Positions 1-64,000 of a stretch of DNA of 64,000 nucleotides are shown piece after piece (the stretch's first letter is position 1; each line of letters starts with the position of its first letter). The DNA comes from Paraspadella gotoi. Taxonomy: Eukaryota; Animalia; Chaetognatha. The notes under the pieces are model-generated. The model saw nothing but the letters and a program-made list of their open reading frames with translations, was not told the DNA's origin and made no database searches. A program made the position numbers and the translations under genes. The stretch is taken from NCBI GenBank assembly GCA_051294375.1, contig JBJCIZ010000207.1, positions 6,731 to 70,730 on the forward strand. Reading direction: 5' to 3'.

Positions 1-621
1 ATATACTAAGGGGCAGGAGGAGGAAAGAAGAAGAAGAGGAGGAGGAGAATTGGACGACAGGCTAAATCCTCCTCTGCGTCCCTCCTCTTGACAAAGATGT
101 CATGTCCAGGCCCCCAATGGCGTGGCATTACATCGTCATGCTTCCCTCTGGACTAAAAAAACAAAGACACAGAACTAAAAAAGTGAGAGAAGTCACAAAC
201 TAAAACTATTGGATTTCTATTTCTATTTAAATGATTAAAGGTTTATTTTTAATTTATGTCACAGTCATTGACAAGTTATGCCACTGCACCATGACTGATA
301 TTGATTCTCAAAAAAATGGTAGTGGTAGAGTCTGTGCTAAAAATGTGGCAAATTTCTGACGCAACCATGGTTGTAAGTCTATTTCCATCAGTTGAGGGCA
401 AGTTTTTTTGCGTTGTCCAAAAGCAGGTTGCCTTCTTTGGTGTTTAGGAACACGTCGATGAGGGGGGATATAGATCTTTTCAGCGCAGGTTTGAGTGATC
501 ATGTATTCTTTCCAGGGTCCATTTCTTTCATTTCTTAATTTTGTTTCCCATTTCTTGACCGGAAACTGATAAGAGCAGGCTTGATTTTTGTGTTGATTCT
601 TGTTTGAGTTGATTCTTGCGA
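1..621 (-). mobile_element. Partial copy of the pol-less TQT-ORF LTR element (3' part of ORF, PPT, part of LTR; runs off the window start)
   Basis: Reverse complement of 36495-37121. ORF 308-502 (KIYIPPHRR...LAQTLPLPFF) gives the intact C-terminus of the family ORF. Confidence 0.85.
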
Positions 622-1942
622 ATGAATAGAGAAAACATTCGTTTCGGGCGAGTGGGAATCAAGATTCTGAGTTTTCATGCTTTTTTTTTGGTCAGCCCCA
701 GTTTTCCATCAGAAAACCAAATAAAATATTATAAACATGGTTATATTTCGAAAGAGGGGCGTCTTGGGAAGCCCGTGCCGGTGGAGCAATTTTAAAATTC
801 AGTCATCTTAATATGTTAGGTGGACCCAAAGTGGACTGGTTTTACGGAGTTTTAGCTTCCGTAACTTGAACTTACTCGTTCTCCTATCCTAGACTAAATA
901 AATGGGTATGGTTACACAGTCAGATAGACTCTTGTCTTATCTAAGACAGGGTATCTATTTTTTTTAAAATTTTACCAAGCTTGTTTAATTTAACAATCCA
1001 ATTAACTGGTTTTTTGGGCTTTATTTTCCATGTATAACCGTCCTTAACTATTTCTTTTAAACTGACCGAAAGATCAATTTGTACGTTGTCATTTTTTTCT
1101 CGGTGGAGCAATCGTGATTTTAATATGAAATAAGAGGAAATCCTTGACTTTTGTTTGCTCTGGGATTCTTTACACGGCTCTGATTTTTTTTTTATGTAAA
1201 ACTGCGGCGTTTTGACCAGGAGTCATGACTAAGTTATAAACAATCAATATCGTTTGCGATAACCTTCAACTATTTGCCCAAAAGTTAACAGGCTTCGTAA
1301 TACGAGTACTATAATATTGTCATTTTCGAAACGAAACAGGCCAGAACAGGCAACCGCCCGCCTCACCGTTAGGTGAGAGGAGGGCCCTCGGTAGGCCTAT
1401 CAGGTCTTAGAGATATTCGAGTGGCACTTGGCATCTTTTCAGCCGGATCGCTACCAGATCTTTCCATGTCCCACTCCACCACAATATCCTTTCAACCTAT
1501 GACAGGTCAATGACCCGACCACATCGTCAATGTCCCTCATTTGCCCGGCCGGGAGGGGGCCAGCTCATTTTTGAGCTCTTTCTTACCTTACCATTTCACT
1601 TACTCTTAACTTATCTATCCCTCACTGCTTATTCTTCTTTTTTCACTTTCCTTATTTCAAAATTAATTCTCAGTTAATAACTAACTTATTAAATATTGTT
1701 ATATATTTAGTTTCTCTAATTTTATCATTGTTGTACATTGCCTAATCTATCTCTCTCTCTCTCTCCCTTTCACCAAATTTTCCAATTTTCAAATTCACTT
1801 ACTTTCTTCTTCCCTGCCTTTACCTTCACCTGTCCTTACATCTGACCACTATCCCTCACTTAATTCTTTGTTGGAAACTCTCTCTTTTTCTTTCTCTCTC
1901 TCTCTCTCTCCAAAACTGATGTTTGACTGTTATTTTCACTTT

Positions 1943-1978
1943 CTGATGAAGACTTGAAACATAGAGTCGAAACATGTC
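1943..1978 (+). ncRNA. Minimal type I hammerhead ribozyme in a Penelope-like pLTR
   Basis: CTGATGA-A-GACT..AGTC-GAAA-CATGTC. Preceded by a pyrimidine-rich tract shared with 40820-41050(-) and 39805-39870; followed by AATAAATTGTTGTT. Confidence 0.8.
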
Positions 1979-3656
1979 CTTATAAACTTAATAAATTGTT
2001 GTTTAAAAACGAATTTTTCTTTACACTCCTTAATAGAGCTCCCAGAAATATACATTTATGAAAGTTCCTGATACCTGCAAAGTTTCTTGTGCCAAATTTA
2101 GTGGAGAAAACGAATATCACAATAAAAATTTTTTCTGGATGCTCATGGATTTTCCACGCCAGTTTTTTGCGTCGAACCACTTCCGGTTTTAAAAATTCCG
2201 GATTTTTGGAAACAAATAAGCTGTTATTCAGCCAGCATACTTAAATTCTCTATTCGAAACCCCCCCCCCACATTAGCCTTTTGTCTCTCCAAAAGGCGAG
2301 ACACCGCGCTGTGACCAGACATGTGAAACAGAAACAAAAGTCTAACGAAAAAACCAGACTCCCGGCCTCAGCGACAGCAGAGCTGCTGCAGGGCCCAGTC
2401 CCGAGGCTGCATCACTCTGTCGAAGTGCTGCTGAGCCGGGGAACGCGTCACTTCTTTTTTCGCGCTCAATGTGATCAGTCGCTTTCGCTTATTTTAGCGC
2501 TTTTTTTCGATTATTATCGGGACTTTCCTTCGATATTATTACCTTTTCATATCGAATTTTGAACTTTCACGCTCGTCTTATGTTTTCTCTCGACGATCGT
2601 AAGAATTCGCGCGATAAACCTCGAGAAGGATCGCGCGATCGCAGTTCGACGAAATCTTCGGTTTCGACCAAGGGTTTCAGGGACCCTGAGATTCACGTGG
2701 GCGCGACTGCGTCGCAAGATGCCTCGCGCCCCGGTGTTTCTCTCCACCCCCTCCTCCGCTTTAGGCGCTGTCTTCCGTTACCTCGGTTACGGCGCCTCGG
2801 GCCGCGCGCGCAGGGTCGCCGCAACCCGGCACCAGTGGTGTCGGTTTGGGGGGTGGACAGTAAGGCGTAGTAAAATTCCAAAGTTTAACTTTAAATAAAA
2901 TTCTAAAAGAATATTAAAGTATTATTACAAAATCTCGGTCTTGTAGTTTACAAATAACCTTCGCCGAATTGTAAACAAATGCTTTTTGGTTTTCAATCGC
3001 TTGTAATTCTTCAGTTGTGATTTTGGCTGAGTAACAATTTGTAACTTTCTCCCGTTTTATTTCTTTTGTTTTACGTTATTTAATATAACTGAATACTCAA
3101 TCCTCTATTAATATATTAGGCTAAATAGATTCGTCAGTTATTACAGGAGCTAGTAATAAAGACGACATGGTGGCATCAGCTTTGTTCGGTCCCCACGTCT
3201 TGTTGCTATTGCTACTTTAAGTGGGGATGGGGTGCGAGTTATTCATGAGCTAATATGGTTTATTAATATAGCGATAATTAAGAATAAGATAAAATATAAT
3301 AACTAAGTGGGGTGTTTAATTTCCACTCTCCCTCACATCGGCGTGGGTGGATGTTAAACTAGCATTTTGGCGGGTCCTTGTCATCAGGGTGGGTGGTGAG
3401 CTTTAGCTTACAGGGGCTCGACACTTTGCCGTCTGCGGGGTAGACGAAAAACTCCTGCCCAGCGTTGAGCCATCCTTGGCGACGTAAAAACCGGAAAACC
3501 CCGTTAAAGAATTACCATGAAATAATATGGAATTCGTCACATAGCGTCAAACTTTTTTTTTGCGCACTTTATCGCATTTGGTCGCTATTTATTTTTTTTG
3601 AATAATAAAAATCGTTTTCGCTTCCTTGCATTTGCTATGACAAATGTTGATTGACA

Positions 3657-3757
3657 GAGGCCCATTAAGCTGGGACCATTTGCCTCTGCAAATGACGGAG
3701 GCCCATTAAGCTGGGAACATTTGCCTCTGCAAATGACGGAGGCCCATTAGGCTGGGA
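3657..3757. repeat. 41-bp tandem repeat, ~2.5 copies
   Basis: Unit GAGGCCCATTAAGCTGGGACCATTTGCCTCTGCAAATGACG at 3657, 3698 and 3739 (partial). Confidence 0.9.
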
Positions 3758-4269
3758 AAATGTCAAAAATGACATTCTATTACCTCTATTTTAGGAATAA
3801 GATAGATCGACAGGATGTGTGACCGCGTTTCTAATGATAGGGATAAATATACCCGTTAATTTAGATCCGTTTGTGTGAGTTCATTTAAGTTAGTGTAGTT
3901 TATAATTTAAAGGGTCAAAATGGCACACCCGTGAGCCCGGAGGAATTCTGAGGCTACACGGCACCGAAAAAATGGGATAAAAATGCCCAACAAAATCTTG
4001 ATTCTATTTATATATATATATATTGGCGACAGTTGCGGCCGACGAGCGACAGTCAAAGGGAAAGTTACGTTTCTCTTTCTGGATCGAAAGCAGCAGCGGC
4101 AGCTGCAGTCCGAATGACAGCTGGAAAGGAATGTGACGACAACTTCTTTTCGCCGATCGTGACAAAGCGACGTGCGCGGCGGGCGCCGCGACGCCGACCC
4201 CTTTTACCTGGGACCAGGTGCAAAATGCCCGAAACAATTTTATGAACTATAAAGTTTAAATGACTTTAA

Positions 4270-4337
4270 CAAAGTTCGAAAATAGTTTCTTCAACGATTT
4301 TTATAAAAATCGTTGAAGAAACTATTTTCGAACTTTG
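4270..4337. repeat. Perfect 68-bp spacerless palindrome
   Basis: CAAAGTTCGAAAATAGTTTCTTCAACGATTTTTA|TAAAAATCGTTGAAGAAACTATTTTCGAACTTTG. Confidence 0.95.
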
Positions 4338-5086
4338 CTTAAATCTCAACTCAACGAAACTGAAAGGATTATTACAATGACTTTAACGTAATCGTTGACA
4401 TATCATTAATAACTGATAATATCATAAGGATATATCAATAGTATGGCTGTTTTAAAATGCACAAAAATGTTTTTAAATATTGACACCCGGTATCGTAATG
4501 TGAAACGTATGTAAGTGATGTTACAATTTGAGGGATATAATATGGTTATAAGTAATAGTAATATGGACTAGAAAGAATGACAGTTTTGAGTTAGACAATT
4601 TTGACAAATTATTTTGAAAGCTTAGCTTCACTAGTTGTGAGTTAGGTTTAGAACATGAGTTTAATAACAGAATGCGATTTTAAAATTATTATATCTTAGT
4701 CATTTTATATATAATTCATTTATGCTATGGTAATAGATGTGGTTAACTTATAACTAGTTAATTTAATAACTAGTTTGCTTTGAAATGAAAAAAAAATAAT
4801 ATTTTAAGAAAATTTAAAGTATGTTTTAAAATATTTTAAGAGATAAAAATGAGCTATTCAATTATGTATTAGTATATAATTATAATATGAAATACTATAG
4901 TTTTTAGAATTTTAATCCTGAAACTAATTTTGATATTTTGCATGTTGTCAAAAGTATTGTGAAACCTTTTAATTGGTTAGTTATGTTAACTAATCATGAA
5001 CATAAATACCTTTAAACTCGTGAATCTTCTAAGACTGTCTATAATCCATTGCATTATTAGAATTACATTATAATCCTTTTATAATT

Positions 5087-7264
5087 ATATATTAGACCTT
5101 GCCATATATGAAAAGTTTTGAAATCAAAAAACGGTATTGGGTAAAAGGTGCCCATACATCATATGAATTTTTTGAACATTTTTTTTCAAAAAAAAATTTA
5201 CAGTAAATGCTGCCGAACTTTGAAAAAAATGAAAAAAAAAATGGTAAAAAATGACTTTTTGCTAAATATCTTTAAAAGCTTTATTGCTAGAGGACGAAAC
5301 CCAAACTATCTTGTAGAAGTGGAAAAAATTGGACTATGTTACATACCTCGCATTATAATTAAGTTAGTTTTTACTAAGGAAAATATTTTTTAAAAACCTA
5401 TTGTTTTGGTCAATTTTTGATAAAAATTTTTGTGTTTTTTTCCTTTCTGTTTCGTTGTGATTTGATTTAGAACAATTGACATTGGCGCTGAAGAAGACTC
5501 GTATAGTGAGTCGAAACATGTGCCGTTTCACTTATGAAATAAAAATCGTTGTTAAATCTCTTTTCAAACTTTGTTCTAGAATAAAATTTTTTAAAAAATA
5601 ATATTTTAACCAATGTTCGTGAAATATTTGTAAAAAAAATTATGGCGAATTGAATAAAGAAATAATTGCCTGTTTTTGCTAAAGAATTTTAAAAAAGGAT
5701 TATCGCGTTAAGAAGTTATAATTTTTTTAAATTAAAAAAAAAATCACTTTTCTTAATAATTATTTTTATTTAATAGGTTTGAACTAAGCTAAAGGGAAAA
5801 AGGAATGCACTTGTTTTCAGAGTAAATAAAAAATAGTAAATTCTGATTTGGACAATGGGTACTTTAATATTTTGTCTTACCAGCGTCATTAAAGTTTTTT
5901 AAAATTTTATCAATTTTATAATCGAATTATGACTTTTAAATAATAGGTTATGTTCTTTTTCTTTTTTTTCTAATATAAAGAAAAAAGAAAAATTGCACAA
6001 AACGATTAAATGATTAAAAATTTGATAAAATGAGACAAGAGTAAATATATATGAAAGTTAAAAACTGAGAAAAGTGCTTGCTGCTTGCCGTCGAGAAAAA
6101 AAAGGTTTAGTGCCAAAGAAAGAAACTAGTTATCTATTTTTTTTTATCTATTCATGAATTTATAGTTAATAATTAAGTCTATTGTAAATAGTTGATTTAG
6201 TTTTAAAATATAATTATTAATTCATCTTTGATTTTATTCATTCATATCTTGTATAGTTGATGAATTTATCACACAAGTCGGATCTATTCTTAAATTTATC
6301 AAGCAAGCTTATATATTTTTTCCAAGTCTTTTACAACTTTTGATTAAGCAATTATATTTAACACAAATTATAATTCAACTCAGTTCTGGAGAACTAGCCT
6401 TAACAAAGGTAATTTATGAAAAAAATAGAATAACTAGTTTTTTTTCTTTGGCACTCTAGATGACTTTTTTTCTCTCGATCCGGTAAGCAGCAAGCAACTT
6501 CTCTCAGTTGCTTTTTTTGTCTCATTTTATCAATTTTTAATCATTTAATCGCTTTTGTCAATTTTTTTTTCTTCTTATATAGAAAAAAAAAGAAAAAAAC
6601 TACTTTATAAAAGTCATAATTCGATTATTAAAAATGATAAAAATTTAAAAAAACTTTAATGACCTGGTGAGACAAAATATTAAAGTTACCCATTGTCAAA
6701 TCAGAATTACTATTTTTTATTTACTCTGAAAAAATTGCATTCCCTTTTTCCCTTTAGCTTAGTTCAAACCTATTAAATAAAAATAATTATAACTCTTTAA
6801 CCGATAATCCTTTTTTAAAAATTCTTTCAGCAAAACAAAGGCAATTATTTCTTTATTCAATCGCCATAATTTTTTTTACAAAATATTTCACCAAACATTG
6901 TTAAAAATATCATTTTTTAAAAATTTTATCAAAAATATGCCCAAAACAATAGGTTTTAAAAAAAAAATTTTCCTTAGTAAAAAAACTAACTTAATTTATA
7001 ATGCGAGGTATGTAACATAGTCAATTTTTTCCAGTCAACTACTTACAACGATGAGTTGTTTTCGTCCCTCTAGCAATAAAGCTTTTAAAGATATTTAGCA
7101 AAAAGTCCATTTTTTACCATTTTTTTTTCAAAGTTGGCAGCATTTACTGTAAATTTTTTTTTGAAAAAAAATGTTCAAAAAATTCATATGATGTATGGGC
7201 ACCTTTTACACAATACTCGTTTTTTGATTTCAAAACTTTTCATATATGGCAAGGTCTAATATAT
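5087..7264. mobile_element. Foldback/MITE-like element with ~0.8-1 kb inverted arms
   Basis: Begins ATATATTAGACCTTGCCATATATGAAAAG and ends CTTTTCATATATGGCAAGGTCTAATATAT. Arms ~5087-6140 and ~6430-7264. A related terminus lies at ~37655. Confidence 0.75.
5488..5524 (+). ncRNA. Minimal hammerhead ribozyme (CTGAAGA variant), Penelope-like fragment inserted in the foldback left arm
   Basis: CTGAAGA-A-GACTC..GAGTC-GAAA-CATGTGCC, then AATAAAAATCGTTGTT. The right arm has no counterpart. Confidence 0.7.
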
Positions 7265-7462
7265 ATTCTTTTATTCTGGATTATAAGATTTTTTTGAAAA
7301 AGATAATATTTTATTGCATGTGCATTGATATATATATATATTAATGCTTCAGGGTTATACTATGCTTCTCTGGTAAAAGAAGTGGTAGTAATATTGATTA
7401 AGTATGTATTGAACAACTGAGTTTTATATTTTATTTCCTAATGAAAAGAAGTAATCAATTTG

Positions 7463-10200
7463 AAAGACTCGTATGTGAAGCGAAATACATGTCCGTTTCA
7501 CTATATGAAATAAAAATCGTCTGGTTTAAATCTCTTTTCTTTCAAACTTTGCTTCTAGATAAAATTTTTAAAAATAATATTTTTAAACAATGTTCGTGAA
7601 ATATTTTGTAAAACAATATATGGCGAATGAATAAAGGAAATAATGCCTTTGTTTTGGCTGAAAGAATTTTTAAAAAAGGATTATCGGTTAAAGAGTTATA
7701 ATTTTTTTAAAATTAAAAAAAAATTCACTTTTCTTATAATTATTTTTATTAATAGGTTGAACCTAAGCTAAAGGAAAAAAAGAATGCACTTTTCAGAAGA
7801 AATAAAAAAAATAGAAATTCTGATGACAATGGTAACTTTAATATTTTGTCTTACCAGGTCATAAAGTTTTTTTAAAATATCATTATAATCGAATTATGAC
7901 TTTTAAATAAGTAGTTTTTTTCTTTTTTTTTCTATATTAAAAGAAAAAGAGAAAATTGACAAAAACGATTATTTTTAATTTTAAATGATTAAAAAAATTT
8001 GATTTAAAGAGACAGGAGTAATAATTAATGAAGTTTAATAACTGAGGAAAAGTGCTTGCTGCTGTCCGGCGAGAGAAAAAAAAAAATTTAGTGCCAAAGA
8101 AAGAAAACTTAGTTATTCTATTTTTTGTTATCTAATTCATGATTTATAGTTAATAATTAAGTCTATTGAAATAGTTGATTTAGTTTAAATATAATTATTT
8201 AATTCATCTTGATTTATTCATCTTCATATCTTGTATAGTGATGAATTTATCAACAAGTCGGATCTATTCTAATTTATCAAGCAAGCTTAATATATTTCCA
8301 AGTCTTTACAACTTTTGATGTTAAGCAATATTCAATTTAACACAAATTAAATCAACTCAGTTCTGGTGAGAGAGAAACTAGTACGCTAACAAAGGTAATG
8401 ATGAAAAAATAGAATAACTAGTTTTTCTTGGCACTACTAGAGACTTTTTTCTTCCGAGTCGGTACAGCGAGCGAAGCTGGTTGTCAGTTGCGCTTTTTGT
8501 CTCAGTTTATCAATTTTGTGGAATCAATTTAAGTCGCTTTTGTCAATTTTTTTTTTCTTTTATAATAGAAAAAAAAATAAGAAAAAAAACTATAAATTTA
8601 TTAAAGTCATAAATTCGATTATAAAATGATAAAATTTAAAAAAACTTTAATGACGCTGTGAGAACAAAATAATTAAAGTTACGCAATGTCAAATCAGGAA
8701 ATTACTAATTTTTTTTATTACTGTCTGAAAAAAATTGTCATCCCTATTTTCCCGCTTAGCTTTATGTTCAAACCTATTAAATAAAAATAATTATAAACTC
8801 TTTAACCGATAATTCCTTTTTTTAAAAATTCTTTCGGCAAAACAAAGCAATTATTTCTTTATTTCAATCGGCCATAGATTTTTTTTCAGGAAATATTTTA
8901 CAACATTGTAAAAATAATGATTTTTTATAAAATTTCTATCAAAATTTTGCCCAAAAAATAGTTTTAAAAAAATTTTCCTTAGTAAAAGAGATAACTTAAC
9001 TTGATTTATAATGGCGAGGTATGTAACATATCGTCAATTTTTTTCGCACTCTATCAAGATAGTTTGGTTTTCGTCCCTCTAAGCAATAAAGCTTTTCTAA
9101 GAAGATGAGTAGCAAAAAGTCCATTTTTTACCAATTTTTTTTTTTTTCAAAGTTGGCAGATTTACTGTAAATTTTTTTTGAAAAAAAATGTTCAAAAAAA
9201 TTCATATGATGTTATGGGCACCTTTTACACAATACTGCGTTGTTTTGTATTTCAAAAACGTTTTTCATATACTGGCCAAGGTTCTAATATATATTCTTTA
9301 ATTCTGGATGTATATTAGATTTTTTTTGATAAAAGATAAATATTGTTATTTGCATGTGCATGATAATATATATATTTTTAATGCTTCAGGGTGTATTACT
9401 ATGCTTGGTAACAGAGAGTGGTAGTAATAATTGAATTAAGAGTATTGTATGAACAACTGAGTTACTTATATTTTATTTCCTAATGAAAGAAGTAATCAAT
9501 TTTGATCCGCCTTTAATGGATACATGGGGAATGTATAATCTGTAAATGTGTTTTATTCAATCTGTAAATAAGATGGCAGTATATTAGTATATAGTGGTGA
9601 ATAACATGGTTTGGCAAATTTTGAGATTAAAATGTGGATTTTTGGTTTTGGTTTCGTTCGCCTCTAGCAATAAACGCTTTTAAAGATATTTTCAAGCAAA
9701 AAGTCGCATTTTTTAGCCATTTTTTTTTCAAAGTTGGCAGCATTTACTGTAAATTTTTTTTTTGAAAAAAAATGTTCAAGAAAAATTCATATGACATGAT
9801 GGGCACCTTTTACACAATACTGTTTTTTTGACTTTCCAAAACTTTTCATATATGGCAAGGTCTAATATATTTCTTTTTATTCTGGATTATTAAGTATTTG
9901 AAAAAGATAATATTTTATTGCTGTGCATTGATTATATATATATTAATGCTTCAGGGTTATACTATGCTTCTCTTGGTAAAAGAAGTGGTAGTAATATTGA
10001 TTAAGTATGTATTGAACAACTGAGTTTATATTTTATTTCCTAATGAAAAGAAGTAATCAATTTTTGATCCGCGCTTTAATGGATACACGGGTGAAACTGT
10101 AAAATGTGTTTTATTCAAATTCTTAAAATAAGATGCAGTATATTGAATAATTGGTGAATACACATTGGGTTTGGCAAATTTTGAGATAAAATTGTGATTT
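7463..10200. repeat. Noisy re-copies of the foldback and its flank (probable assembly redundancy)
   Basis: 7463-~9505 repeats ~5494-7462 with scattered indels; ~9650-10200 repeats part of it again. Confidence 0.7.
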
Positions 10201-12117
10201 TGGAAGATGGGTAAGGTAAAGATGACTAATTAATACATTACAATAAACTAAAAACAATTATATCTTAAAGATGACTATATTAATACATACAAATAAACTA
10301 AAAACAATTATATCTTAAAATTTTGTTACAGTTTATATAAAAGTTAACTGAAGTTGACTGTTTAATTTAAATTTTTAATAACTGTTTATACTGAACTAAT
10401 TAAAAATAAGATAAACATTTTGATTATATTGAAGCTCTCAATGTTTAATTTGTATAAATATTATTTTAATTATGATTAGTATGGAAATGAATAATTCTAT
10501 TTATTAAAATAAACTAATAAATAATAAAATTTGGAATACTAATATTTATTTAACTTAGTTTTATCCTAGTCCAATTGTATATATAAATAGGATTATATTG
10601 ACCACTTTTTATAACTTTTAGTTCTCTCAAAAAAAATTTATTTTTTCCTTCTACTACTTAATAGCCATAGCCGATGAAATTTAAAATGCTAATTATTACA
10701 GCGTTAAAATAATCTATCATGACCATTAGGTTATGGTATTAAAATATTTTTGTCAAAAATGCTTTCTTCTGGAGGGGTACTAGCCAAAATTAAAAATATT
10801 ATATTACTATATAGAGCAAAAAATTTTTTTTTTGAAATCTAAAATTTTTGAATGGATTCTGATAAAGCATAAAAAGTTAAACAAGAAATATAATTACAGC
10901 TTTTTAAAAATTCTTACGTTTTCTAAGTGAAAATATAAAAAACTATAAAATCATCGAAAGATGATGATGATGATGATTTTTTACAGTTTTTTTATTTTTG
11001 ACACACTTATCGTAAAAAATATTTAAAAAAGAATTATAACTTTGTGTAGACAACTTTTTATGAGCTATCTGAATCTGTCTTAAAATTTAAAAATTATCAA
11101 AAATAATAATTTTGGTGGCCTTTCCTATCTATAAATAAATATTAAAAATTAATTACTAGGGTATAGAGGCCATAATGAAATTTTTGTCCATTGAAAGTAT
11201 TCTTAATATATGTTTTGAAATATTCGTTTGATGCATGTACTCACTCTAAATTTTTGACTCACGCCCATTGAGTGCGGCTACCCCTACTACTAAAATCGAT
11301 TTTTCAATGTAACTTTTTGAATTAGTTCATTTGGTTTGTTGCACTGAAGCTTTTTAAATATTGATTAATATATAACAAATGACACAAAAAATTTTAAAAA
11401 ATGTGATTTTTTTAAGAACGGGTTCTTTGTAGAGCTTTAAAAAGTTAAATGAAAATTAGTAATATTAATTTTTTCAAAATTTGACAATTAATTGGTTAAA
11501 AATAAAAAAAACCTAAAAAAAATCATCATCATTATTTGGCATGAATTTTTATTTTTTTTAAATTTTTCATTAATAAAACAAAAAAAATTTTAAAAAGTTG
11601 TATAAAATAACCTTTATCTAACTTTAAAGCTCTATCAGAAATCTCTATTTAAAAAAAAATTGATAAGCAAAATTTTAAAAATTATTTTCATTTACATATT
11701 ATTTAATTGTCGCTTAATCCATTATTGTATTTGAGAGAACTTCTAGTTTTTTCACCTGTTTCCGGCCTAATATCTAGTAAGCGGGCCAAAATTGAAACAC
11801 TTTTTAATAACTTCCAGTTCTCTTTAAAAAATTTTTTTTCCTTTTACTACTAAATCGATTTTCAAATGTAACTTTTTTATTTTAGTTCATTGGGTTATTG
11901 CACTGAAGCTTTTAAATATTTTTTAATATTAATAATAATATATCAAGTTTTGACGGAATTGTGCCAGTGGAAATGAGTTTAGATGGAAAAAAACATAAGT
12001 CACATTTACTTGATTCTTTAATATTATGATTACTAATAAATGTTTTTAATAATTAATTAATAATATGTGAAAAAATGATGCAAGTTAAAAAAATCTTAAA
12101 AGCATAAGGATCGCGCT

Positions 12118-12142
12118 NNNNNNNNNNNNNNNNNNNNNNNNN
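12118..12142. other. Assembly gap (25 N)
   Basis: Run of N. Sequence after it (~12207-12663) repeats ~10100-10593. Confidence 1.
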
Positions 12143-15100
12143 TACGATTTTTAATCCGCGGGCCGCGTGCCCCTCCACAGCGCCTCCCCACCTCGGGTGA
12201 ACTATAGATTGTGTTTATATTCAAATTCTTAAAATAAGATGAGTAAGTATGAAGTAATTGGTGAAATGACACATTGGGTTTGGCAAATTTTAGGATAAAA
12301 TGTGATTTTGGAAGATGGGTGAAGGTAAAGATGACTATATTAATACATACAATATAAAACTAAAAGTACATTATAATCGTTAGCTTATAAAATTTGTAAC
12401 AGTTTATATAAGAAAGTTAACTGAAAGTTGACTGTTATTTAAATTTTTAATAACTGTTTATACTTGACTAATTAAATAAGTTAAACTTTTATTAATTGAA
12501 GCATCTCAATGTTTAATTTGTATAATATATTTTAATTATGATTAGTATGGAAATAATATAATTCTATTTATTAAAATAAACTAATAAATAATAAACATTG
12601 GAATACTAAATTTATTTAACTTAGTTTTATCCTAGTCCATATTGTATAAATGAAATAGGATTAGCGCTTATGGAAGATTAGGTACATACAAATATAACCT
12701 ATACGAAGTTATGTATCTGTTTCACTTGTGCGTGTCTGTATGGTAAAGACTTGTCGTAAGTTCGACAAGGACCTTTATGTTTCTGAAGGACTTAAACGAG
12801 GGACTTGATTTCAACTCTTGGCCAAACAATTCCTTTACGGCTCACACACGGTCGATGAAATTGGACTTTGATTACTCTGTTGATTGGTGAGAAGGCGAGA
12901 TGAGAGAGCACGGATGTGTAAGAGGATAATGGTGGCCTGTATAAGGGAGAATTGGAGCAGAGCTTTGAATGGGAGGATCGTGAAGAACTTAAGGTTTTAG
13001 ACGTCTCTTAAGGCTGATTAGAAATTTTGTGCGAGAATAAACTTGTTTTGGAATTATCACAGGGATATTGTTGGACGTGACTGGATGCCAGATGAAGAAA
13101 TGACAACGTTACCTAGTCACTCATTCGCCTTAAGCCACAAACAACGCCAGTTGGGTGACCTAATACAACCTTAGACCAATTGGCATATAGTTGGTTTAAA
13201 AATCCATTGTTGGAAAATATTTGCGTAGGAATTAACAGTAAAAATTTGAGAGAAGTGGTCATGCCATTAAGCTCAGATGGCCAAGAAGCTAACCGTCCCG
13301 CGTTCTACAATAAAGGCGATGAGAAGAAAAGAACCTATCATCGCTTATTGATATTTACTGAGTGTGAAACCGACGTCTTATGTGCCCCCATTGGAGTTGT
13401 CTCCTTGTTGGAAGACACATTTTCGGTCCACGTACTACTATGGTCTGGCAGTCTTGTAACATGTCTGTATGGACAGCCATATAGTTCATACTGGATTAGT
13501 GATGGACATTTGGTAGTCGAGGCGGGAGCTGCTACAGCTATAGCGTTTATATTCCAAGATTTGGATGTCACTGCGTTTTTCCCGTCTTTTCTGCATGCAG
13601 CTCGACCCACTTTAACTCGTGCAGTTGCACTCATAGCATGCGCCGGAGCGTTCGCCAATCGCATCGGGACATGCTTCTGCGACATGCGTCTTTTATAACT
13701 CATCACATGGTGATATTGTTCCACCCTTGAAGTCTTCTTCTCAAGTGACAGCAAGAAGGAGAGCAATGACCTGAACTTTGAGGGAGGAAAAAAGGGGCCC
13801 TTGCTAACGTAGAAATAAAGAAATAATTCAATGCTGCCCCCCTGAAAGAGAAAATCTGTTTGGAAACAAAGCCAAATTCACGACTCCACTATTACTGCGG
13901 CAAGATCAACATGTAGAAACGCATGTTGGGGTGATCCTATACCCCTGTTCCCGCTGGATAAAACGGGCGTCCTAAACTAGACGCTAAATCTCAGGACAGC
14001 ATATATACTGGCACAACGTATGAAATGCAGCCCCTTGGCTGCAGTACGTTTGCACCGACACAATCAGATGATGCGCACTGCACCTGTTGCTGTGACTTAT
14101 TACATTTCTATAAACGGCTGAAAAGTCCCCATACCAACAAAAGGAAGTAAGCGAAAACGTAAATTCTGACTCTGAAAAATGATTTTGATTCTGATTCTAA
14201 TGATGGTTATTGAAAAAGAAAAGAGCACAAATAGTCTCATTTTTGTTTTCTGATGAATTAACTCCCGCGGTATTGAATCGTTTTGGAGATAAATGGATGA
14301 TTCACAAGTATTCATCTCCCTGAAACTCCACAGACCGCATACTGGCGCAAAAAAGCTTTTACAGTCGACTTCTCCTCCATAGTAAAATGGAGGAAATGGG
14401 TTGAATGACCCGTCTACAGTACCTGATAAAATATGAGAGTCTTTGCTTAGACCTCAACAGATCTACATTTGTAAGAACCAAAAATCCCCTGTCACGCTTG
14501 TTTCAAATACACGTCCAACGTTCTATATAGAATTTTTGTGAAAAGAAAAGGAGTCACCAGACAACTTGTACTGGTCGATAAGGACTACCTGATTGAAATC
14601 TCGATAAAACGTCATGAAATTTATGGTCACTGCTCTGCCCAGACCACGTTTAACATTAATGGGCAGATAAATTTATCCCGCCTGGTATAGCATAGAATGA
14701 TCAAGGATCAATTCAGGCGATGTCACATGTATTAACTATAATATCAAGTAAACCCTTAAAGGGTTGTCCTCTAGCAATGCTTCCTGTGGGCGCCGCCCAG
14801 AATCCTCTCCTATGATCTTTGGGACCGCTTGCCAAGATCCTTAGGAGCGGGCAGCAAGCCTGCACCTGTTACATCATAGAGTGTGTGAATTATTTTACAA
14901 GAGAATTGTTGTCTGTTTTCCATGTGGAGTGCTTCTGCGAAGAAGTAGCCGCATTTTCTTTAAAACACTTCAAATACCCGATGGTATTTGGATTGTGCAG
15001 TGGTGGACGAGGGAAATATGTTGAGACGGAAAACATTGTTTTGTAAAGTTCGTCAGTGCTTTGGAGTGAAAGTGAGAATAAAAGTGATTAAACATCTCAC

Positions 15101-18100
15101 CTGACGACAAAATGAAAATTTTTGCGAGAGGGGTAGGTGAGTGATACATCATAGAAATTTTATGTCACAGTTCAATTTCATTTACTTGAATAAATAAGGC
15201 GACATTTCTTTGTTTTGTTTCTTTCTTTAAGGAATCCCACAGCTCAAAGGATCACACTGTAAAATGAAGACCGGAAGCTTGCGCAAGATAGCGGACTAGC
15301 AAGCTCAACAAAATGTGTGACCAAATGGCGCTTAACATGGCGGCACAAAGTTACTACCTTACTACCAACAAGTATGTCGACACAAAACAAGTAGCAACTA
15401 CCAACACAGTTTGATGATAGAATGTTTTAAATTTGTTTGAAACTTACGAATTGGCAAATTCGTACTCCATTAACACAAAATAAAATGGCTAGCGTACAGG
15501 GATCCAGCTATGGTAATCACGTATAATGAAAGATGTCAAACTGATATTCTTATTTACCTATAACACAAAGTTCGCTCTCTCTTTAAAGTATCAATAAATA
15601 GAGCATATATTCGTTATGGTAGTAATAGAGCATCAATTTTAAAATATTATAATTTCCAAGCTCTAAAAGTTATATGCGAGAATATTTAAACAATATACAA
15701 TCTCGTTTCAAATATGATAGAATTTTGATCGTGTTTTAATAACTAAGTACAATAAAATACCTTTTAAGATGAGAAATTATACATAGCGATTCCTATGTGT
15801 AATGTATGAAAGGCTGTGTAATGTACGAGTTGTGATACCAGACTCGGCGTCTGTTTTCCTCTTTACGATTTCTAATACATCCTAACTTTTATTATATATA
15901 CTTAAGCAGCAATGTTTCTCAAGATGATAATGAAACCGGTTTGCAAAATTTAATTGAATTTTTCTTTAAAAAAAAAATTCTTATATACTTAACATGGTAA
16001 ATGATACACATGAATGAACATATTTGTTTTGCAATTGGTTTGTTGTGCTTTTCCTGTTATATGCTGGCACACCCCTCACGTTGCTTTTGTCATATATCAT
16101 CTTCACGCTTACACGCGTTGTTGTTGTCTGTTCTTTTGTAAAAGAAAAGAAAATATAGTAAAGGGACGAACTTTAAGTTTAATATTCATTATGGGACTGG
16201 ATAAGAAATGCCAGTTACATTTCTGCAGAACAATTTTTGTATCTCTTGATAATAATAAAATAACGAGATTTTTTAATGCATTTTTTTTTGGAAAGCAGGG
16301 ACAGGATGGAGTGTTGAGCATGTTAAAATTTTGAAAAAAAAAATGCTTGAATTGCATTGGTAACTTGAATGTTTGATATCAATGATAAATGAACTTGGAC
16401 AACATTCAGCTCAATAGTGAGAGACTGAACATCTTAATCACAGGCGGTATGGACCTCCTGGTGACAATGTCAAAAGTCAAGTTTGACGAAGAATAAGGTC
16501 ACATTTAGACGATGATCAACGTTATTTTATGTGACACTACATACATGGGGAATGAAAGTAACTAATTTTAATTAATAAATTAATTGGTTAGTGTCTTATT
16601 AATCACAGTAAAATTAAAAGCATTCCTATTTGTGATGATTCATTCACGTCAAAGAACCTTAATCACCGATACCGTGAAAATCGGTGAATCACCACAGCAG
16701 AGTGGTGCAGGACTAATTCGTTCAAACTATTGTACTCTAGCAACAACCGTAAACATTAATCAATAATGTCCATAATCTATTATCAATTACTTTTCTTATT
16801 TGAAACTTTATTGATAGTATAAATTTCGACTCATTCCATATCAATCCACTTATTATATTTTATTGAATATGAACATTTGGATCAACTCCATCTCAATCAC
16901 TTAAATATTCCTTAAGGCTTCAAGATACGATTGACAACGAGATGAGGCATGCGAAACCATGGTTTCTCTGTGGCGCAGCCCAATGTCGAGGATCCATAGT
17001 TTGTGTATTCACGACTTGATCACAAAGAAATGTTTTTGATCAGTCTTCTTTTTTACATAATAATGTAGGCAGCAAAGTTTTAAAATTAATTCAAGTTATT
17101 AAATTGCTGTTCGAGTTGAGTCAAAACATATTTAGAATCAGTCTCTAAGCTAGACAATGGCGTTAAACGTATGTCGTCAGAGTTAGGACGAGGTTGCCAA
17201 GGAAATATGTAAACAGTTTTAATTCTCTTAAGTTTCACCATCTTTGGTTGCCGAATATTTGGTTTTGATTGACTTGTTTTATTAGATACCTGCTATTTAA
17301 TTTGAATTCCTGCAGAACTCGTTTTTTTTCTTATGACGCGGGTCTCTTTTTTTGTATCTATCGACTATTTAGCGCATTTTATCCGATTTGGGTTTACATC
17401 CCAATTATTAACGCGTTCTTACTTTTACTTTACTCCTAACATTTCGACTAGCTCATGTATGACGCGTGTAAATATCCTTTTTGCTAATGTTTTTAAATTT
17501 TGGTTTCTTGGGCCTCCAATTTTGTTACAACTTTTGACATATAATCTAATAAATTCACATTAATTGATTAATTATATCTTTGGGAGGGCGGTGTCAGACA
17601 ATATAAAGCTAATTATTACACAAATCCTCGGTCTTAGTTTTACAAATAAACCTTTTCGCGCAATTGTAAACAAATCGTGCTTTTTTGGTTTTTTCGATCG
17701 GTCGCAATTGCATAAAAAGAGAGAGTGAGAGAGAGAGAGAGAAAAGGAGACATAAACTAAAATAGAGGATATTTGTTTGTTTTGATAAAATGTAAACAAA
17801 ACATATTTAATAACTGTCCTAACCCAATTTTAAGGACATCGATGATGATAAGTTGAATATAAATTTAAAATTAATTATTATATATTAATATTAATTAATT
17901 AATTAATTATCGTAGGCAGATCCGACATTGTTTACTCAAACTTGTTTTTTTTAAATTAACTTTAATTTTCTTCGGTACTTTATTATTTTTTTTAATTGAC
18001 AATCGCAAAATAGAATTTTTCTTTCTGTTTATAAATTAATTTTTTTTTTCAATTTTTTTTTTTTTTAGTATCAAAATTTGTCGTCAATCCAGATTTTTCT

Positions 18101-18680
18101 TATGAGATTGCGATTTTTATTTTTTCCATTTAAACTCATTTACACTAGGACGATTCCATTGAAACTTGATTTCCAGCTTAATCACTCACTTTCCTACCCA
18201 CATACAAAATTTCAAGTCAATCGCCCCATCCACTCATGAGTAATTGAAGTTCTAATAGTGAAATATATTTTTTTTCCATTTAAACTCATTTCCACTCTCA
18301 CGATTCCATCGAAACTTCATATCCAGCTCAATCACACACTTCTCTACCCACACCCAAAATTTCATTCCAATCCATCCATCCAATCTCGAGCAATTGGAGT
18401 CTTTTGCTAAGGTGGGATGGACGGACATCGTTTTTAGTCCATTCCAAACTTTTGTAACTTTTTATTGCTAAAAGTAGATTTTTTTACTGTATTTTTAATA
18501 GTATAATAATTTTTTCCACATAATTATATAACAAATGTTGCTTACTCTTATTATTACTGCGTAAATTATCACTAACACGTTATAAAAAGCATATGATGTA
18601 AAACAGAATACAAGTGTTCCGTTTTACCCCAATTTAATTTTAGCCATGTAAAAAATAATTGAATTATTTTTTCATAGTAT

Positions 18681-19238
18681 TGAAGAGATAGTAATTATTG
18701 TTTTGTTAGTGCCAGAACCGTTCAATATAAGCAGTCCCCGAGCTTCGGATCAGGCTGTCTTACCGTGTTACAGGCGGGGAAAGTGCCCCGTCCTTCTTAA
18801 CTGCAAGACGGCCACCGGGCTAGAACCTCGGACCTTTCGGTTGGGAGGCGAATAACTTGCCTCCGGCACCAGTGGCCGCTGATAAACGGTTGGTGGATTT
18901 TAGTCCACCATACATCCCCCCCTCCCGTAGGGAGAAGTCTGTTGCATCTCTTCAGTGAATTGTTGTTGTTGGTGGACAGTGTGTCACCAAGTTGAGGCAT
19001 GTCGCCTGTTGTGTTGTTGGCGGAAAGTGAATCGCCCAGGTTGAGGCATGTCGCCTGAAAGTGTGCTGTTGTGTTCGGAAAGTCGGGTCACCAATGAAGA
19101 GATAGTAATTATTGTTACGTGTTAGTGACAGAACCGTTCAATATAAGCAGCCCTGAGCATCGGATCAGGCGTAACACCTGTTACAGGCGGGTTAAGTGCC
19201 CCGTCCCTCTTAACTGCTAGGCGGCCACCGGCTAGAAC
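18681..19238 (-). mobile_element. TRIM family B (tRNA-like module in LTR), copy 1; 5' LTR truncated
   Basis: On minus: partial LTR 19238-19095 ending CTCTTCA; PBS TGGTGACCCGAC (close to tRNA-Trp PBS TGGTGACCCCGAC); ~180 bp internal region; PPT GGGAGGGGGGGA; full LTR TGTATGG...CTCTTCA 18914-18681. Confidence 0.8.
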
Positions 19239-19273
19239 TCACAAATTGTATTCTAATTCACAAACGTCAAGCG

Positions 19274-19310
19274 CTGATGAAGGCTCGAAAATTGTGAGCC
19301 GAAACATGTC
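19274..19310 (+). ncRNA. Minimal type I hammerhead ribozyme (Penelope-like)
   Basis: CTGATGA-A-GGCTC..GAGCC-GAAA-CATGTC, followed by AATAAAATTGTTGT. Confidence 0.8.
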
Positions 19311-19836
19311 TGCTTTCTCACAAATAAAATTGTTGTAAAAAATTCAAAAACTTTGCTAAATTATTTTTTCGAAATAAATTAGTAGTCTCGTCATTAGATA
19401 TTAATATTCCATTGTCCATATTACGTCAAAATTGACTGTGACAGCAGCAGCCGAATGCTGTACTTTAATAATGGAAAGTCAAGTTGGTGAAATAATAAAT
19501 GACCCCAAAAAAATTATAAAATATCTATACACAATTTTTTTATTTTCATTTTATATGTCAGTATTTCCGAATTACCCCTGTCCGAATTACCCCACACTAC
19601 CCTATTAAATGTAAATTGAAGCTGCAACAAATACAACAATTAATTAAATAATTATCTAATTAGCTTACCGCTAATGATCGTGGGCAGATCCTGCATTGTT
19701 TGCTCAATAAATGTTATAATAGCTTGGTTACGGACATATTTCATATTGTGTTATAGTTTATATATATAATAATATATATAGTTTTAACTTTTACTTTCTT
19801 TTTCGATATTTTGTGTTTTTTATCTTTCCCACTTAG

Positions 19837-20205
19837 TATCAATTGAAATAGCAAACAGCTTCCCCGCGGTTGGGTTGGTTTCGCAACCTGGGCAACACTT
19901 GCTACGCCAACAGCGTCATACAGTCTCTTCGCGCTTGTGCCGAATTTCGCGCGACGTGCTGGAAATCGCGCCGCCTCCGAGCACCGGGGCGCCGTCTTCT
20001 TCCGATTTCGCCCTAAAACAGGCGATGCACGACCACGCCCTGGTGGTCAAGTTTCAGGACTATGCTGACCAACCTGGTTTTTTCGCAACAGCCCATCTAT
20101 GACCCACACGCTTCCTTTTTGAATCACGGCCCTCCTTGTTTGGGCAGGGATCGCAGCAGGATTGTTCCGAATTTCTTAAAATACTTTCTCGATCAGCTTC
20201 ACGAG
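19837..20205 (+). pseudogene. Frameshifted duplicate of the USP Cys-box exon (duplicate or read-error copy)
   Basis: Near-identical to 26602-26970, with the same cttag acceptor and GAG|gttcgt donor, but several indels. Confidence 0.8.
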
Positions 20206-21989
20206 GTTCGTTTTTATCGTTTTATTAATTCATTTCTATTTTTAACGTTTTCGTTTGTTTTTTTTGGTTTTTTTTATTGTCGCAATCGCTGAGCGTTGCG
20301 ACGATATTGTAACGCTTTTGCGCATAAGTGCGTCGTGTCTGTCGTTGGCGTTGCGTCGGCGTTCCAAAATATAGATCGCCTTTTTTAGATTAAATTTTGG
20401 GTGTATGAAGCTAAAAATTTATATACAGCTTTCATCATCGATGTGCTTAAAATTGAGTCTGGACAGTTATTAAATATGTTTGGTTTATGTTTTATCAAAA
20501 TAAACAAATTTTCTCTCTTTATTTTTATATTTTTTTCTCTCTCTCTTTTCTCTTTTAATTACATGTCTCTCTCCCTCTCTCTTTTGCCCTAGTCACTGAT
20601 TCATAGGGGAAAAAAAAGTCTGCAGCTGGCTCTGCAGGGGCTTATTCTTTTTCTCTCTTTTCTCCTGCTGCTTCTGCTGCTGCCTTTTGATTCCTTTTTT
20701 TTCTGGGTGCCTCTGCCTGCTGCCGCTGCCTGATTTCGTTCTGAAAAACGATTTGGCTTCTCTCTCTCTCTCTGATTAATTTTTTCCCTCTAAAAACTTT
20801 TTTATTATTGCCATTTATTCCAAATTTACATCCGAGATTTTTGTGGATTTTTTTTCTAAATATTCTAAATATCAATCAGAATAATATTTTTATCGAGCCA
20901 TGACCGCGAAGCCGGTTCAGGCTCTATAATGTTTTAGGTTTGCTTCTTTTGTGACGTGTCGTCGTCGGCGTCACGCTGTTTTTATATAAAAACTACTACG
21001 CTTTTTATAGTTTGGCTGTCACTTACGTTTTTTTTTTAAATAAAATTATTATGAATTATGAAAAGTTTTACAAAAAGTGTGCGAATCATAGTAAGTTAAA
21101 AATTTAGATATGGCTTCTCATCTTGAAATAGCTTTGATATTTTTCTTATTACATTTGGATTTAAGTATTTTTTTGTTTGGATTTCCACTTCATTATGATT
21201 TACTGCAATATGCAAATGAGATTATAGTAACTCATTATAATATCCAAAATTAGTAATAGAAATAGCTTTAATCTAATTTACATATTGCAGTATATAATAT
21301 TGAAGTGAAATTCAAAACATTTTTTTAAATCTTGACACAATGAAAAATGGCGTAAGCGTTACGTTCCGTGCATAAAAAAAATTCACTGTTCAATATTATT
21401 ATATTTCTTTTTATATTTTTGAAACGTTATAGTTTCATATGTCGATATCCAAAAATATCAATGCAAAAATTTTTTTGTTTTTTAGATATAGACCGAATAT
21501 AGGGTGAAAGATGATAAAATTTTTTTAAAAGTTACTTATTCATATTTATTCCTAGAATTGTAATAAAAAAAATTTAAAAAAATAATAGTACCAAATAGTT
21601 AGTATTATGTCTCAAATTAAATTGGAAAAAAAACCTCATTTTAAAAATTTGATCGGAAAGTGGCGGTAACTAAGGCTTACCAATGGCAAACCTCCACGCC
21701 GAATTGTTCTCTCAAATAATTTTTTTTATTTAATACATTTGAAAGGGAAAAAAGAAAATTCAGAATGCAGGTTGTAATAAGGGTAAAGATAATCTGACTT
21801 ACTGACATGATAAACCATAACCTTTTATATCTTGTGGAAATGGGGGCAGTAAAGATATCTAAAAAATTCGATCATTAAGTCAGTCAATGAACCCTTTCTA
21901 ATGGCTATTTACGAGAAATATTTTTTCTTAATTGAAATAGATGATAAATAATAGAAATAAATTCCTTGCTATATTTAAACAAGTTTGAG

Positions 21990-22930
21990 ACAATACAATG
22001 GTCGGATCTTGTCATAGATGAATTAAATTAATTAATTGATTAATTATAGTTAATTAACATTAAAATATGAATTCAAGTAATTAAATTAATAATTAATAGT
22101 CTTAATTATAATATTATATTCCAGCTTTGTCATTATCAGAGTCCTTAAAATTGAGGTCAGGCAGTTATTAAATTGTTTTTGGTTTACATTCTTATCAAAA
22201 CAAACAAAAATCCTTATATATCAGAGCCAGGCGGGCAAAGGCCCGTGTCCTGCGTGAATTGCTTGTTGTTCGGTTTAGCTTGTCGGTCTCGGGCGGTTTG
22301 TCTCTGTTGTCAATCATGGCTTTCCGTGAAATGTGATATCATAGGGGAGTTGAATTTTCATATAATGGCTTCTAATGCATCAAGATCTTCTTAAATATCT
22401 CGAATGTTTCAATATCGGAATATTGTTTATTTGTCTTAATGTTGTTATATTACAAAAAGCAAAAATCGTTTTAAGGTTAGTAGGTCATGGGCACTGCTCT
22501 CTCTCTTCTCTTTTTCTGCCTGTCACCAGCGAGCATTCGTCTCGAAACTGATGACTAGAATCGAGTCCCTGGCTCTGCAGCGGTCTGTCCAGCTTTCTTC
22601 TCTGCATCGATCTCATATACAGTGCATCTCTCTCTTCGTCTCTCATCTTTTTTTCTACCAAAAAAATTTTTAGATATAATGATGGGGTTCACTCGAAATG
22701 TAACAAAACGATGCCAACGTGTAGACATAGGCTTGCGTCGCGACACCAGTGCGTGCGAACCGTCCTTTGTAAGAAAGAATCTCACGCGTAACGTGCGGCG
22801 CCACTAATAGCTAACTAGCTGAATCTTAACGAGTAAAGGGGCTGTAGAGCTTCTCTGTCTCTCATCCTCTTTTAAATTTTATATATCGCTTCTTTCTCTT
22901 TTCTCTTTTCTCTCAGCGGCTGTCTCTCTC
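21990..22930 (-). mobile_element. 3' part of Helentron-like non-autonomous element (HINE family 1)
   Basis: Collinear with ~58190-59100. Carries the subterminal GTCGGATCT motif at ~22000; ends at the gap. Confidence 0.65.
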
Positions 22931-22955
22931 NNNNNNNNNNNNNNNNNNNNNNNNN
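22931..22955. other. Assembly gap (25 N)
   Basis: Run of N. Sequence after it (22956-23657) repeats ~11425-12115. Confidence 1.
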
Positions 22956-24253
22956 TCTTGTTCGAGCTTTAAAAAGTTAAATGAAAATTAGTAATATAAT
23001 TTTTTCAAATTTTGACAATTAATTGGTTAAAAATAAAAAAACCTAAAAAAAATCATCATCATTATTGGCTCTGAATTTTTATTTTTTTTAAAATTTTTCA
23101 TTAATAAAACAAAAAAAATTTTAAAAAGTTGTATAAATAAACCTTTATCTAACTTTTAAGCTCTATCAGAATCTATTAAAAAAAATTGATAAGCAAAATT
23201 TTAAAAATTATTTTCATTTAATATTATTTAATTGTCGCTTAACCATTATTTATTTGAGAGCTTCTAGTTTTCAACCTGTTCCGGCCTAATATCTAGTAAG
23301 GCGGCCAAATTGAACACTTTTTATAACTTCCAGTTCTCTTTTAAAAATTTTTTTTCCTTTTTACTACTAAATCGATTTTCAAATGTAACTTTTTATTAGT
23401 TCATTGGGTTATTGCCACTGAAGCTTTTAAATATTTTTTAATATATAATAATAATATATCAATGTTTTGACGGAATTGTTGCAGATCGGAAATTGATGAC
23501 TACATGTTGCTCGAAAGAATATCTAATGAACACCATACATACAATTTACTTGATATTTTACGTTATTAAATAGATTATATAATGATTTAACTTATAACAT
23601 TAAATTGAAAATAAATGATGCAAGTTCAAAAAAATCTTAAAAGGCATAAGATCGTCGCATTGCATAAAAAGAGAGAGTGAGAGAGAGAGAGAGAGAAAAG
23701 GAGACATAAACTAATAATAGAGGATATTTGTTTGTTTTGATAAAATGTAAACAAAACATATTTAATAACTGTCCTAACCCAATTTTAAGGACATCGATGA
23801 TGATAAGTTGAATATAAATTTTAAAATTAATTATTATATATTAATTATATTAATAATTAATTAATATTATTCGTAGGCAGATCCGACATTGTTTGCTCAA
23901 ACTTGTTTTTTTTTAAATTAACTTTAATTTTCTTCGGTACTTTATTATTTTTTTTTATTGACAATCGCAAAATAGAATTTTTTCTTTCTGTTTATAAATT
24001 AATTTTTTTTTTCAATTTTTTTTTTTTTAGTATCAAAATTTGTCGTCAATCCAGATTTTTCTTATGAGATTGCGATTTTTTATTTTTTCCATTTAAACTC
24101 ATTACACTAGGACGATTCCACGAAACTGATTTCCAGCTTAATCACTCACTTTCCTAGCCACATACAAAATTTCAAGTCAATCGCCCCATCCACTCATGAG
24201 TAATTGAAGTTCTAATATGAAATATATTTTTTTTCCATTTAAACTCATTGTGC

Positions 24254-25021
24254 TGTGGGATAAGGCCGCTACGTGGCTGAAGATGACCCTGTCCGTAATT
24301 CTATAACCCCTCTAGCCAAGCCCCATTGGAACGGCTGTCCCTGGCGCTTGGAACCAGGCTTGAGGTTTTGCCATGCCCCCAAGGCGGCTTACGGCGCGTC
24401 CTCACGCCTTCCCGCTAGGGTACGCGTACCTCTGGTTGGATTTGAAACCGTACATAGTGGTCATGAGCTTGATGCTTTTACTCAATGCAGCCACCGCCTG
24501 GGCTCCAACAACTGAAAGCGTCACCTGATTCTTTGGCGGGCGTGCAACCTAGCAATGACTTCCCCGACTACATGCCCCCCCAGATTGTAAACCCACCCTG
24601 CCACTGCTTCCAGTGGAGGGCGGGGAAGCAATCTCAGCTAGACCAAGGCCCTGGAATCAGAAGGTTGGAATACGCTCGACAGGGATGGGCCTCACCAGTG
24701 TGGATAAGGCGCTACGTGCGCGCTGAAGATGCACTGTCCGCTAACTTCTTATAACCCCTCTAGCATCCATGGAACGCGGTCCCTGCGCTGAACCCAGCGC
24801 CTTGCAGGGTTTGCCATGGCCCCAAGGCGGCTTACGGCCCGCTACTCACGTCCTAATCCACGACTAGGCGTAAGGTACCTGCGTTAGGGACTTGAACCGA
24901 CGGTACCTAGTGCGGTCATTTGCAGCTTGATGGCTTTACTCAATGAGCAAACCGCGTCACAACTTGAAAGTTGTCATGATTCTTGGCGGGCTGTTTGCAA
25001 CTTAGCCAATGGCCCGACTAC
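24254..25021 (-). mobile_element. TRIM family A, full length (two ~0.3 kb LTRs, ~126 bp internal region)
   Basis: LTRs 24699-25021 and 24254-24572 match the solo LTR 41855-42139. On minus, LTR end ...TCCACA-C-TGGTGAGGCCC (PBS-like); G-tract PPT GGGGGGGCA before TGTAGTCGG. Confidence 0.85.
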
Positions 25022-25443
25022 CTATTCCACTTCCTTCACCGATTTCCATCGTAAAAGCTTCATATCTCAGCTCAATCACACACTTCTCTCTACCTCACAC
25101 CCATCAAATTTCATTTTCCAAATCCATCCCTCCTAATCACGACGCAATTGGAGTCTTTTGCTTAAGCGTGGACTGGCACGGACATCGCTTCCCTTTAACG
25201 TCCATTCCAAACTTTTGTAACTTTTTATTGCTAAAAATAGATTTTTTTACTGTATTTTTAATAGTATAATAACTTTTTCCACATAATTATATAACAAATG
25301 TTGCTAACTCTTATTATTACTGCGTAAATTATCACTAACACGTTATAAAAAGCATATGATGTAAAACAGAATACAAGTGTTCCGTTCTACCCCAATTTAA
25401 TTTTAGCTATGTAAAAAATAATTGAATTATTTTTTCATGGTAT

Positions 25444-26002
25444 TGAAGAGATAGTAATTATTGTTGTGTTAGTGACAGAACCGTTGAATATAAGCAGTCC
25501 CTGAGCTTCGGATCAGGCTGTATTACCGTGTTACAGGCGGGTTAAGTGCCCCGTCCTTAACTGCAAGACGGCCACCGGGCTAGAACCCCGGACCTTTCGG
25601 TTGGGAGGCAAATAACTTGCCTCCGGCACCAGTGGCCGCTGATAAACGGTTGGTGGATTTTAGTCCACCATACATCCCCCCCTCCCGTAGGGAGAAGTCT
25701 GTTGCGTCTCTTCAGTGAATTGTTGTTGTTGGTGGAAAGTGTGTCACCAAGTTGAGGCATGTTGCCTGTTGTGTTGTTGGTGGAAAGTGAATCGCCAGGT
25801 TGAGGCATGTCGCCTGAAAGTGTTGCTGTTGTGTTCGGAAGTCAGGCTCACCAATGAAGAGATAGTAATTATTGTTACGTGTGAGTGACAGAACCGTTCA
25901 ATATAAGCAGTCCCTGAGCATCGGATCAGGCTGTAACACCGTGTTACAGGCGGGTTAAGTGCCCCGTCCCTCTTAACTGCTAGGCGGCCACCGGGCTAGA
26001 AC
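25444..26002 (-). mobile_element. TRIM family B, copy 2
   Basis: Same layout as 18681-19238: LTR 25444-25674, PPT, internal region, PBS-like TGGTGAGCCTGAC, truncated LTR 25855-26002. Confidence 0.8.
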
Positions 26003-26037
26003 TCACAAATTGTATTCTAATTCACAAACGTCAAGCG

Positions 26038-26073
26038 CTGATGAAGGCTCGAAATTGTGAGCCGAAACATGTC
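26038..26073 (+). ncRNA. Minimal type I hammerhead ribozyme (duplicate of 19274)
   Basis: CTGATGAAGGCTCGAAATTGTGAGCCGAAACATGTC. Confidence 0.8.
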
Positions 26074-26601
26074 TGGCTTTCTCACAAATAAAAATTGTTG
26101 TAAAAAATTCAAAACTTTGCTAAATTATTTTTTTCGAAATAAATTAGTAGTCTCGTCAATTAGATATTAATATTCCATTGTCATATTACGTCAAAATTGA
26201 CTGTGACAGCAGCAGCCGAATGCTGTAACTTTAATAATGGAAAGTCAAGTTGGTGAAATAATAAATGACCCCAAAAAAAATTATAAAATATCTATACACA
26301 ATTTTTTTATTTCATTTTATATGTCAGTATTCCGAATTACCCCTGTTCCGAATTACCCCACACTACCCTATTAAATGTAAATTGAAGCTGCAACAAATAC
26401 AACAATTAATTAAATAATTATCTAATTAGCTTACCGCTAATGATCGTGGGCAGATCCTGCATTGTTTGCTCAATAAATGTTATAAATAACTTGGTTACGG
26501 ACATATTTCATATTGTGTTATAGTTTATATATATAATATATATAGTTTTTAACTTTTAATTTCTTTTTCGATATTTTGTGTTTTTTATCTTTTCCACTTA
26601 G

Positions 26602-26970
26602 TATCAATGGAATAGCAAACAGCTTCCCCGCGGTTGGGTTGGTCTTCGCAACCTGGGCAACACTTGCTACGCCAACAGCGTCATACAGTCTCTTCGCGCT
26701 TGTGCCGAATTTTCGCGCGACGTGCTGGAAATCGCGCCGCCTCCGAGCACCGGGGCGCCGTCTTCTTCCGATTTCGCCCTAAAACAGGCGATGCACGACC
26801 ACGCTCTGGTGGTCAAGTTTCAGACTATGCTGACCAACCTGGTTTTTTCGCAACAGCCCATCTATGACCCGACACGCTTCCTTTTTGAATCACGGCCTCC
26901 TTGGTTTGGGCAGGGATCGCAGCAGGATTGTTCCGAATTCTTAAAATACTTTCTCGATCAGCTTCACGAG
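26602..26970 (+). CDS. USP38: Ubiquitin-specific protease (USP35/USP38 family), internal exon with Cys box
   Basis: cttag acceptor; open 123 codons YQWNSKQLPRGWVGLRNLGNTCYANSVIQSL...SRPPWFGQGSQQDCSEFLKYFLDQLHE; gttcgt donor, phase 0. GLxNLGNTCY and QQDCSEFL are USP boxes. Upstream exons were not identified. Confidence 0.9.
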
Positions 26971-28114
26971 GTTCGTTTTTATCGTTTTATAATTCATTTC
27001 TATTTTAACGTTTTCGTTTGTTTTTTTGGTTTTTTTATTGTCGCAAACGCTAAGCGATATTGTAACGCTTTTGCGCATAAGTGGCGTCGGCGTTGTCGTC
27101 GGCGTCGGCGTTCCAAATTATAGATCGCCTTTTTTATGATTAAATTTGGGTGTATGAAGCTGATAATTTATATACAGCTTTTCATCATCGATGTGCTTAA
27201 AATTGAGTCTGGACAGTTATTAAATATGTTTTGTTTATGTTTTATATAAATAAACAAATTTTCTCTCTTTTATTTTTATATTTTTTTCTCTCTCTCTTTT
27301 CTCTTTTAATTACATGTCTCTCTCCTCTCTCTTTTGCCTAGTCACTGATTCATAAGGAAAAAACAAGTCTGCAGCTGGCTCTGCAGGGGCTTATTCTTTT
27401 TCTCTCTTTTCTCCTGCTGCTTCTGCTGCTGCCTTTGATTCTTTTTTTCTGGGTGCCTCTGCTGCTGCCGCTGCTGATTCGTTCTGAAAGATCTTTTGAT
27501 TATTGCCCCAACATATTCTTCCAAATTTACATCCAAGATTTTCGTGGATTTTTTTCTAAATATCAATCAGAATAATATTTTTTTTATCGAACCATGACCG
27601 GCGAAGCCGGTTCAGGCTTGATTTTGTTTCGGTCAGCTTCTTTGTGACGTCGTCGTCCGTCACGCTTTTTTGTATAAAAACTACTACGCTTTTATAGGTT
27701 TGGCTGTGACTTACCGGTTTTTTTTAAATAAAAATTATTATGAATTATGATAAAGTTTTACAAAAGTGTGCGATCATAGTAAGTTAAAAATTTAGATATG
27801 GCTTCTCATCTTGAAATAGCTTTGATATTTTCTTATTACATTTGGATTTAAGTATTTTTTTGTTTGAATTTTCCACTTCATGATTTACTGCAATATGCAA
27901 ATGAGATTATAGTACTCATTTTAATATCCAAATTAGTATATAGAAATGCTTTAATCTAATTTACATATTGCAGTATATAATATTGAAGATGAAATTCAAA
28001 AAAAATTTTTTAATCTGTAATAAAAATGGGAACTCAAAGGAACCTTTTAATGAGAAGCTATATCTCAATTTTAATACAATAAAAATAAAATCTTTTACAA
28101 GCTGCGATTGTTTT

Positions 28115-29900
28115 TCAATAATGCTTTATGTTTTTGTTCTTGTTTTCATATTTTTTTGTTTTTGTTTTTACGCATTATCTTTGAACGTTTTATTAATATT
28201 GTTTTTCGTTTATGCTTTATATTTTTTGTTTTTGTCTTTGTTGTCATATTTTTTGTTTTTATTTTTACGCATATATCAAAAAATAAAAATTACAAATTTA
28301 AAATAAAAACTATTGCTTCTCTTGACATTTGACATTTTTGTTTTTAGTTTTTTCCGGTTTTATGATTTTTACATTTGATCCTTAAACGTTCTTGAACGTT
28401 ATTTTTTATAGTTTCTTATGATTAGTTCATAACATTTATTAATGATTTTAAACGTTAGTGTCTTTTGTTTTTATTGAATTTCAATATGTAGTTTAGTTTT
28501 ACTTGTTTTCCAGTCTTGACGTTCTTGAACATTATTTTTTATAGTTTCTTATGAATTAGTTCATAACATTTATTAATGATTTTAAACGTTAAAAAAAATT
28601 TTAGAAAAGATGGTGTCTTAGTGTCTTTTGTTTTTATTGAATTTCAATATGTTAGTTTAGTTTTTACTTATTTTCCAGTCTTGAACGTTCTTGAACGTTA
28701 TTTTTTATAGTTTCTTATGAATTAGTTCATAACATTTATTAATGATTTTAAACGTTAGTGTCTTTTGTTTTATTGAATTTCAATATGTAGTTTAGTTTTT
28801 ACTTGTTTTTCCAGTCTTTTAAATGTTAGGGTCTTTTGTTTTTATTGATTTCAATACATAGTTTAGTTTTCCAGTCTTTTACACTATTACTGTGTTTATG
28901 ATTATGTCAATACTGTTTTTGGTATTATAAAAAAAAAAAAAAAAATATTAGTGTTATTATTATTTATTATTTATTTATTTATTTATTATTTATTATTTAT
29001 TTATTATTATTATTTCAAATTTTTTATTAGTGTCTTTTTCTGTTGATCTGAGTGCTTATATTTATATATATATTTATATGTATATATATATATATACTGA
29101 TTATAGTTTGATATTTCTATTCATAGCAAATGTGGTCCCTCTGCCTTTACTTTAACATATTAAACACTTTTATAATGTTTTAGTTTATTTTTTGCTCTCA
29201 TGTTTTCATTAATGCTTTATATTTTTTTGTTTTTGTTCTTGTTTTCATATTTTTTTGTTTTTGTTTTTATGCATTATCTTTGAACGTTTATTAACATTGT
29301 TTTTCGTTTATGCTTTATATTTTTTGTTTTTGTCTTTGTTGTCATATTTGTTGTTTATTTTTACGCCATTATCAAAAAATAAAAATTATAATTTAAAATA
29401 AAAGCTATTGCTTCTCTTGACATTTGACATTTTCGTTTTTTAGTTTTTCCGGTTTTATGATTTTACATTTGATCTTTGAACGTTCTTGAACGTTATTTTT
29501 TATAGTTTCTTATGTATTAGTTCATAACATTATAATGATTTTAAACGCTAGTGTCTTTTGTTTTTATTGAATTTCAATATGTCGTTTAGTTTTTACTTGT
29601 TTTCCAGTCTTTTAAACGTTAGTGTCTTTTGTTTTTATTGAAAAAAAAAATTGCCTTTTTAGAAAGATAATTTTAATAAATTAGTTTTTACTTTTAAATA
29701 AAAAAAAAATAATGTTGCTTCCTTTTTATACTTGATGTTTTTTTGGTTTAAAAATTTGAATTTTAAACGTTCTTGAACGTTATATTTTATAGTTTCTTAT
29801 GAATTAGTTCATAACATTTTATTTATGAGTCAATTTAAACGTTAGTGTCTTTTGTTTCTGTTGAATTTTAATAGTTTAGTTTTACTTGTTTACTGCTTTC
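28115..29900. repeat. T-rich direct and tandem repeats (~28115-28520 repeated at ~29210-29640; recurring TTGAACGTTCTTGAACGTT units)
   Basis: Visible repetition of TAGTTTCTTATGAATTAGTTCATAACAT and related blocks. Confidence 0.8.
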
Positions 29901-30984
29901 TAGTTTTTTACACTTTCTTTCTTTCTCTCTCTCTCTCTCTCTCTCTTTATCTCTTTTTTTACAAAAAAAAAATTTATTCACTTTTTTTTTCACCACCGTC
30001 ACTAGGCGACGAGTAAACGAGTAAACTAGTTCCGGCTCTCTCTCTCTCTCTCTCTTGTGTGATCGTTCTTTTTTTGAAAAATTATGAATATGTTTTTCCT
30101 TCTAAAAACTTTTATTATCGCCATTTATTCGGGGCTTTTTTCTCAATACAAAATCCCAAATTTACATCCGAGATTTTCGTGGACACATTTTATAAAAAGT
30201 AAAGAATAACTTATAATGACATGCATTGTCACATGTAAATCAGCTAATGTGACCTATTATATATGTGGCACTATTGCTGAATAATATAATTACATGCATC
30301 ATATTTTTATTTATTATTGTAACTTTGGACCGGTTGGCCCACTATTGGCAAATTATATCTAAAATAGGAGTTGATAAGAGAAATATAGTCAAATTAAACA
30401 TACTTTTTTGTTTTTCTTAAATTATTAAATTTATAAATATTTTTAGTGTATATATATTAATCATTTTTATCTTTTTTTTAAATAATAATTATTTGAGTTG
30501 TGATAACTATTTATAAATTAATTAAATATGCAAATATAAAAATTTGACCTCGTCTGGTTTCTTCCTAAAAAAAGAACAATTTTTTCTCTCTCTTTCTCTC
30601 TCTCTCTCTTTTTTTTTCCTTCTAAAAACTTTTTATTATCGCCATTTATTCCGCGCTTTTTTCTCAATACAAAAATCCCAAATTTACATCCGAGATTTTC
30701 GTGGATTTTTTGTTACAAAAAAAATTATTCACTTTTTTTTTCAGCACCGTCACAAGGCGACGAGTAAACGAGTTCCGGCTCTTCTCTTTCTCTCTATCTG
30801 TCTCTTTTTCTCTCTCTCTCTCTTTCTCTCTATCTCTTTTTTTTTTAACAAAAATAATTTTTTAGTCACTTTTTTTTCACGACGAGTAAACGATTAAACG
30901 AGTTCCTGCTCTCTCTCTCTCTGTCTTTCTTCTCTCCCTCTCTCTCTCTCTCCCTCTCTCATTCTCTCTCTCTCAATAACTCAT

Positions 30985-31360
30985 CGCGTCAATGAATGAC
31001 TAGCATCGCATCAATGAATGACTATCGATGATCATGATACTATCATCGCATCATGAATGACTATCATCGCATCAATGAATGACTATCATCGCATCAATGA
31101 ATGACTATCATCGCATCAATGAATGACTATCATCGAATCAATGAATGACTATCATCGCATCAATGAATGACTATCACCATCATGATGACTATCATCGCAT
31201 CAATGAATGATTATCATCATCAATGAAGTACTATCATCACATCAATGAATGATTATCATCGCATCCATCATTTGTTATCATCGCATCAATCCTTTGGTTA
31301 TCAATCGCATCAATATTGTTATCATCGCATCAATATTTGGTTATCATCGCATCAATATTG
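30985..31360. repeat. 22-bp minisatellite GACTATCATCGCATCAATGAAT
   Basis: Period 22 (31059, 31081, 31103...), decaying at the 3' end. Related array at ~59439-59560. Confidence 0.9.
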
Positions 31361-32389
31361 TTACATCAAAGCAGGCTCGATCCTATTGCTTTTAAGATTT
31401 TTTCAATATATATTTACTTTATTATTTTACTTTACTTCATTTTACTTCACTTTAGTCTTTACTTCATTCGTAGTCTGATTCAAGTTTCACTTTGTCTTGT
31501 CTTTGTCTTTGTCTCTGGTTGTTACTACCTTCGGGGCATGGGACCTGGATGCTTTCTCAAACTTAAAATATTTCGCCAAACTCCAAGCAACGAATGCAGG
31601 CTTAGATATCGGCAAAACGTCTAAGCACTTTTTTTGAGAGACTTTCTGTCTGCCTTCAGCGCGAGAACGGGACCTGCTCGCTTCCCGAAGTCCCGTGATT
31701 GAGTTGCCGTCTCATGTGGACGGAGTTGCTTGACTTTGTCTCCCGATCTCTTCTTCTTTTTCATTTTTATCTTCCCCTTATTTGTTCTCGTTTATTGTTG
31801 ACATAAGTTATTTTTGCAACCATTCCCGCAATTATTTGTTTGCTCGGTTTTCTTTCAGAAAAAAAAAAAAAAAACTTTGTCTTTTGTCTGGGAATGTTGA
31901 TAGTGTTTAGAGAGGTCGCATTCGATCAAACTGCTCGCTTATGCGGGCTAAAAGTAAAACAATAATGTCAATAATAATAATAAATAATAATAAATAATAA
32001 TAAATAATAATAAATAAATAAATAATAATAATAAATAATAAGTAAAACAATAATGTCAATAATAATAATAAACAATAATAACAACAATAAAACAATAATG
32101 TCTCTCCAGACTTAGCACTTGCTAAAAATTAAACTCGAAAATAAGTTATTTTACTGTTTTATATTTATTATTCTTTTTTTTTTTCTTTCTGTTTATAAAT
32201 TAATTTTCTTTTCTCAAATTTGATTTTTTTAGTATCAAAATTTGTCGTTAATCTAGATTTTTCTTATGCAATTGCGACCATCCCTTATGCTTTTAAGATT
32301 TTTTGACAATAAACGAATTTGGCTTAATTCATTCCATTATCTTGGTTTTCGATTTTTCAATTTTTTCAATAATATTAATTGGAATTTAG

Positions 32390-34097
32390 GTGGAACGCCG
32401 TACTTTGTCAGAATCGAACAAAGACTCTGCCTCCACAATAAAGCCAGACGCCGACGCTGGTTGCGCAATCAACAATGAAGCCACCGAGGTAGTTGGCTCA
32501 AAGCGGACGACTGTGTCGCGTCGATTTGGCGGTAAGCTCCTTCATTCCTTCTCCTGTCACGAGTGTGGAAACGTCTCTCGTCGCGACGAAGTCTTTACCG
32601 ATCTCCCTCTCGCCTTTGTCGACGCCGCGGAGCAGGAGCCGGAGTCTCAAGGCGTTGATGGCTGCGTCATGAGCGGCGACGGCGGCGGCGGTGACGAGTC
32701 TCAGGAAGAAGGACGACCTTCTAAGGTTTTGCGAAAAGAAATGGCAAAGGTGGAGAAAGAAGAGATAGGAGAGAACGTCATCAACTCGGAAATATTTTAC
32801 GACGCAGTAACGCATTCATCTTCTGAAATTGACGTCGTCGGTGTAGACCAAGAGTTGGCCTCTTTTGCGCCTCCAAAGCTCGACGCCGCGTCTTTTGATC
32901 CTTTCGCCGTCTCAAAGAAACTCGAGGCGATTTGGGCGACGGGTGACGCCGACGATACAGGCTTTCGTCGGTGCTGGGATCGCGCCGAAGAGGAGGAGCC
33001 TATGGAAGTGGGAAGACCGGAGGCGGCGTTGGGAGACGATAATCTAATTCCCTCGTCGACGCCATCACCAACTCTCGGAAACGCCGGAGTCTTTCGTCCA
33101 AGCTTTTCCGCTCCATTAAAAGCCGCGGGGCCCGCCGTGGCACTCGCCGCCCCCGCCGCTCCCTCGGTCCCGACGCTGCCTCATTCGTATTCTCTTCAGA
33201 AATTACTGTCATCCTTTTTACGGCCAGAGACTCTTCAGGGAGATAACGCCTACCAATGCGAGCGCTGCGGCGGTCTGCGCAGCGCCACTCATCGTGTCGG
33301 CGTTGCGGTGGCCCCTCAATACCTCATCTTGACGCTGCTGAGATTCAAATTCGACGCGAAAACGCAGACCAAATGGAAAATCAGCGCCGCTGTAGAGATT
33401 CCCGAGGAATTAGAGTTGCCTATCGAAAATGAAGAGGCGACTAGAAAAGAAGATGGAGAGGGAGACACCTCCAAGATCTCTACCTCATCTTCGGTCTCCT
33501 ACCAAATCCTTTCTGTGATCGTCCACGTAGGTGGCTCAACCGACTCTGGTCATTACTACACATACGTTCGGACTCGGCCCGAGGCCGACGTCGTCATGGT
33601 TCCTGCCAAAGAGGGCTGGGTCATGTACAACGACTGTTACGTTCGCGGCGTCAACCCCATTGATATTGCATAGCCGTTTTCTTTAAGCGGGAAGCGGTGC
33701 GCCGGGGCCCTTCTGCCGCCAGCCGAGACACTCCTTACGTTCTCATTTACGTGCGGAATCTGTTGGAGGCTTCGACGCGAGTAGATCTGCCTGGATTCTC
33801 GATGGCGCCGACGCCGCGCGACTCTACCCGTGAACTCGTTGCCTTGAAAACCTTCAGTGGCTCAAAGCACGGGAGCGCTCCAAGTCGGGCGTCGGGATTA
33901 GCCATTTTGCTCAGCGGCCGCGTGCCGTCGCGTTTGCGCATGCCTGCCGGAAACTGCCTCCCGGGGGACCACGATGGCCGAAGGACGACGATGAAGACAA
34001 GGGTGGAGGGGGCGGTGGTCGAACGGGCAGAGGGGGCGGTCCATGCGGAGGGCCCACCTTTGGCGGCTTGGGAAACGGACCGAGATTTGTGTTTTAA
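32390..34097 (+). CDS. USP38: USP35/USP38-family terminal exon (His box and C-terminus); apparent frameshifts after 33673
   Basis: tttag acceptor in frame with the previous exon. CHEC...CERC zinc finger, APQYLILTLLRF, HVGGSTDSGHYYTY, YND, then TPYVLIY and a Gly-rich tail ending GNGPRFVF* (TAA 34095-34097), resembling the vertebrate USP38 end (..GRLVF). Confidence 0.85.
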
Positions 34098-34146
34098 TTA
34101 CTTTTCCTGTCTGTGTTAAGTTTCTTGTTTTATTAATATTATTATC

Positions 34147-34190
34147 TTGAGGGGTATTGAAGGCATGAAGAAATAGAGGGAAAATAATGG
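34147..34190 (-). mobile_element. Short 3' LTR fragment of the TQT-ORF element, just downstream of the USP stop
   Basis: Reverse complement CCATTATTTTCCCTCTATTTCTTCATGCCTTCAATACCCCTCAA matches the LTR end. Confidence 0.8.
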
Positions 34191-34199
34191 AACAGTAAC

Positions 34200-34817
34200 T
34201 TTTTATCGTCGCTTAGCGTTTGCGATGATATTGCAACGCTTTTGCCCGTAAGTGGCGTCGTCGTCGTCGTCGGCGGCGTTCCAAATTATAGATCGCCTTT
34301 TTTATGATTAAATTTGGGTGTATGAAGCTGAAAATTTATATACAGCTTCTCATCATCGATGAACTTAAAATTGAGTCTGGACAGTTATTAAATATTTTGT
34401 TTACGTTTTATCAAAACAAACAAATTTTCTCTTTTATTTTCATATTTCTTTCTTTCTCTCTTTTCTCTTTTAATTACATGTCTCTCTCCCTCTCTCTTTT
34501 CCCTAGTCACTGATTCATAACATAAGGGAAAAAAACGAGTCTGCAGCTGGCTCTTTAGGGGCCTATTCTTTTTCTCTCTTTCCTCCTGCTACTTCTGCTG
34601 CTGCCTTTTGATTTCTTTCTTTTTTTTCTCTCTGCGTTTTTATTTAAAAAAAATTGAAATAGGATTCAAAAAACTGTAACTTTAATTTATAATTTATAAA
34701 ATATAATTTTTCTTTCTGTTTATAAATTTTCTTTTCTCAAATTTTATTTTTTGTAGTATCAAAATTTGTCGTCAATCCAGATTTTTCTTATGCGATTGCG
34801 ACGATCCTTATGCTTTA
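34200..34817 (+). mobile_element. Complete short HINE family 2 element (~620 bp)
   Basis: 5' TTTTTATCGTCGCTTAGCGTTTGCGATGAT hairpin/subTIR, (GTC)n microsatellite, 3' TTGCGACGATCCTTATGCTTT. Confidence 0.7.
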
Positions 34818-35369
34818 AGATTTTTTCTTTACTCGATAAACTGGAGGGAGTGGATATCTCTCAAACTAGGAGTTGGAATCAGCTCAGCTATGAGTAATAA
34901 ATGCAGGAAGTTTAGCTTGTGTCCCCATTGGACGGATTTTTAAAAATTTAAAAAAATTGCGCTCAGCACCCTAAAAAATGTTTGTACAATATTTGCTTTA
35001 GCGCAGTTATTAATGAAGCTTGCCCTATCATTTTTTGCTCATAAATACTCCGAGACGAGACCTACATAATGATGTAATAAAATTTTTGAATTAATTTTAT
35101 TCTTTTGGTTTCAATAATTAATTTAGTCAAAATAATATTCCAAAGTCAGGGGCAAGATAGCTTATTTATTAAATGAATGGATAATTTTTATATTGGTTGT
35201 ACCAATTTCCTTCAAAAGTATTCTGAAAATATCGAAGGTAATTGTTTCCTTTTTTATACAAAATGATACATTGAACAAGAGAAGTTTTAATAAATAACAA
35301 ATAAAATCTTTAAAAAATATTTTAAATACCAAAAATATTTTTTCAATATTATAAAAATATATTATAGTC

Positions 35370-37213
35370 AGAGGAGGATTGAGCCTGCCGTCCAATTCTC
35401 CTCTTCCTCTTCTTCTTCTTTCCTCCTCCTGCCCCTCAGTATATTTTGTCTAGCGATACATTCTCTCGTTTCTACTCTTCGCGAAATATACCATTATTTT
35501 TCCCTCTATTACTTCACGCCTTCAATACCCCTCAAGTGGCGCCTTCTTCGCGGCTCGATACCCTACACCCCGTGGATTAAGTTTCCTGTGCAAACCCTCA
35601 GCAAAAAAAAAACCGCGGAAATTCTATAAAAAAAACTATCTTCCTTCACTAACAACCAAAAACAAACTTAAAAATAAACAAAATTTACAAACTCCCATCT
35701 AAAAAAAAAGATACCATTTTACAAAATAACTATTAAAATCACTAAAAGAAATTGCATAATTTTAAAAACAAAACCCTACTTGATATTTATTACAAGATAA
35801 TTTTCTCCTTTCTCTTCACTCTTCGTCAACCAAAACTTGGAATTTTCAAAATCTAAACATCAAACTTTGAACCTGGCAACTAAAAACAAGCTCGCTTCAA
35901 CTCTCTCTCTCTCTCCAACTAAAAATGGCGAAAGCTAAGATTGGACTTTAACCTCTTAAAGAAACTGAAATAGCAAGTCCCTTAATGTGGAATATAGAAT
36001 AGACACTCCCTGAAAATGGCAGCAATCAACTTTAAAGATCCAATCAGTTCTGATGACCTCAAAGGAGAATATATTGGCATCTTGGAAAATCTGATGAATT
36101 TTTCTAAAAGATTGCATACTAATAATGCAAACCCACGAATTCTGGACAAGAATATAATGGATCTACTTGCTTTGGTGCAGAATACACATATGTCCCTTCT
36201 GCCTTTAAAAACCCAAACTGTCTCCACCCCAACTCAAACCTATTTCACCCCAGCCAATGCTTCAACCCAGACCACAAAACCCAAGGCTAGTTGCAATAAA
36301 TCAACTCAGACTAAAATACCCTACTCAACCTCCTCTTCCCAAACTACCCAAACTGCCATCATTTCTGATTCAGTTTCAACACAAACCATTGTTGCCAAGA
36401 CTGATTCTCAAGTACAGACCGACCTACCAACTGTCAAAAACTATGCTAATGATGTGAAAACTCAAGCGGGAAAAATCCAAGGAGAAACTTCATTTGCAAG
36501 AATCAACTCAAACAAGAATCAACACAAAAATCAAGCCTGCTCTTATCAGTCTCCGGTCAAGAAATGGGAAACAAAATCAAGAAATGAAAGAACTGGACCC
36601 TGGAAAGAATACATGATCCCTCAAACCTGCGCTGAAAAAATCTATATCCCCCCTCATCGACGTGTTCCTCAAGACCAAAGAAGGCAACCAGTTTTTGGAA
36701 AACGCAAAAATACTTGCAAAAATAACTGATGGAAATAGACTTACGACCATGGTTGCGCCAGATGTTTGCTGCATTTTTGGCTCAGACTTTACCATTGCCC
36801 TTTTTTTAAGAATCAATATCAGTCATGGTGCAGTGGCATAACTTGTCAATGACTGTGACATAAATTAAAAATAAACTTTTAATCATTTAAATAGTAGCTT
36901 TGATAGAAATCCAATAGTTTTAGTTTGTGACTTCTCTCACTTTTTTAGTTCTGTGTCTTTGTTTTTTAGTCCAGAGGGAAGCATGACGATGTAATGCCAC
37001 GCCATTGGGGGCCTGGACATTACATCTTGGTCAAGAAGGGGGACGCAGAGGAGGATTGAGCCTGCCATCCAATTCTCCTCTTTCTCTTCTTCTTCTTTCC
37101 TCCTCCTGCCCCTCAGTATATTTTGTTTAGCGATACATTCTCTCGTTTCTACTCTTGGCGAAATATACCATTATTTTTCCCTCTATTACTTCACGCCTTC
37201 AATACCCCTCAAG
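35370..37213 (+). mobile_element. Complete 1.84 kb non-autonomous LTR element with one ORF
   Basis: 167-bp direct repeats 35370-35536 and 37047-37213; PBS-like TGGCGCC..GGCTCGA at 35537; PPT AAGAAGGGGGA 37033-37043; flanking duplication ATAGTC (35364-35369, 37214-37219). Confidence 0.9.
36016..36729 (+). CDS. Element-encoded protein with TQT motif array and YIPPHRR motif (function unknown)
   Basis: 237-aa ORF, homologous in three copies. The true C-terminus is probably ..LMEIDLRPWLRQMFAAFLAQTLPLPFF via an indel near 36720, as read in frame in ORF 308-502. Confidence 0.75.
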   Translation: MAAINFKDPISSDDLKGEYIGILENLMNFSKRLHTNNANPRILDKNIMDLLALVQNTHMSLLPLKTQTVSTPTQTYFTPANASTQTTKPKASCNKSTQTKIPYSTSSSQTTQTAIISDSVSTQTIVAKTDSQVQTDLPTVKNYANDVKTQAGKIQGETSFARINSNKNQHKNQACSYQSPVKKWETKSRNERTGPWKEYMIPQTCAEKIYIPPHRRVPQDQRRQPVFGKRKNTCKNN

Positions 37214-38096
37214 ATAGTCTTAAAACTAATTAAAATATTTAAAAACTATAAAGGGTTTGAAAGCGGACATCATGTTGATTCCAAATCTATTTTTGTTTTT
37301 AAAATTTGATTTCTTGATCTTGTTTTACAGACTAATACATTTGTAAAAATTAAGAAAAATGAATTTAAAACTAACTTTGAAAAAGTAATATCTTCTTGCT
37401 ATTGAAATTTTAATTGAAGGATAAGATTCGCCAAAGATATCAAGGGAAGAAGTGTCATTATTTTTTTTTATGAAAAAAGAATAAGATTTTTTTTAATAGG
37501 CGGCTGAGGCAGAGGTTTTTCGAAGATTAGGATTTAGTAAGGACTTAAATTTTCTGCAATATTGAGTACAACCTCACAACATTTTGAGTTCACCTATCTT
37601 TTTCTTACTAACATTGCACAACCAAAGTCAGAGTTCTAATGCAGGCATAATGAGTAGACCTTTCCATATATGAAAAGTTTTTAAATCAAAAAACGTTTGT
37701 TTAAAAGTTGCCCATTAAGGTGGATTTAAAACCTTTATTTTTTTCCTATACCTATTACATATTTCTTCAATATCACTACAACAAAAATAAATATATAGTA
37801 CGAGATCACGCGCATTTTTTAAATTTTATACATTTATAACAATCGTATTATATTATTAGCTCAGAATATTGTCTTAAGACGAGCAAAAATATTAAAATCA
37901 AAAGGATTAAACAATTTTAATAGTAGATCATGAACAGGCTTGTACCTGTGAACATTTTTAAATAAAAAAAAATTAGTTTTCAATTTTTGCATTAGCCCAT
38001 ATTTATACATAGTACTCTCCATAAAAAATGTCAAAATTTTAAAATGATTTTTTCTTATTTTTGAGTACAGATTTGAATTTCTCACAAAAAGTGAAG

Positions 38097-39590
38097 AAAT
38101 AGAGGCGTGAAGAAATACAGGGACAATAATGGTATATTTCACGAAGAGTAGAAACGAGGAATGATCGCTAGACAAAATATACTGAGGGGCAGGAGGAGGA
38201 GGAAAGAAGAAGAAGAGGAGAATTGGACGGCAGGCTAAATCCTCCTCTGCGTCCCCCTTCTTGACCAAGATGTAATGTCCAGGCCCCCAATGGCGTGGCA
38301 TTACATCGTCATGCTTCCCTCTGGACTAAAAAACAAAGACAAGAACTAAAAAAAGTGAGAGAAGTCACAACTAAAACTATTGGATTTCTATCAAAGTTAC
38401 TATTTAAATAATTAAAAGTTTTATTTTTAATTTGTCACAGTCATTGACAATATTATGCCACTGCACCATGACTGATATTGATTCTTAAAAAAAGGGCAAT
38501 GGTAAAGTCTGAGCCAAAAATGCAGCAAACTTCTGGCGCAACCATGTCGTAAGTCTATTTCCATCAGTTTAGGGTAAGTATTTTTGCTTTTTCCAAAAGC
38601 TGGTTGCCTTCTTTGGTCTCGAAGAACACGTCGATGAGGGGGATATAGATATTTTCAGCGCAGGTTTGAGGGATCATGTATTCTTTCCAGGGTCCAGTTC
38701 TTTCATTTCTTGATTTTGTTTCCCATTTCTTGACCGAAGACTGATAAGAGCAGGCTTGATTTTTGTGTTGATTCTTGTTTGAGTTGATTTCTTGCAAATG
38801 AAGTTTCTCCTTGGATTTTTCCAGCTTGAGTTTTCACATCATTAGTATAGTCTTTGACAGTTGGTAGGTCGGTCTGCACTTGAGAATCAGTCTTGGCAAC
38901 ATTGGTTTGTGTTGAAACTGAATCAGAAATTTTGGGTAGTTTTGGAAGAGGAGGTTGAGTAGGGTATTTTAGTCGGAGTTGATTTATTGCAACTAGCCTT
39001 GGGTTTTGTGGTCTGGGTTGAAGCATTGACTTGAGTTGAATAGGTTTGAGTTGAGGTGGAGACAAGTTTGGGTTTTTAAAGGAAGAGGGCTACTGTGTAT
39101 TCTTTACCAAAGTAAGTAGATCCATTATATTCTTGTCCAGAATTCGTGGTTTGCATTATTAGTATGCAATCTTTTAGAAAATTCAATCAGGTTTTTCCAA
39201 GATCCAATATATTCTCCTTTGAGGTCATCAGAACTGATTTGATCTTTAAAGTTTATTGCGGCCATTTTTTGGATTAATGTTCAAGATTTAGGGTAGAAAA
39301 GGTAATTGGTTTTTCTGGACAGTTTATTTTAATTTTTTCTTTTTTTTTTTCTTTCAAGGGAAGCTAACGTTTTTCTTTTTCCCTTTTTCTTAAGAAGGTT
39401 AAAGTCCAATCTTAGCTTTCGCCATTTTTAGTTGGAGAGAGAGAGAGTTGTTTTTAGCGATCTTGTTTTTAGGTTCAAAGTTTGATGTTCAGATTTTGAA
39501 AATTCCAAGTTTTGGTTGACGAAGAGTAAAGAGAAAGGAGAAAGATATTTTGTGATAAATATTAAGTAGGATTTTGTTTCTAAAATTATG
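38097..39590 (-). mobile_element. Inverted, 5'-truncated copy of the TQT-ORF LTR element
   Basis: Reverse complement of ~35755-37197 (ORF fragments 38564-39065). Homology stops at a HINE 5' end at ~39593. Confidence 0.85.
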
Positions 39591-39592
39591 CA

Positions 39593-39760
39593 GTTTTTAG
39601 TCGGGTCTGCTTTCAGCAGATCCCGACTCTATAATTCACTTTGTCGGTCCGTCAGTCCGCCCCCTCAATATTGTCGGGCAGTCACTTATATCATGTCAGA
39701 ACATCGAATTATGATAAATTATGCAAAAAAAAAAACGATGTCCGTCTGTCCGTCCGTCCC
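39593..39760 (+). mobile_element. HINE family 1, 5' fragment
   Basis: TTTTTAGTCGGGTCTGCTTTCAGCAGATCCCGAC hairpin plus GTCC repeats; matches 42665-42840. Confidence 0.75.
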
Positions 39761-39774
39761 AATAAATAAAGGTC

Positions 39775-39975
39775 GGATATGTTTCGACTCTTGCTTTTTT
39801 GAGTCACCTGTCACCTGTCCTCACTTCTGTTCTGACCACTATCTTTTATTCAATTCTTTGTTGGAAATGAATTCTTTGTGAAACCGAAATCTGTTAAGTA
39901 AAACCGATGATGAAGATTCATAAAAGCAAGAGTCAAAACCTTTATTGTTAAATGTTAATAAAATCGTTGTTAATG
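39775..39975. mobile_element. Penelope-like pLTR fragment with an inverted partial hammerhead and a degenerate forward hammerhead
   Basis: Minus strand GACTC..GAGTCGAAACATATCC (39775-39805); plus strand GATGATGAAGATTC..GAGTCAAAAC (39906-39940), then AATAAATCGTTGTT. Confidence 0.6.
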
Positions 39976-40785
39976 CTAATTAAAACTTTTGTTTTCTTTT
40001 AAAGCAAACCTTTATAAGTAAGTAAACTATGGCAACGGGGGACATGTATGATACCCTGCTGGCGCTCAGGGCTTTGGACCTGCAGTGACCAACCCATGTC
40101 ACTGGCGTGTTTATGCTGACACCATCACACTTTAAACAGCGTGACCCACGGTTGGTGAACGAGTACTTAGTAAGGCGTAGTGAAAGTTACCTACAAAAAT
40201 TCTAAAAGTCAATTATGAACAATATACCATCAGTGAACATTAATTTGTAAAAAAATTTTTTTTTTAAATTTTCGCAGTAGGCTATATTTATACATAGTAC
40301 TACTATCCATATAATATCGAAAATTTTCAAAATAGGCTTTTCTTAATTTTGATTGCTGATTTGAATTCCTCGTCAAAAGAAAATATAAATCATTTTTAAA
40401 AATTCTTTCATTAAGTGGGTTAAAAATTTAAAAAACTATATTTAATATATAAAAAATTAATTTTCAGCTTCAAATATAGCTTTTTCTAATTTTTGACCCA
40501 CTTAATGAAGGAGTTATATTTCTTTTTATCAACTTTTTATGACGAATCCAAATCTGCAAAATAATCTTAGAAAAAACTGTTTTGAAATTTTAACATTTAT
40601 TGGTTTAAATTTTAAAATTTATTAAAAATTTTTTTTATTACATAAATGTTCATTAGTATAATGTTGTTCGTTCCTCACTTTTAGAATTTTAATTGATGCG
40701 ATAAACCTTTCGTTTTCGTTGTTATTAGGATTTAGAGAAAAACAAAGTTTTTAATTGTGGTATAACGAATTTAATTGGAGATACG

Positions 40786-40821
40786 GACATGTTTCGGCTC
40801 ACATTTCGAGCCTTCATCAGC
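40786..40821 (-). ncRNA. Minimal type I hammerhead ribozyme (Penelope-like)
   Basis: Reverse complement CTGATGAAGGCTCGAAATGTGAGCCGAAACATGTC. Confidence 0.8.
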
Positions 40822-40989
40822 GTTTGCCATAAGGAAAATATTTGTGCAAAAAGAAGGGTGTGAGAGAGAGAGAGAGAGAGATAGAGGTAAAGGTTTTCCA
40901 ACAAAGTGGTGAGACAGAATAGTGGTCAGATGAGAGAACAGGCTGAAGTTGAGGACAGATTGAGTGAGTTGTGAAAAGAAATGAAATTT

Positions 40990-41027
<38 letters not shown>

Positions 41028-41854
41028 CAACAGGGATAAATAAATAAGTATTAAAGATACATTTTGTAATGTACAACAATTTTAATTAAAGTTAAATTTA
41101 GAAATTTTACTACACCAACGCAGAGAATGGATTATCAAGTGGCTTGTCTCTCTTGGCTTCTCCGTCTTTTCTTCTGATTGACCAATCAGATTCAGAGAGG
41201 CTTCCCTCAGGAAACCGACGGCAGAGAAACGAGAGAGGGAACAGGATCTCTCTTCAATTTACCTTCAAGAAACAAACATCAAACTATGGACTATTTGTTA
41301 TACTGTTTATTGCCTGCCTTTTCTCTGCATAATCTACATATTTTGTTTGTTAATTATCATCATCCCAACGTGTTCTTATGTCAGTAAAACTCCTCCTATT
41401 TCTCACTTAATAAACCACGCCTACTTCCTTCGTTGACACACTATCATCGAAATAATTTTTTTTATCGGAATAAGGTTAGTCGATTGTACAAAAATATATA
41501 TGCCTAGGAGTCGACGTCATTTTAGAGATCGAGGAAGATTTTTTCAATGGAGATTTTCGTTCAAATCTGACTACAAAACAATATAAACGGTCCTGGGAAA
41601 AGTTCCGATAAAACATTGATGTAAAAAGACTCGATTCAGATCCTGTTGCATCTGAAGGGCTCGCATTTTTTTTCTCTTTATGATTAACCATCATTTTGAC
41701 ATCAAACCATCAGATTTAAATGGACTGGTCCGCTCAGGAAAAAATTTTCATCTCAATTTTTCTATATAAAATAAAGGGATTTCTCAACTTCATTACAATA
41801 TAAACGCATTTAAGGCATGTTGTGATTTTACAATAAACTTTGAACTCAGGAATC

Positions 41855-42139
41855 TGTGGATAAGGCGCTACGTGGGCTGAAGATGACTGTCCGTAACTTC
41901 TATAACCCCCTCTAGCAGCCATGGAACGGGTCCCTGGGCTTGGAACCAGGCTTGAGGGTTTGCCATGCCCCCAAGGCGGCTTACGGCCGTCCTCACGCTT
42001 CCCGCAGGGTAGGTACCGGGTTGGGATTGAACCCGGTACCTAGTGGTCATGAGCTGATGGCTTTATTCAATGAGCCACCGGGTCACAACTGAAAGTGTCA
42101 TGATTCTAGGCGAGTGAACCTAGGCAATGCCCGACTACA
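41855..42139 (-). mobile_element. Solo LTR of TRIM family A
   Basis: TGT...ACA termini, 285 bp, 4-bp TSD AATC (41851-41854 / 42140-42143); matches both LTRs of 24254-25021. Confidence 0.9.
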
Positions 42140-42664
42140 AATCCGATAGCCATATGTCTGAAGGGCTCTCAAAATTTTTCTTTACATTTTATTTAGTTAT
42201 TTTAATATGAAACGATCATGGTAAAGTGAATTAGTCCATTTTGGTGAAATTTTTATTTAAAGTAAAAGTAAAAGAGGAGCTAACGATCGGAATTCTAAGA
42301 GTTTTCAACCGGAAGTCAGATTCGGGAAAATTCTTCTATGGCGAAAATCTTCCAAAGAAGGGGTGGATTTTCCGAAGATTTTGGTTAATATTTTCTATAT
42401 TTATGATCGGATTTTTTTGAAACTTAACAATAGCAATATTGCCATCATTCTACATTGGCCGGTAAAAGAATATATTAAAAAAACCTCTGGCTTTTTTTGT
42501 CAGAGCTTAGTCCTAATATGCCTTTAATTAATTAGGGACTATCATCGGAAACCTCTCAAGCAATATCAGTTGTCAAAAATCATTTCTTTAGGAGACATAA
42601 GGCTTTTCTCTATTTCAGACTCACTTTGTCGAGCTATATTCCAGGAACTTTATGATGAATTTAC

Positions 42665-44660
42665 TTTTTAGTCGGATCTGCTTATCAGCAGATCCCGACT
42701 CTATGACTCACTTTGTCGGTCCGTCGGTCCGCCCCCTCAATATTGTCGGGCACACACTTATATCATGTCAGAACATCGAATTATGATAAATTATGCAAAA
42801 AAAAAAAATGTCCGTCCGTCTCTGTCTGTCCGTCCATCCGTCCGTCCCACCTTTAGCAAACTCCAATTACTCGTGATTGGATGGATGGATTGGTATGAAA
42901 TTTGTGTGTGGGTGGGAAACTGGGTGATTGAGGTGGATATGAAGTTTCGAGGGAATCGTGCGAGTGGAAATGGTTTAAATGGAAAAAACAAAAAATATAT
43001 TTCACTATTGAACGCCAATTGCTCATGAGTGGATAGGGCAATTACTTGAAAATTATTGTATGGTGGTAGGAAGTGTGTGATTGAGCTGGATTTAAAGTTT
43101 TGATTGGAATCGTAGGAGTGGAAAAGAGTTCAAATTAGAAAACCAAAAGACACATTTATTTGAATTTTTTAAAGGTTCTCTCTCTCTATCTCTCTCTGAT
43201 TGATTGATTGACCAAATTATGCCAGTTGACCAAATTCTGCAAGTTGATCAAGTTCTGCAAGTTGACCAAATTATGCCTGTTGATCAAATTATGCCAGTTG
43301 ACCCAAATTAGGCCAGTTGATCAAATTTGCATGCTTTGACCAAATTAGGCAGTTGAATAAAATTATGCCAGTTGACCAATTATGCCGGTGATCAAATTAT
43401 CTTAATTGATCAAATTATGTCAGTTCACCAATATGCAAAGTAGACCAAATATATGTCAGGTTAACCAAATTATGTCAGTTGACCAAATTATGCAAGTTTA
43501 ATTAAATTATGCAAGTTGACCAAGTTAGCTTATGACCACTTAATTAATCGATTGACTGCGGAATTTTGTATGTGAGTAGAAAAGTGTAATGTGATTGAAC
43601 AGGAAACCAAGTTTCGATGGAATTCTTTGAGTGGGAAATGAGTTTAAATGGAAAAAAACAAAAAACCTGCTTCACTAATTGATTATGATCATTTTTTTCC
43701 TTTTATATTAAATGTATTGGAGGATGTATTAATAAATCAAATAATTAATCAGTTAATTAATCAATTAGTCAATTAATTTTATCAATAATTAATCAGTCAA
43801 TCAATCCGTCCATCCGTACCACCTTAGCAAAAATCTCAATAACTCGTGATTGGCTGTTGGATTGGAATGAAATTTGTGTGTGTGGGTAGGAAATGTGTGT
43901 GATAAAGCTGGATATAAAGTTTCGACAGAATCGTGTGAGTTTAAGAGGAAAAAACATAATTCGCATTTATTAAAATATTTTTACTTATTTTAACTAATAA
44001 GTACTCTAATTAATATAAATGGATGGATATAGATTATTTCAAATTTTTTGGATGTGGGTAGAAAAAATGGGATACGATGTATGATTATTAAAGTTTCGGT
44101 GGAAACTATGTAAAATGAGTTTTAAAATTGAAAAAAATATGGAGATCACATTTATGACTCTTGTATTAGCTTATTTTAACCCTATAAATAATTGAGATTG
44201 AAATTTTGAGACGTGGGAAGGAAAGTGAGTAAAACAAATAAGTTTGACGTGATATTCTTTGCCAGTGAAATGAGTTTAAATGGAAAAACATAAGTCACAT
44301 TTACTTTAATTTTTATTATTTATGATTACTAATTTATGATTACTAATAAATGTTTAATATTAATTAATTGTGAAAAAAATGATGCAATTTAAAAAAATTA
44401 TCAAGTTGAAAAGAATGCATGCAAAAATTCAGAGCAAGTTAAAAAAAATCCTAAAAAGCATAAGGATTCGTCGCAATTGCAAAAGAGAGAGAGAGATAAT
44501 ATCAGAAAAAAAGAGCAGACAGATCGTTCCGCAATTGCAAAGAGGAAAGAGAGAGAGAAAGAGAAGACGTAAAAATGCATATAGCGCATCGTCGCATTGC
44601 TCAAATGACGTAGAAAGAGGGAGAGAGAGATAGAAAAGAGAAAGGCTGTTGCACAATTGC
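42665..44660 (+). mobile_element. HINE family 1 (DINE-1-like), 5' portion; 3' limit uncertain
   Basis: TTTTTAGTCGGATCTGCTTATCAGCAGATCCCGAC 5' palindrome, (GTCC)n, subrepeats GAGTTTAAATGGAAAA; reverse complement of ~59750-61078. Confidence 0.7.
43207..43525. repeat. ~18-bp minisatellite GTTGACCAAATTATGCCA
   Basis: Tandem degenerate units visible directly. Confidence 0.9.
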
Positions 44661-47091
44661 AAAGAGAGAGATGGAGAAGCCGAGTATAAAAATTGACGCG
44701 AATAAAAAAGCTTGTTATTTTACTTCACTGAATATGTTTTGACCAGGGATGCTGGAGGCGGTGAATGTTCGCCCCGCCTCCACTCCCCGCCCCTCCGAGA
44801 CCCCCCTCGCCTTGCGGATTTTGCGTGTCGCCTCTCATTTTTTAGCCCGGATGCTCTCCGCGTTTCGCCTCTTGGAAACGCCTTCGGCTTTTTGTTAAAA
44901 TTTATTTATATGTTTTGTATTTTGATTAATTGTTTTTTTAATTCAGATCAAGGATATGAAAAACTTTCAATTTGTTATAGTGTAAATTCCACTGGATTCT
45001 GCATTAATAATAAATTAAAATAATTATTTTTTATTTTTAAAATGTATATGTTTTTAACCCTTTTTTCAAATCTTTTTGGTAAACGAAATATGGATATTTT
45101 AAAAAACATTTTTGCCAAGACATTTTAAAAAGAGAGAGAGGAGAGAGAGGGAGAAAAAAGAAAAAAAGAAGATAGAAAGAAAAGAAAAAAAGAAATGGAG
45201 GAGAGAAAGAGATAAAGCTTCTAAAAAAGTATTAGGAAAAAGGATATTATGTGAGAATAGGGGACAAAATTTATTTTTATATGACTATTTCATTTTTTTT
45301 ATTTGACTCTTATTGCTCTGCTTCACTCACTCTTTTTTCCTCTTTCTCTCTCTTCTACTTTCTTTGTATTCTTTATTTTTTTCTATTGTCTTTTTTTTTA
45401 CTTTCCAATCAGAGACATTTGTTGTAATTTAAATTGGTTTTAAAAAATATCAATTAAAATCCAAAAATGTTTAGGTAGGTATTCCAAATCAGTAAGTTGA
45501 AAAAAAATGCCAAATCAAAAAAGATAATGTATATCAAAAAAATTAGTAAATCAAAAAAATAATGGAAGTTTTAGGAAAAAAATGATGCAAGTTTCAAAAA
45601 TAAGATGCAAATTAAAAACAATGAAATGAATTAAAAATGTGCCAGAGTTAAAAAATTAAATGCAAATTCATAAAAAAATATACAAGTTTAACAAATGGAA
45701 GCTAGTTTAAAAAAATGATGCAATTTGAAAAAAATAATGCAATTCAAAAAAATTAATATAGGTATAAAAAAAATGGCAAATTACAAAATATGATTCAATG
45801 TTAATAAAATGAATATAAATTAAAAAAATAATCCTGTTAAAAAAATTATGCCAGTGTTGAAAAAATTGATGCCAGTTAAAAAATAATGCAAATCAAAAAA
45901 ATCCAAGTTTAAAAAATGATGCTATGATAAAAAAATTATTTGATTAATAAAATCAATAAAGTAAATAAATAAATAGATAATAGAATTATGAATAAATGAT
46001 TTAATTAAAATTTCATAGGAATAAATTAACAAATTAAATATTCTTTTATTTAAAATAAAAAAAAAGAATAAATTGAGTGAATGAATGCATTAAAGAAAAA
46101 GATATAAAATATATGCTTATGTACAACTTATTAGATAAAATAGATATAACAGAACCAAATTTTTTGAATAAAAAAATATGTTAATAAAAAAACCAATGGC
46201 AGCTTGATAAACGCTTCAGAATTTACAATATCTAAATTTGAAAAAAAAAGAACAATTTTTTGGAAGCAATAGAAAGGTTTTAATTTGGCAAAGAACCTTT
46301 TGATTTTCGCCTATAAAAACAAAAAGGCACAAGAAGGCGAACGCGCAACGTTTTTTTGCGCCTCCGCATTCGCCCTCCCTTCTCCCCAATTTTTGACTCT
46401 TGTCCAAGTTTCGCCACCTCAAAAAACATGCGCCTCTGCGCGTTTTCCACTCCGCCTCCCGGATCGCGTCTGCATCTTTGGTTTTGACGCTCGTGGCGGC
46501 CGACGCGTGCGTTCCCGGCGCGGAATAAAAGTTCAACGTCCGCGGAGTACGCGGCGGACGACCATCGCGATCGAGACGGCCCAAATAATAGGGAAAAGTT
46601 TTACAACCGATTCAGTCGCGAAAAAACTAATTTGCATACTGTAAAAAAAATATGGTAGTAAATACTCTTATATTATGGTTTTATAACCGGGAGGGGTTGC
46701 CTAAACCAGTGGTAAAACAAAATGATCAAATACAGCTTTGTTAAAACTCATTTGCATAAAGTAGCTATATATTTTTTTATAATATTGTATATTCAGTCTT
46801 ATGATAATTTAAAAAAAAATTATTTCAAATAATAGCTAACTGATGTACCAATGACATGCAATGCATAAAATAAAATATTTGTTATTCTTTAATCCAAAAT
46901 TTATTTTCAACAAAATATGAAAATATGCATTTTTTTAAAAAAATGTTTTTTTAAAAATTGTAATTATGCCAACTGTCCTCGGTGCACTGATTACAAATAT
47001 ATAAATTTTTTTTAAATATGACTACTATATTATGAAATATAACCCTTCGAAACCTTAAAAAATACAGAAAAACGCCCTTAATTCAAACTTT

Positions 47092-47334
47092 AGTGGAGGA
47101 TAGTATTTTTAGTAGAAAATAATTCGACGCCAAGGTGAAATTGAAGAATTTATTTAGTGAAACATCGAAGGGGAAGAAATAATAATAATGAGGGCGAGAA
47201 TAAAATAACAATGACTTTTATATGAACTACTTTGTTTATCAAAGTAGGAATGTAAACGAGAATGGAATTTTAGGCTGAGAGAAATATTATTTACATTTTT
47301 GTAATTTACTGAATTCTTTCTCCCAATCTTCACT
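47092..47334 (-). mobile_element. LTR-like repeat (putative 3' LTR of the Gypsy element), AGTG...CACT termini
   Basis: Homologous over its full length to 63527-63770 with the same ends; the right ~140 bp are near-identical. Confidence 0.75.
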
Positions 47335-48141
47335 CGCCCATGTTACCAAAATTTCAAAACAATTAAAATAATATTTCTAAATTTGATACTATAAAAATAC
47401 TCAGGGTTAAAAAAAAATAAAATTTTAAGCCAAAATAACACTATAAATTTCACAAGGTGAGACATTAATTGTAACAGTCAATGAAATCGCGAATATATAA
47501 AAGGGAATTAATTTCAAGTTTCATTTCACATACTTTTTCAAAAAATAATTTTCATAAGCTAACAATTCTTGATTTAATCCCAAAAAAATGTTTTTCCAAC
47601 TACTTTTCTTTTTCTCGGTAAGTCGATGCTCTTTTTTTTTTATGTAAAAATTCACGTTGTCAAACTTTTTTGTAAAACAAAAGCCGTATGAAAAATGCAT
47701 TATGCAGACGAAAATAGATATTCAATGCAAAACAATTCAAATATAAAATCATAACCGACGAATTCAATTTTTTAGAATAATTTTTTCTAATGCACAAATA
47801 AGTCGTATTCGAATTGCAATAATTTTTAAACAATAATTCAAAACGGAAATAAAATATCAATTTTTTTTCTATGGAAAAAAAACAAAAAAAAACTTTTACC
47901 ATTTATCGCGAAAAAAATTATTTCAAAATTATTTCAAAATTATTTCAAAATTATTTCAATAACGTTTAACATGCAATATTTATTTTTGATCAGTTATCAC
48001 AATTAATAAAATAACTTTTTTTCTCACACATATTTAGTTCCCCCTCTCACACATTAGGCTTATCTTAACACATTTAAGCGATCTAATCGCCATTAAGGTT
48101 AAACTTTTAGGCACAATATTCTCTCCGATCTTTCAATCTAT

Positions 48142-51100
48142 ATGGTAGACACCTGCGAATCGGTAATGAATCATAGTGGAGTCGTGGTCGTTGTGCTAAA
48201 TAGGCCCAGGTACCCCTTTACTGTGACTATTACCCAATTCGTTGAAGAGATCGGCGAGGGTCTCACTGGCGGGCAGATTGTGGGAATCGCGGGCGGCGCC
48301 ATTCTTTTTCTCGTTGTCTTCACAGTGTTGGCGTGCATTTTCTGTCGCCGCTCTGGATGCCAAGTCCGGGCGGCGGCATTAAATGTCTGCCTCCCCAGAA
48401 TGCCGTCGTTTCCGGATCCTTCGAATTGCAACCTGTTGAGGCATAAGACATAAAAAAATTAATATATGTACTCTTAAGCTTAACCTATATCTCTCTTATA
48501 AGACAGGGCCTAGGGGATAGGGACCTTTTAGGACCCCTTTCTAATTGAACAATTGAGGAGGTATAACAAAATAATAGTAGGGAATAGGAGAGGTAAGGAT
48601 CCTAACTACTAATGATACAATAATCCACCCAGCTCATCATCTCTCTCGCCAATTCCGGCACACTCCCACCTTGCCGGATGAAAGTTCAATGCCCGGACAC
48701 AACAATCCGGGAAGAACTACGCCGGAGCGGTATGGTATGTATCATATGAATGTTTTTTACTCCCAACTTATTTGTAGTTGTATCCTTCTCATACCTCTCT
48801 CCCTACAGAAAGATGGACAAACGGGACACTTCTCAGTGACCGAAACTCAGGGCCACATCATCATCGGGCCCTTCGAAGAGGCTCAGACGCCTGGCGCTAC
48901 CTCCAAGAAGTTCGACGAAGTACTCGAGAACTTCAAGGAGGACTACAAGCGCCAAGCCAGCATCATAGCGGGCGACTGGGGCCTAATCGGCGCTCTGATC
49001 CTGAACAGTGAGTCCAATTATCCTAATTTCAAAAAAAATCAATATTAGTAAAAAACAGGGCCCAATAGGAGCATTTTTCCCTGTTTTGAACTTTATCATC
49101 ACTTTAAAAGGTGAAGTTCAATCAAAATTGTATAAAAAATGTATAAAAATATATTTAATATAAAACTATTTGCTTTCATTTAAAATAGGTTAAAACTTTT
49201 TAAATTTTATATTTATTATTTTATTAATTATTATTTTTCAAGTAAATGATTACTGAAAACAATCCAATCGGTTTTTTATTTTAAAAAGACAATAAAAAAT
49301 AATTTGGTTTATTAACACAAAACTATTGGTTTATTTTTAAATAAAAAATATGAATGTTGGGCCCGTGGGTCCGCAGTTAGGGTTAGGGTTGAATGGGAGT
49401 TAGGGTTGGGGGAGAGGTATGGAGTTGAACAGAAGGCCTGGTTTAGGGTTAGGGTTGGGGGAAGAGCCCGTGGGTGATGCGTTCATCCCCGTGTCTCAAC
49501 ATCAGCCGCGAGCCTCTCCTCTAACTCACTACTTTTATCACTGGCAAGGTCGCTAGTGGGGGTACTGGCGACAACGCCAGGGCCCTAGCGATATCACCAT
49601 TGCGAAGTCACCAACCAACTAGAACCTGTCTCTGAAATAAGTTTACAGAAGCAAATCTTTGACTTCTAATTTAAAATGAAAAACTTTCATCTTTTTTATT
49701 TTCTGTCTTGACCTATTAATATTTTGTTATTAAATTTAATCATCTTATCTTTTTTTCATCACTTTTGTCTTGAAAAGGATCCTTTCCAGGCATCTGAGGA
49801 TCAATAAACTTCTTGAGGCCATCTTTTGTGATTGATTTCATCATCAGCGTTACATGCAAGTCAATTTGCATTTGGTGCACTGGCTATCTGCGCATTTAAG
49901 TGTTTTTAAATCTTAGCTTATTTTGTATTTTAAAGGGGGACGGCCACAAATCTTTCGTCATTTAAGAGCAAGCTTGAAGGTAAACATTGAAATAGGAAGA
50001 TTTAATGGTAAAAATTTAAACTATTTTTAATAATAAACAAATACTGAAAATCTTGAAAAAAGATGCCTGTTAAATTAGTTAATAAAATATTTTTGAAGTG
50101 TAAACGTAAACTGTTTTATGAACTAAGGTTTTTTCTTAAAAACTTTTAAGAAATTTAATTTAATTATTAGAGAAAATTTGAGGTTCAACAACGATTTGTT
50201 TCTATTTTTAATTTTATTGAACCTCTAATTTTCACTATTTTTTAACAACTCGTGCAACAAAAAAAAAGGATTATTACAATATAATCTTTATATCTATAAG
50301 AGTAAGCTATGTATATAGAATTTTTTTATGAACAAAATAAAATTTAATATAACTAGTCACTAAACCCAAATACTAATTAGCCGAGCTAAAAAACACATTC
50401 TCTCAAGGAAATTTAACATTATTGCCCAGAGCCAAAGTTTAAAAAAAAATTTTAAACTTTGGGGGTAAAATATGGGTAAAAAAGGGAGATGAATTTGGAT
50501 ATTCTTTCAATCAAAAACCCATACTTACCTTTTATTTCATCCGTTTCAGTCTCTATCACGCGTGGCTGTTTTTTGCTTTCTTTATTTCTTTCTCTCTCGC
50601 TCTCTCTCTCTCTCTCTCTCCCGCGATTAATCAATAGTGGAGATCCTGATTATTATTATTAGTAAGAAAGTAAATAAAATCGCCGGCCGAATTCTTTAAA
50701 AATTCCAATGCCCGCTAAGAAATATTTTGCTCCCTCTGTTCAAACGCCGGTCGCAAAACGTTACCTTATTTGGAAGTATTTTTAGAATTGTTTACTTTAC
50801 AAATGTAAACCAAATTTTCTCTCTCTCGCCGTATAAAAATGAATGCCACTTTGTACAATTAGCCAATTCGATTCCATTCGCTTTTCTGATTTCAATAAAT
50901 CGATTCATCTCATTTTGTTCGCCATTTTTATCTCGACCACCTCCACTCAATATTGTTTATTATTTATTGACTCCCTATCTTTCTCTGATATCAATACTCA
51001 ATTCTGAAGCTTTGAAATTTTATTTATCAATTTTACTATTTTATCTGCAAAATTTTACCAAAATTTTTTCAAAAAATTTGTAATTTACGCTGATGAAGAT

Positions 51101-51902
51101 ATGACTTCGTCGAAACATGTCCATAATTTACTATGAAGATAAATAAAACTTTACCATTGCCAAAACAAACCAAAGACTTTTACTTATTCTGAATTAAATG
51201 TTTGCAAATTTAAAATTAGTGATTACAAAAAAAATCAGAATAAAATTTTTAGCAAAATTAAAAAAAAAAAATTTTTTTGCGGTATTTGCTCGTTTCAGGG
51301 CTAAGAAAGAAAAAAATATTAAAGTTCAATCATTAATTGTACTTTAAAATGGGTAAAAAAAGAATAAAAAACTAATTAATTATTGTTTATTTCAGTTGGA
51401 TAATAATAAACTAAAAAAATTATTGGAAATTCTAAAAAAAGCTAAAAATGCTCATTCAGGGCCTGGTAGTCAAGCGATATCGAGGTTTGCGACGGTTTTT
51501 GACCTTAACATCAGATTCCCTACCCCCATATTGGTATAGTTAGCCTGTCCCAACAGTAAAAATGCTAGCTTTATATTTTTTTGAAATGTTTTAATATTAG
51601 TACACACACGAATTAATTGTAATTCATATGATTAGTATTAGAATAATCAATTGCATAGTCATGACCATTTTCTATTTCACTCTTACAGCCTTGATCACCG
51701 CCCTTCGTCAATGCCTTCGGAAGAAGGATCCCGACGGCTTCTTCTGGCTGGAAAAGGTCTACTATGTGAGTATAATAATGATTGAATAATATATATTAAT
51801 CAATTATACAGTGAAATTTACAAGTGGTCACCCATTCTCTAATTCGTTCTACAGCCACGGCAAAGACCCGGCACAAACGCCGTGCGCGTCTCCCACGTCT
51901 GA
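48142..51902 (+). CDS. Spliced gene for a single-pass membrane protein of unknown family (exons ~48142-48439, ~48503-48560, 48633-48734, 48809-49007, 51689-51765, 51855-51902)
   Basis: TM segment IVGIAGGAILFLVVFTVLACIFC followed by RR. The last four exons join in frame through GT-AG sites (LIISLANSG...RRSGM|KDGQ...LILN|TLITALRQCLRKKDPDGFFWLEKVYY|PRQRPGTNAVRVSHV*). Joining exons 1-2 needs a GC donor and indel correction. Confidence 0.7.
49376..49460. repeat. Short degenerate TTAGGG tracts
   Basis: GTTAGGGTTAGGGTT (49376) and TTAGGGTTAGGGTTGGGGG (49443). Confidence 0.7.
51090..51121 (+). ncRNA. Minimal hammerhead ribozyme (Penelope-like) in an intron
   Basis: CTGATGA-A-GAT..GTC-GAAA-CATGTC, with AATAAA downstream. 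Confidence 0.7.
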
Positions 51903-52158
51903 ACGCCGATTAAAAAAAAAACAAAAGACACGCGCAATTCATCATTTATCATTAAATTCGCCAATATAATCTCATCCATTGAATTTGTTTCTAATAATTA
52001 TTTGTCACATTTATTTAATTAAACAAGTAAAACGATTTGGTATTTACTCAAAATATTCCAAAAAAAATCCGAATAGTCAGCAATTTGCAACGAAATACAA
52101 CGGTATCTAGTGAAAAATAAGAATACAAAATTCAAAATCCCACATTTACGATATTGTC

Positions 52159-55100
52159 TCATTCGGCGAAAATAAGATGAATTGCATCAATAGCGATCCC
52201 TGCATTTGCAGAAGCAGAGCGGCGAGCAGCCAAACGGGTAAGAGGCGGTCCGCAGGCGGGCATGGCACGGCGGTCCAGCGTTCTCATTTTGTCAACCATT
52301 TTGATGAGGCTCTCTCTGGACAAGTTTGAACGAATAAGATGATCTCCAGGGAATACTTTAAATTCACCAGAGACTAGAGAATGGCACTTGAATGAATTCG
52401 TTGCTATTTTGGCAACTATTTCCCACGCATCTTGATCCACTTTCCTTTGAATTTTTTGTGGAGAACCAAGGAAAAATGAAGTTTTCTTCTTCATGACTAG
52501 ATCTCCAATTTTTAGATGGATGTAATATCTCTCGGATTTTCGCGTTTCCGGCGTTGAAGGAACGGTTCACATCATGGCGCAAAATGTCATTCTGAAGTCT
52601 TCTCCTTGCTTCCAATGTTTCTCTCACACTCTTTGCCGGCGCCGTCACGCCACTAGATGGCAGTTCTCCGTCCGTGTCAAACAGGTTTGCAGATGAACGA
52701 CAAAAATGGACGTCAGAGGGACTTTTTCCAGATAAAATATCTGTACATGTTGAATTGTAAACAACTCTAGCTTCGCCGACGAGAGAATGAAATGGAAGAT
52801 CTGGTTCATGTTCTTGTAATTTGAGCATTATTCTCGTAATAGAATTGATGAATCTCTCTACTTTAGACTGACATCTTGACACATTTGCCAATCCATGTAT
52901 CAACTCCACTCCATGTTGACTAAGGATATTGGCTGAGGGAGTGTTTGATTTACAAAGAGCATTGTCAGCATGGATGCGACGAGGTAAACCACTTCACTCT
53001 TGTCTTATCTTCATTAGACAATCCACTACTTCTTTGTCTTGCGTAGATTTTGTAGGATATGCCCATGCATATCTGGAGAAGAGGTCCACAGCACAAAAAA
53101 TGTACGGAAATGCAGCATCATTGTGGAAGGGTCCTTAAAAGTCAATTGCAACGGAGTTTCCTGGCTCCATGGGTGTCTGCATCCCTCCTTCATCTCTGGA
53201 ACCTTTTTGGTGATTGATCTGAAGGCAGATTGCACAATTTCTGATGTATGTAGAAATCTTCTCTCTCATTCCTTGAATGTAGTAACTTTTTCCCAAAGTT
53301 TTTAATGTTCGATTCACTCCAGCATGAGTTGCTGCAGGATCACGATCTCCAAACAACCAACAATGATCAAAACCTTGATTGACCGCAGCAAATTTTGTTT
53401 CATGAGTCTTACTCAAAAGACGATGAAATTCCATCTCAGACACAACAAGGAGAAACTTGATTCCTCCATCAGGGGCTGTCCACAGCGCGCAGTAGCACTC
53501 CCTGATTACTGATGATGAAGAGACTGCGGTGACGAAGGAATGCCAAAGTCCCCATAGATAAAAGCAAAGCTTCATGTTATCTGGTAACTTCCTCTTTTCC
53601 TTCAAATAATCAATTTTTTCACTCACATCAGGCGCCTGTTGCATTTCCAAGATTTTCTGGAGAACTTTGTCTGCAAAAACTGGAACTTCCTTGGCTTTAA
53701 TTGGCTCATCCACAACTTCGTCAACTTCCTCAGTGTGGCCTGAAGCTACATCTTTATCTGAGAGTTGAACAATTGAGACTGTCCAAGGGGCAAGAAGACC
53801 TTTCCACTTCTTGATTTCAGCTTTCTGCGACGCCTTGTCACTCTTACTGTGAGTAGCACCATTTGAAGAGATGGAATAGCTCCTTTTGTCTAATTCCTTC
53901 TCTATTAGACTGTCCGGATCCCAGTCATCTGATGAAACACTCTACTTTGTCACCGACTGCCGACGGAGGGTGTGCCGGATCAGTGGAATCATTTGCCGGA
54001 AAATGCGTCCACTCAGTGTCATCCATATCGCGGAGTCGGGTCCCGGCTGGACATTTCAATGGGGAGAAAATAGAGACAGAGATAAGAGCTTAACAAAAAT
54101 TGAGATAATTCATCTGAAATACTTTTATTCAGAAGTGATTCAAGCGGAACTTTTTCTCCTTTACCATTCAGAATCCTGCCTTGGAGAAATCTTCTGTCAT
54201 AAGTACCATCTCCTCCATCATTTTCTTCCCATCTGCTCACAACATCAGCTGGATTTGCTCTAGATTCAATAAAAGAAATCTTGAAGTCAAAACTCTGAAG
54301 ATAGATGATTCTTCTCACAAATGCATCATCGACTTTGTCCAGGTTAGCCCATCTTCTCAACACTTGACTATCAGTATAATGTAGAATGGTCTCGCAGTGA
54401 AAAATAGCTAAATCTTTGAACTGTTCATAAAGAGCCAAAAACTCTTTATAAAACGTTGGCAAACTTCTTTTTGCGGGAACCAAAGTCTTTGAATAACATT
54501 GGACAATGTAGAGTTGCCTCTTGTCTCCATCAGCGCCTGCTGCAATCTCTGCTGAAGTTGAAAAAGTTTTGCAGAATCACAGATCCAATGGCATGCTGAG
54601 AGCCATCTGTGAGCACAATCAGCTCATCTTCAAGCTTGGTTGAGGGAACTCTCACCTCCCAAGCTTTTCATCCAGAAGTACACTTTTTGCTTTTTCAAAT
54701 GCTGTTTTGTGGATTTCCAGTGGCTTGAACTTGTCTTTCCTTTTGCTAAATCACGCAATGGCCCAAGTGCTTCACTCAGCTTAGGGTTGCAAGCTAGGAA
54801 CCAAGAGAAAAAAGCAAGCTTAGAAATAAGGTCCTTCCTTGAGTCAGGAAAGGTGAGTTTAGCAATCTTCTCATCTTCTCCCCTGACATTCCTTTTGCTC
54901 CTTCTGAGACTTCATGCCGAGAATCCTCAGTTTGGTCCACTCCCATGTCACTCTTCTTGGCAGACAAAAGCAGGTTATAGGTTGAGCAAATAGCTAGGTC
55001 AGAGGTAGATCTGCATCCAGATGTTGCTTCATGTTCTTGGAGTAGGTAGATGTGTCATCAATGAAGGGCTTGCATCTTTTGTGAATGTCAAAAACATTCT

Positions 55101-55560
55101 CCACCCATTGTTGAGCATACCCAGGACCAACACTGATCCCCATTGGACATCTGAGGTATCTGAAGAACTTTCCCAGAACAAAGAATCCAGTGAACTTTTT
55201 AGATGAATCTTCATCCATCAACAGTTGATGATAGAATCCGGCAGCATCCAAGTTGGAGAAAACTGTGTAATCACCACTGGCAATTTCCCTCCTGAACTCT
55301 TCCATTTCAGGTAGTGGGAAGTGATGAGGCATCAGAGCTTGATTCATTTTTCTGTAATCAACCACCATTCTGCTCTTGGTGACCTCTCTCTTCTCTGTAG
55401 CAACATATCTGCTCTCCAGAATAGTGGATGTTTGACAGCCAACTATCATCTGAATTTGTCATCTCAGTAATGACTCCTTGTTTGAGAAGCTTGTCAATAT
55501 GCTGCTTGATAAAGGGATGATCTTTGCTCAACGAGGTTTCAAAATTCTCTTCACTTTTTG
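52159..55560 (-). pseudogene. pol: Ty3/Gypsy pol: RT - RNase H - integrase, frameshifted
   Basis: RT: RMVVDYRKMN, FSNLDAAGFYHQ, RCPMG, PFIDD. RNase H: VLTDGS, YKEFLAL, YTDSQ, NPADVVSR. Integrase: HAGVNRT...IRNCAIC, AIDF, HADN, SKVER. RT-RH-IN order is Gypsy-type. Confidence 0.95.
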
Positions 55561-57064
55561 CAATATGCTAGATATTTATCAACAGAATTGATTAAATTTA
55601 AACCCTAAAGACAAAGTGGCTGGAACTACGGATTACTAAAATCAACTCTGCTGCATTTCTAAACAAGAATTGGGTATAATTTTTTGCTACTTTTAATAAA
55701 AAAAAATTAATGTCCAATTTTTGTCCATTTTGACTTTTGTCTTGAGATTTGAACATCAGGAATCATTGAAGAAATTTTTTTACTCCGGATTTCGGGTACT
55801 TTCTCATCTTCTTTATACCTCTGACGTGGTTCATTTGGGCCGTTGGTCATCACATTGTTTACCTATGAATTAATTTTTAAATTGACTAGTCAAAAAATTT
55901 ACATTTTTACATTTTATTACAAATTTGTTAAAACGAAAATACTTCAAAATGTCCAAAATCTAATCAAATATTCCCTTTCAACGGTGCTTCTGGTACCGCT
56001 CTAAAAAATTAGGGGCAAAAAATTTAATAGTTTTGCAAGCAATTAAAATTTTTTAAATCAACTTTTTAATTTGTGAGGTTGTGAGGTGCCGTTTTATTTG
56101 AACTAAAAACTCGGTTTTTGACTTATTTTAATAGTTTTTAAATAGATGAGAAATATACTAAAGGTTCACAAAATTAAAAAAACGCGCATTCTTTTAAAAT
56201 GTAATGGAAAGCGTCAGTAATTTTCGCTCTCATCGACAGGTTTTGCGAAAAAAATTTCCCGCAAAAATCTGTCGATTTTTTAAAATCTGTAGCAACGCAA
56301 ACTTTGAAAAAAATCATACGCTAACTCAATTATTTTCTTTCTTACATACATTTAAAGATTTATACATCCAGTATGATATAAATGCAAAAAAATGAGTGAG
56401 AAAGGAGAAAAAAGAGAAGAAAGAAAGAGAGAGCATAGGTGAAAAAAAAGTTGGCAGGAGAAGAAAAAAGAGGGGAAAGAAATTAATATTTGGGGAAAGG
56501 GGGAGAACGAAAACCAATTAAGAGAAAAAAGATAAGAAGAGGGAAGAAAGAGAATCAGAGAGGGAGAGAAAAAGTAGAGATAGAGAGGAAAAAGAAATAA
56601 AGTGTAAAGAAGAAAAAGAAGGGATGAAACAGAGAAATTTATGAGGAGCAGAAAGTCGGAGAAAGGGAGAGAAAGACAGAGAGAAAGAGAGAAAGAAGGG
56701 ACAGAGAGAAGGTTCAAGAGAGAAAAAAATAGTGGAAAAATGGAAAAAAAAAAAATTTTAAAAAATATAGCTTGCCCGTTTTTTTGGCCTAAGCTGTATG
56801 TATATCCTAAAAAAAGGGCATAGATCTGCCGAGCAATTTAATCTTTAAAAGTTGCCTTACCAATGAAAAATCGTTTTAAGTTTTCATCTTAAGGTAAAAG
56901 AAATTATGTCTTACCGTATTTTGAAAGCATTAGAAATTCAACCCCAGTGAGTTCAATGTTATAAGGAGAATAATAACTATAGCGCAACCGTTTTTTTTAA
57001 ATAAAGCGTGTTTTATATTAATCAGTGGAAACAAAAAGAATAATAGTTATATAGTTTCAAATTT

Positions 57065-58178
57065 TATTGTTGAAAATACCCGAATAGAAATCACTGCCAA
57101 AAGGGAATCTTTGCGTCAGAGTGTTTTTCTCAGCTTTGTCCTTTCAGGGAATGTTCTGTTGAAGATTTGAGTTTGATTGGATTCATCCTCACTCCAGTGA
57201 AAAGTTTCAGGTTTTTCTTCATTTGTAAAAGATATGACGATAAGTCCGCAGACCAAAGATCTGACTTCTCACTGATCACTGTCACTAAGATGAGATATTT
57301 TGGAAACTGCTTCAGAAATGCTTCTTTGGTCTCTCGCCAATTAGTGCAAGTTGCTCCTTTTTGTCTCTAATTTTTCAAATCAACTCAATCTTCAAGAAAT
57401 GCATCTTTCACAAGATTTGCCTTACTTGATAGACTCAAAATTGACTCCACGACTATGGCATTCAGTTAGCAATGTCCAGATGACAGTTTGTTTTTTTCCC
57501 CCTCCATGGAAGAAAATGGAACAGCCTTTGTTTTTCTGCATTGAAACATAAGAAACAGAGATTTTCATCTTGAAGTTCAGTCAACTCCTCACCAGAAGAC
57601 TGTGAAATACAAGTAGACTCTGAATCCAAAGTGTCTTTTTCTTCATGTTGAACAACACTCCACCAAAATTTTTCTTTTCTCCAGAACAATTTCTTTCTTT
57701 TGTTTCAATTGATAACTGGAATTTGTAAAGTCTTTGACTTTGCCACCAAAAACTGATACCCCGGAATCATCAATTTATCAGTAGGCTCATTGCATAAAAA
57801 GATAGAAATGAATGCTTTCCTTGTTGGTTTTTCCGGTTTTGTAACTTTCCACCGCCCATGTGATGCTTTGCTTGGATGAATATGTGTTTCCTGGTTAGCA
57901 TACGATGAGTGTAGAAACGCCTGAATCTTCAAGCCAATTTGACGGATATGCTTTAGCGCCCATCTCCACTCTCCTGTCATGCTCATAGTCTTGCATCATA
58001 AAAGTTGATCTGCTTCAACGATGGTAAACAATCAATCTCCAACGTAGTACCAGTCAAATTTCTCTGTATTGAAAGAGATTAGGTATCCTCAATAATCATT
58101 GGAAGACGTTGCTGCCCAAAGATCAACATAAGTTGATTTTATGGGAGCCAACATGAAGCTCCACAGGAAGCTGTCCAG
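57065..58178 (-). pseudogene. Degraded Gypsy pol segment between protease and RT
   Basis: Coding-like minus-strand ORF fragments (57462-57986) between two AT-rich insertions; position-based inference. Confidence 0.55.
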
Positions 58179-58789
58179 AAAACAAGTTTGAGCAAACAAA
58201 TGTCGCGATCTGCCAATTAATTTTTTTCGATAATTAACTTAATAATAATTAATTAATTATTAATTAATTAATAATAATTAATTAGATTAATAATTAATTA
58301 ATTAATAGATTTAATTATTATATCTAATATATATAGATTAAATTAATTAATTAATTAATAGATTAATTATAATTTTATATTCAGCCTTGTCAGTCATTCG
58401 ATGTCTTAAAATTGAGTCAGGACGTTATTAAATGTTTTGTTTACATTTTATCAACAAACAAAATCCTCTATTATCGAGCAGGCGGGCAAAGCCGTCCTGT
58501 CTGATTTTTTTGTTCGGTTTAGCTTTCGGTCTCGCTTTTTTGCAATCATGGCTTCTGAAAGTGGTGATATCATAGGAGAGTTGAATTTTTCATATATGGC
58601 TTCTAATCATCAAAAGATCTTTAAAATTCTCATGTTTCATATCAATAATTGTGTATTTTGTTATGTTTTATTTACAAAACAAAAAGCGTTTTAATTATAT
58701 GTCGCTCTCCTCATCTCTCTTCTCCTCTTTTTTCTCAGTCACTGCTTTCTTCTAAAAACGAGTTCCGGCTCTGCAGCGTCTGTCCAGCT

Positions 58790-58829
<40 letters not shown>

Positions 58830-61078
58830 CTCTTTTTTTTTTTTTTTTCTTACAAAATAATTTTAGATATAATGGTGGTTCACTATATGTAAAAAAACGG
58901 AATGCCGAACAGGGCGCGAACCCGGGTCCTTGGGTAGAAGAATAGCTCACGACTACGTGCGGCGCCAATAAGTACTGCTGATTCTTTAACGAGTAAAAGG
59001 GGCTGTAGGGCTTCTCTCTCTCTCTCTCTTTTTAATTATTATATATCGCTTCTTCTTTCTCTTCTCTTTTTCTCTGCAGCGCTGTCTCTCTCTTTCTCTC
59101 TCTTTTTTCTCTCTCTGTGTCTCTCTGTCTCTCTGTGTGTCTGTCCTATCTGTCGCCGATGCTTTTGATGTTATCGTTTGTTTTTTGAAAAATTCTGATT
59201 ATTTTTTTTCCTTCTAAAAACTTTTTATTTATTGCCATTTTATTCCGCGCTTTTTTTCAAATACAAAATCCCATATTTTCATCCGAGATTTTCGTGGATT
59301 TATTCTCTTTCGTTTCTCTCTCTGCTCTCTTTTTTTCTCTCTCATCTCTCTTCTTTCTCCTCTCTCTCTTTCTCTCTCTCTCTCTTCTCTCTCTCTTCTC
59401 TCTCTCTTTACTCATACACGCATTTTGTTTGTTTTATTGACTATCATCGCATCAATGAATGACAATCATACGAGCAATGAATGACAATCATCGCATCAAC
59501 TGAGCTATGCATACGCAGTGAATGACTATCATCGCGCATCAATAATTGATTATCATCGAATCATAATCATCCTATTACATCAATAAATTACTATTACATC
59601 AATCAAGTTAGTATTACCTCTAATCAATTACTATACAATCAACATTCGTTATCGCATGACATTTCGTTTTTTTTCCCGGTTTTTTTCATTAATTTTCTAT
59701 GATAGTGGGCTCTGGCTCGATCTTGAGTCCTTTTTTAAAGATTTTTTTATTTTAATGTCTCCTTCTTCTCTCTCTCTCTCTCTGCTCACTCTCTCTCTTT
59801 CTCTCTCCACTCTCTCTCTTCTCTCTCACTCTCTCTTTCTCTCTCTCTCGTCTCTCTTCTTTTTATGCAATAGCGACGATCCTTATGCTTTTAAGATTTT
59901 TTTAACTTGCATCATTTTTTCAAACTTGCATAAATTTTATTCAACTTGCATTCCGTCAAAACTTTATATCTAGTTTCTCACTCACTTTCCTACCGGCTCA
60001 CAATTTCATCTCTCAATCTATCATGGGTTAAAATAAATAAAAAGATTCAAGTAAATGTGACTCATATTTTTTTCATTTAAACTCATTTCCACTGGTACGT
60101 TTCCACTGAAACTTTATATCAAGCTTCGTCATACGTTTTCCTACACCACACAAAAATTTTCACTCAATCTATGCCATCCAATTATGATTAAATTGGAGTA
60201 TTTATTGGTTAAAATAAGTAAAAGATTTTAGTAAATTCGACTTATGTTTTTTCCATTTAAACTAATTTCCACTCACGACGATTCCATCGAAATTTTATAT
60301 CCAGGCTTTATCACAACAACCTTTCCTAACCACACACAAATTTTAATTCCAATCCAACCAGCAATCACGAGTTATTGAGCTTTTTGGCTAAGATGGGACG
60401 GAATGGACGGATTGATTGACTAATTAAATTAATTATTAGATTAATTTATTTACTAATTGATTAATTAACTGATTAATTATTTGATTTATTAATACATCCT
60501 GCAATAACATTTAATATAAAAGGAAAAAGAAGCATAATCAATTAGTAAAACAGGTTTTTGTTTTTTTCCATTTAAACTACATTTCCACTCCAAACTATTC
60601 CATCGAAACTTTGATTTCCCTGTTCAATCACACACTTTCCTACCCACATACAAAATTCCAAGGTCAATCAGCCCATCCAAACTCATGAGCAATTGGTGTT
60701 CAAATAGTGAATATTTTTTTTTGTTTTTTTCCATTTAAAACTCATTTTCCACTCGCACGATTCATCGAAACTTAATATCCCAGGCTCAAATCACACACTT
60801 ACCTATCCACACACAAAATTTCATTTAAATCCATCCATCCAATCACACGAAGTAATTGGTGTTTTTGCTAAAGGTGGGACGGACGGACGGACGGACGGAC
60901 GGACGGACGGACGGACGGAACATCAATTTTTTTTGCATAATTTATCATAATTTCGATGTTCTGACATGATATAAGTGTGTGCCCGACAATATTGAGGGGG
61001 CGGACCGGACGGACCGAAAAAGTGAGTTATAAAGTCAGTTTAGAGGGATCTGCTGATCAAGAGAATGCCGACTAAAAA
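58179..61078 (-). mobile_element. Full HINE family 1 element inserted in Gypsy pol
   Basis: 5' TTTTTAGTCGG..CAGCAGATCCC at 61078; (GTCC)n at ~60877-60918; ~180 bp subrepeats; 3' GGCAGATC..GACATTTGTTTGCTCAAACTTGTT at 58179. The same 3' end occurs at ~17915 and ~23876. Confidence 0.75.
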
Positions 61079-62922
61079 TTGTAGATTTTTTTGACTTTCT
61101 TGTGATGTGCTTTCTTTTCAGTGCCCGAGCAAGCGCTGCAAACATCAATGGCGACATCAAGTTTCCTCCCAGCAACTTTGCATCCTTGACCAACTTCTCT
61201 GGGATGATGCTGATGTCTGCTCCAGTATCTGATAGATGCAATCCACTTGAAGGCCATTCACTGAAGCACTGATGTGGTACTTAGCTCAGAGTTTATTCTC
61301 TCCAACAACAAAAAGTAGCAAGAATGGCTGTCCAATGAGGTGAGTTTGATGGAGAAAAGGCAGGTTCTGATGGTGTAGCGGCTGCAGAAGTTGATGCTTT
61401 TTGCAAAAAAATTTGACGAAAATCAGTTGAAAAATTTGATGACGGTGACGAAAATGGTGCAGTAAAATTTGAATCAGTTTGTTTCTTGACCCGTTTCCAA
61501 AAAATTCTTTCCATGTTTTGTAGAATCCAAAGACGCGTTGACGGCGCAGTCGACATCATGACTGAAGCGCTGACGAGATTTCGACTGCGCCCCATCATGC
61601 ATTCTTCTTCCCTTTTGCGTCTTTCATGTACACTCTCAAATTCGGTATTTACTCTTGGGCGCTTTGGGACAGCTGATGGAGAAATGCTGGCCCGACTCTC
61701 GCAAAATAAACACGGTTTTCCTTTACATTGATCCAAATTTTATGCACTTTCAGACAATTGTAAACGACGTGGAGGAGGGAGCTCATAGAGCTTAAACGAG
61801 AAAACGTCCGGTTCGACTTTGAGTCATCGCCAGATTCGCCGACCAACGTCCTCGCGCTCCGTCCATTACCACGCCCACGACGGCCGCCCCTGAACGCTGC
61901 TTTGCCGCCCTGCGCCCCAACTTCGATGGTGGAAACGTCCATCTGCTCCGACGATTGCAAATCACGCAATTGACGGCGCGCCTTTCGCGCGCGATTGGTT
62001 TCGAGGCTATCGGCTGCCTCGCACATCAGATAAGTCTCTTCCACCCGGATGATAAGCATCTTCTACGACGGCGAGCAACATTTTTATCTTTCAGTTTACA
62101 AATAAAATCGCAAAAAATTGGTTTTCGTCCCGCCCCAAAGCTTTCATTACATAAGAAAAACGTAAATAAAATTGCATAACCGTTTCGTCTTTAGTTGTTT
62201 CATCGTTTAATATTTACTAAGACAACTATTTTGAAAATTAGGGAACAGGTGACCTCTCAGTGACAAAAAATATTGTGCACAGAGATACGGGTGTGAGAGA
62301 TAAATGTTGCATAATAGGTCTAAGGTTATCATCAGAATGGGCAACAACAATTGCGACTTTCGTCGCCAAAGACTCACTTGGGAAAAACATGCCAATTTCT
62401 TGCTGGATGATGGACCTTTCTGCAGGAAAGCAAACGCGTCGTCCGTTTGTTTCAGCTTCGTCTTGATCTGCTTCATCGATTTGCCGACCGAACTCCGTCT
62501 GCCAGTTGATCGATGACCTCGGCGGCGCTGGCGCCGCAGACGATGCAGGAACGCACGGCACGGGAGGGGAACGGGTAGAGAAGTAGGCGGGAAAGGGAAA
62601 ATAGACGGAAAGTGGGGAGAGATGGAAAAGTGGAGGACGGAAAAACGAGATGGTAGGAGAAGGCTTGGGTAAGGAAGAACGACCGGCGCCGTTGACGATC
62701 CACCGGAATGGGCGATCGAGGACGATCCTGCTTGAGAAAAACAACGTTCATGTCAATACCATGAATTTTTAGAATGTCACTCATCGTTCTTGTCCATTAC
62801 GTCTCCTATCACCCAGTCATGGGTGTTTACATATTAACTCTATTTTCCTGGACTTCGATTCACTTTACCAAATCCTCTCTCAAGAAGCGATTCACATCCA
62901 TCTCTCTCTTCCATACTTTTCC

Positions 62923-62962
<40 letters not shown>

Positions 62963-63300
62963 TGATATTTTTTCGTTGATTCTTTCTAATCAACAATCTC
63001 TCATCCTTTGATTTCCTCTCCACATCATCTCTCTCAATCGTCTACCGCCTTTTTCAAACTTTGAACTATTCCTCATCTGTGAGAGGAACCCTTTTGCAGT
63101 CTCTCGTCGATCCACCATGATGGTCGATTCGATCTTCTGCAGCCGCGCATCGATTCCTCGTCCCTTTGAGCAGGAACCACTCTCTTCAGATCGTCCGCTC
63201 GTTTGAATTGCAATGGTCTCCCATTCGCCAATCTGGGTCCAACCCGACGGCTCCGATCCAAATAACTCAAAATAAGAAAATTGCTCAAGAAATTAAGACG
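61079..63300 (-). pseudogene. gag: Gypsy gag and aspartic protease, frameshifted
   Basis: Protease LSDTGADISII (~61240); zinc-knuckle-like YNC..H / CKGKPCLFC (~61690-61770) after an RGG-rich stretch; upstream ORF fragments 62238-62744. Confidence 0.8.
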
Positions 63301-63508
63301 CTATTGAATTAATATTTATAACTCCTTGCGTTATATTAATCAGAGACATCTACTTCAAATTCGATGTCCTTTTGTTGAACCGCAAAGGCACGGAAAAATT
63401 TGGAAAAGATGACGCGAAGCGTAATTTGGATTTTCTCTCTTAATTTCCGAAATTTAGGTAGCGACGAACGAGTATTTCCTTCGGAGGCTTAAAAAAAAAC
63501 TTTATTCG

Positions 63509-63770
63509 TAACCACGCTGAACACCAAGTGGAGGACGAAGAATTTTAGTGAAAAGAATTCGATACCAAAGTAAAAATGAACGAGAGTTTATTTCAGTATA
63601 ACATCGAAGGGAAATGCATAATATAATGAGCGCGAGAATAAAATAACAATGACTTTTATATGAATACTTTGTTTATCAAAGTAGGAATGTAAAGAGAATG
63701 GAATTTTAGGCCGAGAGAAATATTATTTACATTTTTGTAATTTACTAAATTCTTTCTCCCAATCTTCACT
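63509..63770 (-). mobile_element. Gypsy 5' LTR (63527-63770) and PBS (63509-63526)
   Basis: On minus: AGTGAAG...TCCTCCACT, immediately followed by TGGTGTTCAGCGTGG (PBS-like, resembling Leu-type), upstream of gag. Confidence 0.8.
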
Positions 63771-64000
63771 GCCTCCATCACACTTACAAGATAATAACAT
63801 AGCAGGTTTTTCTGCAAGCTTTCAATCAAGACTCTCTCACATCTTATTTATTCACTCCCAGTGAACCTGGCTTCCCTATCAATGAAGTGTATAATGATTC
63901 AAAGAATGTTTTCAATTGTATGAAAAGACCACTCCTCTAAGTATTAGATCGATTAGATCGATATGTTATATGTTATATGAAATTGGTACAACCAATATAA

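Follow-up and report, generated by a model that had tools for sequence, protein, structure and literature searches.

The 64,000-nt stretch of Paraspadella gotoi DNA analysed here (the window) contains a complete long terminal repeat (LTR) element without pol, whose sole open reading frame (ORF) encodes a 237-residue protein bearing an array of TQT triplets of the type that anchors LC8-binding motifs. The TQT feature is real and is probably under selection, and we read the element, with a probability of roughly 0.5, as a helper-dependent retroelement encoding an RNA-binding accessory protein that is likely dimerised by LC8. Judged from the sequence, LC8 binding is the most likely single reading of the array, as yet unproven.

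Structure and insertion of the element

The element occupies 1,845 nt of the plus strand (35369-37213), in agreement with the complete 1.84 kb LTR element described in an earlier sequence-only reading of this DNA, and is bounded by two LTRs of 168 nt each (35369..35536 and 37046..37213) that differ at 4 of 168 positions (2.4% divergence). Immediately outside them lies a 5-bp target-site duplication (35364..35368, repeated at 37214..37218), which can be read just as well as 6 bp if the first C of the element (35369) is given to the target. Contigs of the sequencing runs X2, X5 and X7, three of the four runs examined, carry the empty site, in which 35363 is joined directly to 37214 with 1,850 nt skipped and six letters fitting either side; the element is thus a true insertion with a 5- or 6-bp duplication. 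A primer-binding-site-like sequence (35537..35547) starts with TGG straight after the 5′ LTR, although the 64-kb window holds no tRNA gene against which it could be matched, and the folding of the LTR/primer-site junction was no better than that of shuffled sequences (z = -0.22). The A-rich leader of 479 nt (35537..36015) contains two short upstream ORFs, neither of them in the frame of the main one (ATG at 35925, 8 codons; ATG at 35985, 5 codons), and a polypurine tract of 11 nt (37033..37043) ends 2 nt short of the 3′ LTR. Paired direct LTRs, a target duplication within the 4-6 bp range and a polypurine tract are the features by which LTR retrotransposons are recognised, and a single ORF between LTRs with pol absent is the plan of the TR-GAG elements. 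Domain and motif searches of the element found no reverse transcriptase, integrase or CCHC zinc knuckle, bearing out its description as pol-less, and an Rfam search of the element returned nothing credible. A hammerhead ribozyme in the terminal repeat is the mark of a Penelope-like element or a retrozyme; no hammerhead match appeared in Rfam down to an E-value of 1, and this assignment was rejected.

The LTR termini, CAG...AAG, do not follow the TG...CA rule, which is common and not universal. Troyka elements also have ends other than TG...CA, and their termini resemble the inner LTR borders found here, namely CG preceding the 3′ LTR and TGGCG following the 5′ LTR, as far as the termini are described in PMC12440569. 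At the outer ends of the present element, however, the CG letters are missing, and the duplication is 5-6 bp instead of 3 bp (PMC12440569); lacking both the CG...CG termini and the 3-bp duplication, the element was not assigned to Troyka. Its unusual ends may mark an undescribed integrase lineage.

Parts of the element were present in 9 of the 11 sequencing runs listed (three studies), each run holding at most 0.47 of the element's words. In three DNA runs, the LTR bins (35435-35521 and 37088-37174) were 9-12 times deeper than the ORF bins, an excess that hints at many solo LTRs or at an LTR common to other families. The LTR-to-ORF depth ratio was 0.41 in run X9, guessed to be RNA, against 9-12 in the three DNA runs; summed contig depth is no copy number and cannot rank the parts of the element. 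A very high-depth short repeat adjoins the element at 35087-35260; in the DNA runs its depth exceeds that of the ORF by a factor of hundreds.

A non-random TQT array in the sole ORF

The ORF at 36016..36729 (plus strand, 237 aa) was the single ATG-initiated ORF of at least 100 aa on the element's strand, as the sequence-only reading had it, and all of the triplets named there were located as claimed: six TQT (aa 66, 73, 84, 97, 111 and 122), one SQT (aa 108) and one VQT (aa 133), within an S/T-rich stretch that is predicted to be disordered (36211..36420). The successive anchors are spaced by 7, 11, 13, 11, 3, 11 and 11 aa.

The array is non-random and exceeds what chance produces. Six TQT triplets arose in none of 200,000 residue shuffles of the whole protein and in 2 of 200,000 shuffles of aa 61-140; when any tripeptide occurring at least six times was counted, which corrects for choosing TQT after the fact, the figures were 1 in 20,000 and 51 in 20,000, respectively. 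The background across all six frames of the window was 21 TQT in about 128,000 codons. Within aa 60-150, threonine follows 8 of the 10 glutamines. No DNA tandem repeat was found beneath the array, and the anchors are encoded by differing synonymous codons.

Predicted structure of the protein and the absence of a recognisable gag

The single-sequence AlphaFold2 model of the whole protein had a mean pLDDT of 47 and comprised two helices and nothing else. The helices (aa 12-35 and 40-59; 36049..36192; pLDDT ~58-71) form an N-terminal pair that is possibly a dimerisation module, as judged from the model. From aa 60 onward the pLDDT fell below 50 and no secondary structure was predicted, a weak indication from the single-sequence model that thus places the anchors in predicted disorder. 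The C-terminal tail (aa 151-237; 36466..36726) is basic, with 19 K/R against 6 D/E and a pI of 10.3; it lacks a CCHC motif and shows a bipartite-NLS-like pattern from aa 215. No signal peptide, membrane or hydrophobic segment was found in the 237-aa protein, and since it has no hydrophobic segment it is neither an envelope protein nor a mucin-like secreted one.

Homologue searches gave no relatives. Pfam returned nothing above the cut-off for the whole protein or its parts, a PDB sequence search found no match to the 237-aa protein, word-indexed searches were blank among both proteins of near length (129 candidates) and longer ones (883 candidates), and HMMER detected no homologue among 1.84 billion representatives. 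Likewise, no relative occurred in metagenome and viral contig collections, the sequence was absent from the ESM Atlas, and Foldseek with the low-confidence model returned nothing at an E-value of 0.001 or better. The earlier reading had held that clear identity to an ordinary gag fragment would count against it; no such identity was found in sequence, Pfam domains or fold. A gag domain of the kind that defines TR-GAG elements was thus not detected in the ORF, and from its sequence the protein is not recognisable as gag.

These results bear directly on the alternative that the protein represents a gag, or the N-terminal portion of a gag, that has diverged very far and comes from an unsampled LTR lineage of TR-GAG-like organisation, with the TQT stretch as a spacer that might still bind LC8. 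The ORF does lie where gag is found, downstream of the primer site and leader, and its product has a basic C-terminal tail; a capsid domain, however, needs more than two helices, whereas only two were predicted here, a CCHC motif is missing, and the Pfam, PDB, HMMER and Foldseek searches were all without a match. Non-autonomous single-ORF elements of similar plan have been described in plants, and foamy virus Gag has been reported as an LC8 binder, to judge from a title cited in PMC7828637. On balance we regard a diverged gag as unlikely.

Quality of the putative LC8 motifs

LC8 is a dimerisation hub that takes part in many dynein-independent complexes, and with multivalent clients it builds two-chain ladders, as presented in PMC10046861 and PMC7861614. 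An anchor alone does not suffice for binding: in the text of PMC6607443, 16 of 53 candidate peptides in one set and 7 of 19 in another bound LC8, many peptides with a TQT showed no binding by themselves, among them S/T-rich mucin-like sequences, and weak sites could bind once presented on a dimer. The spacings of the present array, mostly 11-13 aa, are compatible by analogy with LC8 dimers arranged side by side.

The flanks of each motif were scored by positional rules taken from the text of PMC6607443 (positions -4 to +2). In this copy, motifs 97 and 111 (2 of 8) passed all of these text-derived rules, four (84, 108, 122 and 133) failed one, and motifs 66 and 73 failed two each; flank quality is thus mixed. 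Motif 133 has two favoured flank residues besides its one failure, and motif 97 resembles the site of BIM, a listed LC8 binder (PMC6607443). At aa 72 and 125, both failing flank positions, nearly all contigs of the family differ from the window, and these failures accordingly belong to this copy and not to the family. A complex prediction combined two copies of aa 104-138 with four LC8 chains, for which a substitute matching Drosophila LC8 exactly was used. Without folded controls, it scored 0.23 and 0.06, short of the 0.34 mark, and counts neither for nor against binding.

The same motifs could serve a decoy or sponge that drains LC8 from host complexes, or misdirects it away from them, transposon silencing being an example. 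The array offers up to about six non-overlapping candidate sites, the tail carries an NLS-like pattern, and the Drosophila piRNA silencing complex is dimerised by LC8 through the TQT motifs of Panoramix (PMC10046861, PMC7861614). Panoramix, however, is reported not to occur outside insects; moreover, a sponge would need high expression and would give no reason for the helices or the basic tail. We consider such a decoy quite unlikely.

Copies of the element and probable selection on the frame

The sequence-only reading had counted three copies in the window; one of them is complete, as described above, but the other two proved to be truncated. The second copy (39596-38103, minus strand; ~93% identical) is 5′-truncated, lacking the 5′ LTR, and its 3′ LTR is incomplete; it has seven frame-breaking indels and one stop within codons 1-232, and two of the eight anchors are lost. 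The third copy (626-1, minus strand; ~92% identical) consists of the 3′ part only and is cut by the window edge, so that it retains just the last third of the ORF, without the TQT stretch. Compared with the complete copy, pN/pS was 0.92 for the second copy (26 and 8 changes over 222 codons) and 0.75 for the third, and the 11 private changes listed for the complete copy comprised 7 replacement and 4 silent ones. We read these near-neutral differences as drift or decay after insertion, consistent with the 2.4% LTR divergence.

Contigs from seven different runs represent several diverged lineages of the element's family, and their variants gave another picture. The analysis was made on the best-supported 40 of 68 variant rows, from four runs over 261 nt (36184-36444); the rows are non-independent, and no tree underlies them. 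Among these 40 rows, 21 were replacement and 19 silent, against a neutral expectation of about three to one, which corresponds to a ratio of 0.37-0.44 (p = 0.002-0.009, the range reflecting transition weights of 1-3). At the eight anchors, the best-supported 40 of 68 rows included five replacement and nine silent changes (ratio 0.19-0.23). All five replacements fell in motif 97 or the SQT, whereas the five rows at anchors 66, 73, 84, 111, 122 and 133 were all silent. Several lineages lack an intact motif 97, which looks best of the eight, and one common lineage lacks the SQT. The 32 rows that were common to at least two runs and not fixed, leaving out five rows fixed against the window and three from one run, divided equally into 16 replacement and 16 silent (ratio 0.34). 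Third codon positions accounted for 17 of these 32 shared variants and for 14 of 28 distinct sites (p = 0.05). Taken alone, the contrast between anchor and non-anchor positions was non-significant (Fisher p = 0.19; 0.09 without the SQT), as was selection outside the anchors (p = 0.09-0.18).

The pattern of indels was examined in the same contigs. A single indel row was among those listed for 36184-36444, and gap letters numbered 3 in 2,369 bases of 13 ORF pieces versus 46 in 1,435 bases of 9 non-coding pieces, a comparison covering 31 of the 32 listed contig pieces, with the 9 border-straddling ones set aside; counted by piece, and with the pieces overlapping, the contrast had p = 0.07. Contig pieces at 82-84% identity were gap-free over 149 and 333 nt. 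As judged from these sequences, variation within the family suggests that the reading frame is under purifying selection, and the anchors more strongly so. A dN/dS near 1 with random decay of the ORF had been named beforehand as evidence against the LC8 proposal; the family-level ratio of ~0.4, and of ~0.2 at the anchors, speaks for constraint, but the window copies (0.92 and 0.75, the second copy being frameshifted) do not.

The selection data also inform the remaining alternatives. One is that the stretch is an S/T-Q cluster for ATM/ATR-type kinases, or a site for some other partner, which tunes the protein to DNA damage, LC8 not being the point. The nine S/T-Q dipeptides within aa 66-150 are enough for an S/T-Q cluster domain by its density definition. 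The kinase consensus, however, does not require a threonine after the glutamine, which 8 of the 10 glutamines nevertheless carry, and VQT 133 has no phospho-acceptor before its glutamine and yet shows only silent change, so that this alternative appears quite improbable. Least probable of all is that the frame stays open by chance, in a non-coding element rich in A and C, and that base composition gave rise to the TQTs. The composition of the strand (A 38%, C 25%) does favour Thr and Gln codons, the window copies are near-neutral with one frameshifted, and no homologue was found. Against this, composition-matched shuffles almost never yielded the array, stops break up the other frames of the same strand, and the third-position variants and gap-free diverged pieces described above likewise speak against a chance frame.

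Three further observations concern the family and its insertions. A 45-nt piece of an LTR 3′ end lies at 34143..34190 (minus strand); its terminus (34146) is the same base as that of the complete copy (37213), and ATA follows in both, which suggests a target preference on the basis of two cases only. At 34249, eight nucleotides match the LTR end, no more than chance would give, and the match was dismissed. A contig of 2,249 nt from run X7 matches only 35439-35609, that is, the 3′ half of the LTR, the primer site and the first 70 nt of the leader, with 23 differences from the element; it is a candidate sister family or helper of the TQT element.

Proposed function

The helix pair, the LC8-type ladder and the basic tail together suggest a dimeric RNA-binding accessory protein, which is the reading we favour. 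As pol is absent, the element must borrow its capsid and enzymes, and an autonomous helper would supply the capsid, reverse transcriptase and integrase. The 237-aa protein would be made from the element, its N-terminal helices would seed the pairing of two chains, and several LC8 dimers would then bind in register along them, stiffening the linker. The basic tails could hold the element's own RNA for export, protection or packaging by the helper. Such a benefit to its own RNA would explain why a helper-dependent element has kept a coding frame, which is to be expected only when the product serves the lineage that encodes it. Among the roles offered by the sequence-only reading for an LC8-recruiting protein, a dimerising scaffold fits best, but transport is weaker, because LC8 serves as a dimerisation hub in many dynein-independent complexes, and nothing observed here speaks for a sponge.

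The further proposition, that the lineage dropped gag and pol and kept an orphan multivalent LC8 client for particle assembly or for competing with LC8-dependent silencing, has in our estimate slightly less than an even chance. Non-autonomous LTR elements are thought to be either non-coding or gag-keeping. If the proposition is true, the element would represent a class of non-autonomous elements with a host-factor-recruiting protein of their own, and the retention of a non-gag protein by selection implies that the element profits from it in some way for which no explanation has been given. No use of LC8 or TQT, and no LC8 motif array, in a retrotransposon protein was found in the open literature searched, within which an orphan LC8-client element would be the first such case. 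The nearest cases were foamy virus Gag and the Panoramix complex of the host. In flies, LC8 is already known as a host factor in the struggle with transposons, through Panoramix (PMC10046861, PMC7861614), and an LC8 motif array in a transposon protein would place the same hub in the service of the parasite as well.

Comparison with known systems

Viral LC8 binders such as rabies P and Ebola VP35 offer a first comparison and carry one or few sites. Like them, the present protein belongs to a parasite and has LC8-type motifs, motif 97 being of the K-S-T-Q-T form, but it differs in having up to eight anchors and in being encoded by a pol-less LTR element. Rotavirus VP4 and HPV E4 are also among the LC8 binders in Table 2 of PMC6607443. 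ASCIZ, Panoramix and Nup159 share with it several TQT-type anchors in a disordered stretch beside a predicted helical segment, as these proteins are outlined in PMC10046861, PMC7861614 and PMC6607443; in contrast to them, the protein described here is encoded by a mobile element, shows no sequence homology to them and has flanks of mixed quality, and its LC8 binding is only predicted.

The TR-GAG elements, in their published outline, resemble this element in having a lone ORF flanked by two LTRs, in lacking pol and in mobilisation in trans. They differ in that no gag domain is detectable in the present ORF, which encodes 237 aa of mostly predicted disorder, and in that TR-GAGs are plant elements, whereas the host here is an animal and the ends are not TG...CA. 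For the proposed action on RNA, CERV of the Caenorhabditis elegans element Cer1 is a precedent without LC8, likened here by description: it comes from an LTR retrotransposon of an animal and, as an accessory protein, acts on the RNA of that same element, but Cer1 is autonomous and the exons of CERV are common with gag (PMC10309623, main text). The terms "dynein" and "DLC-1" do not occur in that main text.

Neighbourhood of the element

A broken LTR-retrotransposon pol lies at 52160-55460 (minus strand), with the order reverse transcriptase, RNase H, integrase and with frameshifts. No flanking LTR pair was seen around it, and it has no blastn match to the TQT element; no helper for the TQT element was found. 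Upstream of the element, a split USP35/38-like deubiquitinase gene occupies 26791-33673 (plus strand; Pfam UCH, best PDB match USP35), and its 5′ region of ~3 kb is apparently duplicated (18304-21332 versus 25044-28016, 92% identical). Together with the broken pol, this gene points to a eukaryotic and likely animal host. The window further contains a 22-nt minisatellite array at two sites (30943-31356 and 59364-59606), imperfect palindromic elements of ~280-310 nt, possibly MITEs (10820-11113, 27787-28072 and 40321-40591), and an AT-rich block at 5086-10201 with direct and inverted duplications of a unit of ~2 kb.

Follow-up and report, generated by a model that had tools for sequence, protein, structure and literature searches.

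At positions 41855–42139 of the 64-kb stretch of DNA analysed here (the window) lies a solo LTR of a TRIM family, family A, which forms an island of 56% GC in surroundings that average 34% GC across the window (Table 1). Read on the minus strand it starts with TG and ends with CA, and the identical 4-mer AATC is present at either flank. Contigs from all four sequencing runs contain an empty-site junction that skips 289 nt, with 3–4 letters ambiguous, and this length equals the 285-nt LTR plus the 4-bp target-site duplication (TSD). Because the flank is a high-copy repeat, the empty-site contigs are empty copies of the host repeat. Dataset X9, a possible RNA run, covers the flanks in the same way as the DNA runs and includes the empty-site joint, and is therefore uninformative on expression. 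The ends, the flanks and the contigs thus bear out the initial annotation of this segment as an LTR with TG..CA ends and an AATC TSD. The repeat into which the solo LTR is nested has a very high copy number of its own and occupies 41600–41850 and 42144–42400 of the window. Family A itself probably numbers in the order of 10^4 copies, with crude figures of ~13,000 and ~9,500 in two runs; these are ratios of the summed contig depth across the LTR to that of the long contigs listed, and are to be read as orders of magnitude only. In metagenomes, a 19-mer probe for the family gave nine loci, with every match at most 26 nt long and therefore attributable to chance.

Table 1 Coordinates of the family A features in the window.
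Feature	Position	Strand	Basis
Solo LTR of TRIM family A, 285 nt, GC 0.56, TG..CA	41855..42139	minus	ends, GC, empty-site joint
4-bp target-site duplication, AATC	41851..41854, second copy 42140–42143		flank comparison, empty-site joint
tRNA-like head, putative Pol III +1 at 42084	42010..42084	minus	boxes A/B
Box A-like, TRGCY present, YGG absent	42066..42077	minus	motif reading
Box B, canonical (GGTTC)	42023..42033	minus	motif reading
Type-P5 twister ribozyme motif, predicted	41933..41998	minus	Rfam, descriptor, pairing
Twister P2	41998, 41996, 41995 with 41978–41980; 41997 bulged	minus	pairing
Twister general-base G	41994	minus	Rfam, descriptor
Twister pseudoknots	41992–41990 with 41942–41944; 41977–41976 with 41938–41939	minus	pairing
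Stunted P1: 6-nt palindrome, 6 bp possible with second copy	41984..41989	minus	duplex -10.7 kcal/mol; dimer role putative
Predicted self-cleavage site U^A, after LTR nt 157	41982..41983	minus	analogy with twister consensus
Twister P3 hairpin	41974–41952	minus	pairing
Twister P4/L4	41950–41933	minus	pairing
5′ LTR of full element, indel-noisy, twister motif corrupted	24699..25021	minus	sequence comparison
Internal region, 127 nt, non-coding: PBS-like start, hairpin (z -2.1), PPT	24572..24698	minus	sequence, folding
3′ LTR of full element, indel-noisy; weak Rfam Twister-P5 match 24416–24341	24254..24571	minus	sequence, Rfam

By BLAST the window holds two further copies of the LTR, at about 25021–24699 and 24572–24253. 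They bound a full element of 768 nt whose 127-nt internal part opens with a TGG-type PBS and closes with a G-rich PPT. Near 18290 there is a paralogous empty site, a duplicated segment without the whole LTR-internal-LTR unit, and since the entire unit is missing there, 24254–25021 represents one insertion. The flank at 25035–25200 is only 84.5% identical to the paralog, compared with 96–98% for six other flank pieces, and the differences between the two LTRs are mostly gaps. The 5′ LTR starts with GG rather than TG, and because this stretch is indel-noisy neither the TSD nor the 5′ TG can be read. The complete LTR-PBS-internal-PPT-LTR element proposed by the initial annotation therefore stands as regards its two LTRs, PBS, PPT and empty site, but not as regards a readable 5′ end and TSD. 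For the same reason, indel noise, we rejected the 77% identity between the two LTRs as an age estimate. Both LTRs also fail the strict descriptor for the twister motif described below, the 5′ one badly, which is likely due to sequence noise; the Rfam Twister-P5 match in the 3′ LTR has a score of 13 bits (E 9.8). As a separate observation, the region 24250–25200 is much noisier than its surroundings, as if backed by few reads, and the insertion may be polymorphic. The duplicated segment that supplies the empty site (17945–19719 and 23907–26485) includes a USP35/38 exon, and may reflect either a tandem duplication or the serial assembly of two haplotypes. The best hits of this USP35/38 ortholog are two unnamed proteins at 56%, followed by molluscs and other animals at 42–50%, and mark the host as an animal.

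The LTR had been described as carrying a tRNA-like module, and the elements on which that description rests, boxes A and B, their spacing and a loop heptamer, are indeed there. The putative transcription start corresponds to LTR nt 56, so that 55 nt of LTR precede the head. A descriptor combining both boxes, composed after the sequence had been seen, matches once in the window and in 29 of 100,000 shuffles. Within box A, the solo copy deviates from nearly all family copies at position 42066, and a frequent family variant of box B, seen in loose ends at 42017, still conforms to the GWTCRA type. Between 41981 and 42065, no variant of 10% or more is found among the variants listed at that threshold, although position 41997 reaches 24% in one dataset (X4, below). 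What did not hold up is the tRNA fold: neither ARAGORN nor Rfam (at E<=10) detects a tRNA in the LTR, and on visual inspection neither the acceptor stem nor the anticodon stem closes. The region folds as other hairpins (z -5.6) and not as a cloverleaf. A functional tRNA was rejected on the ARAGORN and Rfam results, and judged by its sequence the head is a promoter-like remnant, not a tRNA. In the RNA, a near-perfect hairpin of 11–13 bp (42042–42010, minus strand) encloses box B. The absence of a TTTT run from the element strand, to which the initial annotation had drawn attention, is real for the solo LTR and the full element but unremarkable, as such a run is also absent from 64% of solo-LTR shuffles and 29% of full-element shuffles; on these frequencies we do not count it as evidence. 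The first T4 runs lie 84–85 nt beyond both 3′ ends. The best reading of these features is a non-autonomous animal LTR element with tRNA-type boxes that Pol III would use.

Such a design is not new. The proposal of a novel tRNA analogue of Cassandra has been overtaken by print, in that the available text of PMC10886601 (Kojima 2024) describes TRIMs with tRNA-like LTRs as Helenus (TRIMp3), the 'twin brother of Cassandra', and the tRNA part alone makes family A one more member of that group. A prior description of this kind is an outcome that the initial annotation had itself named as counting against novelty. According to the same text, Helenus elements occur in fungi, a plant and six animal phyla, have 4-bp TSDs in animals, are probably mobilised by Gypsy elements, and are assigned to Pol III by inference. 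Family A has the characters by which Helenus is recognised: it is short and non-coding, with two LTRs, a PBS, a PPT, a 4-bp TSD, a GGTTC box B and a TRGCY box A. It further resembles Helenus, as far as described there, in having tRNA-like boxes in its LTR and many solo LTRs, in sharing the TSD length of animal Helenus, and in that Pol III use is inferred only. It differs in the twister motif behind box B, in a box A without the YGG that 'most' Helenus have, and in the ~170 nt of LTR beyond box B, whereas in most Helenus LTRs inspected in the available data a T-rich tract closes the LTR shortly behind that box. Six short family A probes against the accessible part of Data S1 of PMC10886601 gave no match in four cases and unrelated contexts in two. 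Cassandra, in the account of PMC10886601 at hand, shares with family A the internal Pol III promoter in the LTR of a TRIM, but is a plant element with a 5S-derived promoter, its own terminator, an 18-nt terminal redundancy and no ribozyme. In the family A LTR, Rfam gives no match to a 5S rRNA-derived segment at E<=10.

Among the Helenus sequences available from that source, two from Synergus wasps, Helenus-2_SyJa-LTR and Helenus-2_SyUm-LTR, show, behind their tRNA module, what looks by eye like a complete type III hammerhead whose loops are complementary; the available text of PMC10886601 makes no mention of a hammerhead in either. As judged by eye, these elements are laid out like family A: the LTR is ~280 nt long and free of T4 runs, and a tRNA module whose box A is weak lies close to its 5′ end, followed by a ribozyme-like motif. 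Unlike family A, they carry a hammerhead-like motif, a tRNA-Trp PBS and a longer internal part with T4 runs.

The unusual part of the family A LTR, overlooked in the first reading, is the twister motif directly behind box B. Its Rfam Twister-P5 match in the solo LTR scores 17.3 bits (E 0.46) and does not reach the RF02684 gathering score of 37.6; the RF02684 model has no slot for P3 and expects a long P1. In an Rfam scan of the whole window, no Twister-P5 match appears at E<=1. A 16-mer from the LTR match led to 30 viral loci. Rfam, run on 20 of the 30, identified 14 twisters at E<=2.2e-7 (12 type-P5 and two type-P1), and one further locus among the 20 held a hammerhead. The viral type-P5 twisters have the pseudoknot partner strand in common with the LTR motif. 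A P5 descriptor, which was composed after seeing the sequence and is loose on P1 and P3, picks out 38 of the 163 viral loci. Its one match in the 64-kb window is the solo LTR, and it matches none of 249,095 dinucleotide shuffles; the P4/L4 hairpin alone is found in 52 of these shuffles. All 16 helix pairs and all five pseudoknot pairs of the LTR motif are Watson-Crick or G.U. It agrees with the type-P5 twister (RF02684) in strand order, with P2, P4 and L4 in the right order, both pseudoknots intact and the catalytic G and A in place. Three features set it apart both from RF02684 and from the viral examples: P3 is an additional hairpin, the 3-bp P2 has a bulge, and P1 is cut to a 6-nt palindrome. 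Its sub-threshold score is a further difference from RF02684.

The reduced P1 can form 1 bp in a monomer and 6 bp in a dimer, compared with at least 5 bp in every one of 39 viral descriptor matches, for which the P1 filter demanded at least 4 bp. At -7.5 kcal/mol, the pseudoknot-free twister fold of the LTR is 18.5 kcal/mol less stable than the minimum of -26.0, and pair probabilities in the LTR are 0 for P2 and 0.12–0.19 for P3 and P4. The same folding gap has a median of 6.4 and a maximum of 20.0 in the 39 viral matches, and plant retrozyme RNAs likewise fold with the ribozyme blocked according to the available text of PMC4918200. Two other readings, a type-P1 twister that uses the G-rich run at 41916–41908 and a twister-sister, were dropped by eye against the consensus features, as P2 and the cleavage-site bases misfit. 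The run in question (minus strand, downstream of P4) is a second GAG-purine run, perhaps a leftover of a type-P1 arrangement or a competitor in pseudoknot formation. A relaxed scan of the window for hammerheads found none; the twister motif stands in its place.

Variation among family copies was assessed in four runs on 41925–42030 at a 1% threshold. Variants were listed only within 41962–41998, and L4/P4 are probably outside the assessable span. Within that span, five sites vary by more than 3% in X4. Two of them, 41962 (41%) and 41966 (73%), are in the P3 loop, and 41997 (24%) is the P2 bulge; 41980 (12%) changes a G.U to an A-U pair, and 41989 (3.4%) a C-G to a U.G pair. Variation at core positions does not exceed 1.3%. 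The chance of five sites all sparing the fold is ~0.003–0.011 if CpG decay and shared descent are ignored. Most sites are invariant across the family, as a young family would also show, and within the assessable 41962–41998 no two-sided compensatory change is seen in the family. In X10, which carries a second organism label, the twister stretch is spanned by a single contig of 161 nt that shows three differences and comes from either a relative or contamination.

We lean, by a modest preference, towards reading family A as a Helenus-type mini LTR retrotransposon that combines tRNA-type boxes with a type-P5 twister, and that is likely transcribed by Pol III, cut twice, converted to a circle of ~412 nt and copied by Gypsy enzymes. 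Pol III would start at LTR nt 56 and read through the T4-free element into the 3′ LTR. The twister would cut after LTR nt 157 in each LTR and so release a unit of 285 + 127 = 412 nt, whose 5′-OH and cyclic-phosphate ends would be joined into a circle by a host RtcB-type ligase. Priming by a tRNA at the PBS and reverse transcription round the circle would restore two LTRs, and the enzymes of a Gypsy element, in line with the 4-bp TSD, would carry out copying and integration. The circle is the likely template because the double cut strips the terminal redundancy that a linear template requires. For plant LTR retrozymes, which also have 4-bp TSDs, a circular template is argued in the available text of PMC4918200, and RtcB-type circularisation in vitro is reported for animal hammerhead retrozymes in that of PMC7229834. 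No partner Gypsy element with a shared PBS was identified in the window. A broken LTR-retrotransposon pol is present at 52159–55458 (minus strand), spread over several frames, with RT, RNase H and an integrase zinc finger in Gypsy-like order, but nothing was found to connect it with family A. A PBS-like 8-mer at 57594, upstream of this pol, was rejected as it has no LTR context, and no LTR pair surrounds the pol.

For the cleavage step, the accessible part of PMC11662667 states that ~94% of the natural twisters tested there cleaved, and that defects in P1, P2 and P4 were tolerated but pseudoknot defects were not, for type-P1 twisters only; P1 is dispensable in vitro according to the available text of PMC5408937. 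It is about an even call whether the palindromic P1 lets both LTR copies in a transcript pair with each other ahead of cleavage, or whether a P1-less monomer cuts; dimer-dependent hammerheads are described in animal repeats (PMC7229834, in part).

A comparison with plant LTR retrozymes, as described in the available portions of PMC4918200 and PMC7761336, shows on both sides an LTR element that is non-autonomous and has one ribozyme per LTR, a 4-bp TSD, GC near 55% and a predicted circle of unit length to be copied by Gypsy enzymes. Family A is unlike them in residing in an animal, in its twister instead of a type III hammerhead, in its tRNA-type boxes, in its unit of ~412 rather than ~700 nt, and in that its circles are predicted only. 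Of the attributes that define an LTR retrozyme, LTRs, a PBS, a PPT, a 4-bp TSD and the lack of a coding region are all present in family A, and a hammerhead in each LTR is not. By analogy, family A likely works like an LTR retrozyme while lying outside the definition, with the twister replacing the hammerhead. Metazoan retrozymes, in the available text of the same two papers, have no LTR, PBS or PPT. The Perere-3 twisters of Schistosoma (PMC8501958, available part) are similar in being weak-P1 twisters that serve an animal retrotransposon, but the element that carries them, at its 5′ end, is an autonomous non-LTR retrotransposon, their P1 forms at the ribozyme termini, and neither LTR nor circle is involved. 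In the literature searched, most subscription papers and Repbase entries being outside it, no description was found of a twister in LTRs or of a ribozyme in Helenus, and the available parts of PMC10085705, PMC6765202 and PMC13570524 added no twister-bearing LTR element.

The main rival, which we consider rather unlikely, is an ordinary Helenus-type TRIM with an inactive or misfolded twister relic, making a linear R-U5...U3-R RNA that ends at the flank T-run. The Rfam score below threshold, the large folding gap with its P2 probability of zero and the collapsed P1 would all fit a relic, the T4 runs 84–85 nt past both 3′ ends could terminate its transcripts, and dead sequence would be conserved in a young family too. 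Against this, neither the two pseudoknots nor the two catalytic bases are damaged, the variable sites spare the fold, and loss of P1 is tolerated in vitro in the available accounts (PMC11662667, PMC5408937). The ribozyme might instead be active but serve to form 3′ ends, or to free the element's RNA from longer host transcripts, with a linear template, cutting in the 3′ copy only and R comprising LTR nt 56–157. We regard this as improbable: both LTRs hold the whole motif downstream of the putative start and nothing obvious protects the 5′ copy, and a palindrome in P1 is more in keeping with a symmetric double cut. An element without a T4 terminator would nonetheless be served by such a role, Schistosoma Perere-3 RNA is released by twisters without circles (PMC8501958, available part), and cleavage by a monomer, if slow, could spare many 5′ copies.

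Very improbable, in our view, is a tRNA-headed SINE or non-LTR retrozyme with coincidental LTR-like ends, or a chance twister look-alike. Schistosome SINE-like repeats do join a Pol III promoter to a hammerhead (PMC6765202, available part), and the window has a single, noisy full copy. The TG..CA ends, the 4-bp TSD, the 55 nt before the tRNA head and the PBS and PPT between two copies speak against a SINE, however, and the lack of the motif from all 249,095 shuffles against a look-alike.

If the Helenus-type element with a working twister is the correct reading, it would give a concrete job to genomic twisters, whose roles are mostly unknown, and would carry the LTR retrozyme beyond plants into animals and beyond hammerheads to twisters. 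It would also explain how a terminator-less Pol III TRIM obtains a copyable RNA, and provide a natural test case for a twister working as a dimer. A more specific version, which is doubtful but worth stating, is an animal LTR retrozyme with a Pol III tRNA promoter whose twister cuts only as a dimer of LTR copies via the palindromic P1, so that only full-length transcripts would give the ~412-nt circle. Together with the hammerhead-bearing wasp Helenus-2, family A would then define a branch of TRIMp3 that carries ribozymes, with one ribozyme class able to replace another.

Several other features of the window were noted. A second TRIM family is present at 18681–19238 and 25444–26002 (minus strand), with a 3′ LTR of ~230 nt, a truncated 5′ LTR, a tRNA-Trp-like PBS, a PPT and a box B-like motif. 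At ~25535–25501 it shows a twister-like arrangement with a seemingly compensated pseudoknot, without P1 and the general-base G, and Rfam gives no twister match in this family. The window also contains a multi-kb inverted repeat at 35749–39596 that is related to 1–626, a 22-nt tandem array at 30943–31312 and an AT-rich near-perfect palindrome at 4261–4345.
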